Source: a virus
Lineage: Duplodnaviria > Caudoviricetes
DNA length: 64,000 nucleotides
IMG/VR virus record: IMGVR_UViG_3300012984_000010
Reading direction: 5' to 3' (one strand)
A model generated the notes under the pieces. The model had not been told where the DNA came from. It saw only the letters and a list, made by a program, of their open reading frames with translations, and did not search any database. This document shows, piece after piece, positions 1 to 64,000 of the stretch; the stretch's first letter is position 1; each line of letters opens with the position of its first letter. The position numbers were made by a program, and so were the translations under genes.

Positions 1-155
1 GTTAGGGTCATTGGTAGGCGCGAAGGGTGTCGGAGTCCTACCGACTCAATGCAGCGAAAGTCTGTCTAGAATGACTCTCACCAGCTGTCATGCGGCACAG
101 CTACGGCCCTCCGTTCTTGTGGTCCTCTGAAAGGTTGCCCAGTCAGAACGCCCAG

Positions 156-226
156 AGCCTCCAACAGGAATCGGACCTGTGTCTGTCCCATACCAAAGGA
201 CGGTACTACCATTGTACTATGGAGGC
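156..226 (-). tRNA. tRNA-Thr(GGT)
   Basis: Acceptor GCCTCCA/TGGAGGC; anticodon arm GTCCT-TTGGTAT-GGGAC; T-arm ACAGG-TCCGATT-CCTGT (variant T-loop). Confidence 0.85.
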
Positions 227-230
227 ATTT

Positions 231-392
231 TCAGACATCCGAGATATGGAGCAGGAAAGCTCTTGCGAGCCAGATTTACCGTCTGGTGCCCGGCCATTGG
301 GCGTCTCCCTCATGTTTCGGCCAAAGGCCTAGTGAAGGAGGCTGGATTCGAACCAACTATTTGCGTGTATGATCCACTGGATGGATGTCTGA
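231..392 (-). ncRNA. Circularly permuted tRNA-Tyr-like RNA (P1)
   Basis: T-arm and 3' acceptor CTCCTTC-A (357-333) lie upstream of 5' acceptor GAGGGAG (311-305), D arm, anticodon arm CCAGA-CGGTAAA-TCTGG and variable hairpin; 10-bp terminal inverted repeat TCAGACATCC/GGATGTCTGA. Confidence 0.75.
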
Positions 393-393
393 G

Positions 394-466
394 AGCTGGT
401 GACTGGATTTGAACCAGCCTAAACCTGATTACGAAACAGGTGCCATCCCAAGATGACTACACCAGC
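394..466 (-). tRNA. tRNA-Thr(CGT)
   Basis: GCTGGTG/CACCAGC acceptor, loop TTCGTAA, T-loop TTCAAAT. Confidence 0.85.
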
Positions 467-622
467 ATAGGCACTGTCGTCACGCCAAACTGTCGCCGTA
501 GCTAAACAGCTCAGAAGCAGGAAGTTGCCGATGTTCTCGGTCGACCTACTGGCCGCGACCTCTTACGAGGCGATGATTGCCCAACTGAGCGGAATGCTCA
601 GCCAATGCGATGGACAAGAAGT

Positions 623-721
623 TGGTCCAAGGTGCAGGATTCGAACCCGCACTAGAGAAGCTGGGAGCTACCCAGGGTCAAACTTCTTGCAGAGGCTCTT
701 ATTCCTCTGGGCTTAGCTTGA
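623..721 (-). pseudogene. Aberrant tRNA-like RNA with 22-nt hairpin-containing anticodon loop
   Basis: Clean T-arm GCGGG-TTCGAAT-CCTGC plus ACCTTGG-A-CCA; stem AGAAG/CTTCT encloses TTTGACCCTGGGTAGCTCCCAG; mismatched acceptor. Confidence 0.5.
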
Positions 722-782
722 CGCTCTCCACCATTCCCGTTGGTCCGTCGGTCTAGCTAGAACCTAAGGCGGGTATCTTGGG

Positions 783-853
783 AGCGACCACCGAGATTCG
801 AACTCGGCTGGCACGGCTTGGAAGGCCGGCTTCTCGCCTAGAGAAATGGTCGC
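783..853 (-). tRNA. tRNA-Gly(TCC)
   Basis: GCGACCA/TGGTCGC, U73, loop CTTCCAA, T-loop TTCGAAT. Confidence 0.9.
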
Positions 854-995
854 ATTGTGATGGTTTCTGGGTCGACTCCAGTTCACGTGTGGGCTTGAAC
901 CATCAACCCGTATGCCTCACTTCGGCAGTTAGCCGCCTAGAGACAGTCACGCTGTATCTCAGCACACCGAATGATCAGTGGAACTGAGTTAGGGG

Positions 996-1067
996 CTCCT
1001 GGAGAAGGGGTCGAACCTTCGATAGGGTGATTAACAGTCACCTGCCTTACCGCTTGGCTACCCAGGA
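996..1067 (-). tRNA. tRNA-Asn(GTT)
   Basis: TCCTGGG/TCCAGGA, G73, GGTGA-CTGTTAA-TCACC. Confidence 0.92.
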
Positions 1068-1068
1068 A

Positions 1069-1140
1069 TGGCCCTGAACAACGGAATCGAACCGCTCTAT
1101 TCGTCTCGCGAAAAACGAACCCTCCCACTGAGGAACAGGA
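1069..1140 (-). pseudogene. Degenerate tRNA-like sequence with expanded anticodon loop
   Basis: T-arm GCGG-TTCGATT-CCGT and terminal G-CCA; anticodon stem TTCGT/ACGAA with 10-nt loop; mismatched acceptor. Confidence 0.45.
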
Positions 1141-1147
1141 TGATTTA

Positions 1148-1290
1148 ACAGAGCCCCGAGGCAGAAGAGCGGGGATATGACGATTTTTCTGATCGTTGCC
1201 TATTCCATTTCGGCTACATCCCCATAGGTTGGAGGGGATGGTTGGATTCGAACCAACATTGCTTGTAGGCTCCTCAAAGAGAGGCTCTGT
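1148..1290 (-). ncRNA. Circularly permuted tRNA-Phe-like RNA (P2)
   Basis: GTTGG-TTCGAAT-CCAAC-CATCCCC-T-CCA, 6-nt linker, then GGGGATG, D arm and ACGAT-CAGAAAA-ATCGT; terminal stem ACAGAGCC/GGCTCTGT. Confidence 0.8.
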
Positions 1291-1292
1291 AG

Positions 1293-1364
1293 CTCCAGGG
1301 GCAGGACTCGCACCCACACTTTTCGAGTTAACAGCTCGACGTGCTACTTTAACACTACCCTGGA
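1293..1364 (-). tRNA. tRNA-Asn(GTT), second copy
   Basis: TCCAGGG/CCCTGGA, TCGAG-CTGTTAA-CTCGA, T-loop TGCGAGT. Confidence 0.88.
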
Positions 1365-1369
1365 ATGCA

Positions 1370-1507
1370 CGATGCTTCGAGAATTGGAGAGCGGGAAATT
1401 GACAGTTGGATATACTGTTGCCTTACCATTAGGCTATTTCCCCATATTAGAGGGGAAACCGGGAATCGAACCCAGATAGCTTGTAGGCACTCCTTAGTGA
1501 AACATCG
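1370..1507 (-). ncRNA. Circularly permuted tRNA-like RNA with non-canonical anticodon loop (P3)
   Basis: CTGGG-TTCGATT-CCCGG-TTTCCCC-T, 7-nt linker, GGGGAAA, D arm GCC-TAATGGTAA-GGC, ACAGT-ATATCCA-ACTGT; terminal stem CGATGTTTC/GAAGCATCG. Confidence 0.8.
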
Positions 1508-1582
1508 TGGAGCGGGTGACCGGAATCGAACCGGCCGAGTTTTCGTTGGCAACGAACTACTCCACCTTGGAGTAACACCCGC
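1508..1582 (-). tRNA. tRNA-Gly(GCC)
   Basis: GCGGGTG/CACCCGC-T-CCA, loop TTGCCAA. Confidence 0.9.
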
Positions 1583-1595
1583 ATCTAACTAACAG

Positions 1596-1667
1596 CACTC
1601 CTGGTTGGACTCGAACCAACATGTTTCCGCTTCGAAGGCGGATGCCCATCCTTTGGACCACAAGAGT
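1596..1667 (-). tRNA. tRNA-Arg(TCG)
   Basis: ACTCTTG/CAGGAGT, TCCGC-CTTCGAA-GCGGA, T-loop TTCGAGT. Confidence 0.9.
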
Positions 1668-1876
1668 ATGGTTGAGTGAAAGGAGTACGGATCGGCCGAC
1701 CCGTAACCCTCTGACGGAACAACACCCGAGTTGTTTCACTCATCGTCTCTCACTACCTGAGATCCGGAAGGCCCTGGGATCTCTTAACCACTTTGGGCAG
1801 TGGTGGCAATGTTTATCCACAGACTCAGAAACACAGCGTTCCCAACGTCATACTGCATGTCCTTACCACGGAGGGG

Positions 1877-1961
1877 CGGAAGCGGAGGGAGTCGAACCCC
1901 CAAGGGTGTTATCCTCGACTGTTTTCAAGACAGGTTCCATCGCCAATTGGATTGCGCTTCC
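1877..1961 (-). tRNA. tRNA-Ser(TGA)
   Basis: GGAAGCG/CGCTTCC, G73, loop CTTGAAA, long variable arm. Confidence 0.92.
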
Positions 1962-1983
1962 ATTAGTTTCCCACACATCCTGA

Positions 1984-2066
1984 TCAATCTGAAGGGCTCG
2001 AACCTCCATCTCCGGCTCCAACTCGCTTACGCTTTGCCGGCGCTCTGCCCGTTGAGCTATCGTCGA
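1984..2066 (-). pseudogene. tRNA-Pro-like RNA with insertion in anticodon loop
   Basis: Canonical D arm GCTC/GAGC and T-arm; stem CCGGC/GCCGG around 19-nt loop ending TTGGA; poor acceptor pairing. Confidence 0.5.
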
Positions 2067-2230
2067 TCAGTTGTTTGTGGGCGTCACCACAGTCGTCACA
2101 ACGTTTGGAAATTCGCTTGAGTTGGCCTGTTCGGGCCCTTCCCCCGACTCACGGTTTTTAATGCGTAATGCGAGTGTTACCAATCCCAAGCGGCCTCTCC
2201 ACAGAGGTTGTACGTGCCGTGGTTACTTAG

Positions 2231-2302
2231 CACCCCCAAGGAGAGTTGAACTCCTATTTTCTGGTTGAGAACCAGACGTCCTAACCATTAGACGATGGGG
2301 GC
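2231..2302 (-). tRNA. tRNA-Glu(CTC)
   Basis: GCCCCCA/TGGGGGT, TCTGG-TTCTCAA-CCAGA. Confidence 0.9.
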
Positions 2303-2595
2303 AAAAGTTGGGGACAGGGGCCGGCTAACCCTCGGAAGAGCTTCGCTGTACCCTGTCGCCCACGGACAAATCCAGGAGAGAATTCCTTGATACCTTCCGA
2401 GGATGGTGCCTCGCTGCCTTTCCGTACCTATCCTTGTGAGGCTAGATCCTACTCGACAGACCATCTGCTCAGCGCCGGCTTCCTTCCGGATGAGTAGATG
2501 ACGTTTTTCCATGCCCTGAAGGAGCCTGGTGGAAACGAACTCAATGTGTCCTGGCTAGATTGTCAGAGAACAGGCCCTTTTTAGGGGGCGTGTAG

Positions 2596-2666
2596 TTCCG
2601 GGAGCTGGGGTCGAACCAACGTTTGCTGAGTCAGAGTCAGCCGTCCTGCCATTAGACGATCCCGGA
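2596..2666 (-). tRNA. tRNA-Gln(CTG)
   Basis: TCCGGGA/TCCCGGA, GCTGA-CTCTGAC-TCAGC. Confidence 0.9.
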
Positions 2667-2819
2667 ATGGTTTATGTTTCTTCGTTGTATCTCTCGCTCA
2701 ATCACTACTCGTCGCCACTCCTCACAGCTCTGAAATTTGAGGAGCATTGCTAAAGTCTTCTTGTCTGCTTCACGTACTTCTTTCAGGAAATCTCGATCGC
2801 TTTCGTGGAGATCCATGAG

Positions 2820-2894
2820 TGGGTGTAGGGGGAATCGAACCCGACCAACTAACCGCTTAAGAGGCGGCTACTCTACCAATTGAGTTATACACCC
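2820..2894 (-). tRNA. tRNA-Lys(CTT)
   Basis: GGGTGTA/TACACCC, loop CTCTTAA. Confidence 0.9.
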
Positions 2895-2916
2895 GTTATT
2901 TGCCAAAAACCTTAAG

Positions 2917-2988
2917 TGGGTCAGACTGGGTTCGAACCAGCGATCGTTCGCTTAAAAGGCGAGTGCTTTACCACTTAGCTACTGACCC
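2917..2988 (-). tRNA. tRNA-Lys(TTT)
   Basis: GGGTCAG/CTGACCC, loop CTTTTAA. Confidence 0.92.
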
Positions 2989-3054
2989 GAGGCGTCAGCA
3001 ACTACGTTTCAATCTCCTTCCTGTGTTTAGGTTTGACACTGTTGTTTTCCTGAG

Positions 3055-3140
3055 TGCGCCCGTCTGGAATCGAACCAGCCCGCCACTTAAGGCCAGAGTT
3101 TTACAGACTCTTGTCGGCACCAGCCAACTATTCCGAGCGC
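3055..3140 (-). tRNA. tRNA-Tyr(GTA)
   Basis: GCGCTCG/CGGGCGC, AGAGT-CTGTAAA-ACTCT, long variable arm, A73. Confidence 0.85.
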
Positions 3141-3156
3141 GTTGTTTTGTGATCTA

Positions 3157-3184
3157 TCTAACGGTCTCTATCTCGAATTCTTAA
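3157..3184 (-). promoter_or_regulatory. Class I promoter-like motif heading the tRNA array
   Basis: TTAA-N15-ACCGTTAGA, same spacing as 15 other copies in the window. Confidence 0.6.
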
Positions 3185-3187
3185 CCC

Positions 3188-3230
3188 CAAAAACGACTAA
3201 GGCCGCCTGGAGTCTTTCTCCGGCGGCCCT
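3188..3230 (-). terminator. Rho-independent terminator / attenuator hairpin
   Basis: GGCCGCC-GGAG...CTCC-A-GGCGGCC followed by TTAGTCGTTTTT. Confidence 0.65.
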
Positions 3231-3254
3231 ACTGATCCTTCTCTTGGTAGAGTT

Positions 3255-3455
3255 TTAGATCCCTGGGCCGCCTCTAACTTCCTCCAAATTCCTGGCGAAC
3301 GAAATGGAGGCTGGTTGGGCATACTTCTGGCTATCCTGGCGGAGGGTGGTCCCACGACCGCTCAAGACTGGCATGCCCAGCTTGACTCCACACCACAGCA
3401 CTGAAGCTGTTAGCTCCGGTTTGCTGGTATGTAGGATGACGGTTTGAGTAGACAT
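3255..3455 (-). CDS. Putative leader peptide ending RGGP-GI
   Basis: 66-aa ORF whose last codons (GGCGGCCC) are complementary to the terminator 5' arm. Confidence 0.35.
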   Translation of the reverse strand: MSTQTVILHTSKPELTASVLWCGVKLGMPVLSGRGTTLRQDSQKYAQPASISFARNLEEVRGGPGI

Positions 3456-3643
3456 GGCCTTTTGCTTCGGATGGGTGCCGGTCGTTTCGACCGACGTCTC
3501 GTATTAACTACAGCTTATAAACGGATCATGCAAGGAGAAAGTTTCGGTCGGCGTCTTTTTTCTTTTCCAGGTTGGCTGCCTGGAGGGGTCTTACACCGAG
3601 AAGGGTGGGGCGATCGGACTAAACCCTACCGCCCCACCATTTT

Positions 3644-4051
3644 TCACGCGAGCACCAGGTCAGGAACCTTGGCGATTTGGAGCTCGTAATGAGCCGCCAT
3701 GCCGACGGTTACCACGATGAGCAAGTGGTCCTTCATCCGTTGGACGATGGGCAGCTTGTCGTAGTCAATCATTTGAGGGTTGGTGAGAGGACCTGCATCC
3801 TTGTCGTCATTCTTGACAGGACCCCACACGTATCCTTGGTCAATCTTACCTTGCAGCCAGCGATCGTGCTCTCCCCGAGGGCTGTAATTGCCGGCGAGGA
3901 CGGATTTCACCATCGCCACCGTGCTGTCCCGTTGCCACTGCTGAGCATCGTCCCACTCCTTGATGGAGTGGTCACCGTGCATCTTGCAGTAGGTTACCAC
4001 TGTGTTGTGAGCTGCCCTGGCGCATTTTTCGATCTTCTCTTCATTTTTCAC
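3644..4051 (-). CDS. RyR-domain protein
   Basis: H..W...K..QGYVWGPVKND...P.MIDYDKLP..QRMKD pattern. Confidence 0.75.
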   Translation of the reverse strand: MKNEEKIEKCARAAHNTVVTYCKMHGDHSIKEWDDAQQWQRDSTVAMVKSVLAGNYSPRGEHDRWLQGKIDQGYVWGPVKNDDKDAGPLTNPQMIDYDKLPIVQRMKDHLLIVVTVGMAAHYELQIAKVPDLVLA

Positions 4052-4152
4052 GTGATCATGAGAACCTTGCCTTTCGTTTGTTCGGGTTCGAGGCAGTCTT
4101 ACACCGTAAGGGAGGCCATCACAAAAAGTCCTTTTGCACCCGCTATAAGGAG

Positions 4153-4779
4153 ATGCCCCATTTCCCAGCAGAAATTCATCAGAATTTGAGAACAGCTTCT
4201 ACAGCTGCACTGAAAAAACGTGCTCAGAAGAGATTCTCGACCAGTATCTGCAGTCCTGAATGGAACCACTTCATCGAGGAATGGGCCCCTAAGTGCTACA
4301 ATTTCGTCGCTCAAGCGCTGGGACCGTACCAACAAGAGCCCATGCAGGAGATCCTTGCCATCCATGATGGGGCTCACTCGGGCGGGGCCAATGCTTCATT
4401 CCAGCCCGACAATGGACAGGTTCGGCTCAGCCCATCTATTGTTGAAGGCAAGCCAGGGACGACGCTTGAGAAGCTGACACACGAGTTCATGCACGCCTCT
4501 TTGGCTGGCTTCCCTGAAGGGGATCCGTTCACCGAGGAGGGTGCGGTCGACTACTCGGTATGGGTTATGGCTCACGCCCCCTTCTGGGGACAATACCAAC
4601 AAGAAATGATCGATGCAGCGGCCTACAACATTGAGTGTCGCCGAGATCGAGCGATGAAGGATCTGTCGGAGTACGATCGTAAGCGTTGGGCGGGAGGCTT
4701 GTTCTACAGTTTGGCGTATGGTCCGTGGATTGTGACTCGACTCAAGCTACGCAAAGCAGAAGGTAACTTCACTTGGTGA
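4153..4779 (+). CDS. Putative zinc metallopeptidase-like protein
   Basis: THEFMH (HExxH) plus downstream EEG; AAGGAG SD before ATG 4153. Confidence 0.55.
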   Translation: MPHFPAEIHQNLRTASTAALKKRAQKRFSTSICSPEWNHFIEEWAPKCYNFVAQALGPYQQEPMQEILAIHDGAHSGGANASFQPDNGQVRLSPSIVEGKPGTTLEKLTHEFMHASLAGFPEGDPFTEEGAVDYSVWVMAHAPFWGQYQQEMIDAAAYNIECRRDRAMKDLSEYDRKRWAGGLFYSLAYGPWIVTRLKLRKAEGNFTW

Positions 4780-4780
4780 A

Positions 4781-5833
4781 TCAAGGTAACGGTCTTGGTT
4801 CCCAACCTACCAGTTGACGTTCACAGGTCTTCAACATGAACTCCAGATTTGACAACAGGGCTTCGGTCTGACCTATTGCCAGTTTCAGGACCTTTTCCCA
4901 ATTAGTGTCACCAGGCGAGTAAGCTTTACCTCGCTGATCGTAGACCACCAATACTTGACCCGATTTCAAGTCTTTGAGGTGGTCCTCCTGATTCGCGATT
5001 TTCTTTTTCAAGTCCGAGACAAAAGCGTCAGCCCCCTCACGAGAAAGCTCAAACGGTGGCCAACCTTGGCCGAAGCAGTTGCCATAGATGGTTCCTGTGC
5101 CAGGTCGCTTGTAACCATGAAGCACCATCCCTGGTCTGGATTTGTCGTGCCCGTGATTACTCCGAGGAACTAGTTTGAAACCACCGAAGCAACATGGGCA
5201 GGTGCCCATATTTTCGGTCATTCTATTCTTCAGGTTCTCCTTGACCTTACGAGCCTTCTCAACCTCTAAAGGCTCCACTCCTAGCTTCTCGTCGACCTGA
5301 GACAGATAGGGTGTCTCAGTCCTAAGCCACTTGATCAGCTCCCCTTGAGGGTAGGATCTGAGGAAAGCATCGTGATCTAGAGTTGTCTGATAGACCTTAT
5401 GGTTGGGAGCTGTGATCCGCACACCAGGAACAGCTTGCCAAGCGAAAGCTTGAAAGTAGGGCTTCCCACTAGGATTCTCAAGGATGGGGCCAATATCCTG
5501 ATAGTATGTTTTGTACTTCTGTAGATTGGTTGGGAGAGAGGTGTGTTCATCAGCCTTGGCTTTCTCCCACATAGCCTCTACGGTCGCCTTAGAGTCAGCC
5601 GAATAGGTTTTCTTTTCTGGTTTGCCGGCATCTTCCCAATGCTCTGGCCGCAGAGTCAGGACCTCTTCGAGCTTGTACCCTCCCAGGTAATCCATAACCT
5701 GAACTAATTCAGGCATTTTCATACCGCTTGAATTACCTTTGCGGATCTTGAGCAGCAAGGCCTGCATCTTTTCCGGCTTCATGGGCCTAGAGGCAGCGTA
5801 CCTGAGGGCTACTCTTGTGGCTTGTTCCGACAT
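4781..5833 (-). CDS. Hypothetical protein with CxxC-HGY-C motif, paralog of 43649-44476
   Basis: GTCPCC...LHGYKRPGTG...GNC; N-terminal RVALRY. Confidence 0.7.
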   Translation of the reverse strand: MSEQATRVALRYAASRPMKPEKMQALLLKIRKGNSSGMKMPELVQVMDYLGGYKLEEVLTLRPEHWEDAGKPEKKTYSADSKATVEAMWEKAKADEHTSLPTNLQKYKTYYQDIGPILENPSGKPYFQAFAWQAVPGVRITAPNHKVYQTTLDHDAFLRSYPQGELIKWLRTETPYLSQVDEKLGVEPLEVEKARKVKENLKNRMTENMGTCPCCFGGFKLVPRSNHGHDKSRPGMVLHGYKRPGTGTIYGNCFGQGWPPFELSREGADAFVSDLKKKIANQEDHLKDLKSGQVLVVYDQRGKAYSPGDTNWEKVLKLAIGQTEALLSNLEFMLKTCERQLVGWEPRPLP

Positions 5834-5859
5834 ATCGAAACAGGCAGCCCAAAAGGACT

Positions 5860-6357
5860 TTATAGGCTCATCGCCAAATCGAACAGGGACCGTTCGTCCT
5901 CAACCCTTAGGCTGGATACAGGCACTTCCCCAATCACATTCTCATATCCCATCAGATAAGCCCGCCATTCCTTGGAATAGAACCCCAAGCTGGGAACACC
6001 TAGATACTGAGTCGAGTTCCACATCCGCACATTACAGGGACAGGCTTGCACCAGGCAATTGATTCTATCCTGGCTGACCGGAACCCCAAGAATCATGACT
6101 ATGGGGGATTCTCTCTCCGATCTGCCGGCAGGCGTCACCTCCACGTACTCGGCCGGTTCTGCCTTGAGTAGTTTGAGGACCGAGGTCAAAGCTGTGATCG
6201 AGCCTTTAAATCGGGGGAACTGCTTCCCCTTACAGGCCACGAACCAAATCTTATCCGAAGCAATCCCCCAAGCTGTGCCTTGAGGGTCAATGACGGTGAA
6301 GGGTTGATTGAACACAGGATCCTCCGATCCTACGAATCTAAAAAGAGAGTCAGTCAT
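5860..6357 (-). CDS. Hypothetical protein
   Basis: Start overlaps MTase stop; C-terminus SLFDLAMSL. Confidence 0.65.
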   Translation of the reverse strand: MTDSLFRFVGSEDPVFNQPFTVIDPQGTAWGIASDKIWFVACKGKQFPRFKGSITALTSVLKLLKAEPAEYVEVTPAGRSERESPIVMILGVPVSQDRINCLVQACPCNVRMWNSTQYLGVPSLGFYSKEWRAYLMGYENVIGEVPVSSLRVEDERSLFDLAMSL

Positions 6358-7624
6358 TCGACATAGCCAGATCAAAGAGATCTTTTTCAGCGTGCGCTTC
6401 AGCATGGTCTGCCCGCACCAGCTCAACCCGCTTGAGGGAGGTCTCATAAGATGGTCGATACCGTTCAATTCCAGTGAAGCTGCAACCTTCCTCAATAGCG
6501 GCATGCAAAGTAGAACCACTGCCACAATAAGGGTCCAGGGTCAGGCCTCCCTTGGGAGTCACCATCCGGACCAACCACCGCATGACCGCCAGCGGTTTCT
6601 TGGTGTTATGTTGGTTCTCGATCCGCCCATCAAGGGTCGCCTCTTTGGTGGAGGTCTTGGGGCAATACATGAACGGTACAGGGAAGACGTTGAAGTACCG
6701 GATCGTGTTGGCCTTCTGGTCTTCCAGCTCAGCTACAGGGCAGCCCAACGCCCCATTGGCATCAACGAACACCAGGTTGGCTGGAACTCGTCCCAATGGA
6801 TGACACACAATCCCATTGCCTGGAGGAGCAGCGATCTTCTTCGCGTCAGGCTTGTGGGTGTTGCCGCTACGCTTCCAGCCGTCAGAACGATCTGGTTCCT
6901 GCCAATCCGTGTAGACACGGCAGCCGTCGATATTGATACCCCCACAACCCCATTTCCTGATGTTCTCCACCACTGTTCCATCCAATGGTTTGCGGAACAT
7001 CATGACAGGCTCCCAAGCGGGCTTGAGATTGGTGTGCCAGCCATCCCACTGTTTGGCTTCCTCGGAAGCAGGAGCAGTGATGGTCAGTTCACCCGTAGGA
7101 CTGTTAGGCGCTCCCGTCGTGTAGGTGCCACCTTTGAGCTTGGTGGACGTCATCGCATTCCCACCGGCCTTGTAGCGATGAATCACCTCACGCTCTAATC
7201 CTAACTCCTTGTCGATCTGCTTCGAGATGTTGAGACCATGGTTCATCCCCATCCCTTGGATCCATTGTAGGGCAGGGTATTCCTCCGACAGGGTGTCCCG
7301 TAGTTCAAAGCCCGCCATTCTGATCCCCATTGAGATCAAGTCCCATGTGCGGGTCCCACCAAAGCTCAGCAGATACCCACCTGGACGAAGGACTCGATAG
7401 GCTTCTTTCCAGACCGCCACTGACGGGATATCCCAATCTGCCTTCATGAAGTCACCCGTCTTCAATGCGGCACCCCCCAAGAAGGCAAGTATTTCTTCAG
7501 GGGTCGGGTCCTTATCACCTAGACCGTACGGTACATCGGTAACAATCGAGTGGTAGGTATTGTCTGGTATTTGTTTGAGTATTTCGAGACAATCACCCAA
7601 CAGAACTTGATTCTCAAACTCCAT
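6350..7624 (-). CDS. DNA N6-adenine/N4-cytosine methyltransferase
   Basis: DVPYG catalytic motif, H.T.KP..VMRWLVRM, LDPYCGSGST SAM-binding motif. Confidence 0.9.
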   Translation of the reverse strand: MEFENQVLLGDCLEILKQIPDNTYHSIVTDVPYGLGDKDPTPEEILAFLGGAALKTGDFMKADWDIPSVAVWKEAYRVLRPGGYLLSFGGTRTWDLISMGIRMAGFELRDTLSEEYPALQWIQGMGMNHGLNISKQIDKELGLEREVIHRYKAGGNAMTSTKLKGGTYTTGAPNSPTGELTITAPASEEAKQWDGWHTNLKPAWEPVMMFRKPLDGTVVENIRKWGCGGINIDGCRVYTDWQEPDRSDGWKRSGNTHKPDAKKIAAPPGNGIVCHPLGRVPANLVFVDANGALGCPVAELEDQKANTIRYFNVFPVPFMYCPKTSTKEATLDGRIENQHNTKKPLAVMRWLVRMVTPKGGLTLDPYCGSGSTLHAAIEEGCSFTGIERYRPSYETSLKRVELVRADHAEAHAEKDLFDLAMSND

Positions 7625-7855
7625 GATTGGAGCCTATACACCAGGTTTTGGCCAAACGCCGTATTCTGTAGCCATCTTTGGCTGTGCCGCCATGAAGGCC
7701 TCCGCACAAGGCAAACAGGGGTGCTGCCAGTAACCATTGAAATCAAGCTTACCAGAGCCGAACGTCAACTCTTCAGCAATACCACTGCTGACCCCACATT
7801 CAAGATTTCCGCATGCTTTAGGTCTGCGCTTGGACATCACCGTCCTAACACCAGA

Positions 7856-8341
7856 TCAATCGTATTCCCCACTCAGTGCCCTGTGTAGGTTTCCGATCGC
7901 ATCCTCAATCGACTTGGCGAAGGCCCAGCTCTCCTCAGCTTGGCGAAGCTTGCCGGCTGTGAAATCAGCCGAGCCTTTGTGATGACGGAACCGATTGTAG
8001 TTCCAATCATCCATCGCCTTCCCCAGCAATTTGGCCGCATCGGCCGCGTCAGTCCCATGGGGAGTACTTACCCGCTTGAGTATCCGATCAGCGTGCTTGT
8101 AGGCCGCCTCACCCTGTTCAAAGATCTTGTCGTAGGCAGTATTGAAGCGCCGCTTGGCAGTCTGGTCGGCATTGTCGACCTTCGACTTGAGCTGCTTCAT
8201 ACCCTCAAAAGTTTTGGTCAGCTGTTTCTCACGTGACTGGGATCGTGCCAAATCTGGGCCGATCCCAGTTTGAGCAGCAAAGCGGTCCACTACTCTTCTA
8301 GAGGCTTTTAGCTGACGGTACCGTCGGACCAGATTTTTCAC
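7856..8341 (-). CDS. Hypothetical protein (RVxxRF motif)
   Basis: ORF coupled to sigma-like gene; SRRVVDRFAA. Confidence 0.7.
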   Translation of the reverse strand: MKNLVRRYRQLKASRRVVDRFAAQTGIGPDLARSQSREKQLTKTFEGMKQLKSKVDNADQTAKRRFNTAYDKIFEQGEAAYKHADRILKRVSTPHGTDAADAAKLLGKAMDDWNYNRFRHHKGSADFTAGKLRQAEESWAFAKSIEDAIGNLHRALSGEYD

Positions 8342-9129
8342 GCAGCATCTCTCAAGTACTTCTGGAGCACTTTCTTGACGCCTGGGATGATGACCGCCTC
8401 AAGTTGATTCACACGAGGAGCCGACACTCCCCACTGGGTCGCAATATCCGAGCCCTTCAATCCTTCCAGCTTGGCCTCAAACCATTCGACCGCCTTGGGG
8501 TGCACTTTCTGAATATCGTCCATGATCCGACCCATCTCCGAATGAGGCAACATATTGTCCAGATGGCGGAATGAGCTGGGATCTGCCAGGTCTATCTGAT
8601 CTCCCATATCATCGGTCAACGAGTTCGGATTACCACGACTCTTCTGCTCACGCTTGATGTCGATCAAGACTCGAAGGGCCGACTGGAACATCATCGATTC
8701 CGATTGCTTGAGATCGTAACCTTCCTTGAAGGTTAGCTTGTGGCGAGCGATGTTCATCATCAACCTACTCAATACTTCCTCAGTAGTGTCCAGGTTGCGA
8801 GTCTTGCTAAGCAGGAAAGCATAGATCTTTTTGCCAAATTCATGCCCATACCCCTTGGGGAGACGATCAGGACCCTTGGGACCTTGGATCTTGTCTTTCC
8901 AAGTCTCGGCCGGTTCCCCATTGATGGGGGGCATGCCCGTCACTCCAGCTTTGATCATCTCAGCGTACACGAGACGTCCAAAGACATCGATGTACGCTGA
9001 AGCAAGCTTGAGGACGACGGTCGCTACCCTGTAACCCCAGGGTAGCGAGGCGTAGATACGACGGCTTAATTGCTGGGCTCTGGCCAGTACGGGGGAGTGC
9101 ATGGGAAGACCTCGAAAAGGTCTTCCCAT
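8338..9129 (-). CDS. Sigma-70-family-like factor
   Basis: Region-2-like TEEVLSRLMM...; C-terminal HTH LKGSDIATQWGVSAPRVNQL. Confidence 0.65.
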   Translation of the reverse strand: MGRPFRGLPMHSPVLARAQQLSRRIYASLPWGYRVATVVLKLASAYIDVFGRLVYAEMIKAGVTGMPPINGEPAETWKDKIQGPKGPDRLPKGYGHEFGKKIYAFLLSKTRNLDTTEEVLSRLMMNIARHKLTFKEGYDLKQSESMMFQSALRVLIDIKREQKSRGNPNSLTDDMGDQIDLADPSSFRHLDNMLPHSEMGRIMDDIQKVHPKAVEWFEAKLEGLKGSDIATQWGVSAPRVNQLEAVIIPGVKKVLQKYLRDAA

Positions 9130-9136
9130 AGAACAA

Positions 9137-10720
9137 TTAGTGGCGGGCCCGCACCTGCTGCTTGGTTTTGGTAACGCTTTCCAAGGCTTCCCTCAGCGTC
9201 ATCCCTTTCTTGGTATTGGCAATCACTTGGTCCAAAACCGCCATCCCAAGTTCCGAGGTTACGTCCAACCCATGACGGCGGATCTCGCTAACCAGGTCAC
9301 ACATGGCTTCCATGGGCATTTCCGAAAGGTCGGCCACACTGTCCTCCCAGGACCCAGATTCCTCCAACACAGCCGCTTTCGTGTAGACCCCCGAACTATC
9401 GGCCGCCAACAAGGTGCTACCATCCAAACCACGCTCCTTGTGTTTTCGGCCTCGGTACCGAAGGATGTTCTTGAAATGGTTCTTGACTGCTCGGGTCAAG
9501 TAGGTCTTAAAGCCACGTTCTGTTGCCTCTGGCCTACAGCGATCGAGGTCTCTGACCTCTGGTAGCAGACCACTAATGTCAAGAGTTTGGAGCTGGGCCG
9601 TGCTGTAGAGTGAAGCCTCATCCATCTCAACGCCTTGGACCGGCTTCAAAGCGAAAGGGGCGGCCAAGACAGCGGCTTGGAAGTCCTGATGGGTGACACC
9701 CAAGAAGCGGAGTGCTTGGGGGTAGGTCATTGTTGAAGGCAATTTGGAAAGGGCCGTGGAGGCAAACTTTTCCAGTACCTTCGCATTCATAAGTTTGAGC
9801 CAGATCTCCTGACAAACGTCATCCAATTCGTCAGAGGTCTTGATCGGCGAGATCCTCTTTACCTGATCAAACAGGTAGGCACCGTACTGGCTCGTCATCC
9901 CTTCGAATGTTCGAGGCAGACCTCGGGGCCACGCTTCCTGCTTCTCTGGGACGATTGCAGGCTGAGGGATCGGCCTCTCCACAACCTCCAGCTTTTCTAC
10001 CATCTGGGGAACCACTGTGACGACGGGCTTGGCCACCTCCTTGGTGGCTTTCAGACCGGCAAGGACCTTGCAGACGTGCTTCTTAAAGGCTTGCGTACGT
10101 CGAGCACACGTAGGCTTTCGAACCAACGCTACTTGAGCCCAATCCATCCTCAACGCAATTTCGAAAATGCTGGGTCCGAATAGGTAGACATCTTCAGAGA
10201 AAAGGTCGTCCCCACCACTCACCACCCATGGCACCAAACTGCTGGCTTGATTGGTCCAGGGAGTAGTTCGGCGTTCACCGTAGCGAGGAGCGTCAATACC
10301 GCCCCATGGCAGATTGCCACCAGCAGCCTTCAAGACGGCCTTCAGGACCTTCTTCCAGCCCGTCAGGTCGGTTCCCAGGGCATTACATACTTCCTTCTGA
10401 GACATGTCGTTCGGCATCGTCTTATCGACGGCGAATCGCTGGATAACGTCCCGTTTCTTCAACTCAAAAATGACGGCCGAGTTAGGTACGCCAAGTCGCT
10501 TGGCGGTTGCCTGAATGTCTTTTCGAAACATCGACCACAGGCCTCGATAGTCAGCAGGCAAGCCTACATGAGCCCTGGGCCCCGTAGCAATCTGCCACTC
10601 ATCGCACAATGTGCGTGACGCAGATGCACTGGTGTTTTGTACCTGTGTCAGCAATAAACCCCTTGTATTCTCACAATTCGCTTTTGGCGCATTAGTTGCA
10701 AAACCAGTAGTCCTACGCAT
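9137..10720 (-). CDS. Large protein with split ECF sigma region-2-like segments
   Basis: DELDDVCQEIWLKLM and FKTYLTRAVKNHFKNILR. Confidence 0.5.
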   Translation of the reverse strand: MRRTTGFATNAPKANCENTRGLLLTQVQNTSASASRTLCDEWQIATGPRAHVGLPADYRGLWSMFRKDIQATAKRLGVPNSAVIFELKKRDVIQRFAVDKTMPNDMSQKEVCNALGTDLTGWKKVLKAVLKAAGGNLPWGGIDAPRYGERRTTPWTNQASSLVPWVVSGGDDLFSEDVYLFGPSIFEIALRMDWAQVALVRKPTCARRTQAFKKHVCKVLAGLKATKEVAKPVVTVVPQMVEKLEVVERPIPQPAIVPEKQEAWPRGLPRTFEGMTSQYGAYLFDQVKRISPIKTSDELDDVCQEIWLKLMNAKVLEKFASTALSKLPSTMTYPQALRFLGVTHQDFQAAVLAAPFALKPVQGVEMDEASLYSTAQLQTLDISGLLPEVRDLDRCRPEATERGFKTYLTRAVKNHFKNILRYRGRKHKERGLDGSTLLAADSSGVYTKAAVLEESGSWEDSVADLSEMPMEAMCDLVSEIRRHGLDVTSELGMAVLDQVIANTKKGMTLREALESVTKTKQQVRARH

Positions 10721-10874
10721 CGACCCTCGATTTCATTTGATGTTGGACCCAACGGCCATGGGTCCGTGAGACTTAAGACCTACCTGACATCCCCCGGAGA
10801 CACAAAAATGTCGCGAAGAAGGTAGCATCGGTCCTACTGAACGGATTGGAGCGAGTCAAGAACGAAAAATAAGT

Positions 10875-11489
10875 GTGAAGGATTCGACACCTTCACCTCA
10901 AGCGGCCGATTGGTTGACCAACAACCAATCAAGCCCTATATTCATGTGTAATATCAGACAGATCAGACCAATGATTGAAGCTAACCTCAGAACTTCGGTG
11001 CCCCAAATTGGGAAGAGCCGAAAGGCCATCGATCTCGCCACCCTCTATTTGGAAAATCCCGAGCCAAAGCTTCGTCAAGAAGCCCTGTTCTGGATCACCA
11101 GATCGTACGAGAAGCAACGAGACCCAATCATTCGTCTGGCCCATCAACAGGTACTGGGCTTGCCCTTGACGGCTGCGAAGCTTTCCGTAGAGGGCCCCTC
11201 TGTTGCTCGTCGGTTCACCTATTTGGCTCAAGCTTGGATGGCTTGGATCAACGGTGAGGATCCCCTCATCAGCTTGGAAGCTGCTCCTAAGAAGCCTGAG
11301 GAGTTTGGAGGAGCTCTTCAATGGATGAGCCTTGATCCCTGGGAACAAGCCATCCGAGCTTTGGTTGACCAAAATACCGTTGAGGCCAAGCGTTTCTTCC
11401 GACGATCCATTCAGCTCGGAACCCAATGTCAAACTGACGGTAACCATGCCATTAGATGGACCTATGTTGCATCTTTCTTCCATTCCTGA
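10875..11489 (+). CDS. Hypothetical protein
   Basis: Divergent 204-aa ORF with normal composition. Confidence 0.6.
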   Translation: MKDSTPSPQAADWLTNNQSSPIFMCNIRQIRPMIEANLRTSVPQIGKSRKAIDLATLYLENPEPKLRQEALFWITRSYEKQRDPIIRLAHQQVLGLPLTAAKLSVEGPSVARRFTYLAQAWMAWINGEDPLISLEAAPKKPEEFGGALQWMSLDPWEQAIRALVDQNTVEAKRFFRRSIQLGTQCQTDGNHAIRWTYVASFFHS

Positions 11490-12199
11490 CCCAAACCTCA
11501 GGTGAGGCTCCGCTCTCTTCAAGAAGCATCGATCTTTCGACGATCCTTCCACCCAACATACTGCTAAACCCGAAGGGTTCATCGTATTAGCTGCTTGACC
11601 ATCATCACTTGCTGCTCTTCCTACTGCTGTTGCTCTATCTGGAGTATTTGGAGGACTTGTTGTAAAAGTAGCTAGAATGATACCTATCAAATGTGTTGTA
11701 AGTAGGTTGAAAGATTGAGGTTTGTTGAGTTTGATGATGGGTTCTCAGACTTCGAAGAGGTCTCAAGATCCAGTGTAGAGAGAAATGGATCTTGTTTGCA
11801 AGAGATGAGGACCGAAGGTCCTTGGATCACTCCTGTTAGGTCTTCTACTTGGCCTTCAGAAGAAAGAGAGACATCCGTCATCTCTCGATGCTTCCTAGCT
11901 AGGGGGTCTGTTTGAATCAGTGACTCCGACTGACAAACATTTTGACTGGGCCCTAGGTCGAGCGATCCTTCCTCATTGGAAAATGAGAGAAGGTCTGAGC
12001 ACTTGGTTTTTGTTGTCACAGGAGAAGACAGCTTCGGAGTAAGCTGCTCCTGTCCTTCCGAAGAAGACACAGAACCTGGTAACTGTGGTGAAAAGTGATT
12101 CATCCTAATTCCGGCCAACCGGTTGGCTAGTCGGAATTTTTAGCTATACATCAGGTGAGGCAGGGTTGCCAAGGCCTTTTAGCAAACAGGTGAGACAAA

Positions 12200-12520
12200 A
12201 TGCTCAGTGTGTTGAAAATTGACGATGTTCACGGAGAACCGAAGGTAAGACTGGAGCTCCCTAGTCTTCTCAGGAAGGGTGATCCGATCGCTCTCCGGTT
12301 TAGACTTGAGAGAGCAAATGGTGGTCGGCATGAGGTGCTCAACGTGAACGGACGCTTCCGCGTCACAGCTGTTGGCCTCGATGCTAGCTTCACGCCACAC
12401 AGGCAGCTCCTGACTGTTGAAGCGTTGGAGGTGGCGCCCATCTGGGTGGCGGTCAAAAAGTCCTCTACGGTGCCTCGTAGGCTCGCCCCAGCGGTCTCGC
12501 CGCGTACCCCTGTCCGTTAA
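12200..12520 (+). CDS. Hypothetical protein
   Basis: ORF with plausible composition; convergent with 12517-12849. Confidence 0.55.
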   Translation: MLSVLKIDDVHGEPKVRLELPSLLRKGDPIALRFRLERANGGRHEVLNVNGRFRVTAVGLDASFTPHRQLLTVEALEVAPIWVAVKKSSTVPRRLAPAVSPRTPVR

Positions 12521-12849
12521 AGACCCAACGCTGCTGCGGCTTCGATCGCTTCCGAGAGAACTTCTTCAAAAGAGGTCTCTAGCTCGGAGAACGGGATGCC
12601 CAGGCTGAGCCGTGCACCTACCAACAAGCGTCCCACCTCTGGCTCCGAATATGCTGCAAGCAGACTTTTGTGGCTGATGTGCGTCTTACGGAGCAGTTGT
12701 TCGATCGGACCCATCTTGCGAGCTTTGAACTGTCGCATCAACGCCGCTTCATCTGCAGCCCAAGTGCTTGGGTCCCCCAGTTCGGTCAACGCCTCTTGTC
12801 GCGTGATCCGTCGTCCGGTCATCTTCTGCTTGCGGAAACTGTTGGTCAT
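12517..12849 (-). CDS. Hypothetical protein
   Basis: 110-aa helical ORF. Confidence 0.55.
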   Translation of the reverse strand: MTNSFRKQKMTGRRITRQEALTELGDPSTWAADEAALMRQFKARKMGPIEQLLRKTHISHKSLLAAYSEPEVGRLLVGARLSLGIPFSELETSFEEVLSEAIEAAAALGL

Positions 12850-13431
12850 CGATCAGCCCTCACTCGTCAATGGTCGTCTGTGCCACCACGATCGCTTTTA
12901 CGGCGTCTTCAACGGTTGGGTTAAGTGATAGGCCGTCGACGTTCTCACGGGTCGTGCGGGGGCAGCTGGGTGCGTAGCCAACAACCTCCGCCCTTGGCAT
13001 CAGTCAGGCCCGCTCTGTACAGGTCTAGCTCTCGCTGTCCTTGTCGTTTACCCGCCAACCAACCGATGCTGATCCCTAACAGGAAAAACACGACGGCTCC
13101 AAGGGCTGAAAGGACAGGCAACATTCACCAGTCCTTTACACCGAATACTCAACCTGGTACTTAACCATCCAACTTCCTATCCGTTAGGGAAGAGGATGGC
13201 GAACCAGAAACTAAAAACTGAGATGAAGGGTCAAACCAGTCGCTGGTGTTGTCGGGCGGAAGCCAAGAAGGCTTCGAAGAAAGCTCGACGCATGAACGAC
13301 AAGCAGGCCGTCAGTTGGTCCAATTCTTGAATGTCTCGGTCAGCTGATCGCCCTGATAGGTTTCCAGCTGACCGCACCAGCGATGTTGTTTGGTGAAACA
13401 GTCCAGATCTTCCTCTGAACCTATTTCCTCT

Positions 13432-13869
13432 TCAGCTGCATGCTTGGGGCACCGAAGTTTGATCGGCTGATCCTTCGACTCGCTCATATCGGTTAAACCT
13501 TGCCAGTTGGATGGATCGCCCATCGTCGGTTTTGACGAGACCGTCTTCAACAGCAAGTACAATAAAAGAGGCTTTACGCCGAGGGTCTTTGGGCCGCCAG
13601 GTTTCTCCCACTGCTGGCGTCAGGCCTCCTTCCTGAACCTCTTGAGCTTCACTCTTTTGGTGAAGTTTTTTCAGCCGGAACGGATTTTCACTAGTAACCT
13701 CGTATTTGGTACCGGTTACGTTGAACCTGGTGCCAACCCTAGTTGAGATCCGTTTAAGAACGTCTTCATCGCTATCTAGCGCCCCAACCCTAACGACCGC
13801 CATGTGGCGGGTACCGTCCGGAAGTCTAACGCCAATTGTTTCTTCAAAGCCTTGATTCTGTGTCTGCAT
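13432..13869 (-). CDS. Hypothetical protein
   Basis: 145-aa ORF in minus-strand run. Confidence 0.6.
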   Translation of the reverse strand: MQTQNQGFEETIGVRLPDGTRHMAVVRVGALDSDEDVLKRISTRVGTRFNVTGTKYEVTSENPFRLKKLHQKSEAQEVQEGGLTPAVGETWRPKDPRRKASFIVLAVEDGLVKTDDGRSIQLARFNRYERVEGSADQTSVPQACS

Positions 13870-13891
13870 TGCGGCGCAGCATAGACACCAC

Positions 13892-14095
13892 CTACGCAGA
13901 AGTCGAGCGTTTGCTCAGGGGTAGTAGATTTTTGAGAACCCACTCGTAGTAGTTGCTGAAACCTATGGTGCCAAAGCGACGGACGTCGTGTAGTTCTTTG
14001 GCTTCCCCACACAACCGTTCGAAATTCTGGTCAGCCTCAGCAGAGCTGACTATTTCGCCTGGGTTCATCACTCCTGTAGGGGTCTCAGCCTTCAT
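13892..14095 (-). CDS. Hypothetical protein
   Basis: ATG 6 nt after class I motif 14102-14129. Confidence 0.6.
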   Translation of the reverse strand: MKAETPTGVMNPGEIVSSAEADQNFERLCGEAKELHDVRRFGTIGFSNYYEWVLKNLLPLSKRSTSA

Positions 14096-14132
14096 GGTAC
14101 ATCTAACGGATCTAACTCAAGTGAGTTAAGAG

Positions 14133-14516
14133 TTACACCGGAGGGGTTGCACGAACAATCTCGTGTCTGGTGACGTCTAGCTCTGGCGTGATGGCGTATA
14201 GGTAGGTGCCCGTGTTGTTGATGGGATCTAGATAGTCGGAGGCGTTGAAGGCGGACCGCCACACAGCGTGGCCGAACGAATTACCTGAGTAGACGAAGTA
14301 GGTCTTCCCATTCTTCTTGGCTGCATAAGCGGCAGCGATCGTCGCACTCTGAAGGTCTCCTTGGCTCTTGGCCGTCAGCTTGATTCGCTTGAGGCCTTCA
14401 GACGCCTTGAGTTCAGGGTGGGCGGGACCCAATGTAAGTTTGGTCCTTGCGGTTCTGTCGTAGGGCCGATCTTGACTAGCCGTCCAATCATAGGAGTACT
14501 TGTCAGTGGTAGTCAT
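14133..14516 (-). CDS. Hypothetical protein
   Basis: 127-aa ORF. Confidence 0.6.
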   Translation of the reverse strand: MTTTDKYSYDWTASQDRPYDRTARTKLTLGPAHPELKASEGLKRIKLTAKSQGDLQSATIAAAYAAKKNGKTYFVYSGNSFGHAVWRSAFNASDYLDPINNTGTYLYAITPELDVTRHEIVRATPPV

Positions 14517-15429
14517 ATTTGACGCCTAGTTCGTTCCAGATTTTTTGCATCTGACTAATGTCCATCTTGGCCGCCACGCTGAGGTTGGCCTTGAGCCAGT
14601 TGTAGAACAGCGGTGCAGTCTTCTTGTCCCTGGAGTGGTAGGCCGTGTCTTGCTTGAACTTGTTCACCTGACCGTCCTCATTCTTGCGTCCCTCAAATTC
14701 CACCGTACTGATTACAGTGAAGTCGGTCAGCTCCGCTTCGATCCGGAGGGTTGGGCTGGTGATTGAGATCTTGGTGGGGGCGCCAGCGGGAGTCACATCG
14801 ATCCCTCTCAGCTCGTTCTGGTTGATCTCGATCTCACCTGGGAAGTCGACCAGCAGATCCTTGAACAAGGACAGCATTTTATCATAGGTCTTGTAGTCCA
14901 TGAGCACTTTGCTCATGTTTTCCAACCACTCTTCCTTATTGCCTGGGTAGCGATGTGTGGGCGAAACACTCATCACACGGACCTTCTTCCCCCGCTTACC
15001 GGCGTTAGTGAGGTCCCAGATCTTGAAGAAATCGGCGAACCGGTGAACACGGGCTGAACCTATTTCGAAGGTCTTCCCAAGCGGAATGTTGGCCTTCTTG
15101 GTGTAACGGGCCACCACTCGTTTCGACATATTCGCTGCCATCTTGTTACCTTCCTGTAAAGCCTTCATCGCATTTTCCTTAACGTCAGCTCGCCAAATCT
15201 TGAACAGTCCCATCACCTTGTTCTGCTTGCGTCCTTTGGGGATAGGCTCGATTTCGATTGTCGGGTTGCCCCAGTGATCTTGAGAGAACGAGACGACTTT
15301 TCCACGGTGGTTCTTGTACTTACCATACAATATTACGTCACCAATACTGAAATAACTGGCGTAGAACCGACGGGCTACTTTGAGAACAAGACTCACGGCT
15401 TGAAGCCCATCCCCAACGTTGGGACCCAC
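14503..15429 (-). CDS. Hypothetical protein with SH3-like N-terminus and RVxxRY motifs
   Basis: IGDVILYGKYKNHRGKVV; KVARRFY; KRVVARY. Confidence 0.7.
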   Translation of the reverse strand: MGPNVGDGLQAVSLVLKVARRFYASYFSIGDVILYGKYKNHRGKVVSFSQDHWGNPTIEIEPIPKGRKQNKVMGLFKIWRADVKENAMKALQEGNKMAANMSKRVVARYTKKANIPLGKTFEIGSARVHRFADFFKIWDLTNAGKRGKKVRVMSVSPTHRYPGNKEEWLENMSKVLMDYKTYDKMLSLFKDLLVDFPGEIEINQNELRGIDVTPAGAPTKISITSPTLRIEAELTDFTVISTVEFEGRKNEDGQVNKFKQDTAYHSRDKKTAPLFYNWLKANLSVAAKMDISQMQKIWNELGVKYDYH

Positions 15430-16181
15430 AAATCATGAGTCATCTCCCACAAGAAAATCTCCTCATCCATCACACAGAAACCACCCTCACCCCACTCCGG
15501 TCCCCAAGAGTTCTTGACCAGAAACCCCAAGCCTTGGATGTGCCCCACCACCACCATCGCGTGCCCACCCAACAGGGTGTCGGTTGGCACCTTCCATGGT
15601 GTCAGGTCTGAGATTTTTTTGAACGCTCGGTTGATCTGGGTTCCGAATGCGATCGGGTGTTTGGACAGTAGAGCCTGCTTCATCGCCTCTATGCGGGCCT
15701 GACCCTCTTCAGTGATTCGGTAATAACTGTGAATCCGATGACCGGTGGCTGCCCGCATGGCCATCATATCGGGTAGAACATCTACCTTCGAAGTATCGTA
15801 GGGCCACCCTCCCGCCCCCATGGCCAAGTCCTCACGACATATCCCAAGGGTGGATAGAATCTGAAAACAGGTCCTCAGATGGGTCCCATCATCACGCGGA
15901 AACGTCTGTTCCAGATTTCTAGCCATACTGTAAACGAACAGTCTGGATAGTTGGACTGGTGGTAGCCCTTGAACAGCGTTCAGAATCTCTACCGAGTCGG
16001 CGGTGGCGTTTCCGGCACAAGACCCTATATCGTACTGATCCTGAACCGTACAGAATGGGCGTAGATCTGAGTCACCTACCCCAATTGTCAATCTAGGAGC
16101 TAGATCGAGGGAAAAACTGCGGTCAGGCTTTTCGCCTGGTACTTTGGGAGGATCGGGACGGTAGCCGTATTGAGGGGCCAT
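15393..16181 (-). CDS. Papain-like cysteine protease (C1 family)
   Basis: QDQYDIGSCAG, GGHAMVVVG, VKNSWGPEWGEGG. Confidence 0.92.
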   Translation of the reverse strand: MAPQYGYRPDPPKVPGEKPDRSFSLDLAPRLTIGVGDSDLRPFCTVQDQYDIGSCAGNATADSVEILNAVQGLPPVQLSRLFVYSMARNLEQTFPRDDGTHLRTCFQILSTLGICREDLAMGAGGWPYDTSKVDVLPDMMAMRAATGHRIHSYYRITEEGQARIEAMKQALLSKHPIAFGTQINRAFKKISDLTPWKVPTDTLLGGHAMVVVGHIQGLGFLVKNSWGPEWGEGGFCVMDEEIFLWEMTHDLWVPTLGMGFKP

Positions 16182-16244
16182 GCCTATCGGATGGGAAAAA
16201 AGGAATCACCATTCTATCGATGGACCGCCGAGGGTGGGTCCCCA

Positions 16245-16580
16245 ATGAAAAGTCTAGTCCTTCTGGTCTCGTTTTGGATGCTTTCGGCTTGTGTCACCAC
16301 TCCTCCAGCGGATTCGATCCCTGAACCGAAAGTCCTACCTGACAGTGAATTGTGTGAGCCTATGTGTGCCCACCTGGCGGAGCTCAAATGCCCTCAGGCT
16401 GAGACCCTTTACAACAATGACCTGCCAGGACCGCCAGATGTCCCTAACCAGACCTGTGGGATGTTCTGCCGTGAGATGCTTAGCAATGGGGTGCCGATGA
16501 ACCCCAAGTGTGTTATGTTGGTCAAATCTTGTGAGGAAATTGAGCCAGCTCGCACCAAAGACCCTACTACTTGTGGGTGA
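16245..16580 (+). CDS. Cys-rich putative lipoprotein
   Basis: Hydrophobic signal with lipobox MLSAC. Confidence 0.6.
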   Translation: MKSLVLLVSFWMLSACVTTPPADSIPEPKVLPDSELCEPMCAHLAELKCPQAETLYNNDLPGPPDVPNQTCGMFCREMLSNGVPMNPKCVMLVKSCEEIEPARTKDPTTCG

Positions 16581-16603
16581 ATAGTTCGGTGTAAAGTTGG
16601 TTC

Positions 16604-17428
16604 ATGGATATTGAACTAACGGCTAGGGTTGGAGGCATCTTTGCCTTGTTGGTATTGGTGCACTTTATCGCCGACTGGGTGTTCCAGTCACACGCTGAGG
16701 CGATGGCCAAACCTAGGGATTGGAAAGTTCGAGCCAAACACTGTTTGATCTATACGGTGCTCTGCTGTGCGATCATCTATCCTTTCAGGGGAGATTGGCT
16801 GATCTTAGCCGTATCAGCCGTACTGTTGTTCTTCAGTCACTTCCTAGAGGACACCTACATCCCTGTTTTCATCTGGGCTCGCCTGATCAGGAAGCCTGGA
16901 CCGATGGACAACCTGGATGACTTCGTGACGTTTGCTGAGACCTCATTGGGTAAGATCTTGCTGATCGTGATCGATCAGCTGGTACATTTGGTTTTCCTTC
17001 TTCCAGTGGCAGTCATGATTGTGTGTCCCCACACCATCTACCTGTGTGGATGGATCGGACTGGTGGGTATTTACGGACTTTGGTCATTGGTTGATGTGGG
17101 GGCACCTTTCCTCAAACCTACCTGGAAGCTTTGGGTAGACGACCAGTTGGATGAAGGGCTACCGGCTCGTCAAACCCCTTCTGGATATCTGGGCGCCAAA
17201 TCTTCTTTGGACGCTGTCAACTTGGTGCGGGCGAAGGGCTTACCGAAATACATGGACTTGGATTTCGACCTAGGAGGAGACGACACAGTGATGATCTTTC
17301 TCAAATGGTTGGAGTCAAATCACCCAGACGGACCTGTCCCTGAATACCGGATTCATTCTGAGAACGTAGAAGGCAGGAAGACTATCGAATCTTTCCTCAA
17401 TAGCTGGAAACGGAGTCTAACCCTCTAA
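16604..17428 (+). CDS. DUF3307 membrane domain fused to cyclic-phosphate-processing receiver (cREC) domain
   Basis: HFIADWVFQ...H...HF.ED...IDQ.VH; LWVDD...MDLDFDLG...IHSEN.EG. Confidence 0.75.
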   Translation: MDIELTARVGGIFALLVLVHFIADWVFQSHAEAMAKPRDWKVRAKHCLIYTVLCCAIIYPFRGDWLILAVSAVLLFFSHFLEDTYIPVFIWARLIRKPGPMDNLDDFVTFAETSLGKILLIVIDQLVHLVFLLPVAVMIVCPHTIYLCGWIGLVGIYGLWSLVDVGAPFLKPTWKLWVDDQLDEGLPARQTPSGYLGAKSSLDAVNLVRAKGLPKYMDLDFDLGGDDTVMIFLKWLESNHPDGPVPEYRIHSENVEGRKTIESFLNSWKRSLTL

Positions 17429-17685
17429 TGCTGGTCATTCAGATCCAGATGTGGCCTAAGGGCGACAAGTCGAAAGCCTATTCGCTTGGGACGTTGACGG
17501 TGGCGTTGAGCAAGGTGTTGACCAAGAACTTCTCCAACCGAGGTTACGATTGGGCGATCACCAAGAAAGGGGATCGCCAGACCTGGAAAACTGGCGAGAT
17601 TACTGGACACAATCCTCGAACCAGGGCACAGTGGGACCTCGTTTACCGAATTCTCAAGCAAGCGGTTGGAGATAGAAACCTGTGA
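17428..17685 (+). CDS. Hypothetical protein
   Basis: Translationally coupled ORF. Confidence 0.65.
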   Translation: MLVIQIQMWPKGDKSKAYSLGTLTVALSKVLTKNFSNRGYDWAITKKGDRQTWKTGEITGHNPRTRAQWDLVYRILKQAVGDRNL

Positions 17686-18458
17686 CACGGACGATATTCA
17701 TTGGAGATGTACATGGTTGTCTGACAGAATTCTTGGAACTCATATGGCTCCTTGATCTGCAACCGGAAGACCAGGTGGTGTGCCTGGGGGATATGATGGA
17801 TAAGGGACCGTGTCCAGCGCCTTGCCTGTCGTTCGTCTACGCAGCGGCTTTCCACAACCCTAACTTCCGATCCATCAAGGGCAACCATGAGGAGCGTCAT
17901 GTCAGATGGCGTCGACATTGGGAGCGTGCTCAGACAGATTCCAAGTATGTTATACCGATGACTCGACCTATGACACCTCAAGATCAGGCAGCCAACTTGG
18001 AACTGGATCTTGGAGTCATCAATTGGGCGGCCAACCTACCTATCACATTGGAGCCAGTCAGCGGATGGTTGGCGGTTCATGGGGGATTACGACCCAACCT
18101 ACCATTGAGAAATCAACCAGAGGATGAGATCATTCGGCTTCGGTTGGTTGACAAGATTACAGGCAAGCACATTCCTACCGACTACGAGAAAGGTACGCCT
18201 CCACCAGAAGGTGCGGTCCATTGGACTGAACTCTATGATGGTTCATACAATGTAGTGTATGGCCACGAAGCCCATAGTCTATCCAAGCCTCGTGTGGATC
18301 ATCGCCCCCAGGGAGTTACCTGTTATGGGATCGATACGGGAGTGGTGCACGGCGGACATCTGACCGCTTTGGTGCTGGAGGGGTCAGATGTGAATTTCGT
18401 TCAGGTCAAGGCCAAAGCCGTGTACATGGAACCGCCACATGGACCGATCCCCGACTGA
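17682..18458 (+). CDS. Metallophosphoesterase (PrpA/ApaH-like)
   Basis: GDVHG, GDMMDKG, GNHE, VHGG, GHE, IDTG. Confidence 0.92.
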   Translation: MTRTIFIGDVHGCLTEFLELIWLLDLQPEDQVVCLGDMMDKGPCPAPCLSFVYAAAFHNPNFRSIKGNHEERHVRWRRHWERAQTDSKYVIPMTRPMTPQDQAANLELDLGVINWAANLPITLEPVSGWLAVHGGLRPNLPLRNQPEDEIIRLRLVDKITGKHIPTDYEKGTPPPEGAVHWTELYDGSYNVVYGHEAHSLSKPRVDHRPQGVTCYGIDTGVVHGGHLTALVLEGSDVNFVQVKAKAVYMEPPHGPIPD

Positions 18459-18460
18459 TG

Positions 18461-19027
18461 TTAGTCCTGATCCAGCTGATTAGTCGGGTCGAAATCTTTC
18501 AGCAATTTATTCTTCCGTAGCTTGAGCAGACAGTTTCTGAATTGAGGGTTATCCAGAGCCACCATACGGTATTTCTGGCTGACCCTCTTTTGCTGCACCC
18601 TGTTGATACATTCGGCACCACTCCAACCGTAGAGGAAATGCAGTGCTAGTGCCGAGACCAATCCAGAACGGTTGATGCCAGCAGCACACGTTACTAGTAC
18701 TTTCTGCCCTTGGTTGACTGCTTCCGCCACTTGTCGCCCCGCATCTACGGCTATTTGCAGCAAGTCTCGTGGGATCTTTTGAGTGTAATCGTCGCTGTTG
18801 GGGGCGTACAGGATCCGGACTCCAGGGTACTCCTCGGCCGGATCTTGCAATTCTTCTGCACAGAACACCAGCATATTGAAGCCAGCCTTCGCTACACTAG
18901 CTTGGACCTTTGGATAAGGACCTTGCCAGAGGTTGGGGACTATTTCGTCTGCCCCCAACCTCTGTAACTCAAGCTCGAAAGCTTTGATCTCAGTCTCCGC
19001 TACCTCTATCAATTTCTTGACGCTCAT
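18461..19027 (-). CDS. Dual-specificity/tyrosine phosphatase-like protein
   Basis: CX5R motif CAAGINRS. Confidence 0.88.
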   Translation of the reverse strand: MSVKKLIEVAETEIKAFELELQRLGADEIVPNLWQGPYPKVQASVAKAGFNMLVFCAEELQDPAEEYPGVRILYAPNSDDYTQKIPRDLLQIAVDAGRQVAEAVNQGQKVLVTCAAGINRSGLVSALALHFLYGWSGAECINRVQQKRVSQKYRMVALDNPQFRNCLLKLRKNKLLKDFDPTNQLDQD

Positions 19028-21005
19028 CTTTGATGTTCTCTTCCCTCAACGACTCAAGTTCAGCCTTGAAGCCACCTGAGAGGATGGGGAACCTACACCA
19101 GGAACGTGGGTCTAGATTCTTGCGGTCGACGTTGAATGCAGGAGCGTACCGCTCCCTCTTCCACTGATTCCGATACCAGAGTGTGAAGAACTTCTCGATG
19201 TGTCGAGCGATAGTCGGCTTGCTACCTTGGCTCTTCAGCGTTCTGTAGACTTCCAGCGGGCTCTTCTTTTCCAGAATCGCCAGGTCCTCAATCTGCTCCA
19301 GGACATCGTACGGCATCAAGTCCGTCTCGTCCGTTTGATTGCTTCCTGGGCGCAGTTCGGCGGTCGGCTGTTGGTTGACCACATGCTTCAAGCAGGGGTA
19401 GTCAAAGAAGGATTGGGTTCTCAACCACTTGAGGAGGAAAGCCTTTCCGATCCCTCCAATGGGGGCGATGCTACCAGAAGTGTCTCCATCCATGGTGCAA
19501 TAGCCAACCGCCGCCTCGGAACGATTGCTGGTTGTGATCAACAACTTCTGCTCGATGTTGGCCACCATCCAAATGCTAGGGGAACGCACTCGGGCCTGGA
19601 TGTTCTGAAGCGCCAAGTCGTCAGTCTCCCAGGACAGGTCTCTTCCCAACGCATGGGCGATCTTTTGCGTGTATTGGTCCACCAGCCCGTCTACGTCGAT
19701 GGCGAGGAACTTGGCCTCAATCCCCTCAGCCACCTTCCTGGCAGCCGTATAGGTCACCTCAGAGCTGTTCTTGGTGCTCTGATACATGCAGGTCAGGATC
19801 TGATTGAATTCGGTATCTGGAGGCAACCTTAAGTGCTTGAGTAATCCTTCTTGGCCGAAAGTATCACACCCTGTATTCCACATCATCTTCACCAAAACCG
19901 CACAAGCAGCGGAATCGGCGCCACCACTGAGAGAGATGACGAACCCTTTGGAATAGGCCTTCCGCATGTAGTCACATAGGGCCAGCGGAATCGCTAATGA
20001 GAAATCTTCAGCGTCCTCTGTGTCGGCTACTCCCAAATCACGGGTAGAAACACTTCCACTGAATTCAGGGATCTCTACAACACCGCGAACAGCCTGGATT
20101 TCGGACACATCTGGCATGAAACTAGCGGTGCTGGATTGTTTGGTCCTAGTAGCGTCGATATCAACCACGGCCGTCGTCAGAGTGACAGGCTTGAAGGAGA
20201 ACCGTTCCCCTCTGGCCACCATACTGCCGTTCGTAGCAATCAGGTTGCCCCCATCGTAGATGGCTCGGCCCGCCTCGTTACCTAGGAGATTGGCGTACAC
20301 GTACGTAACTCCAAAGGCCCTGGAACCCTCCAAGATGAAGCGTTGCCGTACCTGATATTTTCCGAAAGCAAAATGGCTGGCCGACGGGTTGAGGATCAGG
20401 TCCACCCCATGTTGAGAGAGTTTGACCCCAGGACGATTGGCCACCCAAGCATCTTCACAGATCTCGAAGCCAACACGGAAGGCCCTTCTATTTGTATCTT
20501 GTAGGTCAAAGTCGAACAGCAGGTCTCCGATTGGAATAGGGTGTTCAGCATCATCCTGAGATGAGTCGATTCTGCAGAAACCTGAAAGTACCTTCACGCC
20601 CGCCGGCCAGGGTTTGAACCAACGAGGTTCGTAGTGCAGACCGTCGCCCGCCAGATGTTGCTTGGCCACGAACCCCAGCACTTCTCCTGAATCAATCATG
20701 GCTGAGACGTTGTATAGGGCGTTCTGAAACAGGAAAGGGAGACCCACACAGACCTTCATCGAGATGTTGTGTGAATCCATGTATTCGGCAATCTCACGTA
20801 ATGTTTCCAGGGCCCTCTCTTGTACATCGTGTGAATGGAAGTGATCTTCACAACCATATCCAGTGATGCAGAGTTCCGGCAAACAGAGAATGTTGACGCC
20901 GGCCTCCTTTGCGGCATCGATGGCAGAGATGATGTTCTGGTAGTTACCTTCCCAATCGAGAGGGGTTTGATTTAGCGAAGCGGCGCCGACTTTGATGAGT
21001 TGCAT
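18990..21005 (-). CDS. nadE: Glutamine-dependent NAD+ synthetase
   Basis: CN-hydrolase domain (LPELCITGY, EICED) plus SLSGGADS, NIQAR.R, SEAAVGYCTMDGD, PTAEL. Confidence 0.95.
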   Translation of the reverse strand: MQLIKVGAASLNQTPLDWEGNYQNIISAIDAAKEAGVNILCLPELCITGYGCEDHFHSHDVQERALETLREIAEYMDSHNISMKVCVGLPFLFQNALYNVSAMIDSGEVLGFVAKQHLAGDGLHYEPRWFKPWPAGVKVLSGFCRIDSSQDDAEHPIPIGDLLFDFDLQDTNRRAFRVGFEICEDAWVANRPGVKLSQHGVDLILNPSASHFAFGKYQVRQRFILEGSRAFGVTYVYANLLGNEAGRAIYDGGNLIATNGSMVARGERFSFKPVTLTTAVVDIDATRTKQSSTASFMPDVSEIQAVRGVVEIPEFSGSVSTRDLGVADTEDAEDFSLAIPLALCDYMRKAYSKGFVISLSGGADSAACAVLVKMMWNTGCDTFGQEGLLKHLRLPPDTEFNQILTCMYQSTKNSSEVTYTAARKVAEGIEAKFLAIDVDGLVDQYTQKIAHALGRDLSWETDDLALQNIQARVRSPSIWMVANIEQKLLITTSNRSEAAVGYCTMDGDTSGSIAPIGGIGKAFLLKWLRTQSFFDYPCLKHVVNQQPTAELRPGSNQTDETDLMPYDVLEQIEDLAILEKKSPLEVYRTLKSQGSKPTIARHIEKFFTLWYRNQWKRERYAPAFNVDRKNLDPRSWCRFPILSGGFKAELESLREENIKDERQEIDRGSGD

Positions 21006-21008
21006 CGT

Positions 21009-22631
21009 TCAACCTTTCAAACACGCTTGAGCCAGCACTTCTTGCTTGCGTGCTCGGCATTGATTGATCAGACGTTGAGTTTCAGCAGAGAAGACTGGGG
21101 GTTCTCTTCTGATGCTACCTTGGTTCGGCGGCAGCACGTCGTCCGATTCCTTGTCGGTGAGAAGGTAGTAGGAATCGAGGGAGATCTGTTCTCCCTCTTG
21201 AGCGATGATGCTGGCCGGCATCCGATGAGCATCCACACCAGGGCGGATGCGCCAAATCACCGGCATGCCTGGAATTGATTCTTTGGCACTCTTGGGTTCA
21301 TCTCCGAACTTCATTGTTGAGAGACTACCACTCTGAGAAAGCTTCCACACCGCCGCCACATCGTCCCGTGAGAAAGTGGGCCACTCTGGCTTGGTGAAGT
21401 AGCCCCCATATCCGTACGCTTGTCGATCCATCGGCCATCGAACCTGCTTACGCAATTCTTCGAATTCGACCGTCAGTTCCTTGTTCCAACCGCTCTCAAG
21501 AGCTAGACGAGGCTCCAACCCTTTCTCCCTCGCCAACGCGACCGTGTAGGTGTAATGACTGCGGACGTTGGCTTCCGAGTCGAACCGGATCCCCGCATCA
21601 CGTCCGGGGTCTTCCGCGATCACCCGCAACGCACTGGGAACGCCAGACATGAGGGTACTGGTGGTGTCGGGCAGGTAGAAGAGAAAGCCTGGAAACCGGT
21701 CTTTCATCGCCGTATAGGCGGCGTAATCGTCGAGATTGAACCGCTGTGGGTGTTCGTGACCCATCGTTCCGACTGGGATCATGTTGAGTTTTTGAGCCAA
21801 CTCAACGTTAGAGGTACGCAGCACACCCGCGTCCTTGATGGCCTTGAGCACAATCTCATGTTGCTCTGAACACGAGACTCCTCGCATTCCGACCTCGAAC
21901 AAGCGATCAGGGTTTTCCACGATACCTACCAGTTCTTTGGCACGTCGGTAAACCCACTCGTAATAAGCCTGCTCACGAACCTCGATATTGAATTGAGGTA
22001 GGAGTTTGATCTTGGATCCTAGGTCGATTGCTAGAGAATCCAGCGTTTCCAGGATGATGTCCTTTTCTCGCTGACAGGTGGCGAATCGAATACGCTCAGC
22101 CAGCTCGGCAGTCTTCCCCGCCTTGTAGAGTGTCGCGAGCTGGATTCGAAAGTTTAGCTGGAGAGCGGTAGGTTCCAACCAGCTTGAAACCGCACTAGGG
22201 CCCTTGGCGAAAAAAGCTGGCTCCCGATTGTAGAACCAGGAACCCTTCGGGACTGAACTGATGCGTAGATTGTCCTTGAGGGAGAAAGCCTTACGAAAAC
22301 CAGCACCTACCTCATAGTTGTGTTGGCTCAAGTAATCGTAATCGGTAGGATCGTTGATCACGTCAGGTAGGAGGTCTTTCACGAACTTCTTGACATCTAC
22401 CGGCATGTAGTGCCAACCATTGACCCCGCCCTTGCGGTGTGAGTAGCCGAAAGTCTCCTCGCGAAGGGCAAAGCCCGCCTCAGCCATCGAAATCTTGTAT
22501 GCGTCTGTACGTAGCAATTTGGTCATGACCAACATTACACCAAATAATCTGATTTTCCGGCAGGAATCTGCTCTTAAGATCCTGATCCCTATGACCGTAG
22601 GTACATGTGACGGCACTGAAATGCCGTCCAC
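21009..22631 (-). CDS. pncB: Nicotinate/nicotinamide phosphoribosyltransferase
   Basis: LRTDAYK.SM, GTMGHE, PDT, GIRFDS. Confidence 0.75.
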   Translation of the reverse strand: MDGISVPSHVPTVIGIRILRADSCRKIRLFGVMLVMTKLLRTDAYKISMAEAGFALREETFGYSHRKGGVNGWHYMPVDVKKFVKDLLPDVINDPTDYDYLSQHNYEVGAGFRKAFSLKDNLRISSVPKGSWFYNREPAFFAKGPSAVSSWLEPTALQLNFRIQLATLYKAGKTAELAERIRFATCQREKDIILETLDSLAIDLGSKIKLLPQFNIEVREQAYYEWVYRRAKELVGIVENPDRLFEVGMRGVSCSEQHEIVLKAIKDAGVLRTSNVELAQKLNMIPVGTMGHEHPQRFNLDDYAAYTAMKDRFPGFLFYLPDTTSTLMSGVPSALRVIAEDPGRDAGIRFDSEANVRSHYTYTVALAREKGLEPRLALESGWNKELTVEFEELRKQVRWPMDRQAYGYGGYFTKPEWPTFSRDDVAAVWKLSQSGSLSTMKFGDEPKSAKESIPGMPVIWRIRPGVDAHRMPASIIAQEGEQISLDSYYLLTDKESDDVLPPNQGSIRREPPVFSAETQRLINQCRARKQEVLAQACLKG

Positions 22632-22649
22632 AACAGAAAGAAGATACCG

Positions 22650-22862
22650 TTGTCACATAGAGTTGAATCAAATAGCGACTTTCGTAAGATACTAGACGCC
22701 GCCAAGGCTCAAGGTTGGGTGACCGAACACACCAAGAAAGGACATTGGAAGTTCATGGCTCCCAACGGCAAGGACATGGTTCACACTGCCGGTTCGCCCA
22801 GCGACATGCGGGCCATCCGGAACTTCACGGCCCGTTTGCGTCAACGAGGATTGCGGATATGA
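22650..22862 (+). CDS. HicA-like dsRBD-fold protein
   Basis: GW...TKKGHWKF..P.G...V....PSD.RA..N...L...G. Confidence 0.7.
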   Translation: MSHRVESNSDFRKILDAAKAQGWVTEHTKKGHWKFMAPNGKDMVHTAGSPSDMRAIRNFTARLRQRGLRI

Positions 22863-23233
22863 AATGGGATATCGACAAGGCTTTGAAGGCCTTGGAAGAC
22901 GGCAGCCGTATCTCAGGTACGACCGTCAGCAGAATTCAGATCTCAGGAGAAGACCACGCTCTAAAGTTCGGGATCCGTTTCACGGCGGCCGAACGGGAGA
23001 GAGGGTGCGCTTTCGTGTGGTGTTTGGCGTTAGGCATCATACAGCTACCGAAGCTGTTCTTCTACGACCGTGAGATCCACGGCGCATACATCAAGGCCAA
23101 GAAGGCTATCAAGAATCTCTCCGACGATGAACTGCTGTACTACGCCCTCCGAAAGCCCAGGCGGAGCAACAGCTTCATGGCGGCCAAAAGCCTGAAGAAA
23201 CGAAAGCCAAAGGCTCCGTCCGCTTCGGTGTAA
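22859..23233 (+). CDS. Hypothetical protein
   Basis: ATGA overlap with HicA-like stop. Confidence 0.65.
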   Translation: MKWDIDKALKALEDGSRISGTTVSRIQISGEDHALKFGIRFTAAERERGCAFVWCLALGIIQLPKLFFYDREIHGAYIKAKKAIKNLSDDELLYYALRKPRRSNSFMAAKSLKKRKPKAPSASV

Positions 23234-23242
23234 TACCGGAGC

Positions 23243-24202
23243 ATGAGACCAGCAACGCTTACAGGATTGGCTGTGGGGGATTCATTAGGAATGCCCTTTG
23301 AGACACACCACTTCACTTCTGAGGCGTTGCTGGCTTGGGACGGAACCTTCCAGTCGGGCGCCACCAACACCATCCAGCCCAATCTTCGGCCAGGTCAGTG
23401 GACCGATGATACCAAGATGGCGTTGGCGTTGGCCAACAGCCTGATCAGCAGTGAGACCTATGACCCTATCGGGGCTACTCAACACTACATCGAGTGGTAC
23501 GACTCTAACGACCACCGAGGGATGGGTAAAGCTACCAAAGAAGCTTTAGAACGAATCATCCAAGGTCATCATTGGATGAACTCTGGTGTCAAATCACAGG
23601 GTAACGGAACGGCTATGAGGGTGGCCCCTTTGGGGTTGTTCTACCATCATAGCCCAGAGGCTGCTGCTGCTGCTGCTCGTATTGATGCCAGAATCACCCA
23701 CAACTCCCAGCTTTCAATTGAGGGTTCGGTCATTGTGGCGGTGGCGGTGGCGATTTTGGCCAGTGGTGCTCCTAAGGTGGTTGATTCTGCAGATGGGGAT
23801 CATGACTTGATTCGCCGAGTCTTGTATTACTCAGAAACCTGTGCTCTGTGGGATCGACTGGTAGACGTCAGGGAATGTGTTGAAGAACTCCCCGCAGATC
23901 CTACCGATAGACTCAAAGCTTCAATGAAAACCCTTTTGGAGATGGGGACTGGAGCACACGTATTGCAGACCGTGCCCGCCGCTTTTCTCTGCTTCCTGGC
24001 TACCAGTAGCTTTGCAGAAGCGGTCGATTTGGCGGTCCGAGTAGGCGGAGATACCGACACCACCGCCGCCATCACAGGAGCGTTGGCAGGGACGTTTTAC
24101 GGTACTGAACAGGTCAAACCCTATTTGGGTGTGTTGGAAGAAGCTGCTCTGTTGAGCCATTTGGAGAACAGGCTTTTTCTATCCGCTCCCAGAATCCCCT
24201 GA
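23243..24202 (+). CDS. ADP-ribosylglycohydrolase (DraG/ARH family)
   Basis: GDSLG, WTDDT, GNGTAMR, GGDTDT. Confidence 0.93.
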   Translation: MRPATLTGLAVGDSLGMPFETHHFTSEALLAWDGTFQSGATNTIQPNLRPGQWTDDTKMALALANSLISSETYDPIGATQHYIEWYDSNDHRGMGKATKEALERIIQGHHWMNSGVKSQGNGTAMRVAPLGLFYHHSPEAAAAAARIDARITHNSQLSIEGSVIVAVAVAILASGAPKVVDSADGDHDLIRRVLYYSETCALWDRLVDVRECVEELPADPTDRLKASMKTLLEMGTGAHVLQTVPAAFLCFLATSSFAEAVDLAVRVGGDTDTTAAITGALAGTFYGTEQVKPYLGVLEEAALLSHLENRLFLSAPRIP

Positions 24203-24230
24203 CCACGGACCTCGGTGTATAAGCTTGGAT

Positions 24231-24545
24231 ATGTCTAACACCATTCAAGAAATCAAACCCCTACACGACAACGTATTGATCCAGGTTATCGAGAGGGAGG
24301 GGGTGTCGAAAGGAGGGATTTACATTCCTCCTACCGCTAAGGATCATGAACTTTCTTGGAGAGCTTCAGTGATTGCAGTAGGTCCGGGACGTCTCCTTGA
24401 GAACGGTCGTCGGGTGGAACCTAACGTTCGTGTAGGTGAAACAGTACTGTTGGGCAAGTACATGGGTACTGAGCTGGAGATTGAAGGTATCAAGTACGTG
24501 ATAGTCAAGGAAGAACATATCCTTGGCGTCGAAGAGACTGCCTGA
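24231..24545 (+). CDS. groES: Co-chaperonin GroES
   Basis: IKPLHDNVLI...SKGGIYIP...AVGPG...V.VG..VL.GKY.G.E. Confidence 0.95.
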   Translation: MSNTIQEIKPLHDNVLIQVIEREGVSKGGIYIPPTAKDHELSWRASVIAVGPGRLLENGRRVEPNVRVGETVLLGKYMGTELEIEGIKYVIVKEEHILGVEETA

Positions 24546-24784
24546 TGCCATCATTGGATTCCGATCTAGAGACGATGAATCGGGCAGCCTTGCTGACCGA
24601 GATCAAGAAACTCAGGGCAGGAATCCGCAAACACAGGGACGCTACCGGCCATAACTTGTGTTGGTACGTCCCTGAGCTCTGGAATCTGTTACCTGAGAAA
24701 GTTGACCCGAATCCGGAGATCCCACCTCGGGATGAATTTCTCAGGTGTTGCGCTGAATACAGAAAGTCCTTGGGAAATCCGTAA
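24545..24784 (+). CDS. Hypothetical protein
   Basis: Coupled ORF, RKHRD..GH.LCW..PELW.LLPE. Confidence 0.65.
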   Translation: MPSLDSDLETMNRAALLTEIKKLRAGIRKHRDATGHNLCWYVPELWNLLPEKVDPNPEIPPRDEFLRCCAEYRKSLGNP

Positions 24785-25092
24785 TGTCGAACCCCTATGT
24801 AGGCCGTCCTGTGATGGAGGCCAGAAGCTTCGCCCTGACCTCTGAGCTATCGTCTGCTAGGGGTTATAGTTTCTCAGCCACTACGTCAGGTAGTCCAAAA
24901 CGCTGCCCTTGCAAGTATTGCGGTCAGAAGCATCCCAATACTTTGATGGCTGTGTTTTGTTGTCTGTTCGCACCTAGTCCAACGGGTTGGTGTGCTTGGT
25001 GTGGAGAAGAAGTGGGGTTCAGGTGTAGAAGTTTTTGCACAATCGCTTGTGCACACTCTTTCCGTGAAGATGTGTTGATTAGCCGAAAACGC

Positions 25093-25164
25093 GGGGGCGT
25101 AGCTCAGCGGTAGAGCAAGGGATTCTAAAACCCTAGGCCGTGGGTTCGAATCCCACTGTCCCCT
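25093..25164 (+). tRNA. Amber suppressor tRNA (CUA), short variable loop, U73
   Basis: GGGGGCG/TGTCCCC; AGGGA-TTCTAAA-ACCCT with CTA at 25125-25127; T-arm GTGGG-TTCGAAT-CCCAC. Confidence 0.9.
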
Positions 25165-25169
25165 CTCAA

Positions 25170-25260
25170 GCCTTCGTCGCTCAGCGGCCAGAGCAGCAGA
25201 TTCTAAAACTGCGTGAGTCCTCATGGATGAAGATCGTGGGTTCGAGTCCCACCGAAGGCA
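25170..25260 (+). tRNA. Amber suppressor tRNA (CUA), long variable arm, A73 (Leu-like)
   Basis: GCCTTCG/CGAAGGC-A; GCAGA-TTCTAAA-ACTGC with CTA at 25203-25205; 23-nt variable region. Confidence 0.88.
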
Positions 25261-25262
25261 CC

Positions 25263-25589
25263 CTAGGTAAGAGCCAGTGACAACCCTCTGCAAAGCTTCT
25301 TGGCAGCAGGACCCAGCAACGCAACTGCCGTGAGTTCGTTGTTTCGGTCTGGTTCATTGAACGATGCCGAGAATATGTTCCGCATCTAAGCCTTGTCCAG
25401 AAGCACTTTAAGTGTAGGTTCGTCCTCCACTACCAGAAAGGCCAGTGTGTTGGAATCGTGGTACCACTCTTTGAACGGTTCAGGGTGCTGCATACTTAGC
25501 TCTGTCAGCGCGTGAGCCGACTGAACAGCTTGTTGTCCAGGCGACAAGTCAACCCTGGTGATCAGGTACAGTTTAGAGGAGGGTTTCAT
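25263..25589 (-). CDS. PTH2-like peptidyl-tRNA hydrolase with in-frame TAG at 25386-25388
   Basis: KLYLITRVDLSPGQQAVQSAHA ... LLDKA*MRNIFSASFNEPDRNNELTAVALLGP; the domain continues past TAG to give 108 codons. Confidence 0.8.
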
Positions 25590-26040
25590 TTTCCCAAAAG
25601 GATTCGTGCTCTTGGAACGAATCCTCCAATCGTCTGAGGGCCTCTTGCTTCTGTTTGGTGAAATGGTCGGACACCATCTGGATGATGTTCGGAGGTACGC
25701 CGTCCATCTCCAGAGTTTCTTTCCAATGAGCCTTAGGGGTATCCCCATAGGTGCTCTTTTCTCCAACCACGTAACTGCTTTTGCTGCTGTATACTCGACC
25801 TAGATCAGTATCGAGGTACAGATAGAGCCTCAACATGGCGTCAGAGCAGCAGCCACAGCTGTGACGGAGTTCCGCCTCGGTCGCCACCACAGCCGATGAG
25901 ATCAACCTTTCCCATCTGTGTCGATCCGTAACTTTGGCCAGATCTGGGAAACGACTTCTAAGCTGTTCAAGGCGAGCTGCTTCGGCTAGGCTGGCCGTCG
26001 CCTCTTTCTTCAGTCGTTCGATCTCTTTTTCGACGCTCAC
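25573..26040 (-). CDS. Hypothetical protein (amber-gated operon)
   Basis: 155-aa ORF, HSCGCC motif, GTGA-coupled. Confidence 0.7.
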   Translation of the reverse strand: MSVEKEIERLKKEATASLAEAARLEQLRSRFPDLAKVTDRHRWERLISSAVVATEAELRHSCGCCSDAMLRLYLYLDTDLGRVYSSKSSYVVGEKSTYGDTPKAHWKETLEMDGVPPNIIQMVSDHFTKQKQEALRRLEDSFQEHESFWENETLL

Positions 26041-26945
26041 GAGACACCTCCCAAAAGAGCCTTGGCGTACTGTAGGGCGTCACGAATCTTCTCCACATAA
26101 TGTCCTGAGAAGATCTCACTACGATGGGTAACCCCATCCTTGTAGATCACCAGCTTGACCGGTCCGGTCTTGACCGCCCATTCAAAGTCAATCGTGTAAG
26201 GCTGGGTAGGAGTCTTGGAAGCAATCCGCTTGCAGAATCGGCTCTCTTCTAGCTTGAGTTCTGGGGCCCACCCTTCGTAGGTCCAACCAATACCATGGTT
26301 CTTCTCAGGGTTGAAGATAGGGTCTTTCAGCCCTTCAACGAAGGCTAGGTAGAGAGGGTCGTTGTTGAAGAAGTCGGTCCACCAAAGGTCAGACTCTCGG
26401 CGACGATTGGCCCTATTGCGTGTCTCCTCAGCCGAGACCCATAGCTTATCGGCCTCATCGTCTGAGATCATGTCGTACAGCAAATCCTCTTCATTGAAGT
26501 GAATCCGCCCCCACCACGCCACCACCTCATTGTTCGAGAAGTCTAGTGTGGGTCTTTCTTTGGCTCGCTTGTAGTAGCCCTCTGAGTCTTTCTGGTGAGC
26601 ACCCAAAGCTCTCTTCCCACTCTCATCGTAATCGCAATGAGTCCCTACGCTCTCCTGGAAGTCTCGATGACGTCGATACAGTTCTCCGATCTGTTCATCT
26701 TCGAGCCGAACGATTGCGAAGTTGCGGCCAGTCAGATGTCCCTCTTCAACATCTGAGCTCAAACCTACTACTCCGTCCAACACGCATTCGAACCAATGTT
26801 CGTGACCTCCCATCAGGATGACACCAGACAATACCCCATCCCAATAACTGCAGTGCCACAACATCTTGAAATCGACGTCTCGCTTCTTGTGGGGCAGGTC
26901 TCGGATGAGACGGAAGTCGGACTTTGCCTCAGCCAGAGTGGTCAT
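26037..26945 (-). CDS. Hypothetical protein (amber-gated operon)
   Basis: 302-aa coupled ORF. Confidence 0.7.
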   Translation of the reverse strand: MTTLAEAKSDFRLIRDLPHKKRDVDFKMLWHCSYWDGVLSGVILMGGHEHWFECVLDGVVGLSSDVEEGHLTGRNFAIVRLEDEQIGELYRRHRDFQESVGTHCDYDESGKRALGAHQKDSEGYYKRAKERPTLDFSNNEVVAWWGRIHFNEEDLLYDMISDDEADKLWVSAEETRNRANRRRESDLWWTDFFNNDPLYLAFVEGLKDPIFNPEKNHGIGWTYEGWAPELKLEESRFCKRIASKTPTQPYTIDFEWAVKTGPVKLVIYKDGVTHRSEIFSGHYVEKIRDALQYAKALLGGVS

Positions 26946-27433
26946 CAGGCCAACACCCTAGACAGGAGGGATGAGAACCAGTTCTTCGGCTTGACCGGTA
27001 CCACAACCATTGGGGCATCTGGTGGTTGTGAAGTACCCTTCCCATACATCAATTCGTAAATCTGCAAAGGATCCCAAGTGTTGATGACCTGACGCTCTTC
27101 CTCAGTCCAGGTTTTGGCGTCCTCATTGATGCCAAAAGCTCTGTAGATGTGCCACGAAACTGTCTTTGGATACGGAGGTTCTGAACACTTAGCTTCCAAA
27201 TCCTGGTATGGGCGACCACGAAGAATAGCGTAGGCAATGTAGAGGTGTCGGAGCGAGTCTTGTGTACCGTTCACGTAGTCTAGACGTAGCTGATAGCGCT
27301 CTGGACCCGTATCAGCACTGGACGTGACACAGTTCTTCAGCTCATGCAGCTTGGTCCTAAGAACCGGCTTTTCAGCCGAAAGGTCTTTGATCTTCTGTCG
27401 AATGTGGGCAATCGCGGCTTTATGGGAATTCAT
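26945..27433 (-). CDS. Hypothetical protein, first gene after amber/RAPP leader
   Basis: 162 aa, RHLYIAYAILRGRPY..LE; SD AGGAG lies in a hairpin. Confidence 0.75.
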   Translation of the reverse strand: MNSHKAAIAHIRQKIKDLSAEKPVLRTKLHELKNCVTSSADTGPERYQLRLDYVNGTQDSLRHLYIAYAILRGRPYQDLEAKCSEPPYPKTVSWHIYRAFGINEDAKTWTEEERQVINTWDPLQIYELMYGKGTSQPPDAPMVVVPVKPKNWFSSLLSRVLA

Positions 27434-27526
27434 AATCGTCTCCTGTAGATAGCTAGTACACTGAATGGGGGCAGTGTACGCTACAGGAGGGGCTCGCGAC
27501 TTCGGACAATTCAGCTACAAGAACAT
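27434..27526 (-). promoter_or_regulatory. Translational attenuator leader: ATG TTC TTG TAG ... RAPP plus SD-sequestering hairpin
   Basis: Readthrough gives MFL*LNCPKSRAPPVAYTAPIQCTSYLQETI in frame with the 27433 ATG; stems CTCCTGTAG/CTACAGGAG and GTACACTG/CAGTGTAC. Confidence 0.75.
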
Positions 27527-27535
27527 GACCGCACC

Positions 27536-27564
27536 ATCCTACGTTCTTCCGCCCTAACTGTCAA
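27536..27564 (-). promoter_or_regulatory. Sigma70-type promoter
   Basis: TTGACA-17 nt-TAGGAT, 9 nt before the leader ATG. Confidence 0.75.
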
Positions 27565-27566
27565 GA

Positions 27567-27947
27567 TCAACGATGGTATATTTCTACAGGGATGTAGGGC
27601 GAAGCTTCCAACAGCAATTCGTGCATGTGTCGACTACCCTTCCCCAACCCTTTATCCTTGTGGAAGCACACGGCTAGGTCAAAATAGGTGCCGTCCGTGA
27701 AGGGGTGTTCGGTTTTCAGCATATGCTCGTTACGCAAGGGACCGGCCGAGGGCCAGGTTCTCCCATCTGCCTCGGCTGGGTAAGCCCTCACGATGAAACC
27801 TAGACGCTTGCCTACGTAGCCTCCGATCCGGTCAGCTCCCTGACAATCCCCGTGGATCAAAGTACTACCACCAGGCAGCCGGCCCAACACCTCTTCTATT
27901 GAGCGCTGTTCGACCCACTTTCTGGAACCAAAAATCAGTACTTTCAT
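27567..27947 (-). CDS. SLOG-family (DUF2493/YspA-like) protein
   Basis: VLIFGSR.W...LIHGDC.GAD..G...AGPLRN..ML. Confidence 0.8.
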   Translation of the reverse strand: MKVLIFGSRKWVEQRSIEEVLGRLPGGSTLIHGDCQGADRIGGYVGKRLGFIVRAYPAEADGRTWPSAGPLRNEHMLKTEHPFTDGTYFDLAVCFHKDKGLGKGSRHMHELLLEASPYIPVEIYHR

Positions 27948-27988
27948 CTAGTTACCTTACACCAATCACAACTGGTGTAAGGGTCAGC

Positions 27989-28228
27989 ATGCTCCCCAAC
28001 ACTCCCAAAACACGTGACCTCATCAACAATTTCACACAGGACTTGATTGTGCTCGTCCGAGAAGCCTTGCTGGAAGAGGTTCACCTTCGTCTAAAAGAAC
28101 GGAATGCTCAGCCAGCTCTGTCGACGGGCAAACCCCTCAAGAGGTTGGCAGCCAAGCCGACTGTGAAGGCTCTCAAGCCAAAGGCTCGAATCAAAGCTGT
28201 TCCAACCCCCATGTTGATGGCCGTCTAG
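27989..28228 (+). CDS. Hypothetical Lys-rich protein
   Basis: Preceded by GGTGTA motif; followed by hairpin terminator. Confidence 0.55.
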   Translation: MLPNTPKTRDLINNFTQDLIVLVREALLEEVHLRLKERNAQPALSTGKPLKRLAAKPTVKALKPKARIKAVPTPMLMAV

Positions 28229-28293
28229 GGAACAATATTCCACGTGGAAAGGCTCTGTCGGGATCACCCTGCAGAGCCTTTCACATTTTGTTC

Positions 28294-28321
28294 TTAACTT
28301 CCCCCAAACTCTTCCGTTCTA
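28294..28321 (+). promoter_or_regulatory. Class I promoter-like motif (representative copy)
   Basis: TTAA-N15-TCCGTTCTA, 6 nt before ATG 28328. Confidence 0.75.
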
Positions 28322-28327
28322 TCCTGC

Positions 28328-28672
28328 ATGAACCAAATAACCGTCCCCTCGAAGCAAATCGCTTGGTTGACCCGACCGGCCTTCACTAGCCGGAAGCGTG
28401 AAGCAGTTCTGCACGTTGCCAATCAGGTGACGTTCCACAACACGTTCTGGGACGGCGGTAGCAAGAATACCTACAAGGCTGTCAAGATCGAAGACGGCAA
28501 GGTTGCTTCACTCGAAACTGGTTCGTCTCCTTGGACGGCTATTGCAGAAGGTAAGACCGTTACCCTGGAACCTGGGGTCGTGATTGTCGAAGAATCTATC
28601 TTCTGCGGTAAAGTTATGAAACTGCACGTGTACATTCACCCCTCAAACGTCGCTCCTTTGCTCAACCCCTGA
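28328..28672 (+). CDS. Hypothetical protein
   Basis: 114-aa ORF after class I motif. Confidence 0.7.
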   Translation: MNQITVPSKQIAWLTRPAFTSRKREAVLHVANQVTFHNTFWDGGSKNTYKAVKIEDGKVASLETGSSPWTAIAEGKTVTLEPGVVIVEESIFCGKVMKLHVYIHPSNVAPLLNP

Positions 28673-28680
28673 GGTTCCTC

Positions 28681-29346
28681 ATGGATTCTACCAATCACCA
28701 ACACCCGTCTTACGGGCTCGTCTCCTTCAGCCGTTGTTCAGGCAACCCGAAGTTGTTCGGCTCCTCGCTGGACACACATTACAACTACATCAAACTTTCG
28801 ATCAAACACGGTGTGTTGTGTCGATCTGATTCGGGAGATTCCTTCACCGGTCCCTCTGATGGGGATATCCTCGAAGTCCTGTTGTCGTTGTCCCAGTACG
28901 CCGAGCTGCTGACGACCATGAATTGCGGTCTGGGCACTCCTTGCACCATCTCACGGATCAATCGTCAGAAGATCGAACCGCCACCGGACGATCTGATGTC
29001 TGAGACAGACAACATCAAGGCCGAGTTCAGGAAACGTATCCAGGGCATGGTGGCAAGCCTCGCCAAACACCAGGCCGACTTCAAAGAGACGATGTCCAAG
29101 AAGGCCCTTACAAAGGCTGATCGGGACGCTGCCTCGAAAATCCTGGATCGTGCCATTCAAGAGATCGCCGACAACTCCCCACACTTTCTGGCGATGTTCG
29201 AGGAAGCAGCCGGCAAAGTAGTCGCTACCGCGAAAGCGGAAGTGGCCACTTTCATGGCCCTCACCACCAAAGAACGTCCGCCAACGCTGGAGGATATCGA
29301 AAATGTTACCCCAGCCTTGCCAGCCAGCACCGAAACTGGTGTATGA
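28681..29346 (+). CDS. Hypothetical protein
   Basis: 221-aa ORF, HPSYG...LFGS. Confidence 0.7.
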   Translation: MDSTNHQHPSYGLVSFSRCSGNPKLFGSSLDTHYNYIKLSIKHGVLCRSDSGDSFTGPSDGDILEVLLSLSQYAELLTTMNCGLGTPCTISRINRQKIEPPPDDLMSETDNIKAEFRKRIQGMVASLAKHQADFKETMSKKALTKADRDAASKILDRAIQEIADNSPHFLAMFEEAAGKVVATAKAEVATFMALTTKERPPTLEDIENVTPALPASTETGV

Positions 29347-29468
29347 CATACCCAGCTAGGGTTGTTGACTGGCCCACCCCTCAACCACAACAACCCTAGC
29401 TAACTCTAAGTCCTCTGGCGTGGCGCTTCCTTCCCAAAGCTGATACACGTCAGAGGCAATTATTTACC

Positions 29469-29933
29469 ATGGACGAGATAGCATTCACCAGCGTCAGATT
29501 ACCGTTCGGTTGGTTGGGCAACATGTCGCCCTTCCCGCTCGAATATGACGGCCTTCTCTGGAGGACCTCAGAAGCGTTGTTCCAAGCCAGAAGGTTCGGC
29601 AACGAGCTGAGTATTCGTGAGCTGATCCGTGCTGAGAAATCGCCAATGGCAGCCAAGATGGTGGCAAAGAAGTACCACCACTTGATGCAGCTCAAACCGT
29701 GTAGCCCAGAAGATGTGTCGATGATGTCAGAGGTTCTGAACCTCAAGCTGACCCAACACCCGAATCTCCAAGACCAACTTAAGGCAACCTCAGGTCGCCA
29801 GATCATAGAAGATTGTACCAAGCGTCAGCATGGTACTGGTTTGTTTTGGGGAGCTGCCCGACAGGCAGATGGCAGCTGGGAAGGCGCCAACACCCTGGGA
29901 CATCTCTGGATGCGCATTAGAGACACATTATAA
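29469..29933 (+). CDS. NADAR (YbiA-like) family protein
   Basis: GWLGNMSPFP, TSEALFQA.RF, KLTQHP.L, FWG, G.N.LG.LWM.IR. Confidence 0.9.
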   Translation: MDEIAFTSVRLPFGWLGNMSPFPLEYDGLLWRTSEALFQARRFGNELSIRELIRAEKSPMAAKMVAKKYHHLMQLKPCSPEDVSMMSEVLNLKLTQHPNLQDQLKATSGRQIIEDCTKRQHGTGLFWGAARQADGSWEGANTLGHLWMRIRDTL

Positions 29934-30053
29934 GTGGTGGTTCTGAATCAGTCACCAAGGAAACCGGTGACTGTGGTTGGGCTTCGGCTATACCTTGGAG
30001 GCTGATTTAGAACTACCACTTAACTTCGCTGGTGTTGGTCCGTTATACCCAGT

Positions 30054-30650
30054 ATGAACCGAGCCGAATTCTTCGCCAAACTGGACCCTTTTTTCTCTCC
30101 TACCAGTCTGCTACAGATTCAGGTGGCCTACACGTTCGCCAAGTTCGGCCATCGGGCTCAGGTGCGGAAAGAGAAGGATGAGTCTGGCAAGCCCCTTCGG
30201 TACTTTGAGCACGTTCGACGGGTAGCGGTCAACGTTATCGACGATGCCAGGATCCCCCTCCCAGAATTGGTGGTGGCGGGACTGATCCACGATGGTATCG
30301 AGGATACACGAGACCTGACCCCAGAGATGATCCAACACCTCTTTGGGGAAGATGTGGTGCGGATCGTCAAGACTCTGTCCAAAGTGCCGGAACAAGGTTA
30401 TTTGGAACGATTCTATCTGTCGACTGATTGGCGTGCCTACGTCGTCAAAGCGTGTGACCGTCTCGACAATCTCAGGTCTTTGGGCGCCGCCTCTGCGGAA
30501 TTTCAGGCAAAACAGATCAAAGAGACTCGGGAGAAGTACTATCCGCTGTTCGACCGGATGGTTGAGCTTACCCCTCCAGAGTACCTAGCTAGGGTTCGAA
30601 ACCTTCGAGATCTGGTGATCAAGCAGACGGAAGGCCACCGTATTCCTTAG
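30054..30650 (+). CDS. RelA/SpoT-type HD hydrolase (Mesh1/SAH-like)
   Basis: FA.FGH..Q.RK...Y.EH..RVA, LIHD.IED, VKACDRLDNLR. Confidence 0.85.
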   Translation: MNRAEFFAKLDPFFSPTSLLQIQVAYTFAKFGHRAQVRKEKDESGKPLRYFEHVRRVAVNVIDDARIPLPELVVAGLIHDGIEDTRDLTPEMIQHLFGEDVVRIVKTLSKVPEQGYLERFYLSTDWRAYVVKACDRLDNLRSLGAASAEFQAKQIKETREKYYPLFDRMVELTPPEYLARVRNLRDLVIKQTEGHRIP

Positions 30651-31258
30651 CTGTTTCTACCTTCGTAGGACTTAGCTACCGAGAACCTGGGGGATGCGTA
30701 TCCGGTCCCATAGACCCAGATCCAGGCCCCGTGCGTGCGGACACCGTAGCTTCCGACCTCGACACCATTCAGCTCCAGATCAAAACCCATGTCCATAGCT
30801 ATGGGGGTCACTTCTAAGGTAGATGTCCCAGCTATCGATCCAAAGAACGTTTTGGCGTCATTGATCATCTGCTCCAATGCGGAACAGGCCCAAAGGCCTT
30901 TCTTACCACCACGGCTGAGAGCGATGTCTCGGTGAATCTCTATCAACTCGACCTTCATGAAGGCTCGTTGATGTTCCTGATCTAGGCGATCGTCCCTGAA
31001 GCAGGGGGTGACCGCCACATACTTGCCGTCCAGCTTCTGCTCGTCCACAACCGTCATCTGGATGAACGATTGCTCGGCCGAACCAACCAGATCTCCAAAG
31101 ACGCAGGAAATTGGAACGTGGTCCTCAGGGAGAGTTTTCAGTATCGCCTCGCGACTGACCAGCCAAGGCACCTCCAAGTATCTGTATCCAGCCTTGGTGT
31201 AGAATGAGACCGCCTCGGCAATGTGTTGCCAGTCGATCGGAAACACCTCCCTAGTCAC
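30647..31258 (-). CDS. Stand-alone class II aminoacyl-tRNA synthetase catalytic-core-like protein
   Basis: GSAEQ, PCFRDD (motif 2), FMKVEL, EVGSYG, GTG...PR (motif 3); no anticodon-binding domain. Confidence 0.75.
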   Translation of the reverse strand: MTREVFPIDWQHIAEAVSFYTKAGYRYLEVPWLVSREAILKTLPEDHVPISCVFGDLVGSAEQSFIQMTVVDEQKLDGKYVAVTPCFRDDRLDQEHQRAFMKVELIEIHRDIALSRGGKKGLWACSALEQMINDAKTFFGSIAGTSTLEVTPIAMDMGFDLELNGVEVGSYGVRTHGAWIWVYGTGYASPRFSVAKSYEGRNS

Positions 31259-31575
31259 TTCCGATCTCCTGATTCGAAGGCCCGCCTGGTGGCGGCCGCC
31301 ATCTTGGCCAACTCTCCCATATCGGTCCCCAACTGTTCGGCCACTCCTTCCAGAGCTCCGTACAGGTCCGCCAGCTCGCACAGGGCTAGGATACTATTCC
31401 GCTGTTCGAGCGCCTCCTCTAGCTCGTCCAATTCCTCGCGAATCTTCGAGGTCTGCCCATACGTGCCTCGGACGGTGATTGGGCGTAGATGGTAGCCTGG
31501 TTTGGGTTGGTCGGGGAACAACGGAACTGATGAAGCCAACTCATCAGTTCCGACAGGGAGGGTTCTGAACGACAT
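31255..31575 (-). CDS. MazG-like NTP pyrophosphohydrolase
   Basis: KIREELDEL....ELADLYG. Confidence 0.7.
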   Translation of the reverse strand: MSFRTLPVGTDELASSVPLFPDQPKPGYHLRPITVRGTYGQTSKIREELDELEEALEQRNSILALCELADLYGALEGVAEQLGTDMGELAKMAAATRRAFESGDRK

Positions 31576-31608
31576 CCCGCCATTACACCGTGCTGGTGTA
31601 CGATTAAC

Positions 31609-31914
31609 ATGCCCGAACTGGATCCCAGCGTCTGTTACGTCTGCTGTCGGAAGAAAAAACCTACATACGCCAATTTAGGTCTGTGTCGGTTCTGCTATCA
31701 ATCATTGGTGCGCACCGATGGGGCGTTGTCCAATCGTGTAGCATCGATGATGTGGGCTGCCGATCGAGCTAGGAAGGCGCAACGTAAACCGTCCGTTAAA
31801 GCAACGAAATTGCTGAATAAACTGATCAAGACATCTAAAACACCAGCTCCTGTGGACTTGAGCAAGCTCGACCCCTCTTTCTTGGCTAAAGTATTTGCAG
31901 AATCAGGTGAATGA
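31609..31914 (+). CDS. Hypothetical zinc-finger-like protein
   Basis: CxxC...CxxC; divergent TACACC/GGTGTA motif upstream. Confidence 0.55.
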   Translation: MPELDPSVCYVCCRKKKPTYANLGLCRFCYQSLVRTDGALSNRVASMMWAADRARKAQRKPSVKATKLLNKLIKTSKTPAPVDLSKLDPSFLAKVFAESGE

Positions 31915-32612
31915 TGATCAAATATCCCAAGACACCTCGCCTCAAGTCTGTGCTGGAAGACGACAAGCTGCTCAAGTCGTGGCGCAAACATCATACCGTC
32001 ATCTCGGAAAAACTAGATGGGGCGAACGCTGGCATCAGCTTCAGTCCAGAGGGTCTGCTGATGCTCCAAAGCCGGGGCCACGTCCTCACAGGAGGCCATA
32101 GGGAGCGTCAATTCGAACTTTTCAAGCAGTGGGGGCACGGCAATCTGCAGGCCCTCTACGGGGCACTGGGGGACCGTTATGTGCTATTTGGAGAATGGCT
32201 CTATGCCAAGCACAAGATCTTCTACGACGCCCTACCAGGGTACTTCGTCGAGTACGATGTCTACGACAAGGAGAAAGAACACTTCATGTCGACCGAACGG
32301 CGGGCCCAGCTGATTGGGCAACTAGGTATCCCTCCAGCTCCTATCCTTCATCAAGGCACGTTCGGCAAGATCAATAGTTTTGCCAAGTACATAGGAGATT
32401 CGGCTTTCAAGACGGTCGAGTGGAAGCGACATCTTGAATCGTTGGAAGGAACAGATGACTCAACCTTGATGGAGGGTATCTACATCAAGGTTGAAGATGA
32501 AGAGAAGGTGGTTGGCCGAATCAAGTTCCCTCGCCCTGAATTCGAGAAAATAAGGGACGACAACACCGACTGGCTGCGTCGGCCGATCATCAAGAATCTA
32601 CTTCAGGGGTGA
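31911..32612 (+). CDS. ATP-dependent RNA ligase family protein
   Basis: KYPKTPRL, EKLDGAN (motif I), FGEW, FVEYDVY, EGIYIK. Confidence 0.88.
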   Translation: MMIKYPKTPRLKSVLEDDKLLKSWRKHHTVISEKLDGANAGISFSPEGLLMLQSRGHVLTGGHRERQFELFKQWGHGNLQALYGALGDRYVLFGEWLYAKHKIFYDALPGYFVEYDVYDKEKEHFMSTERRAQLIGQLGIPPAPILHQGTFGKINSFAKYIGDSAFKTVEWKRHLESLEGTDDSTLMEGIYIKVEDEEKVVGRIKFPRPEFEKIRDDNTDWLRRPIIKNLLQG

Positions 32613-32893
32613 CAGAGGTCACATGCGGGGCTACTGCAGGCACAGTAAACACCAGCGGTAGTCTTGACCATATCGGGAGGTAGTGATACGGCCTTCAAAG
32701 CAGGAAAGGGCAACGATAGTTGCGGACAACTCTCGTGTTGAGCGATGAAGCTTTCCGAATCGGTCATCACCTGCCCCAGCGGAATAGGAAGTTTCAGTGG
32801 TTCCTCTGTGCCGCATTGTCTGCAATGAAATACTGGCGGTTGAACGTCACACTTGAGTACGATATGTGGAGCCCATTCTCGGATATCTTGCAC
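32603..32893 (-). CDS. Hypothetical Cys-rich protein
   Basis: 96-aa ORF. Confidence 0.5.
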   Translation of the reverse strand: MQDIREWAPHIVLKCDVQPPVFHCRQCGTEEPLKLPIPLGQVMTDSESFIAQHESCPQLSLPFPALKAVSLPPDMVKTTAGVYCACSSPACDLCHP

Positions 32894-32939
32894 AGGAGGC
32901 CTCTCTAGTTGGGGAGTTTGATCTACACCATTCGGTGTA

Positions 32940-33278
32940 TTGATTGATTGTCACATGGCTACTATTCCAGACGAACACAAGAATCTTGATCATATCAACC
33001 TGTTGGGGTGGTACGATCAGAAAGGTACTGCCTATCTATCCACGTGGGAGGGAGAGGGACAGATTGTGAACGTTGTGATCCTAGGTTTGAACGGGCGCGA
33101 CATGCCTCTGTGGAGGACGGCTGTGCCGGACGGATGTGAACTAGAGGTGATCCCTCCTGAGATCACTAGGAAAGACTTCGTCGCATACGCAACCCAGCGC
33201 AACGGAGTCTATGCTTTCGGATTCTATTGCCCTAAAGGGGTGGTTCGATGGAAGTGGGTTGATGACCCTGCTTGCTAG
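32940..33278 (+). CDS. Hypothetical protein
   Basis: After GGTGTA motif. Confidence 0.55.
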   Translation: MIDCHMATIPDEHKNLDHINLLGWYDQKGTAYLSTWEGEGQIVNVVILGLNGRDMPLWRTAVPDGCELEVIPPEITRKDFVAYATQRNGVYAFGFYCPKGVVRWKWVDDPAC

Positions 33279-33469
33279 ATCCGTCATCAGGCCAGCGTCC
33301 TCACCGGGTTTATCGGAGCTTCTAGATCACCCTTTCCAAGCTACGCCTTTCAACGTGTGGTTTTAATCCGCTTTCGCAGACAAGGGATTTTCTAAAGATC
33401 CACCTGCTCAACTGACCTGATGACTAAGCTCGCCCACGTCTAGCTCGCAACGAACCTAGCTGTAGTGTA

Positions 33470-33679
33470 TCACAGTTTGGGTCGCTTGGAAACAAGTTCG
33501 AACTCAGCACTAGAAGGATCGTACTTGTAGGTGTAGCCGTTGTAGGTATTCTTGAGGAGCAGATATTCGAGCTGTTCCGCTTTCCTACGAATGTAGGTCT
33601 CGGCTGACAATTCATCCTGAAACATAGTGACGAGACGTCCCCTTAGGTCCAACACCCAGAATTGGAAAATCCAACGCAT
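33470..33679 (-). CDS. Hypothetical protein
   Basis: Coupled ORF. Confidence 0.5.
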   Translation of the reverse strand: MRWIFQFWVLDLRGRLVTMFQDELSAETYIRRKAEQLEYLLLKNTYNGYTYKYDPSSAEFELVSKRPKL

Positions 33680-34143
33680 TAGGTCTTCGGCTTAGAACTG
33701 GGCTTGCGGCACGGTTCTTGTTTGGGGTCCGACAAGAACCGCCCCCGCTTGTCTAGCTCGACCGCCACCTTGAGGGCCCGCAGAGCCTTGCGGAATTCTG
33801 GCCTTTTAGCCCATCTGTTGGCCAACCGCTCGGTATTCCAACATTGAACCCGTGGCCAGGCGCCGACAGGGAACAGCTGCCCTCCGATAGGGCAAGCTTT
33901 TGCTGATGTTAGCTGACACCCAAATCGGGGGGTTTCCGACATAGGATCGACAATTCGGGCCGGCATACAGCAGAAAGGGCATCTGGCCGGCAGGTCCTCA
34001 GGGCCGTGAACCCATACAAATTCGGCCTCATCCCCTTGGGCGTAGCAAGCCGTCAAACTCTTATGGCAGATAGTGCAATACATCGAATAGCCGGTTCTCA
34101 GGCTATAATTCGTGTAGGGAACTTCTCCACAACAAGTTTTCAT
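33679..34143 (-). CDS. Hypothetical Cys-rich protein
   Basis: Multiple CxxC. Confidence 0.55.
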   Translation of the reverse strand: MKTCCGEVPYTNYSLRTGYSMYCTICHKSLTACYAQGDEAEFVWVHGPEDLPARCPFCCMPARIVDPMSETPRFGCQLTSAKACPIGGQLFPVGAWPRVQCWNTERLANRWAKRPEFRKALRALKVAVELDKRGRFLSDPKQEPCRKPSSKPKT

Positions 34144-34179
34144 GGGATGTTTTTACACCGTCTAGGGAGGAGGTCCCCA

Positions 34180-34449
34180 ATGGAATTTAGAGCGGACACG
34201 AACCTGCCTGAGGAAGAGTTGCTGGAGATCGGCACGTACCTGGGCGGAATCCTCGCCAATGAGTTGAAGCGTAACCCTTCAGAAGTAAGGGTCAGGGTTG
34301 AGATGCAGGAGTCTCCGGAAGATCCTGAAACTATCGACATCCTCTACCATATCAGCATCAACAACCAACCTCCGAACGATCTGGAACTGTACCAAGCCCA
34401 CCAGCTCTTTGAGAAGTTGATGGGTTACGAAGAAACGATGCTCAATTGA
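34180..34449 (+). CDS. Hypothetical protein
   Basis: GGAGG SD before ATG 34180. Confidence 0.6.
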   Translation: MEFRADTNLPEEELLEIGTYLGGILANELKRNPSEVRVRVEMQESPEDPETIDILYHISINNQPPNDLELYQAHQLFEKLMGYEETMLN

Positions 34450-34726
34450 CCGATTGTGGTCGTAGGGCACCTTTGGCTTCTAGGATAACCCTCTCTTCTA
34501 CGGTGAAAAGGTTGGCTGGAAGAAGACTCATTACAAATTCTTCCTTAGCCAGCCTCCCTTCACTGACCTGCTGGGCCGCAGCTTGAAGCCTATCCCAAAC
34601 AGGCTTCTGCAAACCCTCTGGTAACTGTTTGATCATGTCACCAATGGCATCAACAATGTCGGTTGCCTTGAGACTCATGTTGCCTTTTTTCGGGCCTGTA
34701 GGGTCAGTTGACGGATACCTAGGCAT
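34442..34726 (-). CDS. Hypothetical protein
   Basis: Helical ORF. Confidence 0.55.
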   Translation of the reverse strand: MPRYPSTDPTGPKKGNMSLKATDIVDAIGDMIKQLPEGLQKPVWDRLQAAAQQVSEGRLAKEEFVMSLLPANLFTVEERVILEAKGALRPQSVN

Positions 34727-34986
34727 TCTTGGACCACCGCAGTAGAGGCGGCGTCAATGTCGGCTGCCGATTCTGGAGTGATACCTTTCTCCAGCAAATC
34801 GATCAATCGGGTGGATTGCTCTCGAACGGCTCTAGCCCTCTTTAGGCTTTCCTGAGAAGGGAGAGTTTTCAACACACCATGGGCGCCGTCCAGAATGTGG
34901 GAAGCAGCCTCGAAACGCTTTCGAGCTTCCTCGGCATCAGTACCAGGGATTGTTGGGAGCACGCTGCTGTTACGGCGTCGATACAT
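34675..34986 (-). CDS. Hypothetical protein
   Basis: Helical ORF. Confidence 0.55.
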   Translation of the reverse strand: MYRRRNSSVLPTIPGTDAEEARKRFEAASHILDGAHGVLKTLPSQESLKRARAVREQSTRLIDLLEKGITPESAADIDAASTAVVQECLGIRQLTLQARKKAT

Positions 34987-35459
34987 GATAGGGTCCTTTG
35001 AGCAATTTTCTCATACGACACCATACGGCCGTCCTCTATCGTGACTTAAGGAGCCAGGTATTACAGGTGTATCGAAATAATCAAGTCCCAATCACCACCA
35101 AGATCCCTAGTACCACACAAGCGGCCATGAACCCGTGCCAGAAACCCTCTTTGTAGTTCTCCATGGGCGCCACGATAATCTAGGCGGTCTTGAGGGCCAA
35201 GTTTTGGTGTAAGTTGTAAGCAATCCAGAAACGTCGGGGCTGCTTTGGTTTCTGGGGCTGTTGTTGGTCCAGCCCGACCGGCAACGAGATTCTGCATGTC
35301 CAATTTAGACCCGACTGAACGCCAGTCAGAGAAAGACTCTTCCCGAGAGGCGGATGAAATAGCGCTTACCAGGGGGACACCTCCTAGCGAGATAGAAGCC
35401 AAGAATGCTTTCTTGCTCGCTAGCCGAACAATCATACACTGGAAGCGTTCCAAACCTCT

Positions 35460-35711
35460 ATGAACTATCTAGGCTGGCTGGGAGCCGCTCTTTTCACTTT
35501 CGCATCCGTCCCCCAAGTGATCAAAGTTTGGAGGGAAGGGCACGCCCGTGGAATGTCCTGGGGCTACTTGTTGCCCATATGGGTAGGTTTTTGGTGCATG
35601 GGGGTCTACACGATCCAGACCCGTGCTGGTGTAGCTTTGACATACAGCTATACGTTACAGCTCGTCGCCTTCACAGCGATGATTGTCAGAAAACGATTCC
35701 CCAGAGCCTAA
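35460..35711 (+). CDS. PQ-loop/SemiSWEET-like membrane protein
   Basis: ASVPQVIKVWR...GMS, three hydrophobic segments. Confidence 0.8.
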   Translation: MNYLGWLGAALFTFASVPQVIKVWREGHARGMSWGYLLPIWVGFWCMGVYTIQTRAGVALTYSYTLQLVAFTAMIVRKRFPRA

Positions 35712-35786
35712 TCCTTTGGTGTATACTCTATTACGGGTCATCATACCCCAAGGAGAAATCGGAACCTCCGGTTGAAGTAAGTCAGA

Positions 35787-36227
35787 ATGGGAAACAGATT
35801 GTTTGTTGGTAATCTCTCGTACAATACGAGCGAAGATGAGTTGAAGACAGTGTTCGCACAAGCAGGGTCAGTCACCAGTGTGCGGATCATCCTGGATCGA
35901 GAAACAGGACGAAGCAGGGGATTTGCCTTCGTCGAACTGAAATCCGATTCGGAAGCAGCCGAGGCGATCGAAACGCTGGACGGCTTGTTGGTAGGAGGCC
36001 GAGCCTTGTCGGTCCGCGAAGCTGAGGACCGCCCACCCCGTCAAAACGGTGGTGGTACTGGAGGCGCCTACGTCAGTAGGCCAGGACCTTCTATCCCCCA
36101 TCGACCGCAAAGTCGACCCGCCTATGCCGACTCCCCTCCCCCTGAACTGCCACCCACTGGCAGGAAACAGGGTGGGAAGCAGAAGCGAGATCGAGACCGT
36201 CGCAATCGAGACCAAGATTGGGACTGA
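35787..36227 (+). CDS. RRM RNA-binding protein
   Basis: RNP2 LFVGNL, RNP1 RGFAFVE, Gly/Arg-rich tail. Confidence 0.95.
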   Translation: MGNRLFVGNLSYNTSEDELKTVFAQAGSVTSVRIILDRETGRSRGFAFVELKSDSEAAEAIETLDGLLVGGRALSVREAEDRPPRQNGGGTGGAYVSRPGPSIPHRPQSRPAYADSPPPELPPTGRKQGGKQKRDRDRRNRDQDWD

Positions 36228-36276
36228 ACAAAAAGGCCGGACAATCCGGCCTTTTTCTTTTGGTGTATTGACCTGC

Positions 36277-36540
36277 ATGGCGATCAAAGATTTACTCAAC
36301 GAGATTGGCGAAGCGGTAGAAGGCCTGGTAGACGGTATCTTTGATATTGAGGATGACGAGCCCGATCGTCTTGAGGTCTACAAGGAACTGGGGTTGTTGA
36401 CCACCGACAAACCCAAAGATGCGGAACGCCGAGCTTTAGGGATCTACCTCAGCATTGTGCGCCACATCAAAGCGGGCGGATCAGTCAAGTTCCTCAGCCC
36501 CGATGGTAAGATTCGAACCCTCAAGGTACCGTTAAGGTGA
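36277..36540 (+). CDS. Hypothetical protein
   Basis: After GGTGTA motif. Confidence 0.6.
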   Translation: MAIKDLLNEIGEAVEGLVDGIFDIEDDEPDRLEVYKELGLLTTDKPKDAERRALGIYLSIVRHIKAGGSVKFLSPDGKIRTLKVPLR

Positions 36541-36962
36541 TCTACTGGGAAGAGAACTCCGTTGAAGGTAATTGGTTCGACACCCTTTACCGACGGAACG
36601 GCAGCTACGTGTTCGACTTCAGCCGCTGGATTTGGGTTCATCAGCTTGGAACCGTCAAACAAGGGGCCTCAACCTCCTACTACGAACACCCAGAGTTTTG
36701 GGCCGGTGTGGTTGATGTTTTGTCTGACGCCAAGCGAGCGCATGGGCAGAGACTACCAGATCACACGATCGTTCGTTGGAGCTGTTTCTCTGACCCAACT
36801 TCGGAGCAGATTGAGAAGTGTGTTCGTCCAAACAGCACGTTCAACTCTAGATTTGTGCAGATTGCCGTCGCTAGAGTCAATCTTCGACAGGGGGAACCGA
36901 AGCTTTTGAGGAAAGAGTGGGTGGGTCAACCTGATTGGTTCGACAAGCCTGCTCAGTCCTGA
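36537..36962 (+). CDS. Hypothetical protein
   Basis: GTGA-coupled. Confidence 0.55.
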   Translation: MIYWEENSVEGNWFDTLYRRNGSYVFDFSRWIWVHQLGTVKQGASTSYYEHPEFWAGVVDVLSDAKRAHGQRLPDHTIVRWSCFSDPTSEQIEKCVRPNSTFNSRFVQIAVARVNLRQGEPKLLRKEWVGQPDWFDKPAQS

Positions 36963-37266
36963 GACGATCGATTTGTCTCTGTAGGTGAGATACGTACCGG
37001 TCAGTGGCTTCATCGATCGCCTCCTGGGAGGTCATGATGGACCCGTACTCGCTACGGGCTACAATCTGATGTTCCGCGTGGAGCCTGAACCAATTGGGGT
37101 CTAGGTACCGTTCCTCGATCTTCACTGAAAGAGGACTATCGGCCAGGGCCCCGATCTGTTTGGCGTAGGGGATAAGCTCCGCCAACATCGCCCCCATGCG
37201 ATTAGCATTCAGAATGTCGTGTTGATCCGCACAATCGATGCAGTATAGGTGCCAGTATTCACTCAT
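36877..37266 (-). CDS. Hypothetical protein
   Basis: MSEYWHLYCIDC... Confidence 0.5.
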   Translation of the reverse strand: MSEYWHLYCIDCADQHDILNANRMGAMLAELIPYAKQIGALADSPLSVKIEERYLDPNWFRLHAEHQIVARSEYGSIMTSQEAIDEATDRYVSHLQRQIDRLRTEQACRTNQVDPPTLSSKASVPPVED

Positions 37267-37485
37267 TTGGTCAAATGGTACCACATTTGAGCCACCTTGA
37301 CACACTGAAAATTGCGTGATAAAGGAACGGTCGGCCCTTCCTTTGGGCCAGCACCGTCAACCGGTCTTCCCATACAGGACCTTGTTTGATGGCAAAGTGG
37401 GTACGCGCCTGCATGGGATTTTGACTTGGTGCTTCGGATCGGATTGAGAGTATGGGTCTCAGCATCCGATCTTGTCGAGGTCCCA

Positions 37486-38676
37486 ATGTCCAGAAAATTC
37501 AAGAAGCTAGCCCAAGAACTGTCCCAAAAGACTGGCACCTCCTATGCGGGGGCGGTCAATCTGTTGAGGAAAGGTAATCGACGTCCGCCTCAAGCTCCGC
37601 TTACGATCCTCCAGTACTGCGATGAATTAGGGATCGCGCTATATCCAGTCCAACGTTTCATCCTCAAGATGCTTTATCATCTGAAGCTGGACTCCAAAAT
37701 ACCTCGTCACCCCCATAAGCGCATAGTGGTGAGAGACCCTCTAGATCCGTCCAAGAAGCCAAAAATACTTTCCGAGGTTGGGTATCTCAAGTTCTTGTAC
37801 GATGCGGGGCGCTGTAATATTGGAGTGCAGGACCACGCTCGACGCCAAATAGTGGGGGTGTTGGGTCGCCGTTCGGGAAAGACCACCTTGTCCGCTCTGT
37901 TCACTTCATATGAAACCTACCGACTGCTTCAGTTGGGAAACCCTCAAGCACACTACGGTTTGCCTGAAGGTAATCGCATACAGGTATTGGCAGTATCGCA
38001 CGACAAAGATCAAGCTGGATTCTTGTTCAATGAAGTGACCAGCCACATCACCAGGTTAGATTCTTTCAAGGACAGTGTGGCAAGCAATACTCAGACTAGC
38101 CTCAAGTTTCGAACTTCACATGACTTGGAACAGAAAGAGGTGAGGCCCAGCATTCAAGCCAATTTCAAGAGCTGTTTAGCCAGTAGTCTCAGAGGGTATT
38201 CCAATGCGGCGATTGTACTGGATGAGGTAGCGTTTTTCCACACGGGAGAGGATACCTATATGGCTTCAGCGCCTAGCACGGCCTGGTATAGTCAAAAAGG
38301 GGCCGGCAGAATGCTCCTCATCTCTACTCCTGATGGCAAAGAAGGGACGCTGTTCCGGCTACATAGATTGGCCTTGAACGGCCCAATAGAGCAAACAGAC
38401 GACCTGTTGATGCTCCAAATCCCCACGTGGGAAGCCAATCCCAAGTTACCTGATTCGATTTACATGGCCGCTAAAGAACAGGGAACGTTCGCAGAATGGT
38501 CCGCGAAGTTCGTCGCTAAGAAGCCGCCTCCCCCTATTGTGACTCCAATCGTTCAAGATACTGTACAGTCGGATATCAAGCTGCAATTCATGGCTGAGAT
38601 GCTTCAACAGTTGTCGGCTGAGCAGTTGAGTCAGTTGATTCAACTGGCGAATCAACGGCTAAATCAGGTTGTTTGA
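37486..38676 (+). CDS. Terminase large subunit-like ATPase (no evident nuclease domain)
   Basis: Walker A LGRRSGKT, Walker B IVLDEVAF, coupling motif LISTP, PTWEANP. Confidence 0.8.
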   Translation: MSRKFKKLAQELSQKTGTSYAGAVNLLRKGNRRPPQAPLTILQYCDELGIALYPVQRFILKMLYHLKLDSKIPRHPHKRIVVRDPLDPSKKPKILSEVGYLKFLYDAGRCNIGVQDHARRQIVGVLGRRSGKTTLSALFTSYETYRLLQLGNPQAHYGLPEGNRIQVLAVSHDKDQAGFLFNEVTSHITRLDSFKDSVASNTQTSLKFRTSHDLEQKEVRPSIQANFKSCLASSLRGYSNAAIVLDEVAFFHTGEDTYMASAPSTAWYSQKGAGRMLLISTPDGKEGTLFRLHRLALNGPIEQTDDLLMLQIPTWEANPKLPDSIYMAAKEQGTFAEWSAKFVAKKPPPPIVTPIVQDTVQSDIKLQFMAEMLQQLSAEQLSQLIQLANQRLNQVV

Positions 38677-39107
38677 GCCTCAGGGATATTGTTCAGGTCC
38701 ACTTCCGACCAATATCCTGACGGTCCGGCCCACCGCACTAGCGGATTTCGCATAGGGATGACCTCTTGGCGGAAGGAATTGCCGTATTCGTACATGTCTG
38801 AACCATTCAGAATGTGATCGACCTTAACCTTATAGGTCCGACCTGCCGGCTTCGGCTCTCGTCCAACCGTCTTGACGATCGTGCCTTTGACGATCGTCAC
38901 CATCATGCCTGGCTTGATAGGCAGACTGTCATCCGACATGTAGCCGCAGTACTTGGGCAACACCTTGCCGGATTCACGATCTCGACAGCCCAACAGGTAC
39001 CCTTTTTCGTAATAACTACCTGGGTACGCTAGTTTTTCATTGGGATCTTGACCCTGCATACCAGCCAGGTAGCCGTTCGTCAGCGAATCCATTTTGAGCA
39101 TGTCCAT
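38664..39107 (-). CDS. Hypothetical protein
   Basis: After class I motif 39114-39141. Confidence 0.7.
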   Translation of the reverse strand: MDMLKMDSLTNGYLAGMQGQDPNEKLAYPGSYYEKGYLLGCRDRESGKVLPKYCGYMSDDSLPIKPGMMVTIVKGTIVKTVGREPKPAGRTYKVKVDHILNGSDMYEYGNSFRQEVIPMRNPLVRWAGPSGYWSEVDLNNIPEAQTT

Positions 39108-39336
39108 GGCTGATAGAACGGAAGCGGACTTGGAAAGTTAACCTAGTGGCTGGCACAAAAAGCGAAGAACAAACACACCACCGCGATACAGAGTACACAG
39201 CCTAGGTTCTCACCAATTTCCAACGTCACTTCTTTGCGTGGCATCCGCCCCCTATACACCGTAAACCCTTATGGTGCGTGGAGGCCGGCCGTACTGGCCT
39301 AGGCCAATCTCTGGTGTAAGCAAACCTCAAGGAACC

Positions 39337-40239
39337 ATGACCAATACACATACATTCAAACTCAAGCTACTGATACTGACACTCATCCTTACAGCTCTGG
39401 GCTGTGACCGTCGTACGTCGACCAACGTCACCATCACCAATACCGCCCCAGCATCCGTCTCTCCACAGGATTTCGCGTTGGAAACGGTGGTCGGCCTGTT
39501 GAAGGCTGGAGTGGCGGACGCCGCCACTCTTGAAGCCAAGATCAATGATCCCGCCAGCGGTATCAACAATGTTGACATCGACAAAGACGGGAAGGTCGAT
39601 TACATCCAGGTTGTAGAACAACCGATTCCATCTGGGAAGAAGCTAGAACTGATCGCCCAACCGTCCAGCGGCACCATGCCGGAGATGACGATCGCTGCTA
39701 TCAAGTTCGATACCACAGGGCCTGAGTTGGTGGCCGAGGCCGGATTTGCTCCGCTGATCGATCCAGGTGGGGCACACTACTACCGTTCAAGTCTAGCCTC
39801 AGACCTGTTGTTCACCCAATGGCTACTGATGGCCTCTCGCCCCGTCTACGTCGTTCACCCTCGTCCGCTAGGGTATACGTACTACACTCGACGTTCAGCA
39901 CCAGCTTTCACCCAGACCCGAACGACGTTCAGCCAACAGACCCGTATTGCCCCCATCCAGGCTCAACCTCGTCCCGCCACCTTCAATGCAGGGCGACTCA
40001 CACAACCTCCCCGATCGACGCCTCGCCCCGTAGCTACCACTTTGACAGGCGCCTCCCAAGGCGTGTCCAACTTCGCGGTAGACAACCGTCAAAAGGCGGC
40101 CGGCACAGCATTCGGAGCCGCCCCCTCCAAACCTTCCACCACATTCAGCGCTCCTGCCTCCAAACCAGCTGCTGCACCTTCTCGTCCTGCAGCATCCCCA
40201 TCACGTCCCGCCTCTCCGTCTCGCGGGAGGTCTCGTTAA
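39337..40239 (+). CDS. Putative lipoprotein with Pro/Ser/Ala-rich tail
   Basis: Signal ending ALGC; low-complexity C-terminus. Confidence 0.65.
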   Translation: MTNTHTFKLKLLILTLILTALGCDRRTSTNVTITNTAPASVSPQDFALETVVGLLKAGVADAATLEAKINDPASGINNVDIDKDGKVDYIQVVEQPIPSGKKLELIAQPSSGTMPEMTIAAIKFDTTGPELVAEAGFAPLIDPGGAHYYRSSLASDLLFTQWLLMASRPVYVVHPRPLGYTYYTRRSAPAFTQTRTTFSQQTRIAPIQAQPRPATFNAGRLTQPPRSTPRPVATTLTGASQGVSNFAVDNRQKAAGTAFGAAPSKPSTTFSAPASKPAAAPSRPAASPSRPASPSRGRSR

Positions 40240-40240
40240 C

Positions 40241-41257
40241 ATGACCTGGCAAGACGATGTGTTGACACTCTCGGCCATCTACTTGATGGTAGAGCGTGGT
40301 CGCAAGTTTCCTCTCTACCCCACCACAGAGGATGATCGCAACGCAGCGTACGTCTTCAAATTGATGGACCAGAAGGGTATGGTTCGTCCAGTGGGGACCG
40401 AATGGCAGGTCACTGAACTGGGTCGAGAGGCGTTGGTTCGAGCCATCAAAGCTCAAGACATCTTGCGTCAACTGGAGATCTTCAGTGCTGTTGATGTTAC
40501 CCGAAACCTCACGGCGGACGAAGCCAGACCAGAAGATTCTACTCAGGTTCTGGAGTATGTGTGGGATCCACGGTTCAGCGATGCTCTCCCAGAGGCGCAC
40601 GATATGCGGCTGGCCGTCATCACTTGGTTGGGGCAAGTGATCAACAAGAAAGAAGTCTCACCCCACACGATCATCTTCCTACAGAAGCTGGGAAGCGGTC
40701 AGTTTTCAGTAGCCGACTTCTGGAGCAACATCTATGGGGGGTTCGCTGAGGTGGAGGCGATCGTCATCTCCAACTATCGTTGGACCGATATGGCACCAGA
40801 AGATCTGGAGCTCGCCAAGCAGCGGATGCAAGCTCTGTATACGGCCGGCACCATTGAGCAGCAGAAGCGTGAGGGCAGCTCTTGTATAGGATGTCTGATT
40901 CCACTCGTTCTCTACGAACAAGCCGCCGCCCGAGAAGGACAGCAACTCACCAATTGTCCGTCCTGTCAACGGCAGCTCTCTGCTCCCGCCTCGATCGGCA
41001 CCCCAGGGACGGCGACCTGTCCAAAGTGCAGCTCCGTTATCTATGATGGTGAGACCACCTGTGGCGGCTGCGGCGCTCTGATCGACTTCTCATTGCCGGC
41101 AGGTTCAATCCAAACCGACACCATCGAGACCACCACCTATGAGACTGTCTGGAGTAGCAGCTACGGCTATACCTCATACGGCTGGCTGAATCCGTGGGAT
41201 CCCTACGCAGACGCTTTGGCGTTTGGCTTCCTATTCTACGACCCCTGGTACTACTGA
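40241..41257 (+). CDS. Hypothetical protein with zinc ribbons
   Basis: Four CxxC pairs near the C-terminus. Confidence 0.7.
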   Translation: MTWQDDVLTLSAIYLMVERGRKFPLYPTTEDDRNAAYVFKLMDQKGMVRPVGTEWQVTELGREALVRAIKAQDILRQLEIFSAVDVTRNLTADEARPEDSTQVLEYVWDPRFSDALPEAHDMRLAVITWLGQVINKKEVSPHTIIFLQKLGSGQFSVADFWSNIYGGFAEVEAIVISNYRWTDMAPEDLELAKQRMQALYTAGTIEQQKREGSSCIGCLIPLVLYEQAAAREGQQLTNCPSCQRQLSAPASIGTPGTATCPKCSSVIYDGETTCGGCGALIDFSLPAGSIQTDTIETTTYETVWSSSYGYTSYGWLNPWDPYADALAFGFLFYDPWYY

Positions 41258-41293
41258 AGGAGCCTACATGGCGGTGTATAACTGTACGCCGCC

Positions 41294-42139
41294 ATGTCTC
41301 GCATCATTTGGTCGACCGACACTCATCTCAATTTCCTGAAGTTCCCGAACGGAGCTATGGCTTTCGGTGAGTATTTGCGCAAAGAGCAGCCAGCCGACGC
41401 GCTGGTGATCACAGGGGATATCTCGGAAGGGTTAGAGGTAGAACACCATATCAAAGAAGTCCAAAAAGGCTTCGAGAAACCAGTCTACTTCGTACTAGGC
41501 AACCACGACTATTACCGTAGCTCGTTTGCAGAGATTGATCGGAAGATGGCTTCTGTGCCTGGTTGGTTGACCAAGGCTGGAGTGGTCGAAATAGCCGAAG
41601 GTGTGGCGTTGGTGGGGAATGAGGGTTGGTACGATGGGGAGTTTGGGTACCCCTACGCCAGATTTGGGATGGCAGATTGGTCCCTAATCAGTGAGCTGAA
41701 GTCCTACATATCGAGGGACGATTTGCTGGCAAAGATTAGGGCTCGTGCGACTGCGGCTGTGTCGGCTGCTTGCGATGTTTTGGAAGAAGCCGTCTCCAAG
41801 TATCAGCTGGTACTTTTTGCCACACATGTCCCTCCTTTCCGAGAGAGTGCTTGGCACGAAGGTCAAATCAGCAACGACACCTACCTACCTTGGTTCAGCA
41901 GCAAGAGGATGGGGGACATGTTGATGCAGGTGGCGGAGGCTAACCCCACCAAACGTATCCTGGTCCTGTGTGGCCATAGTCACAGCTTCGGAACCTATGA
42001 TGCAGCCCCTAATCTGAAGGTTTTGACCGGTAAGGCGATCTATGGGGCTCCCGACTTGGCGGGTATCCTGGAAATACAGGGTGGAAAGATCAACGTCTCG
42101 ATGCGGGACAATAGCTGGCTGGATATAGGTGTGTTCTGA
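41294..42139 (+). CDS. Metallophosphoesterase (Icc/CpdA-like)
   Basis: TDTHL, TGDIS, GNHD, THVPP, GHSH. Confidence 0.9.
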   Translation: MSRIIWSTDTHLNFLKFPNGAMAFGEYLRKEQPADALVITGDISEGLEVEHHIKEVQKGFEKPVYFVLGNHDYYRSSFAEIDRKMASVPGWLTKAGVVEIAEGVALVGNEGWYDGEFGYPYARFGMADWSLISELKSYISRDDLLAKIRARATAAVSAACDVLEEAVSKYQLVLFATHVPPFRESAWHEGQISNDTYLPWFSSKRMGDMLMQVAEANPTKRILVLCGHSHSFGTYDAAPNLKVLTGKAIYGAPDLAGILEIQGGKINVSMRDNSWLDIGVF

Positions 42140-42518
42140 AACCGTTAGGCGAACCGGTAGTTATTCCGTATCGCCGTTGGAAGCACAAGACACACGGGTA
42201 TACGGCAGAAGTGTTGGGAGTGCACCATCACTTGGGTCAGCATGGGTATTACACGACCGTGACTGTCAAGGGCACACTGCAATCCAAGGTCAAGCAAGCC
42301 ATATGGTCGGCTAGCAGATTCCTCCAGGAATTCAAACCCAGAGGAAAGAAGATCAAACCTGTCTCTCAATGGGGTCATTTGCTGGATGGGTCTTTAGATC
42401 TGATCTAAGCTGGCCGTCAATCTAGCGATGACCTTTGGAGTATTGGTGATACTGTTCGGAATTTGGCTCCTACGGGCAACCCTAAGAATCAGGGTGCCGA
42501 AGAAGCCGACCCTAGGTA

Positions 42519-42926
42519 GTGGAAAATCGGCGGAAATTTCACAACACTGATTACGCCTGGCGTCATAATTTGGTTCGATATAGTTTTAGGGTGCCGACCA
42601 TTTGTAGGATGCACTCACTCTCGGACTACACTGACGGTAAAGAACCGCTACCTTTCATGGTGGAGCTCTCCAAGAGCATCATCTTGGCGGAGCTCCAGAG
42701 TCAGGTTGAGGCCAAGATAGACCCCGCATCTCTTGCGTACGATACTGACTCATTTGTCTGGGAAGCTGGGCAGATCGTGATGATGCTTACCTTTCGAGAT
42801 TCCTCGGGTTTTGCACAGGGTAGGGTCTACATTCAACCTAGCGTGAGTGAGGCTCTCGATGTATGCTTCCTCGTAGATGCCGAGTTCATAGGGTACCTGC
42901 CAACACGCAATGAGGGTCTGAACTGA
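42519..42926 (+). CDS. Hypothetical protein
   Basis: 135-aa ORF. Confidence 0.5.
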   Translation: MENRRKFHNTDYAWRHNLVRYSFRVPTICRMHSLSDYTDGKEPLPFMVELSKSIILAELQSQVEAKIDPASLAYDTDSFVWEAGQIVMMLTFRDSSGFAQGRVYIQPSVSEALDVCFLVDAEFIGYLPTRNEGLN

Positions 42927-42935
42927 TCGACCAAA

Positions 42936-43382
42936 ATGTCTCCGCTACTACCAATCGAACGCACCTCTGACACCCCGATACGTCCCAAAGACATTGACGG
43001 AGATAGTGCCTTCATTGGTGCCTTCAGGCAAAAAGAGCAAGAGCAGGCCGCCATCTGGATAGTACGCTTCTGTCAGGCCCGCCACAGTTGGAAACCGTTC
43101 AAGGTATGCGACCTTGCCAGTTACTCGATGCTGAATGGTGGGGTTGAGGTCTCTGATATAGAAAAAGTTCTGGCCTTCCTTTCCCTGTTCGAGGGTATCA
43201 TCGAACAGTTGTCTGATTGTGGGGTTTTGATTGTGGAGGAAACGGTCACCCTCACTACCGCCTTCGTGGCAAGATGTTATCTGCACGCGCCTGTATTGGG
43301 GTTACCGGTCAAGAAAAGAGTCAGGAAGCCTAAAATAGACACTAGGGTCAGCCGTTATGACCTATTGAAAACATGCTCCTAA
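42936..43382 (+). CDS. Hypothetical protein
   Basis: C-terminal SRYDLL. Confidence 0.6.
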   Translation: MSPLLPIERTSDTPIRPKDIDGDSAFIGAFRQKEQEQAAIWIVRFCQARHSWKPFKVCDLASYSMLNGGVEVSDIEKVLAFLSLFEGIIEQLSDCGVLIVEETVTLTTAFVARCYLHAPVLGLPVKKRVRKPKIDTRVSRYDLLKTCS

Positions 43383-43618
43383 CTTTGCTGACCCTGTTCG
43401 CCACCTGGCTCGTCATCCGCTCTAACCAACTTCATGCCCGAATACCTACCTGTAGGTACCCAGATTTGGGTTCGCTGACTCAGGCGATAGAAGGGCTGGT
43501 CGCCGCCTACATGGGTTGTGCCATCTGCTGTGTGTTCATCCGGCCATGGGGCCTAATATCGGCGGGATGGATTTTGACCTTCGCAGCTATTTGTAAGGTC
43601 AGGAGCCTAGCCTCTTAA
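43373..43618 (+). CDS. Small membrane protein
   Basis: Hydrophobic segments. Confidence 0.5.
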   Translation: MLLTLLTLFATWLVIRSNQLHARIPTCRYPDLGSLTQAIEGLVAAYMGCAICCVFIRPWGLISAGWILTFAAICKVRSLAS

Positions 43619-43648
43619 CCTTTTCCAATCCGATCCGTTATAGGGGTT

Positions 43649-44476
43649 ATGACCACCCTGAAGACCCGCTTCATCGGATTCTGCCCCATCTGCGAAGGAG
43701 ACTTCAAACTCCTTAACCAAAGGCTGGTCCACCACGGCTACCGCCGCCCAGGCTGGGGGTATATCGTCGGGGATTGTCCGTCGGTTCACGAGCTGCCCTA
43801 TGAGCTTTCGAATGAGGTCTGCAAGAAGTACCAGGAGGATTGTCGGAACGCTTTGCAGAACACCAGGACTTACCTAGTCCGCCTCCAAGCAGGTGAGGTC
43901 AAAACCCTTCAGGTACCGGACTACAGCAAGGGCTACAATCGTGATCCCGACATGATGGAGATCACGGTAGTCTACCTGGCCTTCCACCAAGCCTGGGAGG
44001 GCGCCATCTACGTGACCACTCATCGGATCCAGAAGCTCGAAAGTGAGATCGAACGCATGCAGAGCTGGATCGACACTTGGACGCTCAAGCCGGTCCGCAC
44101 CTTCGAGGAGGGGGTGGCTGCCAAGCGGGCTGCTGTTAGTGTCCGCAAAGCCGAGGCTGAGGCCAAGCGAGCTGTCAAGCGGGCCAAGGAAGCGGCTCTC
44201 AAAGCCAAATACGCCGCATGGGAGGAAGAGAAAAAGACCCTCATGGCCAAGTACAAGGGAGCCTTCCTCGAATTGTCTGAGAAGCCGACTGCCAACATCG
44301 TCCTCCTTGAGGCCCGACGGCTCTACGCTGAAATGCGGAAAGCCCAGGGCAAGAAGGGGTACCTACACTTCTACTACCGTGAGTTGGAAATTACGGATCA
44401 GGTTTGGGTCGACTTAGGGTTGGCCGCTTGGGATTCTCGGCCGGGCCTAGACCCCTTCTTGCGATTCAAGTACTGA
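43649..44476 (+). CDS. Hypothetical protein with CxxC-HGY-C motif, paralog of 4781-5833
   Basis: GFCPIC...HHGYRRPGWG...GDC; after class I motif. Confidence 0.75.
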   Translation: MTTLKTRFIGFCPICEGDFKLLNQRLVHHGYRRPGWGYIVGDCPSVHELPYELSNEVCKKYQEDCRNALQNTRTYLVRLQAGEVKTLQVPDYSKGYNRDPDMMEITVVYLAFHQAWEGAIYVTTHRIQKLESEIERMQSWIDTWTLKPVRTFEEGVAAKRAAVSVRKAEAEAKRAVKRAKEAALKAKYAAWEEEKKTLMAKYKGAFLELSEKPTANIVLLEARRLYAEMRKAQGKKGYLHFYYRELEITDQVWVDLGLAAWDSRPGLDPFLRFKY

Positions 44477-44481
44477 GGCGA

Positions 44482-44787
44482 ATGGTCAAGCAATACAGTG
44501 TAAACGGACTGAAGGGATGCGTCGAAATTCGGCGCATCCGTGCCACCAAACTAAAGGTTGGACTGTATTACGGCCCTCAGGCTGGTATTGAATCCGAACT
44601 GAATTATCCTTGGGTGACGGTTTGCGAGCAACATGGTAGTCTTCTCTGTCATGCCACGATGGAACGTGCCAAACAGTCTATTCCGTTCCCCGATTGGTGC
44701 GAGGCCTGTCAAAAAATCCTGTACAAGGAACACAAGACTGCTGAGAAGTACGGTTTGGGGTATATGCAAGGGCGAGGTGCCTCATGA
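44482..44787 (+). CDS. Hypothetical protein
   Basis: CEQH...CEAC motif. Confidence 0.55.
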   Translation: MVKQYSVNGLKGCVEIRRIRATKLKVGLYYGPQAGIESELNYPWVTVCEQHGSLLCHATMERAKQSIPFPDWCEACQKILYKEHKTAEKYGLGYMQGRGAS

Positions 44788-45575
44788 TGAAACGAAGCCA
44801 ATGGGATTCAGTTCTGCTTAGCCCCAACGTTCGGGAGCGTCTGGAAGATGTGCGGACTGAGATCGCCTTGGTGTTTCCGGAAGTGGCGGCAATGGTCGGC
44901 TTTGGCGGAGGTCAGTCGGGCCACAAGGACTTGTGGGAGCACACCAAGCAAGTGGTGTCGCAATGCATCCAGAGCAGGACTATCCGATGGGCTGCCTTGT
45001 TTCACGATGTGGGGAAGGTCCGCTGCTACACCAAGGACAAGGACGGAAAGATCGCCTTCATCGGCCATGAGCACGTCAGTGCCAAACTGTTTGCTCAAGC
45101 GGTCAAACGAGTGAACTTCGGGGTCAATGAACCGTTTTTCACGGCCGAGGAGGCCAAGGATATCAAGTTCTTGGTCTACAATCTGGGGTACGTTGAAGAA
45201 TACGACTCTGGATGGACCGATAGCGCGGTCCGCCGAGTGCACCGTCTAGCGGGTGACTACTTCAACGATCTGGTCGCTCTTGCGAGGGCCGATATCAGCT
45301 CCAAGAACGAGGCCAGGCGGAAACAACATTTCGAGAAGATGAAAGAGTTTCACGATCGAGCCCACAAGTTGGCTGAGATCGCCGCTACCCCACAACCCTT
45401 GATCTCTGGATTGGGTGAGGCGTTGTCCCAGAGTTTCGGCATCCCTCCATCCAAACAGTTGGGCGATTTGGTGAAAAAACTCAAAGCAGCCGTCCAGGCT
45501 GGAGACCTGCCCGTGCAAGCTAGTGTAGAGACAGTGATCGAATTCGTGAGAGAAAATAAGGACACTTACCTGTGA
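44784..45575 (+). CDS. HD-domain protein resembling the C-terminal region of tRNA nucleotidyltransferases
   Basis: HKDLWEHT..V, RWAALFHDVGK, F.GHE..SA, AD. Confidence 0.8.
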   Translation: MMKRSQWDSVLLSPNVRERLEDVRTEIALVFPEVAAMVGFGGGQSGHKDLWEHTKQVVSQCIQSRTIRWAALFHDVGKVRCYTKDKDGKIAFIGHEHVSAKLFAQAVKRVNFGVNEPFFTAEEAKDIKFLVYNLGYVEEYDSGWTDSAVRRVHRLAGDYFNDLVALARADISSKNEARRKQHFEKMKEFHDRAHKLAEIAATPQPLISGLGEALSQSFGIPPSKQLGDLVKKLKAAVQAGDLPVQASVETVIEFVRENKDTYL

Positions 45576-46129
45576 GCAATGTTGCTATCTACGGCGGGTC
45601 ATTCGATCCTGTACATTTGGGTCACGTGATGGTAGTCACTCATCTGTTGCTCAACGATCCTGATGTGGATGAGGTGTTGATTGTGCCTTGTTTTCAGCAG
45701 ACAGGGAAGCGGTTGACCAATTTCGAGAATCGCCTTGACATGTGTCAGCTGGCTTTCGGATGGCTCCCCAGGGTCACTGTGAGCTCGATCGAGGAATACT
45801 TGGGAGGTGAAAGTGTCACTTCTAGGTTGATTCAAGCGCTGGTGATCCGGAACCCCAACGCCAGATACCGTTTCGTCATGGGAGCAGATCTGATGGCACA
45901 TGCTCCCATGTGGGAGGGGTGGCACATCATCGAGGATCTGGCTCCTCCCCTCGTGATCGGCCGTGCTGGTATTGCTCCTTTGGGCCCAGGAGACCCGACC
46001 CCTATCTCTCCAGTGGTCAGCTCTTCGATCGTCAGGGAAGCCCTTCACCGGCAAGACTACCACGCCGCTGAACGGTACCTGCCCCGAGAAGTCACCCAAT
46101 ACATCAAACGGCACCAACTCTACCTATGA
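45572..46129 (+). CDS. nadD: Nicotinate-nucleotide adenylyltransferase
   Basis: YGGSFDPVHLGH, R..M..LA, FVMGAD, SSS.VRE. Confidence 0.92.
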   Translation: MSNVAIYGGSFDPVHLGHVMVVTHLLLNDPDVDEVLIVPCFQQTGKRLTNFENRLDMCQLAFGWLPRVTVSSIEEYLGGESVTSRLIQALVIRNPNARYRFVMGADLMAHAPMWEGWHIIEDLAPPLVIGRAGIAPLGPGDPTPISPVVSSSIVREALHRQDYHAAERYLPREVTQYIKRHQLYL

Positions 46130-46380
46130 CCTGCAGACGCCCAACAGAGGAGGGCTTTCTCTAGTGACCCCAATCCGGAGTTCTAGAGAATGCACATCCC
46201 CGAAGTATTACTACCGTTTGAATCGTTCCGTTACCGAGCCAATCATCTGCGGCGTACTCACGTGTTGCGTTTCTGTGACCGTTGTCTACGTAATCGACGG
46301 CGTTGCCGTGATTCGAAGAAGAACCGGACCAACCACACTATTTCGTGGAAAGCCCACCGTAGTACTCAATACCATCCAAA

Positions 46381-46644
46381 ATGAAAACAGCGGCGGAACG
46401 AGCCAAAGAAGTAGCCCAGGATCCTGAGATCAAGGCATGGATCCGCCGTTTTAAAAAGCTTGCGGCTGAGATGCCTAAATCGATTTGGGTGTATGTAGCC
46501 TCTGGAACACCCCATGTGATGGCTTTTTCGGAAGAATCTCAAGATACTGGTACACAGATTTACGAGAACCCAGATGGGGGTATGACTCAAGAAGCTGTCA
46601 TCGCATCTGTGAGAGGCGGTTCTTGGGACGGCGGAGATTGGTGA
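46381..46644 (+). CDS. Hypothetical protein
   Basis: 87-aa ORF. Confidence 0.6.
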
Positions 46645-46645
46645 G

Positions 46646-47095
46646 ATGAAAATAGAAATCAAACTATTGGGCGACCTAGTTATCGACATTCCGAGATACG
46701 CCACCGCTGGTGCGGCAGCTGTCGACCTTCGGGCGGCCATCAAGGAGCCCTTGACGCTGGCTCCATTGGAGAGGGCTCTGGTGCCCACCGGTATCGCGAT
46801 GGCGATTCCTGAAGGCTATGAGGGGCAAGTACGGCCCCGTTCGGGTCTGGCGCTCAAGAACGGCATCAGCCTCACCAATTCCCCTGGGACGATTGACAGC
46901 GACTACCGAGGTGAGGTGGGGGTGATTGTCCACAACCTGGGCAAAGAACCCTTCATCATCAGCCCTCTGGATCGTATCGCTCAATTGGTGTTCACTAGGG
47001 TTGAACAAGCCGAATTCACCAAGGTGGATCAGCTCAGCGACACAGTCCGTGGGGCCGACGGTTTCGGTTCTACTGGTGTAGGTAAATTAGGATGA
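46646..47095 (+). CDS. dut: dUTP diphosphatase (trimeric)
   Basis: [36 protein letters not shown]. Confidence 0.96.
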
Positions 47096-47625
47096 AACTC
47101 AGCGACCTGTTCTACGTGGATACGCTTGAAGGTAGGCCGACCGAATTGTGGCCGCTCACCCACATTGCCAGCCGAAGGCTAGTCTGGCGATATCGTAAAC
47201 CAGATGGCGCCGCTGTCATCAAATACAGCGAGAATCCAATAGACTTGGAGATACTTCAACAGACCACAGGAAACAGGATCGATCTCGACTATTACCCAAT
47301 GACGGATCAGCAGATCGATCAGAACACCCGAGAACTCTTCCGATACGCCTTATCAGAAGAGCCTGATGTGCGGCTGGTTAGAACTGAGGAGCTGGCCCCA
47401 TTTTTCAAGGAAAGTCTGCGTGGCTTAGCCTATGTGGGCGTAGACGAGTCTCAAAAAGACTTGGACCTTGGAGTCCCAACAATCGTCTTACCCAAGTTCA
47501 CCGTATCTCCGGACCGAGTGGTGGGGATAGGGGTGAAGCACTTGGGAGTAGTTTCCAAGAGTCATGAGGGGGTGGGGATGTTCATGACACTAGGTAAGAT
47601 TCGCAGTGCTTATCTGCGCCAGTGA
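47092..47625 (+). CDS. Hypothetical protein
   Basis: ATGA-coupled. Confidence 0.6.
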
Positions 47626-47823
47626 ATCGACGTCTCGCCTGATGAAACGATAACGGGCCGGATCCATCAGGGTGTCGATCGACACCCTGATGACCGTTGT
47701 AGGCCGTGTGTCGTCCGGCATCCTAACGACACATCGAAGTGGTTCACCCTTCCATGGACGATCCAACACAATGACCTGCCGGCCCTCCGTCAGGTCTTGG
47801 TAGACATACCCTCGCTCAATCAT
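47590..47823 (-). CDS. Hypothetical protein
   Basis: After GGTGTA motif. Confidence 0.55.
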   Translation of the reverse strand: MIERGYVYQDLTEGRQVIVLDRPWKGEPLRCVVRMPDDTRPTTVIRVSIDTLMDPARYRFIRRDVDSLAQISTANLT

Positions 47824-47856
47824 ATGCTGTTCTCTACACCAGTCATCAATGTGGCG

Positions 47857-48360
47857 TTATTGCCCGTCGTTCAGACGTTGGACAACAACTCCTTCCCAAG
47901 CATTGGTGATTAGGGCTTCGAGTTCGGGAGTACCCCCGTATCGACGGACCAATGATTCGAGGTCTTCAATCGACACGTAGGGGACCATTCGTTCAGATTT
48001 GAGACGTGGGATAGGCGTTACTTCCCGCCGAGCGTTCGCCATCTTGGGGCTAAGCACCGCCTCTACATGAACCTCGTTGAGTTCGATCGGTTGGCCGTTC
48101 TTCTCAGCCACGAAGACACGCTTTAGGTTGTGAGCGTCCAAAGCATCCGAATACTTTACGACCCTTCGGGTAGCTTCTGTGAAGCCGACTTCTTGGTTGA
48201 AAGGAAGTTGGTATCGGTTGGCGAACCTATCTGGAATCTTGACCTTCCGCTCGATGAGGATTCGCATCCATTCCTCCGGACCTTGAGGGATGGCCTCTTT
48301 CAGGAGGCACTCGATGTCGTCTTTTTCTTGGGGAGTCAGATGGATAAAGCTGGTGAACAT
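47857..48360 (-). CDS. Hypothetical protein
   Basis: 167-aa ORF. Confidence 0.6.
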   Translation of the reverse strand: MFTSFIHLTPQEKDDIECLLKEAIPQGPEEWMRILIERKVKIPDRFANRYQLPFNQEVGFTEATRRVVKYSDALDAHNLKRVFVAEKNGQPIELNEVHVEAVLSPKMANARREVTPIPRLKSERMVPYVSIEDLESLVRRYGGTPELEALITNAWEGVVVQRLNDGQ

Positions 48361-48590
48361 GTTTTCTCACATGTGGGGCGGCTGATGCCGACGTAGACGA
48401 TTGCTTGTGGGTCATATCCAGCTAGACGGGCGTTCGTTTCAGCCTCAACGTCTGTCGTGGCGTGACACCACCAATTGTTGTCCCCCACTGTCTTGAGCCA
48501 AGCGAAGCCGTCTTCTAGGTTGAAGATCAAGGTCTGCTCATCCCCTACTTGGCTGGGCTTTAGGACATTGTGGATTGCTTTCAGTTCCAT
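48336..48590 (-). CDS. Hypothetical protein
   Basis: MELKAIHNV... Confidence 0.5.
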   Translation of the reverse strand: MELKAIHNVLKPSQVGDEQTLIFNLEDGFAWLKTVGDNNWWCHATTDVEAETNARLAGYDPQAIVYVGISRPTCEKTCSPALSI

Positions 48591-48877
48591 CACTTTGATT
48601 TCCGTTGAGGTCTTCGCTTGTTGACTTTTCGGTAGAGCCCTAGGCCGATGTCGTGAGCACTCTTGATCTCGTATCGCCAACCTTTGTTTCGGGTATAGAA
48701 CCGGAACACGACGTAATACAACCACCCATAGGTGGGGTCTTCTTCAGCATCGACGATAGCTCGTACGTAGTATTTGCCTGGTCTAAATACCAGTTTGGGG
48801 GTACCGTGTCCGATAGCTGGACCTTCAAATACATCCCCGATTTCAGGAGGGGACGGGTTCTTGTCTAACATGATCAA
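48590..48877 (-). CDS. Hypothetical protein
   Basis: Coupled ORF. Confidence 0.55.
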   Translation of the reverse strand: MIMLDKNPSPPEIGDVFEGPAIGHGTPKLVFRPGKYYVRAIVDAEEDPTYGWLYYVVFRFYTRNKGWRYEIKSAHDIGLGLYRKVNKRRPQRKSK

Positions 48878-48879
48878 TC

Positions 48880-49308
48880 CTACATCTCAGCTGGAGCTTT
48901 GACGATCTCGAACCAGTCCGATCCATCGACTCCGAGGATGCGGCTATCGAATGCGTCCAGGATGCGGGTCAAGCCTTCAGTCCAACCGGAATCGTGGAAC
49001 GCCATACGTTCCCAAGCGGTCGCCTCTTTGACGTAATCTTTACCTGCCTTGGGGACGTCTTCCTCACCGTCGAACTCAAGATCGTCTTTCGAGATCAAGT
49101 CCCAGCGTTGGCGAAAGTAGACACCCACGTAGTTCTGAGGAGCGTATATCAGGATGTCGAGATGACGATAACCGTCTTCTTTCTCGGAATCGATCTGCAG
49201 CTTCAGGGAAATCTTCAAGGCCTTTTGGCCTTTACCTTCCTGAAATTTACCGGCTTCCTTCTTGAAGGTCTGAACGATGATGCTGGTCAGGACGCTGTTG
49301 GGGATCAT
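48880..49308 (-). CDS. Hypothetical protein
   Basis: After class I motif. Confidence 0.7.
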   Translation of the reverse strand: MIPNSVLTSIIVQTFKKEAGKFQEGKGQKALKISLKLQIDSEKEDGYRHLDILIYAPQNYVGVYFRQRWDLISKDDLEFDGEEDVPKAGKDYVKEATAWERMAFHDSGWTEGLTRILDAFDSRILGVDGSDWFEIVKAPAEM

Positions 49309-49419
49309 GTCCTATAGAACGGAAGACCTGCTGAGGAGTTAAGGGAAAAAGAAAAGGCGCTTCGAACCATTCGAAGCGCCTTTTCTACGACTACCTAGGG
49401 ACGAGGACTTACACCAGCA

Positions 49420-49686
49420 CTATTGAGCGAAAGTGGGCAGGTGGGGAAGGCGGGACACACAATGCCAGCCGATTCCGTGGAAGGTTTCGGAACCGGAGAT
49501 GGTGGTCTCAGCTCCCACCAAGTCCCCCTCATCCTCAGGACCGTCCACTACGACAACCCAAGTAGCTGTCCCGTAGGCGGTTCGCTCTTGACGGCGGACC
49601 TCGGCCCAACGGGTGGGGTACATGGCGCCGCTGTTTAGTTTGACCAATTGACCGATGGGGAGTTGGTGTGCATGTCGTTGTGTCAT
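49420..49686 (-). CDS. Hypothetical protein
   Basis: After class I motif. Confidence 0.65.
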   Translation of the reverse strand: MTQRHAHQLPIGQLVKLNSGAMYPTRWAEVRRQERTAYGTATWVVVVDGPEDEGDLVGAETTISGSETFHGIGWHCVSRLPHLPTFAQ

Positions 49687-49724
49687 GTGAGATAGAACGG
49701 AAGGGGGTTCAGAAAATTAAGGAT

Positions 49725-49952
49725 CTACAGTGTGAGATGGTGGGGCGCCAGCAAAGCTAGCTTGTGAATTTCTTGATTGGTCCAGCCAAGATTGCGGAAG
49801 ACCCAATATAGTTCCGGTTCTGGCACCACTACATCCAATTCTATCAGACAGAAAGCCGCCCCAGCTGGACCATTTTTGGCAGCATCGTCTTGGAACAGGT
49901 TGAGGAGAGCGAATCTGTCCTTCAGGGACAGCTTCATGAAGTGTTGTCTCAC
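49725..49952 (-). CDS. Hypothetical protein
   Basis: Coupled ORF. Confidence 0.5.
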   Translation of the reverse strand: MRQHFMKLSLKDRFALLNLFQDDAAKNGPAGAAFCLIELDVVVPEPELYWVFRNLGWTNQEIHKLALLAPHHLTL

Positions 49953-50269
49953 GACTCTCCAGTGAGCTCCAAGGCCTTGATGAAAGCCAAGGCTCGCCCG
50001 TAAGCTTCCAAGGATTCGATTCCCGATACGGTAGACGAGCTACCGATCTTGAAGGATCCGTCTTCGAACACATCAATGATGAAAATTCGGTGGAACTGAT
50101 CCCTACCATTGAAACTGACGGTCGCCACACTAGTGCGAACCTCGCCGTTGCGGAAATCGTCGTACCTTCCGATTTCGATTCTGTCCAAAGGGGTCATAAC
50201 TTCGGCCGCCACCACTTGGACGCGCATCATGTTGATCTTAACGTTTTCCGGCTTCTTCGTTTGGGTCAT
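49949..50269 (-). CDS. Hypothetical protein
   Basis: After class I motif. Confidence 0.65.
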   Translation of the reverse strand: MTQTKKPENVKINMMRVQVVAAEVMTPLDRIEIGRYDDFRNGEVRTSVATVSFNGRDQFHRIFIIDVFEDGSFKIGSSSTVSGIESLEAYGRALAFIKALELTGES

Positions 50270-50309
50270 ACCCGACAGAACGGATCGGGGTTCAGAAAGT
50301 TAAGCCGCG

Positions 50310-51113
50310 TCAGTCCAAACCCAAGAATTTCGTGTACCCTGCGTCCGCATATATGAGGTATCCTCGGCCAGAGGTATCACTCACCGCGGGGGTATCGGTA
50401 CCTGCATCAACGTCTACTGTGGTGCCGCCACCGCTCTCAACCGGCTCAGAGGCATCGGTTGCAGGAGCACCTGTTATGGTCCAGTTGCCGCCCGTACCAC
50501 CGTTCACCTCAACATTGGTCGATGAATCGAGGTCCAACCAATGTAGGTTGGTTCCGGAAGGAGCAATACTTTGACGGGCATTCTGGGAAGCTGTCAAAGC
50601 AGCCGCATCACTAATGGTGGTAGCCTGACACCAAAATCCTTTGACGTTACAATCCGGTTGCTCTTCACCGAATTGGTCATTTCCAATATACAGACCGTAC
50701 CCCGCACCAGTGAGAGCTGTAGCACAGTCAATTGAGATTGATGTCCAAGTAGTTACATTCTCTGCCCTGTATCTGAGTGTGTAGACTGTACCTGACCCGC
50801 TATACTGCAACACGAAAGCTCGCCAAGCAGTGTCGGAGCCGCTAACAATCACATGTGTGTCGATACTTCCACCTCCGTTTGCGAAAGTGAATGTTGAAAG
50901 ATCAGTGCTACCTGATGCAACAGCTAGTTGGAAGCCTTGAGAAGCGCCTCCAGTATTACCGAACGCCACAACTGCAGTGTCACCTGCAGGACTATAACCT
51001 CCAGTTCTAACTTGTGACCACCAACCCATATGATAGGCAGCGTTAAGAGTTGGAAGAGTTGTAGTGCTGAGACCGTCCAGAGTAAATCGTACTGAAGTCA
51101 TGCTAATCCCCAA
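50310..51113 (-). CDS. Beta-rich Gly/Thr/Ser-rich protein, probably virion surface (LamG/ConA-like)
   Basis: Composition and position after three paralogous beta-rich genes. Confidence 0.55.
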   Translation of the reverse strand: MGISMTSVRFTLDGLSTTTLPTLNAAYHMGWWSQVRTGGYSPAGDTAVVAFGNTGGASQGFQLAVASGSTDLSTFTFANGGGSIDTHVIVSGSDTAWRAFVLQYSGSGTVYTLRYRAENVTTWTSISIDCATALTGAGYGLYIGNDQFGEEQPDCNVKGFWCQATTISDAAALTASQNARQSIAPSGTNLHWLDLDSSTNVEVNGGTGGNWTITGAPATDASEPVESGGGTTVDVDAGTDTPAVSDTSGRGYLIYADAGYTKFLGLD

Positions 51114-51859
51114 GCTGAGAAGGCTGTGGCACTGAAGATCTTCGGATCATCTTGTTGCCCAGGTGAGTTGTTTTCTCGATAGAACCCTATTCCAGGATTC
51201 CCTATGCGGTAATATGCAGATCGTGCAGGTGTGATTCCTATTTGAGTCACCACACCAGTGGTGGCGCGAACCATCCAAACGGTGACGACTCCTGTTTGAG
51301 TCGTGTCGTTAAGAATCAATTGAGCACGGAGCTTGTCTCCGTCATGCACTCCGTGACTTTGGAAAGCTGATGAGAACTCGTCTACCGTATCAGTACCGTC
51401 GAGAAACCTAGCCACATATCCCAGAATCCCGTACTTACCTTGCAACAGATTGATCTCAATTCCGTCAAAGTCAGTGTCGTTATATTTGGCGTCACCAGGA
51501 TTAGTACCCACGTGACGAACGGGTCCGAACTTGGCTCCCAACAGCAATTCAACCTCAAGATCTCCCACTGGAGTGGCAGTTAGCGAGATGGTTAGTTCAC
51601 AACCGTGGTTATGTGGGAACCCACTGAGGAACGCCTGAGAGTCGTTGTAGACTGGAATGAATTTCTCATCTCCCGTTTGGTTTCCCCAGCAAACACCACT
51701 CCCTTTCTGACAAGCTGGTTGATACGGGCTGCCAGTCGTCCAAACTCCGCCTTCAGAAAGCGGGTTTTCAGCCGAACCGCTGAAAGTGGTTGAGTAAGTT
51801 GGTAGTGCAACCTGGTCTAGTGAAGATCGGTGGTTTAGGTCTACATCAATCAGACTCAT
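51098..51859 (-). CDS. Tandem paralog 3 (MSLIDVDLNHRSS family), probable virion surface protein
   Basis: Shared N-terminus and E.PLSE.G.W...G.PGIGFY pattern. Confidence 0.7.
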   Translation of the reverse strand: MSLIDVDLNHRSSLDQVALPTYSTTFSGSAENPLSEGGVWTTGSPYQPACQKGSGVCWGNQTGDEKFIPVYNDSQAFLSGFPHNHGCELTISLTATPVGDLEVELLLGAKFGPVRHVGTNPGDAKYNDTDFDGIEINLLQGKYGILGYVARFLDGTDTVDEFSSAFQSHGVHDGDKLRAQLILNDTTQTGVVTVWMVRATTGVVTQIGITPARSAYYRIGNPGIGFYRENNSPGQQDDPKIFSATAFSAWGLA

Positions 51860-52605
51860 GGCAACCCCACTGCTGAGAAAGCCGTGATGCAAAACTTCTG
51901 ACGATCAGAATCAGTCGTGTTATCCTGGTTGTAAAACCCGATACCTGGTTGACCAATCAGATAAAGAGATGTGTCGGTATGCGAGCCGAAGATGGTCTCG
52001 GAGCCACCACGCTTCATCGAAACGGTGACGGTCCCTGTCAGATCAGTATCGTTAAGCACCAACTGGGCACAGAAGATATCGCCGTCGTTGGGGATACCCC
52101 AGGAGGTGCCCGCCGCACTCAGGTCTAGACCTACGTTGTCGAGGAAACGGTAGATACCTACGAAGATTCCGAATTGTCCAACGGCGAAGTTGCACTCACA
52201 TACGTTGGTGTGTGTGGGACCATAGAACGGCGTCGGGCTTCTGAGGGCCCCCACCGAAGCTCCCAGCAAACACTCAACCTCAAGATCACCACTCCAACTG
52301 GCTCCCTTGTGGATGGTGATCTCCACTCGTTGGTTACGGCTATAGAAAACATTAGGCGAAAGCCAAGCTTGGGAATCGTTGTACTTCCCTGGAGTGCCGT
52401 CAGGTTGTTGGTACTCCAGCCCTGATTGGGTGTTGAAAGCTAATCCATTTGCAGTCTTAACGACTGTCGATAATGAATCGGCTCCAGTAATCCACGCACC
52501 TGACTCAGAGATAGGGTTCTCTGTAGCACTGAAAGTGGTACTGAAAGTGGTGGGCACCGCATCCAGTGATGACCTGTGATTTAGATCCACGTTAATCAGG
52601 CTCAT
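51856..52605 (-). CDS. Tandem paralog 2 (MSLINVDLNHRSS family)
   Basis: As above. Confidence 0.7.
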   Translation of the reverse strand: MSLINVDLNHRSSLDAVPTTFSTTFSATENPISESGAWITGADSLSTVVKTANGLAFNTQSGLEYQQPDGTPGKYNDSQAWLSPNVFYSRNQRVEITIHKGASWSGDLEVECLLGASVGALRSPTPFYGPTHTNVCECNFAVGQFGIFVGIYRFLDNVGLDLSAAGTSWGIPNDGDIFCAQLVLNDTDLTGTVTVSMKRGGSETIFGSHTDTSLYLIGQPGIGFYNQDNTTDSDRQKFCITAFSAVGLP

Positions 52606-53261
52606 AGGGTTGTCGCCTGGAAGTGGGTGAATCCGTATTTGTTGCCGGCCGGCGATCCCTCAGAATAGAAGCCTATGCCAGGTGCACCACTGGTGAACTG
52701 TGTATCAGTTCCGCTAGCGATCGGACTACCGTTTAGGTATACGTTGATCGAACTGCCAATGATTGTGGCGCTAAAAATGTCTCCGTCATTGACCCCACCC
52801 GATACAGGATTGCCTGAGCTGACCCATGTGAAGTCGCCCAGAGTGGTGCCTTTGCCAGATGTCGGCCATTTGATGATCTCGGCATACCCACCGTCATGGG
52901 CAAGGTTACATTCATATCCGTAGGAGACATGAGGGCCATCGACCCAACGAAGCAAGATTTCCGTCTCTTGGAAGTTGCTAGTTCCTGATGCCTTGTGGAT
53001 CGTGACGCTGACCGATTGATTGGGCCCGAAGCCCATCCCGGCCAAGATGGCGTATGAGTCATCGAAACCGTTAGTTCCGGCCTGAGTGCCGTACGCAATA
53101 CCGCCGGACTTGATGACGTTGGTCCAATCAAGTCCATGGTTCTGCCAGACCCCACTTTCGGACAGCGGGCTTTCCGAGCCAATGAAGTTGGTCGAATAGC
53201 TGACAGGCGCTACATAGTCTGTAGATGACCTGTGGTTAAGGTCTACATTGATCAAGGACAT
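52602..53261 (-). CDS. Tandem paralog 1 (MSLINVDLNHRSS family)
   Basis: As above. Confidence 0.7.
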   Translation of the reverse strand: MSLINVDLNHRSSTDYVAPVSYSTNFIGSESPLSESGVWQNHGLDWTNVIKSGGIAYGTQAGTNGFDDSYAILAGMGFGPNQSVSVTIHKASGTSNFQETEILLRWVDGPHVSYGYECNLAHDGGYAEIIKWPTSGKGTTLGDFTWVSSGNPVSGGVNDGDIFSATIIGSSINVYLNGSPIASGTDTQFTSGAPGIGFYSEGSPAGNKYGFTHFQATTL

Positions 53262-53355
53262 GGGAACACCCCATTCCTTGATCGGCAGTTATGTTGCTCG
53301 TGAATCACCATGGCCTTCGAAATGGCCGTGGCAAAAGAGCACTATTGAGCTTTGA

Positions 53356-53862
53356 TTAAGCCCAGAATGTGTAGATAGATTCCTTCAGACGGGCCGCAAC
53401 ATCTTGGATCCCCAAGAAATTGGTCAAGGCCAAGACCGTGAAGGGGACTTCCCCTCTGAGATGTGGGTAAATCCCCACCTCTAGTTCAGCATAGCGAGGT
53501 TCCAGCTCGTTTTTAGCTGTTGATTCTGAATAGTAGTCGATCGAATCATCGTACCGTCGAAGTTCTGGGTGTCCAGGAGGGATAAGTTGCAACACACCTT
53601 CAATCCCGAACTCTTCATCGTGAATCACACAGTCCCCCAAGCGTAACTTCTTGGCCGAATCTTTCAAAAGGCACTCGAATAGCACCAAGTCTGTCCTGAA
53701 CGAGGGGGTTTCCGGCGGCAACTGCCGGCGGTTCTTCTTGATCCAGCCTAGGAACTGCTGAAGAGAGCAGTCCCAGGCCCGTTCCTGGATGTCTCGCCAA
53801 TCTTTGGGCGGTACAAAGTCCTGCACACCGTATCCGACCGACTTGTGTATTCGAATGCCCAT
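53356..53862 (-). CDS. Hypothetical protein
   Basis: 168-aa ORF. Confidence 0.65.
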   Translation of the reverse strand: MGIRIHKSVGYGVQDFVPPKDWRDIQERAWDCSLQQFLGWIKKNRRQLPPETPSFRTDLVLFECLLKDSAKKLRLGDCVIHDEEFGIEGVLQLIPPGHPELRRYDDSIDYYSESTAKNELEPRYAELEVGIYPHLRGEVPFTVLALTNFLGIQDVAARLKESIYTFWA

Positions 53863-54010
53863 CAGCTGTTCAGAATTATCAGAATCAAATGAACGGTCAC
53901 TGAAGCTGTGCAGCCTATCGCCGCCAGAGCAACCTCATATCGCTCAGCCGCCACTGCCAGCAAACCAATCGACATCGAGGTTAGTCCAACACCCGCCCAA
54001 TGATAAGACT

Positions 54011-54391
54011 TCATGGGATAGGTACGTCCAAATGTTGGGCAAAACTAACAGGGGGCTTCGAATCCCAAATGCCTTCGATAGACCTCAAGTTCTGTCGATA
54101 GATAGCGTGCAGCCCTTTTCCCACCGGCATCAGCAGGTGCAAGAATGAAGTGTCGTCCAAAATCTCATGGTTGACTACTTCTACGGCGGTCCCCATCAAG
54201 ATCACTTCCTGAGGCTCGTCAAGATTAATCTCTGGGAAGAGTGCGTTCCGCTGCAAATACAGCATCGTACCGATTGGAAAATCTTTCGTCAAAGAGAGGG
54301 CTGAGGTCAGTAACCCAATATTTTTCAACCCATGCTCCAACCCATCAAGCAGCTGTTGGAGTTTGGTTACACTTTCCGACAGGTCAGCCAC
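54011..54391 (-). CDS. Hypothetical protein
   Basis: 126-aa ORF. Confidence 0.55.
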   Translation of the reverse strand: MADLSESVTKLQQLLDGLEHGLKNIGLLTSALSLTKDFPIGTMLYLQRNALFPEINLDEPQEVILMGTAVEVVNHEILDDTSFLHLLMPVGKGLHAIYRQNLRSIEGIWDSKPPVSFAQHLDVPIP

Positions 54392-54803
54392 CTAACGGCC
54401 CCATCAGCGTCAAGGTTCTCTCTAACACATCGACGGTGTTGCGTGAGGTCATGCAGTCTGACGGGTATTCCCCCATCAGCTTAACGATTCCAGATGGGGA
54501 AGTGTAGAAAACCTCCATCCTCAACAAGGAATCCTGCATCTGAAAAGAGACGGTTGCGGGCTGTCCTTGGGCAAACGATATCGTCACAGTGAAGTTGACG
54601 TCTTGGTCGATGATCAGGAAACGTTCCGGCACCCTGAGTTCCAGGTACTTCTCAGCCGTTGGCCGGATGACCGCTTTGAAGCAAAACAGCTTTCGTGACC
54701 TGGCTTCATCCGGTCCCAATTGGATCTTTGGTATAGCCGAGTTGTAGACTGCGGCTCGGTTTTGGATGTAGGCTTCTTCTTCGGGCGTTAAGTGCGGTTT
54801 CAT
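54384..54803 (-). CDS. Hypothetical protein
   Basis: Divergent TACACC/GGTGTA motif upstream. Confidence 0.6.
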   Translation of the reverse strand: MKPHLTPEEEAYIQNRAAVYNSAIPKIQLGPDEARSRKLFCFKAVIRPTAEKYLELRVPERFLIIDQDVNFTVTISFAQGQPATVSFQMQDSLLRMEVFYTSPSGIVKLMGEYPSDCMTSRNTVDVLERTLTLMGPLGG

Positions 54804-54836
54804 GCACCTGATTTACACCGCGGTGTACGACGTAAG

Positions 54837-55157
54837 ATGGGACCTTTTCGAATCAAGCCGTCCGAGTATAGGGTCGAGATCTCTGGCGAGATACACTTCA
54901 TTTGGCAATGGGGTGTAGAACTTGTATTCCCCATTGGAGGTGTGGTGGGAGACAAGTTCCCCGCCGACCGATGGCTCCATCAGGTCACAGTAGACGAAAA
55001 TGGCAACATTTCTACTAGAACCGACGAAGACCCCGCCCCTGAGGACATTCTGGTCACTGCCGAGATTGAAGGCATTCGGAATCTGGTAGTGATCGCTCCA
55101 GATCGGATGAAAGAGGCCAGAACCGTGGTGATGCTCAAAGAGGTACGGTTGTTCTAG
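54837..55157 (+). CDS. Hypothetical protein
   Basis: After GGTGTA motif. Confidence 0.55.
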   Translation: MGPFRIKPSEYRVEISGEIHFIWQWGVELVFPIGGVVGDKFPADRWLHQVTVDENGNISTRTDEDPAPEDILVTAEIEGIRNLVVIAPDRMKEARTVVMLKEVRLF

Positions 55158-55687
55158 CAGGCGACTTGTCGGAAAGTCAGGTTCAAGCGAGGCCCTGATT
55201 TCTTGCTGGTGCGAGGGATGCTGTGCTGCCACTCTTCTTGGACGCCAGGCGGCATGAATAGAATCGACCCGTGGTGGAGGTCAAAAGATTGTTTGACCTG
55301 ATGATCGTCCTTCCGGCGAAGCTTGAAGGTCCTGGTCGCCCCTAACGACAGGCTAGCAACCGCCATCGGCGAAACGAAGATCTTCTCATCGTCTGAATGC
55401 CAGCCGACCGTGTCATTACCGTCTCGGTAGTAGTTGAGCAACACCGCGTTGTACTGCTGTTCGGTCATCTGTTCGACCCGACCCTTTAGGTCCAAGATGA
55501 TGGAAGGCATCTGGTTCGGCTCCCAAACGATGCCCGAATAGGCGTACCGTTTGGGGCCGTACCACTGGGTCAGTCGTGGTTGAGGGTAGACCTCTCCGTA
55601 CACGGTAACGGACCGCTGTTCGAGTGTCACCGCCTCTAGAACGCCCTCTAGACTCAAGTCGGACAAGGTTCCGACGATACGGGTCAT
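55154..55687 (-). CDS. AlkB-family 2OG-Fe(II) dioxygenase
   Basis: QPRLT.WYG, LLNYYRDG.D.VGWHSDDE, WQHSIP, RLNLTFR. Confidence 0.92.
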   Translation of the reverse strand: MTRIVGTLSDLSLEGVLEAVTLEQRSVTVYGEVYPQPRLTQWYGPKRYAYSGIVWEPNQMPSIILDLKGRVEQMTEQQYNAVLLNYYRDGNDTVGWHSDDEKIFVSPMAVASLSLGATRTFKLRRKDDHQVKQSFDLHHGSILFMPPGVQEEWQHSIPRTSKKSGPRLNLTFRQVAC

Positions 55688-55941
55688 GATTCACCAAAGA
55701 ATTCACGCTTGGACGAGCTGGTGTCAATGACCTCCAGACGCGGGTCACCCGTCAGAATGTTCAGGTTGATTTGAAGCCATGTCAGCCCGTAACCTTCCCT
55801 GGACTGTATCTCAAGGTAGGGAGGATATTTACCGGGGCCTGCCGCTTCCAGTTCTGGGAAAGGGGAGGTACCTTCGATTTGAATCGAGATTTTGTCTACA
55901 TGCCCAGGACGAAGGATTAGAGTTACCTTTTTGATCTTCAT
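55684..55941 (-). CDS. Hypothetical protein
   Basis: Coupled ORF. Confidence 0.55.
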   Translation of the reverse strand: MKIKKVTLILRPGHVDKISIQIEGTSPFPELEAAGPGKYPPYLEIQSREGYGLTWLQINLNILTGDPRLEVIDTSSSKREFFGES

Positions 55942-55980
55942 GGAATCTCTAACGGCCGTTAGTCGGAATCCCTAAAGCCC

Positions 55981-56232
55981 TCAACCTCTTTGGCCGAACT
56001 CAAACGTAAAAAAGTGGAATCCCCACCGCCTAGGTAGCAGCGACCCTGGAACCCGCTTGATCAGTCCAGGCCGGTTACGAAACAGGCCGACAGGGGAAAT
56101 GTAAGCCCGCCTTCGAAACAGGTTCCTGACCTGAGCCTTGAAGATCCACCAAGGACCAATGCGGAAAGGCCAGCAGATAGACCCATCGTCCCGACGTCTG
56201 CAGAAGCCGATACGAAGAAGCAGAGACATCAT
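55981..56232 (-). CDS. Hypothetical basic protein
   Basis: Coupled ORF. Confidence 0.45.
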   Translation of the reverse strand: MMSLLLRIGFCRRRDDGSICWPFRIGPWWIFKAQVRNLFRRRAYISPVGLFRNRPGLIKRVPGSLLPRRWGFHFFTFEFGQRG

Positions 56233-57581
56233 TGATTAGTGTCCTCTTCGTCATCCGCCGAATCGTCTTCGTCTTCCTCCCACCTGCCTTTGATCTTCAA
56301 CAGCTCGGTGAGGAAGGCGCGGTGTTCTTTCCAGTTACCTTCTTGGCCGGAGTTGGAGGTGGGGTGCCACTGTCCGTGGATATTGGAGTACGCCCATTGG
56401 ACGTAGATTGTTTCTGCCAGATTTCGGACATAATCTCGCAAATCGTCGGGAGAAGTTGAGGTGTCGATCGCGAAACGGAAAGCCTCACGGAAAGAGAATC
56501 CAGACACTCCTTCACTGCCACGCAAAGAGGCCGCGAAAATGTTCTCACGGGGAGACACGTCGTCGCTTCTTTTAAGGGACAACCTAAACAATCCAGACTC
56601 ATCGCCCTTGGCCACTAAGACCTTCAGTTCTTCTCGGATCGCCAGTTCCTTGTCCAAGGCCGCCACCGCCGACTCCCTGAAACTGTCGATGTTGTAGGAA
56701 CCCACCCAAGACTTGATGGGGGTGTTGAGCAAGATTTGCCACACATCCTCACGAATCATCGCTTGGGAGACAGGTCGGGGTTCACGCCAATAGTCCTCGA
56801 CTTCATGCTGGGTACGGATGAATACGTTCGGGTCGGTGCTGGGCAAGGGAGCTACCAGAACCTCAGCCTTGTTGCTGTAGGAGCCTGAACCGGCTGTGAG
56901 CATAGCCGCGTACCCTCCCCCGTGCAGGACCGACAGGATCGATTCCAACCCTTCTTGGACTCCTAGCTCACATCGGCGGATACGGACGAACCCTGTACCC
57001 ACATCATCGATCAACAGCCCAGGATCAAAGTTGCCGGCCGACAGCTTTAGGCCAGCATCCGTCAACAGCTTTTCAATACGCTGAAACGTAGGGACCCCCT
57101 GTGCCGGCTTGTAGAGGTCTGGAGTATAGATGGCGGCAAGCCTGGAAGGCTTGCCGGTCAGCTCCTCAAGCTTCTGATCCAGTTCCTTGGCTTCCTTGTA
57201 CCGGCGGTTCTGAGCTCGACTGTCGTCAACTTTTACCCGTCCTTCCCACAAGGCGTTGAGCCAACTATCTTGATCCATGTCGGTTCGGACTGCAGGATCG
57301 TGACAAGAATTGTCACCAACTCCGATCTCGACCGCAGATAACGCCAAGCCTTCGAAAAACACCCTTGTGGTGAAGGATTGCTCAATCCTCTCTACTGAGC
57401 CGTAATCGTTGTACTGACCCTTGATTGGGACTCCGTGGAGTTGCCAGCGGCCGGTGACGTAGCATTCGTGCCCGTTACCGTCAGGAGAGAAGGCATTCCT
57501 GGCAAGGGCTAGGAAGCGGACCGGCGTCCCAGCCTCGATCGGAAGATTGGAGACGATGCAGGTGGCGTTGAAAGAACCCAT
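56229..57581 (-). CDS. Hypothetical protein
   Basis: 450 aa, MGSFN.TC.VS.LPI..G..V. Confidence 0.75.
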   Translation of the reverse strand: MGSFNATCIVSNLPIEAGTPVRFLALARNAFSPDGNGHECYVTGRWQLHGVPIKGQYNDYGSVERIEQSFTTRVFFEGLALSAVEIGVGDNSCHDPAVRTDMDQDSWLNALWEGRVKVDDSRAQNRRYKEAKELDQKLEELTGKPSRLAAIYTPDLYKPAQGVPTFQRIEKLLTDAGLKLSAGNFDPGLLIDDVGTGFVRIRRCELGVQEGLESILSVLHGGGYAAMLTAGSGSYSNKAEVLVAPLPSTDPNVFIRTQHEVEDYWREPRPVSQAMIREDVWQILLNTPIKSWVGSYNIDSFRESAVAALDKELAIREELKVLVAKGDESGLFRLSLKRSDDVSPRENIFAASLRGSEGVSGFSFREAFRFAIDTSTSPDDLRDYVRNLAETIYVQWAYSNIHGQWHPTSNSGQEGNWKEHRAFLTELLKIKGRWEEDEDDSADDEEDTNQ

Positions 57582-57616
57582 CCGTCTTCATACACCGTGA
57601 TGGTGTATAGGGGGCG

Positions 57617-58660
57617 ATGATCAAATTCATTGTTGATGAGATGGCTAACCAGAAGCGGGCCTCCAAACCCATTTGGAGAGCTGAGAACGGCCTGTCAGTA
57701 CCCAAGACTATCCAACGAGTCCTTAGAGGGAATGTGCCTGAGGCGTACGGAGCCAATCTGCCAGATATCATCCCTGCCCGCTCACACGCCTTGATCGAGG
57801 CGATGACGCTCGCCTACGAGGATCACTATCCGCTCGTCTTGAGTCCCGACGATATCTGGATGGTTCTTTCTCAGAGCTTTGCCAAACACGTGGATCAAAA
57901 CGCCGAGAAGCTTCGCCACCAGTTCGTCCAGCATGAAGGAAAGGTGAAGATTGTCTGGCGGAACGATTCCTTGGTCAAAGGATCACCAGACAACAACTGG
58001 ATGGACGGCTTCCACTTCTTTGCCGACAAGATCAAAGAACACATCGGTAAGAAACACGACCTGCTGACCGCCAATTTCACCACCTCGGGCCCAATTGAGA
58101 TTGCTGCTTCTCAGGTGGTGTTGATGGAAGCGATGAAGCATTACTTCGAGTACGGGGTAATGACCATGTGCGGAATCCCAGAAATCACGCTCCTGGGAGA
58201 GACCTCCGATTGGCAGAGCATCCGTAATCGTGTACAGACATTTGCCGAATTCAATGGATTGGCTGCGTGGAGCAACCGGTTGGACCCAATCCTGGCTGAG
58301 TTCGTCAACGCCTCTCAGGGAAATATCAACCAAGCCTTTTGGAAGGATATCTACAAGGTAGATCATGCAGGCAGCGGAGGACCAGACATCAGTGGTTGGG
58401 CCAACGCATTGTTCCTCTACATCGAGAGCTACAGAAGAGGTGTACAACTGAACCCTGTTGCCCTCGATCCTAATTCTGATGATTACCCTAGCTCTGGCAT
58501 GTACCCCTCCGGCATCTCAGCTGTGCCGTTCGAATGGGAGTACTACGCTGCGAAGTACGACTACGAATTCCTAGCTGGGTTCGTAGGGATTCACCAAGAT
58601 CCTGAGACGTTGGCGGTTAGAGCTGGGCTGGGTTGGGCCGTCCGAGAAGCTGCCAAGTGA
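57617..58660 (+). CDS. DUF4419-like protein
   Basis: AY.DHYPL.LSPDDIW, FTTS, Y...TMCGIP.ITL.G...DW. Confidence 0.8.
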   Translation: MIKFIVDEMANQKRASKPIWRAENGLSVPKTIQRVLRGNVPEAYGANLPDIIPARSHALIEAMTLAYEDHYPLVLSPDDIWMVLSQSFAKHVDQNAEKLRHQFVQHEGKVKIVWRNDSLVKGSPDNNWMDGFHFFADKIKEHIGKKHDLLTANFTTSGPIEIAASQVVLMEAMKHYFEYGVMTMCGIPEITLLGETSDWQSIRNRVQTFAEFNGLAAWSNRLDPILAEFVNASQGNINQAFWKDIYKVDHAGSGGPDISGWANALFLYIESYRRGVQLNPVALDPNSDDYPSSGMYPSGISAVPFEWEYYAAKYDYEFLAGFVGIHQDPETLAVRAGLGWAVREAAK

Positions 58661-59034
58661 CAACCGTCAACCTCTGGATGGTTCACGACAATTTGGCGGG
58701 ACTCATCATTCCCGCCAAAAGCGGGGTGACCTATACCCAACAGGCGTGCGGCCTAAGTTGCCAACATCCAGAACTGGAGGGCTCCTACGTCCCCTGCGTG
58801 TACCATTTCAACGAAATCCCCCACGTCGGCTGTACGATGTCGTTGGGCAGTGCAGAGGCCGTTGAGCTGAACGATTTCTTTGAGAAGAGTCACGCTTATC
58901 GAGGTCTGACGGTAGACCCTGGCATGCTTAAGGAAAGCATGGAAGCCTGGATCTGGGTCTTGGTGGGACCCGATTATCAGGTGTTGGACGGCTATACAGG
59001 TCCAGCCGTTTTGACGTACCCTAACTGCGATTGA
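58657..59034 (+). CDS. Hypothetical protein (DUF6210-like)
   Basis: GLII...SGV.Y.QQACG..C.HP..EG; ends YPNCD. Confidence 0.6.
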   Translation: MTTVNLWMVHDNLAGLIIPAKSGVTYTQQACGLSCQHPELEGSYVPCVYHFNEIPHVGCTMSLGSAEAVELNDFFEKSHAYRGLTVDPGMLKESMEAWIWVLVGPDYQVLDGYTGPAVLTYPNCD

Positions 59035-59374
59035 CTCGCCAGTTATATCTCATGTGGTTGTGGGCCGTCCAGTAATTCTGGCTGTAGTCCTCGGTATTGA
59101 GACCCTTGTCTCCCACGTAGATCACCACTGCCGCCGCTTCGAACGGATCCTCGACTGAGCGGACGATTCGGTTGAACATCCAATTCAGATCCCGACGACG
59201 GTCTCCGTCCAGATCGTAGTACCTAGCAATGATCAGTTGACTCAAGCACCAAAGATCTTTGGTGCGTTGATCGCACTGCCAAGTTGCAGGCTGACCTTCC
59301 CGCAATTTGGCCTCGTAGGTGTCTCGTAAAGGTTCGAGTAACTCTCGAACCAAGTGGGCGTTGTATGATTCCAT
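59021..59374 (-). CDS. Hypothetical protein
   Basis: ATGA-coupled. Confidence 0.6.
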   Translation of the reverse strand: MESYNAHLVRELLEPLRDTYEAKLREGQPATWQCDQRTKDLWCLSQLIIARYYDLDGDRRRDLNWMFNRIVRSVEDPFEAAAVVIYVGDKGLNTEDYSQNYWTAHNHMRYNWRVNRS

Positions 59375-59616
59375 CAATGGTCCGTGGCGGCCAACAACTT
59401 TTTGAAGTGCTGGATCTGCAGGTCCAATCCTTGGGCTGGACACTTGTCGTAATGACGTCCCTGGATCGATAGCTCGGGATCGTAGATCCCGCAACCTTTG
59501 CAGCTCCAGTAGGGGTTACTACCACGGGCAGGTCTACGGAACGATTCTTGGCGCAATTCGAGGCCAGAGATGCGTTGTCGGAGACGCTCCCGCTGGGGGA
59601 TGTGATTCTTTTTCAC
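59374..59616 (-). CDS. Hypothetical protein
   Basis: CxxC...H..C. Confidence 0.55.
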   Translation of the reverse strand: MKKNHIPQRERLRQRISGLELRQESFRRPARGSNPYWSCKGCGIYDPELSIQGRHYDKCPAQGLDLQIQHFKKLLAATDH

Positions 59617-60221
59617 GAGTTACTCCCAGCCCTGAAGGGCCAGACGGGCCTCTTCACGCTTGGCCTCGCGATTGCGTTGACGTTTCACCCGTTGATTGGA
59701 ACGACTGATGCGACCCGTCCAATCTCTGGACGAACGGGTCGCTTCTTCCTCGTGACAACGGTTAGCTAGTTTGCGGTATTGGTTCATGCTCATAGAACGG
59801 AACCTTTGGTTTGGAATTAAGCAGTTTCTTCCAATTCAACCGGCCCATAGAAACAAGCGGGCGATCCCTGGAGCCGTCTCAAGGGAAATGTGGAGAGATA
59901 CCCGATGTAGTATAGGCCGTTGGGTTCTTGGCGGATCTCCACCAACTCAGGCCTCAAGTCTGAGTGTCGTTGGCAGATGTATCGCCCAGGCCGGTCTGGG
60001 AAGGGGCAAGGCTTCAGGTGTTCCATCACTTACCCCCATAGCCGTTTGCCGGTCCCTCGTTCCAGACTTTCTTGTGGCTCATCGTGAAGTCTCGGCGGAG
60101 AAGACCTTGCCTCTGAAGCCTCCTACGGTTCCAATTCGTGACTCGTTGGCGCCGACAAGCCTTGGCACCCCGATATTGTTCGTAAGCCATTTCGAACTTT
60201 TTCATGGTATTCCTGGATTGT

Positions 60222-60500
60222 TCAAGATTGGGTACAGGTAGCGCACAGAATGCTGCCTGGTTCGGCTGGATCGTCGTCGCATCCAGCACAACGTGGAGGT
60301 TCCCCCTGTTCGATCGAACGAGCGATATGTTCACAGCTGATCTCGAAATCGAACTTGGTGGTACCATTCCAATCAGTCGTGTATTCCGCGGCAGCGTTGC
60401 GGAATACACTCGCCATTCTAATACGCTCAGCTTGGATCGCTTGAGCGACGGCCTGTTGGACCAATTCTTGGATCTGTTGTTCGGTCATGGGTTGCTCCAT
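60222..60500 (-). CDS. Hypothetical protein
   Basis: After class I motif. Confidence 0.6.
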   Translation of the reverse strand: MEQPMTEQQIQELVQQAVAQAIQAERIRMASVFRNAAAEYTTDWNGTTKFDFEISCEHIARSIEQGEPPRCAGCDDDPAEPGSILCATCTQS

Positions 60501-60545
60501 TCGACCTATAGAACGGATTCAACAATCTAGAGTTAAGGAATCCGT

Positions 60546-61022
60546 CTACTCTTCTTCATTTTCGGCCCAACCTACATCTTCTGGGTCGACGTCCCAGCCA
60601 GCCTGACAGGCCAACTGGATCACTTGCTTGAGCGGGTCCTCACCGGCTGGAGTGTGTTTGGCCAACCAAGCGACGATCCGAAGACCGTCCAATTCCGCAT
60701 GCCTGATGGCGTTGCGGTCCGCACCAGCTTGGAGCAGTTCACGAGGATCTTTCCAGTTTTGTTGATCTCTGAGTTGACGCTCATAGTCTTGTTGAGCATC
60801 ACGATATTCCCAAGTGCGTCCGAAATCTTCCTCTTTGGGCGGGACAGGAGGAGCTGGCTTCTTGGTAGGTGGCTCGGGCCTGAGTCCGTATAGCTCATTG
60901 ATAGCCCGCATTTCATCGCGGGTCAGGGCGAGGGCACCGAAGGTTTGGGCACCCAGCAATTGGGCCAAAGCGGCCGCCCTGGGGGTGGTGGCCATACTGG
61001 TTGGGGTCTTGGGACGTTTCAT
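60546..61022 (-). CDS. Hypothetical protein
   Basis: Long ORF. Confidence 0.65.
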   Translation of the reverse strand: MKRPKTPTSMATTPRAAALAQLLGAQTFGALALTRDEMRAINELYGLRPEPPTKKPAPPVPPKEEDFGRTWEYRDAQQDYERQLRDQQNWKDPRELLQAGADRNAIRHAELDGLRIVAWLAKHTPAGEDPLKQVIQLACQAGWDVDPEDVGWAENEEE

Positions 61023-61029
61023 GAGATTC

Positions 61030-61254
61030 CTACGCGGCAACGAGTCGATTGGCCTGTGGGCCGGTCAAAGTCTCATACCCCCAAGGGGCACGAATGGTGA
61101 TGGTAACGTGTTGAGGGTTGGAGAAGATGATGGCCTGCACCAGCACCTCTTGAGGAATTTGGCCCACCATGGGGGCATAATAGGCTGATTCTCCGTCTTT
61201 GATCAGATCCCCAGATCGGGTGATATAACCACCACACATTCCTTCGAACATCAT
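61030..61254 (-). CDS. Hypothetical protein
   Basis: In operon-like run. Confidence 0.5.
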   Translation of the reverse strand: MMFEGMCGGYITRSGDLIKDGESAYYAPMVGQIPQEVLVQAIIFSNPQHVTITIRAPWGYETLTGPQANRLVAA

Positions 61255-61263
61255 AGTCTCCGA

Positions 61264-61509
61264 TCAGAGAGGTTGAGCACCGAAGTCGACCAACACCTGT
61301 TCACGTTCCCACGAATGTGCTCCAAAGCCGGGGGCGATCACATTCCTATGTCCGCAGAAGAAGGCCACCAAGCGCCCTTCTGGGGTGAGTACGTTGGCAC
61401 CGTTACCGTACGACTTAGCGCTCAGGCACGCCTCGAACAAGGTGTGTCCCTCAGACTTGAGACCCTGATTGTCGAGAGCTACGCGGTACTGCCTGTTGTG
61501 GTCGGTCAT
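61264..61509 (-). CDS. Hypothetical protein
   Basis: After class I motif. Confidence 0.6.
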   Translation of the reverse strand: MTDHNRQYRVALDNQGLKSEGHTLFEACLSAKSYGNGANVLTPEGRLVAFFCGHRNVIAPGFGAHSWEREQVLVDFGAQPL

Positions 61510-61540
61510 ACCCCCCTAGAACGGATACGTCTTGAGACAA

Positions 61541-62032
61541 TTAAGGGAAAGGTAACAACAAAAGATCGTATCGTGACGATCTCTCCACAGGAACGATCGG
61601 CGGCTGTGGAGTAGGTTTCGACACCCCCTGTTCGGAAATGGGGTAGATGATACTTCCAATGGGAATTTCCATTGAAATAGCTTCTGGGTTGTCGATGAAC
61701 CGGAAATCGATCATGGCTTGCCACGTGTGCTGATCTCGCCTTGCCATCCACCCATTGGCAACACAATGTTGCCAATGGTCTGCCCTGGAATTCAGACGGT
61801 AGATGGGTGCGCTATCGGGCGCCATAAGGGCAACCAAATCCCCTAACATGAGAGGAACAGCCCTCATCTCGTCATGGCCTACGATGGTTTGAACAAATAT
61901 GGTACGTCCCTGTAGGTCGTGGACTACAAGTGGGCTGTGGACTACAAGTGGGCCGTTAGTGTGTTCCGCCCTTAGACGGATCGACGATATCAGATGCTGG
62001 AAGTCCTCATTTCGGATCACATAGGACGCCAT
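61541..62032 (-). CDS. Hypothetical protein
   Basis: C-terminal SSRYDLL. Confidence 0.6.
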   Translation of the reverse strand: MASYVIRNEDFQHLISSIRLRAEHTNGPLVVHSPLVVHDLQGRTIFVQTIVGHDEMRAVPLMLGDLVALMAPDSAPIYRLNSRADHWQHCVANGWMARRDQHTWQAMIDFRFIDNPEAISMEIPIGSIIYPISEQGVSKPTPQPPIVPVERSSRYDLLLLPFP

Positions 62033-62080
62033 AGGAAATAGACACCGGGGCCACTTCGTTCGGAAGGGCCCCGCTACATC

Positions 62081-62665
62081 TCACATCGAGGCTTGCAAGC
62101 TCGCCTTACGGATCCGATCCATGGCACGGCTGTGCAGCTGGCTGATTCGGGGTTCCGATACCCCCATCTGGAGCGAAAGGTCCTTGAATTTCACGCCTTT
62201 CATGTAGTGTTGGGTGATGATGTAGCGCTCACGTTCGGGTAGCTGTTCGATCACCTCGGAAATCTGTTCCATCAATGCTTTGAGGTGTAGAGTCTCCTCC
62301 GAATGGCCTGCTTCCTGCAGGCACTTGTTCTGCTCATACTCCGAGACGTCATCGAACCGAACCACAGCAGGCACACTGGAGTTACTGTCGATCGACAAGG
62401 CCTTGCGGGCCCGACGGGGCAACCAGTCCTGGTGCCGTAGCTCGTCCAAGATGGCGCCACGGACGCGAACACGGACGTACCACTCGAAGCCTTCCGCTGG
62501 CGTCTGGTCTTGCTTGCGAACCGCATCCCACAAGCCACTCATGCCGGCGGCGATCAGGTCTTCGCGAAGGACATGGCAAGGAACCTTGCGTTGGAAGGCC
62601 CCCGCTATTTGGCGGACCAAGGGTTCGTATTGGGCGATCAGAGCTTGATGATTGACGTTTTGCAT
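62081..62665 (-). CDS. FliA/WhiG-like (sigma-28) RNA polymerase sigma factor, lacking most of region 3
   Basis: Y.PLV..IA, EDLI..GM.GL.DA, F..Y...RVRGAILDELR..DW.PR, LPERER, GVSE.RISQLHSRA. Confidence 0.93.
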   Translation of the reverse strand: MQNVNHQALIAQYEPLVRQIAGAFQRKVPCHVLREDLIAAGMSGLWDAVRKQDQTPAEGFEWYVRVRVRGAILDELRHQDWLPRRARKALSIDSNSSVPAVVRFDDVSEYEQNKCLQEAGHSEETLHLKALMEQISEVIEQLPERERYIITQHYMKGVKFKDLSLQMGVSEPRISQLHSRAMDRIRKASLQASM

Positions 62666-62760
62666 TTTGATATTTCTTACTTGAGACGCTCAAGGTTCGT
62701 TTGAGCGTCGTGTCATGTACCGTAGAACGGAAGCCCTCAGGTTAACTTAAGGGGTCTGGA

Positions 62761-63030
62761 TCACTTTTCCAACAAATCTTGGATCACTGCGTTGAGGTAT
62801 TCAGATTGAGGAGTGTTGGTGCTGTAATTCTGGTACAGTGTCAATGCCCCTTGGAGCCGGATGAAAGCGGTCTCAGCCTTCTTGAAGTCGATGAAGCTGA
62901 CTCGTACCAGACCTTTGTCGTTCAACGAACCGTCTTCATTGACCGGCATACAGCTGAGACGTACTTCGTTCTGCTCCAGCAACATCACTAAACTGGCCTT
63001 GGAAGTTCGGTGAGAATTGATGATGGTCAT
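62761..63030 (-). CDS. Hypothetical protein
   Basis: After class I motif. Confidence 0.65.
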   Translation of the reverse strand: MTIINSHRTSKASLVMLLEQNEVRLSCMPVNEDGSLNDKGLVRVSFIDFKKAETAFIRLQGALTLYQNYSTNTPQSEYLNAVIQDLLEK

Positions 63031-63053
63031 GGCTGATAGAACGGATGCCAGGT

Positions 63054-63275
63054 CTAAGGATTAACCTGTTTCCCATTCCGATCAACAAGTCGGAAGAATT
63101 TTCCGTCTCGGAACCGGACCAGGAAGCCGACCCGCCAATCAGGATTGTTGGTTTCGATCAAATCCTCGAACCACACCTTGGCCGCTTTCTTGCTAGAGAA
63201 CACCAACGGTTCACCCAGAAGATAAAAATCCCGCCAGGTACTTCCGTCCACACTGTCTTGAACTATTGTTCGCAT
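63054..63275 (-). CDS. Hypothetical protein
   Basis: After class I motif. Confidence 0.65.
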   Translation of the reverse strand: MRTIVQDSVDGSTWRDFYLLGEPLVFSSKKAAKVWFEDLIETNNPDWRVGFLVRFRDGKFFRLVDRNGKQVNP

Positions 63276-63305
63276 GGTCGGTAGAACGGAATCAGCTACG
63301 GGAAG

Positions 63306-63884
63306 TTAACCCTCAGCTTGGAGCAAATAGTCCAGCCGCTGCCAAGACCACTCACAGAGGCCTGGCCGCCATACCGCCGCTCGAAAGGTGGCTGCTTCCT
63401 GACGGTACATTTTGAACAAGTGGGGGTAATTGACGGAGGATTGTAAGACATTTGCCATACGATCACAGGTCTTAACGACCAACACAATCTGATCGACGAC
63501 CAACGAGGCTTGGAGCTTCCCAAGCCGGTCATAAAGAGCCGCCTTACGTTCCTTGCGACTCTTCCCAGGAGGGTCAGCCAAGAGGTTCGCACAAGCCGCC
63601 ACCGTGGCGCCTAACTTGGCTTCCACGGCATCTTGCGACACCTCGGTGTCTTCAAGGATGTCGTGAATGTAGGCAGTCGCCACCGCATCCTCCAACGTCC
63701 CGAAAATCATCTGAGCATTCCCGATCTTGGACAGACAGGTGTGATACTCGTACATCACCAGATCGGCCACCTCGTCCAGATGTACGGCATATGGCAGATC
63801 TCCGTACTGTTGGGTTCCGTGGGCCTGGATGGCGAATTCACGGGCGGAGATGATAGTTTGGATTAATGTCATTGGAATTTTCAA
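63306..63884 (-). CDS. RelA/SpoT-type HD hydrolase, second copy
   Basis: FA..AHG.Q.YG..PY.VHL..V, AYIHD.LED, VK.CDRMAN. Confidence 0.85.
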   Translation of the reverse strand: MKIPMTLIQTIISAREFAIQAHGTQQYGDLPYAVHLDEVADLVMYEYHTCLSKIGNAQMIFGTLEDAVATAYIHDILEDTEVSQDAVEAKLGATVAACANLLADPPGKSRKERKAALYDRLGKLQASLVVDQIVLVVKTCDRMANVLQSSVNYPHLFKMYRQEAATFRAAVWRPGLCEWSWQRLDYLLQAEG

Positions 63885-64000
63885 TCGTCACGGTAAGTGC
63901 CTCGTAAGAGGCTTTCCATTTTAGCGATACGGTAAAAATGGGAATCGATCGACTTATCCGTTGCCGATAGGATGGCTGACTCCCAATCGTTCTCTACCGA

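What the first reader, a model, noticed from the sequence alone, without database searches (positions are those of the whole stretch)
27434..27564. Leader ORF ATG-TTC-TTG-TAG...K-S-R-A-P-P with an SD-sequestering hairpin
The leader ATG (27526) lies 9 nt after the -10 box, and codon 4 is TAG (27515-27517). Readthrough gives LNCPKSRAPP. The Pro-Pro codons overlap the 5' arm CTCCTGTAG, which pairs 9/9 with CTACAGGAG containing the SD of gene 27433, and an inner 8-bp stem GTACACTG/CAGTGTAC is also present. A ribosome stalled at RAPP would melt the stem and free the SD, while termination at TAG would leave it closed. The leader is also in frame with the downstream ATG, so a fusion product is possible. 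This resembles ermC/secM-type translational attenuation, but with stop-codon readthrough as the input.
Basis: partly seen in the sequence, partly recalled or inferred. Interest (0 to 1): 0.9.

Follow-up and report, generated by a model that had tools for sequence, protein, structure and literature searches.

The report
Amber-gated ribosome-arrest leader in huge phage
In front of an unknown gene of a huge soil phage lies a tiny leader reading frame that relatives conserve: its UAG stop must be read through before ribosomes reach an Arg-Ala-Pro-Pro stalling motif that sits on the hairpin hiding the gene's ribosome-binding site, so it looks like a natural sensor of stop-codon suppression by the phage's own tRNAs.

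Summary
The anti-SD:SD hairpin folds at -23 kcal/mol (z -5.25).

Seven diverged relatives (gene B protein 27-50% identical) keep the same spacer design:
- an invariant TTGACA and a TAnnnT-type -10, with an ATG 7-9 nt later;
- one in-frame TAG after 2-18 codons;
- then 4-6 codons and Ser-Arg-Ala-Pro-Pro in the same frame, despite several length changes.

In the SRAPP codons only the third positions of Arg and of the second Pro vary. The stem covaries.

Two well-formed tRNA(CUA) genes lie 2.2 kb away. The last gene of the same gene string, a Pth2-like hydrolase, needs TAG read-through to complete its domain, and relatives carry its TAG at four different positions.

I conclude that this is a translated arrest-peptide leader gated by amber suppression. 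No step has been shown experimentally. The in-frame fusion with gene B is not conserved, so I treat it as incidental.

I found no published natural example. This scan has noted the same design on at least six other genomes; those notes are unchecked and I do not count them as evidence. I class it as a new variant of arrest-peptide attenuation, of high interest.

The parts
27567..27947 (-). Gene A, a 126-aa YspA/SLOG-like (YAcAr) protein. Its stop codon lies 2 nt before the -35 hexamer.
   Evidence: Pfam PF10686 6e-6 and phrog_289. The syntenic homologue is called YAcAr in relatives.
27536..27564 (-). Sigma-70-type promoter-like site TTGACA-17-TAGGAT. The leader ATG follows 9 nt later, so the mRNA would be leaderless or nearly so.
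   Evidence: TTGACA is invariant and the -10 keeps TAnnnT or CAnnnT (A at position 2, T at position 6) in all 8 type-1 loci and in L178 and L182. The -10 to ATG distance is 7 or 9 nt in type 1, and 6 nt in L178 and 7 nt in L182 by my own reading of the sequences printed.
27515..27526 (-). Mini-ORF ATG TTC TTG TAG. The TAG at 27517-27515 is the proposed gate.
   Evidence: The ATG and a single in-frame TAG are conserved in 8 of 8 type-1 leaders, with 2, 3, 3, 3, 4, 5, 6 or 18 codons before the TAG.
27485..27514 (-). Read-through segment L N C P K S R A P P. The RAPP codons are 27496-27485.
   Evidence: SRAPP is invariant as a peptide. Arg is CGA, CGT or CGC, and the second Pro is CCT, CCC or CCG. 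No in-frame ATG, GTG or TTG lies between TAG and SRAPP in any locus (codon listings, read by eye).
27440..27489 (-). SD-sequestering hairpin. Outer stem: 27489-27481 with 27448-27440. Inner stem: 27479-27472 with 27463-27456. AGGAG is at 27444-27440.
   Evidence: Folds (-23 kcal/mol, z -5.25). The outer stem covaries in relatives. Each relative folds its own anti-SD:SD helix.
26945..27433 (-). Gene B, 162 aa, all-helical, function unknown. It is the gene whose initiation site is masked.
   Evidence: a family of 57 proteins from metagenomes. AlphaFold model pLDDT 86.5 with no convincing fold match.
26037..26945 (-). Gene C, 302 aa, function unknown. Its start overlaps B's stop (ATGA).
25573..26040 (-). 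Gene D, 155 aa, function unknown. It overlaps C by 4 nt.
25263..25589 (-). Pth2-like gene of 108 codons, with an in-frame TAG at 25388-25386 (codon 68), ending at a second TAG (25265-25263).
   Evidence: Pfam PTH2 scores 28.6 bits (cut-off 23) over residues 6-100 only when the TAG is read through. The N-terminal piece alone scores 20.5 bits.
25093..25165 (+). tRNA with anticodon CUA (amber suppressor), class I.
   Evidence: ARAGORN. Rfam tRNA 66.3 bits.
25170..25262 (+). tRNA with anticodon CUA (amber suppressor) and a long variable arm.
   Evidence: ARAGORN. Rfam tRNA 52.8 bits.

Best explanation
The 133-nt spacer before gene B is a translated regulatory leader, and it would work in these steps.

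1. A conserved promoter (TTGACA-17-TAGGAT) starts an mRNA at or within about 3 nt of the leader AUG. The leader would therefore be translated in leaderless mode.
2. With no suppression, ribosomes terminate at UAG (codon 4), about 26 nt before the hairpin. The hairpin then keeps the AGGAG of gene B paired, and B stays untranslated, as do C, D and the Pth2-like gene, whose starts overlap or abut the preceding stops.
3. When the phage's tRNA(CUA) species outcompete release factor 1, ribosomes read through and reach Arg-Ala-Pro-Pro. They arrest there with the first Pro codon in the P site.
4. The arrested ribosome covers the whole outer 5' arm (27489-27481). The SD is freed and other ribosomes can start on gene B.

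The operon is thus made only once amber suppression works. Its last gene needs the same suppression a second time.

Shown here: the sequence anatomy, the fold, and the conservation of frame, TAG, RAPP, promoter and stem; the nearby suppressor tRNA genes; and the amber-split Pth2-like gene.

Inferred: the transcription start, leaderless initiation, read-through, the arrest and the unmasking.
For: (1) Synteny. The order A, spacer of 115-170 nt, B (followed by C where a homologue is called) is kept in L003, L006, L008, L186, L187, L188 and L189. Their B proteins are 27-50% identical to the window's.

(2) One frame in all eight loci. The leaders read:
- window: MFL-TAG-LNCPK-SRAPP
- L003: MFL-TAG-LPPPHK-SRAPP
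- L006: MYL-TAG-LPPPHK-SRAPP
- L008: MFCS-TAG-LTTPLR-SRAPP
- L186: MMTTS-TAG-LLSR-SRAPP
- L187: MFLFEL-TAG-IHRSSQ-SRAPP
- L188: 18 codons-TAG-IPVPHR-SRAPP
- L189: ML-TAG-LPRRQ-SRAPP
Each has exactly one TAG and no other stop, and every length change is a multiple of 3.

(3) Within TCG CGN GCC CCT CCN, only nucleotides 6 and 15 vary. Both are third codon positions, with three alleles each.

(4) More distant B loci encode R-A-P-P or R-G-P-P with other codon families (AGT AGG GCC CCC CCG; GCT AGA GCC CCA CCC; GCT AGA GGC CCA CCC). This points to selection on the peptide.

(5) Of about 170 chance matches to the promoter plus ATG..GTAGCTG pattern in IMG/VR and metagenomes, none has R[AGS]PP or RAGP in the frame read from the ATG. 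Only the true relatives do.

(6) Stem. CUCC/GGAG is invariant and four further pairs change on both sides. 88.7% of cells are paired against 77.5% in shuffles (0 of 500 reach the observed value). The covariation score is 0.286 against 0.107 (0 of 500), and the slid controls reach at most 0.083.

(7) tRNA(CUA) genes lie near B-family genes in the window, L003, L006, L189, L180, L183 and L184. The last three, very distant, also begin with ATG, 1-3 codons, then TAG.

(8) The Pth2-like gene needs TAG read-through. Relatives carry its TAG at four different positions. TAG is therefore decoded as sense in this module.

(9) RAPP is an established arrest motif, with RAP-tRNA in the P site and Pro-tRNA in the A site. 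It is refractory to EF-P and depleted from bacterial proteomes (PMC10951233; PMC12992588).
Against: - Nothing is experimental, and no RNA run holds this DNA, so the transcription start is not known.
- In the window the AUG lies 9 nt after the -10. A 2-3-nt 5' UTR may weaken leaderless initiation.
- L003 and L006 have a C.A mismatch in the middle of the outer stem, caused by the synonymous change CCT to CCC.
- TCG, GCC and CCT never vary at their third positions. Nucleotide-level (anti-SD) constraint therefore contributes to the conservation of the block.
- The residues N-terminal of RAPP influence arrest strength (PMC10951233). They vary here, and the nascent chain is only 13 residues long at the arrest point.
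- In five relatives the leader ends at a TGA overlapping B's ATG. Simple transit and reinitiation could therefore suffice without a lasting arrest.
- TAG also ends at least 8 ORFs of 120 aa or more in the window, so suppression must be partial or timed.
- A subfamily (L178, L179, L182, L185) has R-x-P-P in the +1 frame relative to its ATG. The complete genome behind L182 shows no suppressor tRNA among about 27 of its 29 tRNAs. The gate is therefore not uniform across the family.
Confidence: 0.65

Rival explanations
1. Read-through-dependent translational coupling without a lasting arrest. Ribosomes that pass the TAG simply translate through the hairpin, open it, terminate at or near B's start codon, and reinitiate or let another ribosome bind. 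RAPP only slows them.
For: In L006, L008, L186, L187 and L188 the leader stops at a TGA overlapping B's ATG (ATGA). In L003 it stops 11 nt inside B. This is the classical coupling geometry.
Against: It does not explain why the four residues R-A-P-P are invariant while everything else in the leader drifts. It also does not explain why distant relatives keep RAPP or RGPP with different codons. In the window and L189 the leader runs in frame into B, so there is no termination near the start.
Confidence: 0.15
2. TAG is simply a sense codon whenever this operon is expressed. The leader would then be an ordinary RAPP arrest peptide responding to some other signal, and the TAG would carry no information.
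For: The Pth2-like gene of the same string also contains TAG as sense. Phages with reassigned TAG are known (10.1101/2021.08.26.457843).
Against: - The TAG is kept in 8 of 8 type-1 leaders near the N-terminus, and at codons 3-5 in three very distant loci, while the flanking codons change. A neutral sense codon would drift.
- In the window, standard code gives the best ORF tiling, 91.5%.
- No other gene is joined by TAG in the window.
- TAG ends at least 8 long ORFs.
Confidence: 0.1
3. A three-codon minigene plus a structural hairpin. Only ATG-TTC-TTG-TAG is translated (as a start-stop or drop-off element). The RAPP codons are kept merely because they form the anti-SD arm that tunes B translation down or serves RNA processing or stability.
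For: - CCCCUCC is the anti-SD and necessarily encodes Pro-Pro in one frame of three.
- The third positions of TCG, GCC and CCT are invariant.
- Hairpins over start sites are common in this genome.
Against: - The distance from TAG to SRAPP changes only by whole codons, and the ATG-to-TAG distance likewise.
- Arg and Ala lie outside the stem, yet they are invariant as residues while the Arg codon varies synonymously.
- Distant loci keep R-[AG]-P-P with AGR in place of CGN codons.
- Chance pattern matches never carry RxPP.
Confidence: 0.07
4. An N-terminally extended isoform of protein B (193 aa), made by amber read-through from ATG 27526.
For: In the window and L189 the leader is in frame with B and has no further stop. 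In L184 the B ORF itself starts MENT-TAG-....
Against: The frame relation is not conserved. Six of the eight type-1 leaders are out of frame with B. The segment after RAPP is not conserved as peptide. B has its own strong SD and ATG.
Confidence: 0.03

Closest known systems
RAPP-type ribosome arrest peptides (ApdA, ApdP, ApcA, and the Streptomyces RAPP/RGPP uORFs; SecM with RAGP)
   Same: An upstream ORF ends its conserved part with Arg-Ala-Pro-Pro. The motif lies just before or on an RNA helix that masks the initiation site of the next gene. The arrested ribosome would expose the SD (PMC7897499, PMC10951233, PMC12992588).
   Different: - The leader is only 12-30 codons long up to the motif and has no signal peptide or membrane segment. 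No pulling force can therefore relieve the arrest.
- The downstream genes are not sec or yidC genes but phage genes of unknown function plus a Pth2-like hydrolase.
- An in-frame UAG must be suppressed before the motif is reached at all.
- Initiation appears to be leaderless.
ermC, ermB and cat leader-peptide translational attenuation
   Same: A short leader ORF, with a ribosome paused in the leader that melts a hairpin holding the SD of the downstream gene.
   Different: The signal there is an antibiotic bound in the exit tunnel. Here the proposed signal is decoding of a stop codon, and the pause motif is RAPP.
Stop-codon recoding in phages with suppressor tRNAs (TAG reassignment; crAss-like, Lak and other phages)
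   Same: Phage-encoded tRNA(CUA) and in-frame TAG in a conserved protein gene (10.1101/2021.08.26.457843; PMC9523058).
   Different: In this 64-kb window the standard code fits best. TAG as sense is confined to this one gene string. TAG is used here in a non-coding-like regulatory leader, not to interrupt late structural or lysis genes.
Regulatory leaders that read out stop-codon decoding: the prfB +1 frameshift (RF2 autoregulation) and tnaC (own knowledge); engineered tna or trp leaders with an inserted UAG (PMC6412442)
   Same: An early in-frame stop codon whose decoding efficiency sets expression of what follows. The engineered switch uses exactly a UAG in a leader peptide plus a suppressor tRNA.
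   Different: prfB uses frameshifting and regulates its own ORF. tnaC senses tryptophan and acts on Rho-dependent termination. The UAG-in-leader switch is synthetic. I found no natural counterpart in four literature searches.

Membership tests
RAPP-like arrest peptides (ApdA/ApdP/ApcA class) | R-A-P-P (or RGPP, RAPG, RAGP) core at the arrest point | tested here: met
   SRAPP at 27499-27485. It is invariant in 8 of 8 type-1 relatives, with synonymous codon variation only.
RAPP-like arrest peptides (ApdA/ApdP/ApcA class) | A uORF directly upstream of the regulated gene, with an RNA helix masking that gene's SD that a stalled ribosome would open | tested here: met
   The 5' arm begins at the second base of the first Pro codon. 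The stem covaries.
RAPP-like arrest peptides (ApdA/ApdP/ApcA class) | The ribosome actually arrests with RAP-tRNA in the P site and Pro-tRNA in the A site | not testable with these tools
   This needs toeprinting, in vitro translation or cryo-EM.
RAPP-like arrest peptides (ApdA/ApdP/ApcA class) | An N-terminal signal or membrane segment, so that secretion force releases the arrest (monitoring substrate) | tested here: not met
   There are only 2-18 codons before the TAG and 4-6 after it. No hydrophobic segment is visible in the printed peptides.
RAPP-like arrest peptides (ApdA/ApdP/ApcA class) | The downstream gene belongs to the protein localisation machinery (sec, yidC) | tested here: not met
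   B, C and D match no Pfam, PHROG or NCBIfam family. The last gene is Pth2-like. Streptomyces RAPP uORFs also precede other kinds of gene (PMC12992588).
Phage stop-codon recoding (TAG read as sense through phage tRNA-CUA) | A phage-encoded suppressor tRNA with anticodon CUA | tested here: met
   Two genes at 25093-25165 and 25170-25262. Relatives L003, L006 and L189 have them too.
Phage stop-codon recoding (TAG read as sense through phage tRNA-CUA) | In-frame TAG inside conserved protein domains | tested here: met
   The Pth2-like domain is complete only with read-through. In relatives the TAG is at four different sites.
Phage stop-codon recoding (TAG read as sense through phage tRNA-CUA) | Genome-wide, or late-gene-wide, improvement of gene models when TAG is recoded | tested here: not met
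   Within the window the standard code tiles best (91.5% against 90.0%). No other genes fuse through TAG. TAG ends 8 ORFs of 120 aa or more. The rest of the roughly 475-kb genome was not examined.
Intrinsic transcription terminator or attenuator | A GC-rich hairpin followed by a U-tract | tested here: not met
   The hairpin is followed by ACGAUUAUG, and the scan reports no terminator there. Genuine terminators in this genome do have U-tracts.
Known RNA families (Rfam 15) | A match of the spacer to any covariance model | tested here: not met
   Only the two tRNAs scored above threshold in 24500-28300.

The most novel reading that the evidence does not exclude
This is a natural sensor of the state of the genetic code. 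The leader measures whether the phage's own amber-suppressor tRNAs beat release factor 1. Through a RAPP arrest, it switches on an operon (B, C, D and a Pth2-like hydrolase) that belongs to the suppression module itself. It would act as a checkpoint or feedback element for partial stop-codon reassignment. The sister leaders, with TGA and TAG in the ATG frame and RxPP in the +1 frame, may sense termination efficiency through frameshifting instead.
Probability: 0.55. Interest if true: 0.92.

Novelty: new variant of a known kind. Interest (0 to 1): 0.87.

Why it matters
How phages that carry suppressor tRNAs time or check the change in stop-codon meaning is an open question. This element would be the first natural cis-acting device that reads out suppression efficiency directly.

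It joins two separately studied phenomena: RAPP ribosome arrest and phage stop-codon recoding. It also mirrors a switch that synthetic biologists built by hand (UAG in a leader peptide).

It is small (about 100 nt) and self-contained. It can be tested in E. coli or in a reconstituted translation system, and could serve as a reporter of suppression.

It also marks the unknown proteins B, C and D as candidates for factors that act on termination, suppression or peptidyl-tRNA turnover.

Tried and rejected
- **Close DNA or protein relatives in the phage collection:** none.
- **First IMG/VR scans:** the scan with gene B alone and the scan with an 18-mer from the hairpin found nothing.
- **Whole genome:** not held for this window.
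- **RNA evidence:** no RNA holder is listed. The four holders of this DNA are soil metagenome runs, so no reads were laid.
- **Loose pattern TTGACA..CATGT..GTAGCTG:** I used those matches as a negative control.
- **Opal-suppressor idea (rejected):** I first read the tRNA upstream of the type-2 leaders as an opal suppressor (UCA). ARAGORN calls it tRNA-Glu(UUC) in L178 and L182, and calls nothing in L179, L181 and L185. I dropped the idea.
- **Function of B:** the AlphaFold model is good (pLDDT 86.5). Foldseek against PDB and the AFDB clusters, and the Atlas searches, gave no usable match.
- **B homologues in GTDB species genomes:** The host remains unknown.
- **Methyltransferase and TAG (rejected):** ORF 7840..7634 is in frame through a TAG with the methyltransferase at 7624..6350. 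The methyltransferase starts at its own MEFENQ with a typical N-terminus, so this is not evidence of recoding.
- **Terminator reading:** rejected, because there is no U-tract.
- **T4-style internal promoter inside the hairpin:** considered. I saw no promoter-like hexamers by eye, and I did not pursue it.

Full report
**1. What is in the window**

The finding lies on the minus strand, in the 133-nt spacer between two genes:
- gene A (27947..27567), a 126-aa YspA/SLOG-like protein;
- gene B (27433..26945), 162 aa, with no family match.

- TTGACA (27564-27559), a 17-nt spacer, and TAGGAT (27541-27536).
- Nine nt later, ATG TTC TTG TAG. The ATG is at 27526 and the TAG at 27517-27515.
- The same frame continues L N C P K S R A P P and stays open and in phase up to B's ATG.
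- CTCCTGTAG (27489-27481) pairs 9/9 with CTACAGGAG (27448-27440). The latter contains AGGAG, 6 nt before the ATG.
- An inner 8-bp stem joins 27479-27472 and 27463-27456.

The hairpin alone folds at -23 kcal/mol, z -5.25, and none of 200 shuffles folds as well.

**2. Why the window alone does not settle it**

- The promoter pattern is not enriched: 2 matches against 1.7 expected.
- Structured start regions are common in this genome. Gene B ranks 21st of 96 by energy and 20th by SD pairing.
- An anti-SD CCUCC encodes Pro-Pro in one frame of three.
- R[AG]PP turns up eight times in the six-frame translation of the window.

On this evidence alone the interpretation would have been a plausible guess.

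**3. Context**

*Origin.* The window is part of a very large phage-like genome from soil metagenomes.
- The exact B protein sits on contigs of up to 475 kb.
- The standard code gives the best ORF tiling, 91.5%.
- No other genes fuse when TAG is read through.
- TAG ends at least eight ORFs of 120 aa or more.

*Suppressor tRNAs.* Two well-formed tRNA genes with anticodon CUA lie at 25093-25165 and 25170-25262 on the plus strand. They converge on the end of the minus-strand gene string A-B-C-D (Rfam 66 and 53 bits).

*The Pth2-like gene.* I followed a lead from earlier notes of this scan and tested the last gene of that string (25589..25263).
- Read with its internal TAG (25388-25386, codon 68) as sense, it matches Pfam PTH2 over residues 6-100 with 28.6 bits (cut-off 23).
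- The piece before the TAG reaches only 20.5 bits.
- Human Bit1/Pth2 aligns across the TAG.
- Homologues in relatives each have one in-frame TAG, at four different positions. The contexts are LLDKA-x in the window, DET-x-LNH in L003 and L006, WH-x-VSN in L189, and DLT-x-GQQ in L008.

TAG is therefore read as sense in this module, and an amber codon in this gene appears to be selected for.

*Expression signals of the genome.* These bear on the leader.
- Classical SDs are rare.
- One promoter-like module is [C/G]TTAA[C/T], about 15 nt, CCGTT[C/A]TA, 6 nt, then ATG. It recurs 13 times.
- A second motif, GGTGTA followed by ATG after 8-15 nt (mostly 9-11), recurs at about 19 gene starts.
- In both, the ATG sits where transcription would start. 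Leaderless mRNAs therefore seem to be usual here.

**4. Relatives**

*Finding them.* Gene B by itself found nothing. Gene C has homologues at 46-66% identity, and their contigs are syntenic. A profile of the B proteins then found a family of 57 proteins, four further syntenic loci, and eight distant loci in IMG/VR.

*Type-1 leaders.* Eight different leaders share one design:
- The loci are the window, L003, L006, L008, L186, L187, L188 and L189. Their B proteins are 27-50% identical to the window's.
- TTGACA is invariant. The -10 keeps A at position 2 and T at position 6, and the ATG follows 7 or 9 nt later.
- Each has exactly one in-frame TAG, after 2, 3, 3, 3, 4, 5, 6 or 18 codons.
- Then come 4, 5 or 6 codons and Ser-Arg-Ala-Pro-Pro.
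- Each has an anti-SD:SD helix whose 5' arm starts in the Pro codons.

*Evidence that the frame is translated.*
- All length changes are multiples of three.
- No other stop lies in the path, and no alternative in-frame ATG, GTG or TTG lies between TAG and SRAPP.
- In the 15 nt that encode SRAPP, only the third positions of Arg (A, T or C) and of the second Pro (T, C or G) vary.
- The sequence after RAPP is not conserved as peptide.
- In five loci the leader ends at a TGA overlapping B's ATG, and in L003 it ends 11 nt inside B. Only in the window and L189 is it in frame with B. The possible fusion is therefore incidental.

*Evidence for the stem.*
- CUCC/GGAG is invariant.
- Four further pairs show compensatory changes: UGUAG/CUACA, GUUG/CAAC, UUUGGG/CCCAA, UUC/GAA and G/C.
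- 88.7% of cells are paired against 77.5% in shuffles (0 of 500). The covariation score is 0.286 against 0.107 (0 of 500). The slid controls reach at most 0.083.
- L003 and L006 have a central C.A mismatch.

*Negative control.* About 170 chance matches to the promoter plus ATG..GTAGCTG pattern never had R[AGS]PP or RAGP in the frame read from the ATG.

**5. More distant loci**

Three very distant B loci have a tRNA(CUA) just downstream of B:
- L180 is AT-rich. It reads ATG ATG TAG AAT ACA TAT AAA AAG CCT CCG TAA, and its CCUCC pairs with the SD.
- L183 reads ATG TCA TAG and continues in frame.
- In L184 the B ORF itself starts MENT-TAG.

Each again begins with ATG, 1-3 codons, then TAG.

A second subfamily comprises L178, L179, L182 and L185.
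- It keeps R-A-P-P, R-G-P-P or R-P-P-P with other codons (AGR for Arg), followed by an anti-SD arm.
- The motif lies in the +1 frame relative to the promoter-proximal ATG.
- That ATG frame runs into TGA and then TAG.
- The complete 176-kb genome behind L182 shows no suppressor among about 27 of its 29 tRNAs.
- My first idea of an opal-suppressor tRNA there was wrong.

This subfamily is unexplained. It shows that the peptide motif is under selection, because the codon families differ. It also shows that the gate is not the same in all lineages.

**6. Mechanism**

- RAPP arrests ribosomes with RAP-tRNA in the P site and Pro-tRNA in the A site. The arrest is robust against EF-P, and the motif is depleted from bacterial proteomes. 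Residues N-terminal of it modulate its strength (PMC10951233, PMC12992588, PMC7897499).
- With the first CCU (27490-27488) in the P site, the ribosome's downstream footprint covers the whole outer 5' arm (27489-27481) and part of the inner stem. The SD, about 45 nt downstream, would be free.
- A ribosome terminating at UAG has its P site on UUG (27520-27518) and does not reach the hairpin.

The most likely logic is therefore:
- no suppression: the hairpin stays closed and B is off;
- suppression: arrest at RAPP opens the SD, and B is translated along with the following genes C, D and Pth2-like, whose starts overlap or abut the preceding stops.

Only transcripts that start at the spacer promoter present the AUG at their 5' end. 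Read-through transcripts from gene A would keep B silent.

All these steps are inferred. The main rival is read-through with simple transit and reinitiation.

**7. Comparison with what is known, and novelty**

- The element works like the RAPP-type arrest leaders and like SecM-secA or ermC attenuation.
- As a family member it fails two features of the monitoring-substrate class: it has no signal or membrane segment, and the downstream gene is not sec or yidC.
- It adds a feature that none of them has, an obligatory in-frame stop.
- It shares tRNA(CUA) and sense TAG with recoded phages. It does not show their wide recoding, at least in this window.
- The nearest thing in the literature is synthetic: tna or trp leaders with an inserted UAG (PMC6412442).
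- Four literature searches, two of them aimed at such a switch, found no natural example.
- This scan has noted the same design on at least six other genomes, with follow-up reports of the same reading. Those are AI notes, and I did not use them as evidence.

**8. Verdict**

- The fusion idea is not supported as a general function.
- My confidence is about 0.9 that this is a real, conserved, translated cis-regulatory leader.
- My confidence in the specific mechanism (amber-gated arrest that unmasks the SD) is about 0.65.
- Novelty: a new variant of a known kind. Interest: 0.87.

Noticed in passing
window motif starts 28314+, 30040+, 43635+, 63289-, 63044-, 62730-, 61524-, 60516-, 59800-, 52230-, 49700-, 49322-, 39121-: A recurrent promoter-like module: [C/G]TTAA[C/T], about 15 nt, CCGTT[C/A]TA, then ATG. 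In 9 of the 13 sites the ATG follows after exactly 6 nt. The start codon therefore sits where transcription would begin, which suggests a phage-specific promoter class that makes leaderless mRNAs.
   Followed up: partly
window 27958-27979, 31584-31600, 32924-32939, 54814-54827, 57591-57607 and about 19 gene starts: GGTGTA followed by ATG after 8-15 nt (mostly 9-11) recurs at many gene starts. In short divergent spacers two copies form TACACC-N-GGTGTA palindromes. The pattern ACAC..GTGTA is enriched, with 13 matches against 3 expected. The inner stem of the finding's hairpin (GTACACTG/CAGTGTAC) resembles it. The motif could be a promoter, an operator or a hairpin; this is undecided.
   Followed up: partly
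window 25263-25589 (-); L003 about 7260-7580; L006 about 4620-4940; L008 about 3010-3340; L189 about 3960-4290: The Pth2-like genes of five related phages each carry one in-frame TAG, at four different positions. In the window the gene also ends with TAG, 1 nt from the convergent tRNA(CUA) gene. An amber codon in this gene appears to be selected for.
   Followed up: yes
L178 about 2320-2415, L179 about 2430-2520, L182 about 2390-2485, L185 about 2420-2500: Sister leaders in front of distant B homologues. The promoter-proximal ATG frame runs into ACN-TGA-A and then TAG. R-[A/G/P]-P-P (Arg as AGR, overlapping that TAG) lies in the +1 frame, and an anti-SD arm follows. No suppressor tRNA was found in the complete genome behind L182. 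These leaders may be gated by a frameshift, or may sense termination. Unexplained.
   Followed up: partly
L181 about 2330-2410; L180 about 2375-2410; L184 about 2470-2530: Further variants. In L181 a 25-codon leader ends S-R-E-P-P-TAG. In L180 the leader reads MM-TAG-NTYKKPP-TAA. In L184 the B ORF itself begins MENT-TAG.
   Followed up: no
L182 3015-3389: A phage-encoded tmRNA gene lies directly downstream of the B homologue in a 176-kb phage. tRNA-Glu(UUC) lies just upstream of the leader there and in L178. B-family genes sit in tRNA-rich, translation-related neighbourhoods.
   Followed up: no
window 27523-27514 and 27489-27480: The mini-ORF region TTCTTGTAGC is a near-repeat of the 5' arm CTCCTGTAGC (8 of 10). 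It could pair with the SD arm as an alternative partner using two G.U pairs. The minimum-energy fold of L003 uses this pairing. It is not conserved outside the window, L003 and L006 clade.
   Followed up: partly
window 7634-7840 (-) and 6350-7624 (-): A 68-aa Cys-rich ORF ends at a TAG and is in frame with the DNA methyltransferase that starts 9 nt later. The methyltransferase has its own typical N-terminus, so I read them as two genes and not as a recoded one.
   Followed up: yes
L003 163-1335 (-) and 6080-7231 (+): The related 464-kb phage carries two IS605 OrfB/TnpB-like genes. One is inserted between gene C and the Pth2-like gene, and the window's gene D is missing there.
   Followed up: no
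window 18990-24202 and 29469-30650: A cluster of NAD and ADP-ribose genes surrounds the module. It includes NAD synthase, a NAPRTase-like gene, an ADP-ribosylglycohydrolase, NADAR and an HD_4 hydrolase, plus Cpn10 in relatives.
   Followed up: no
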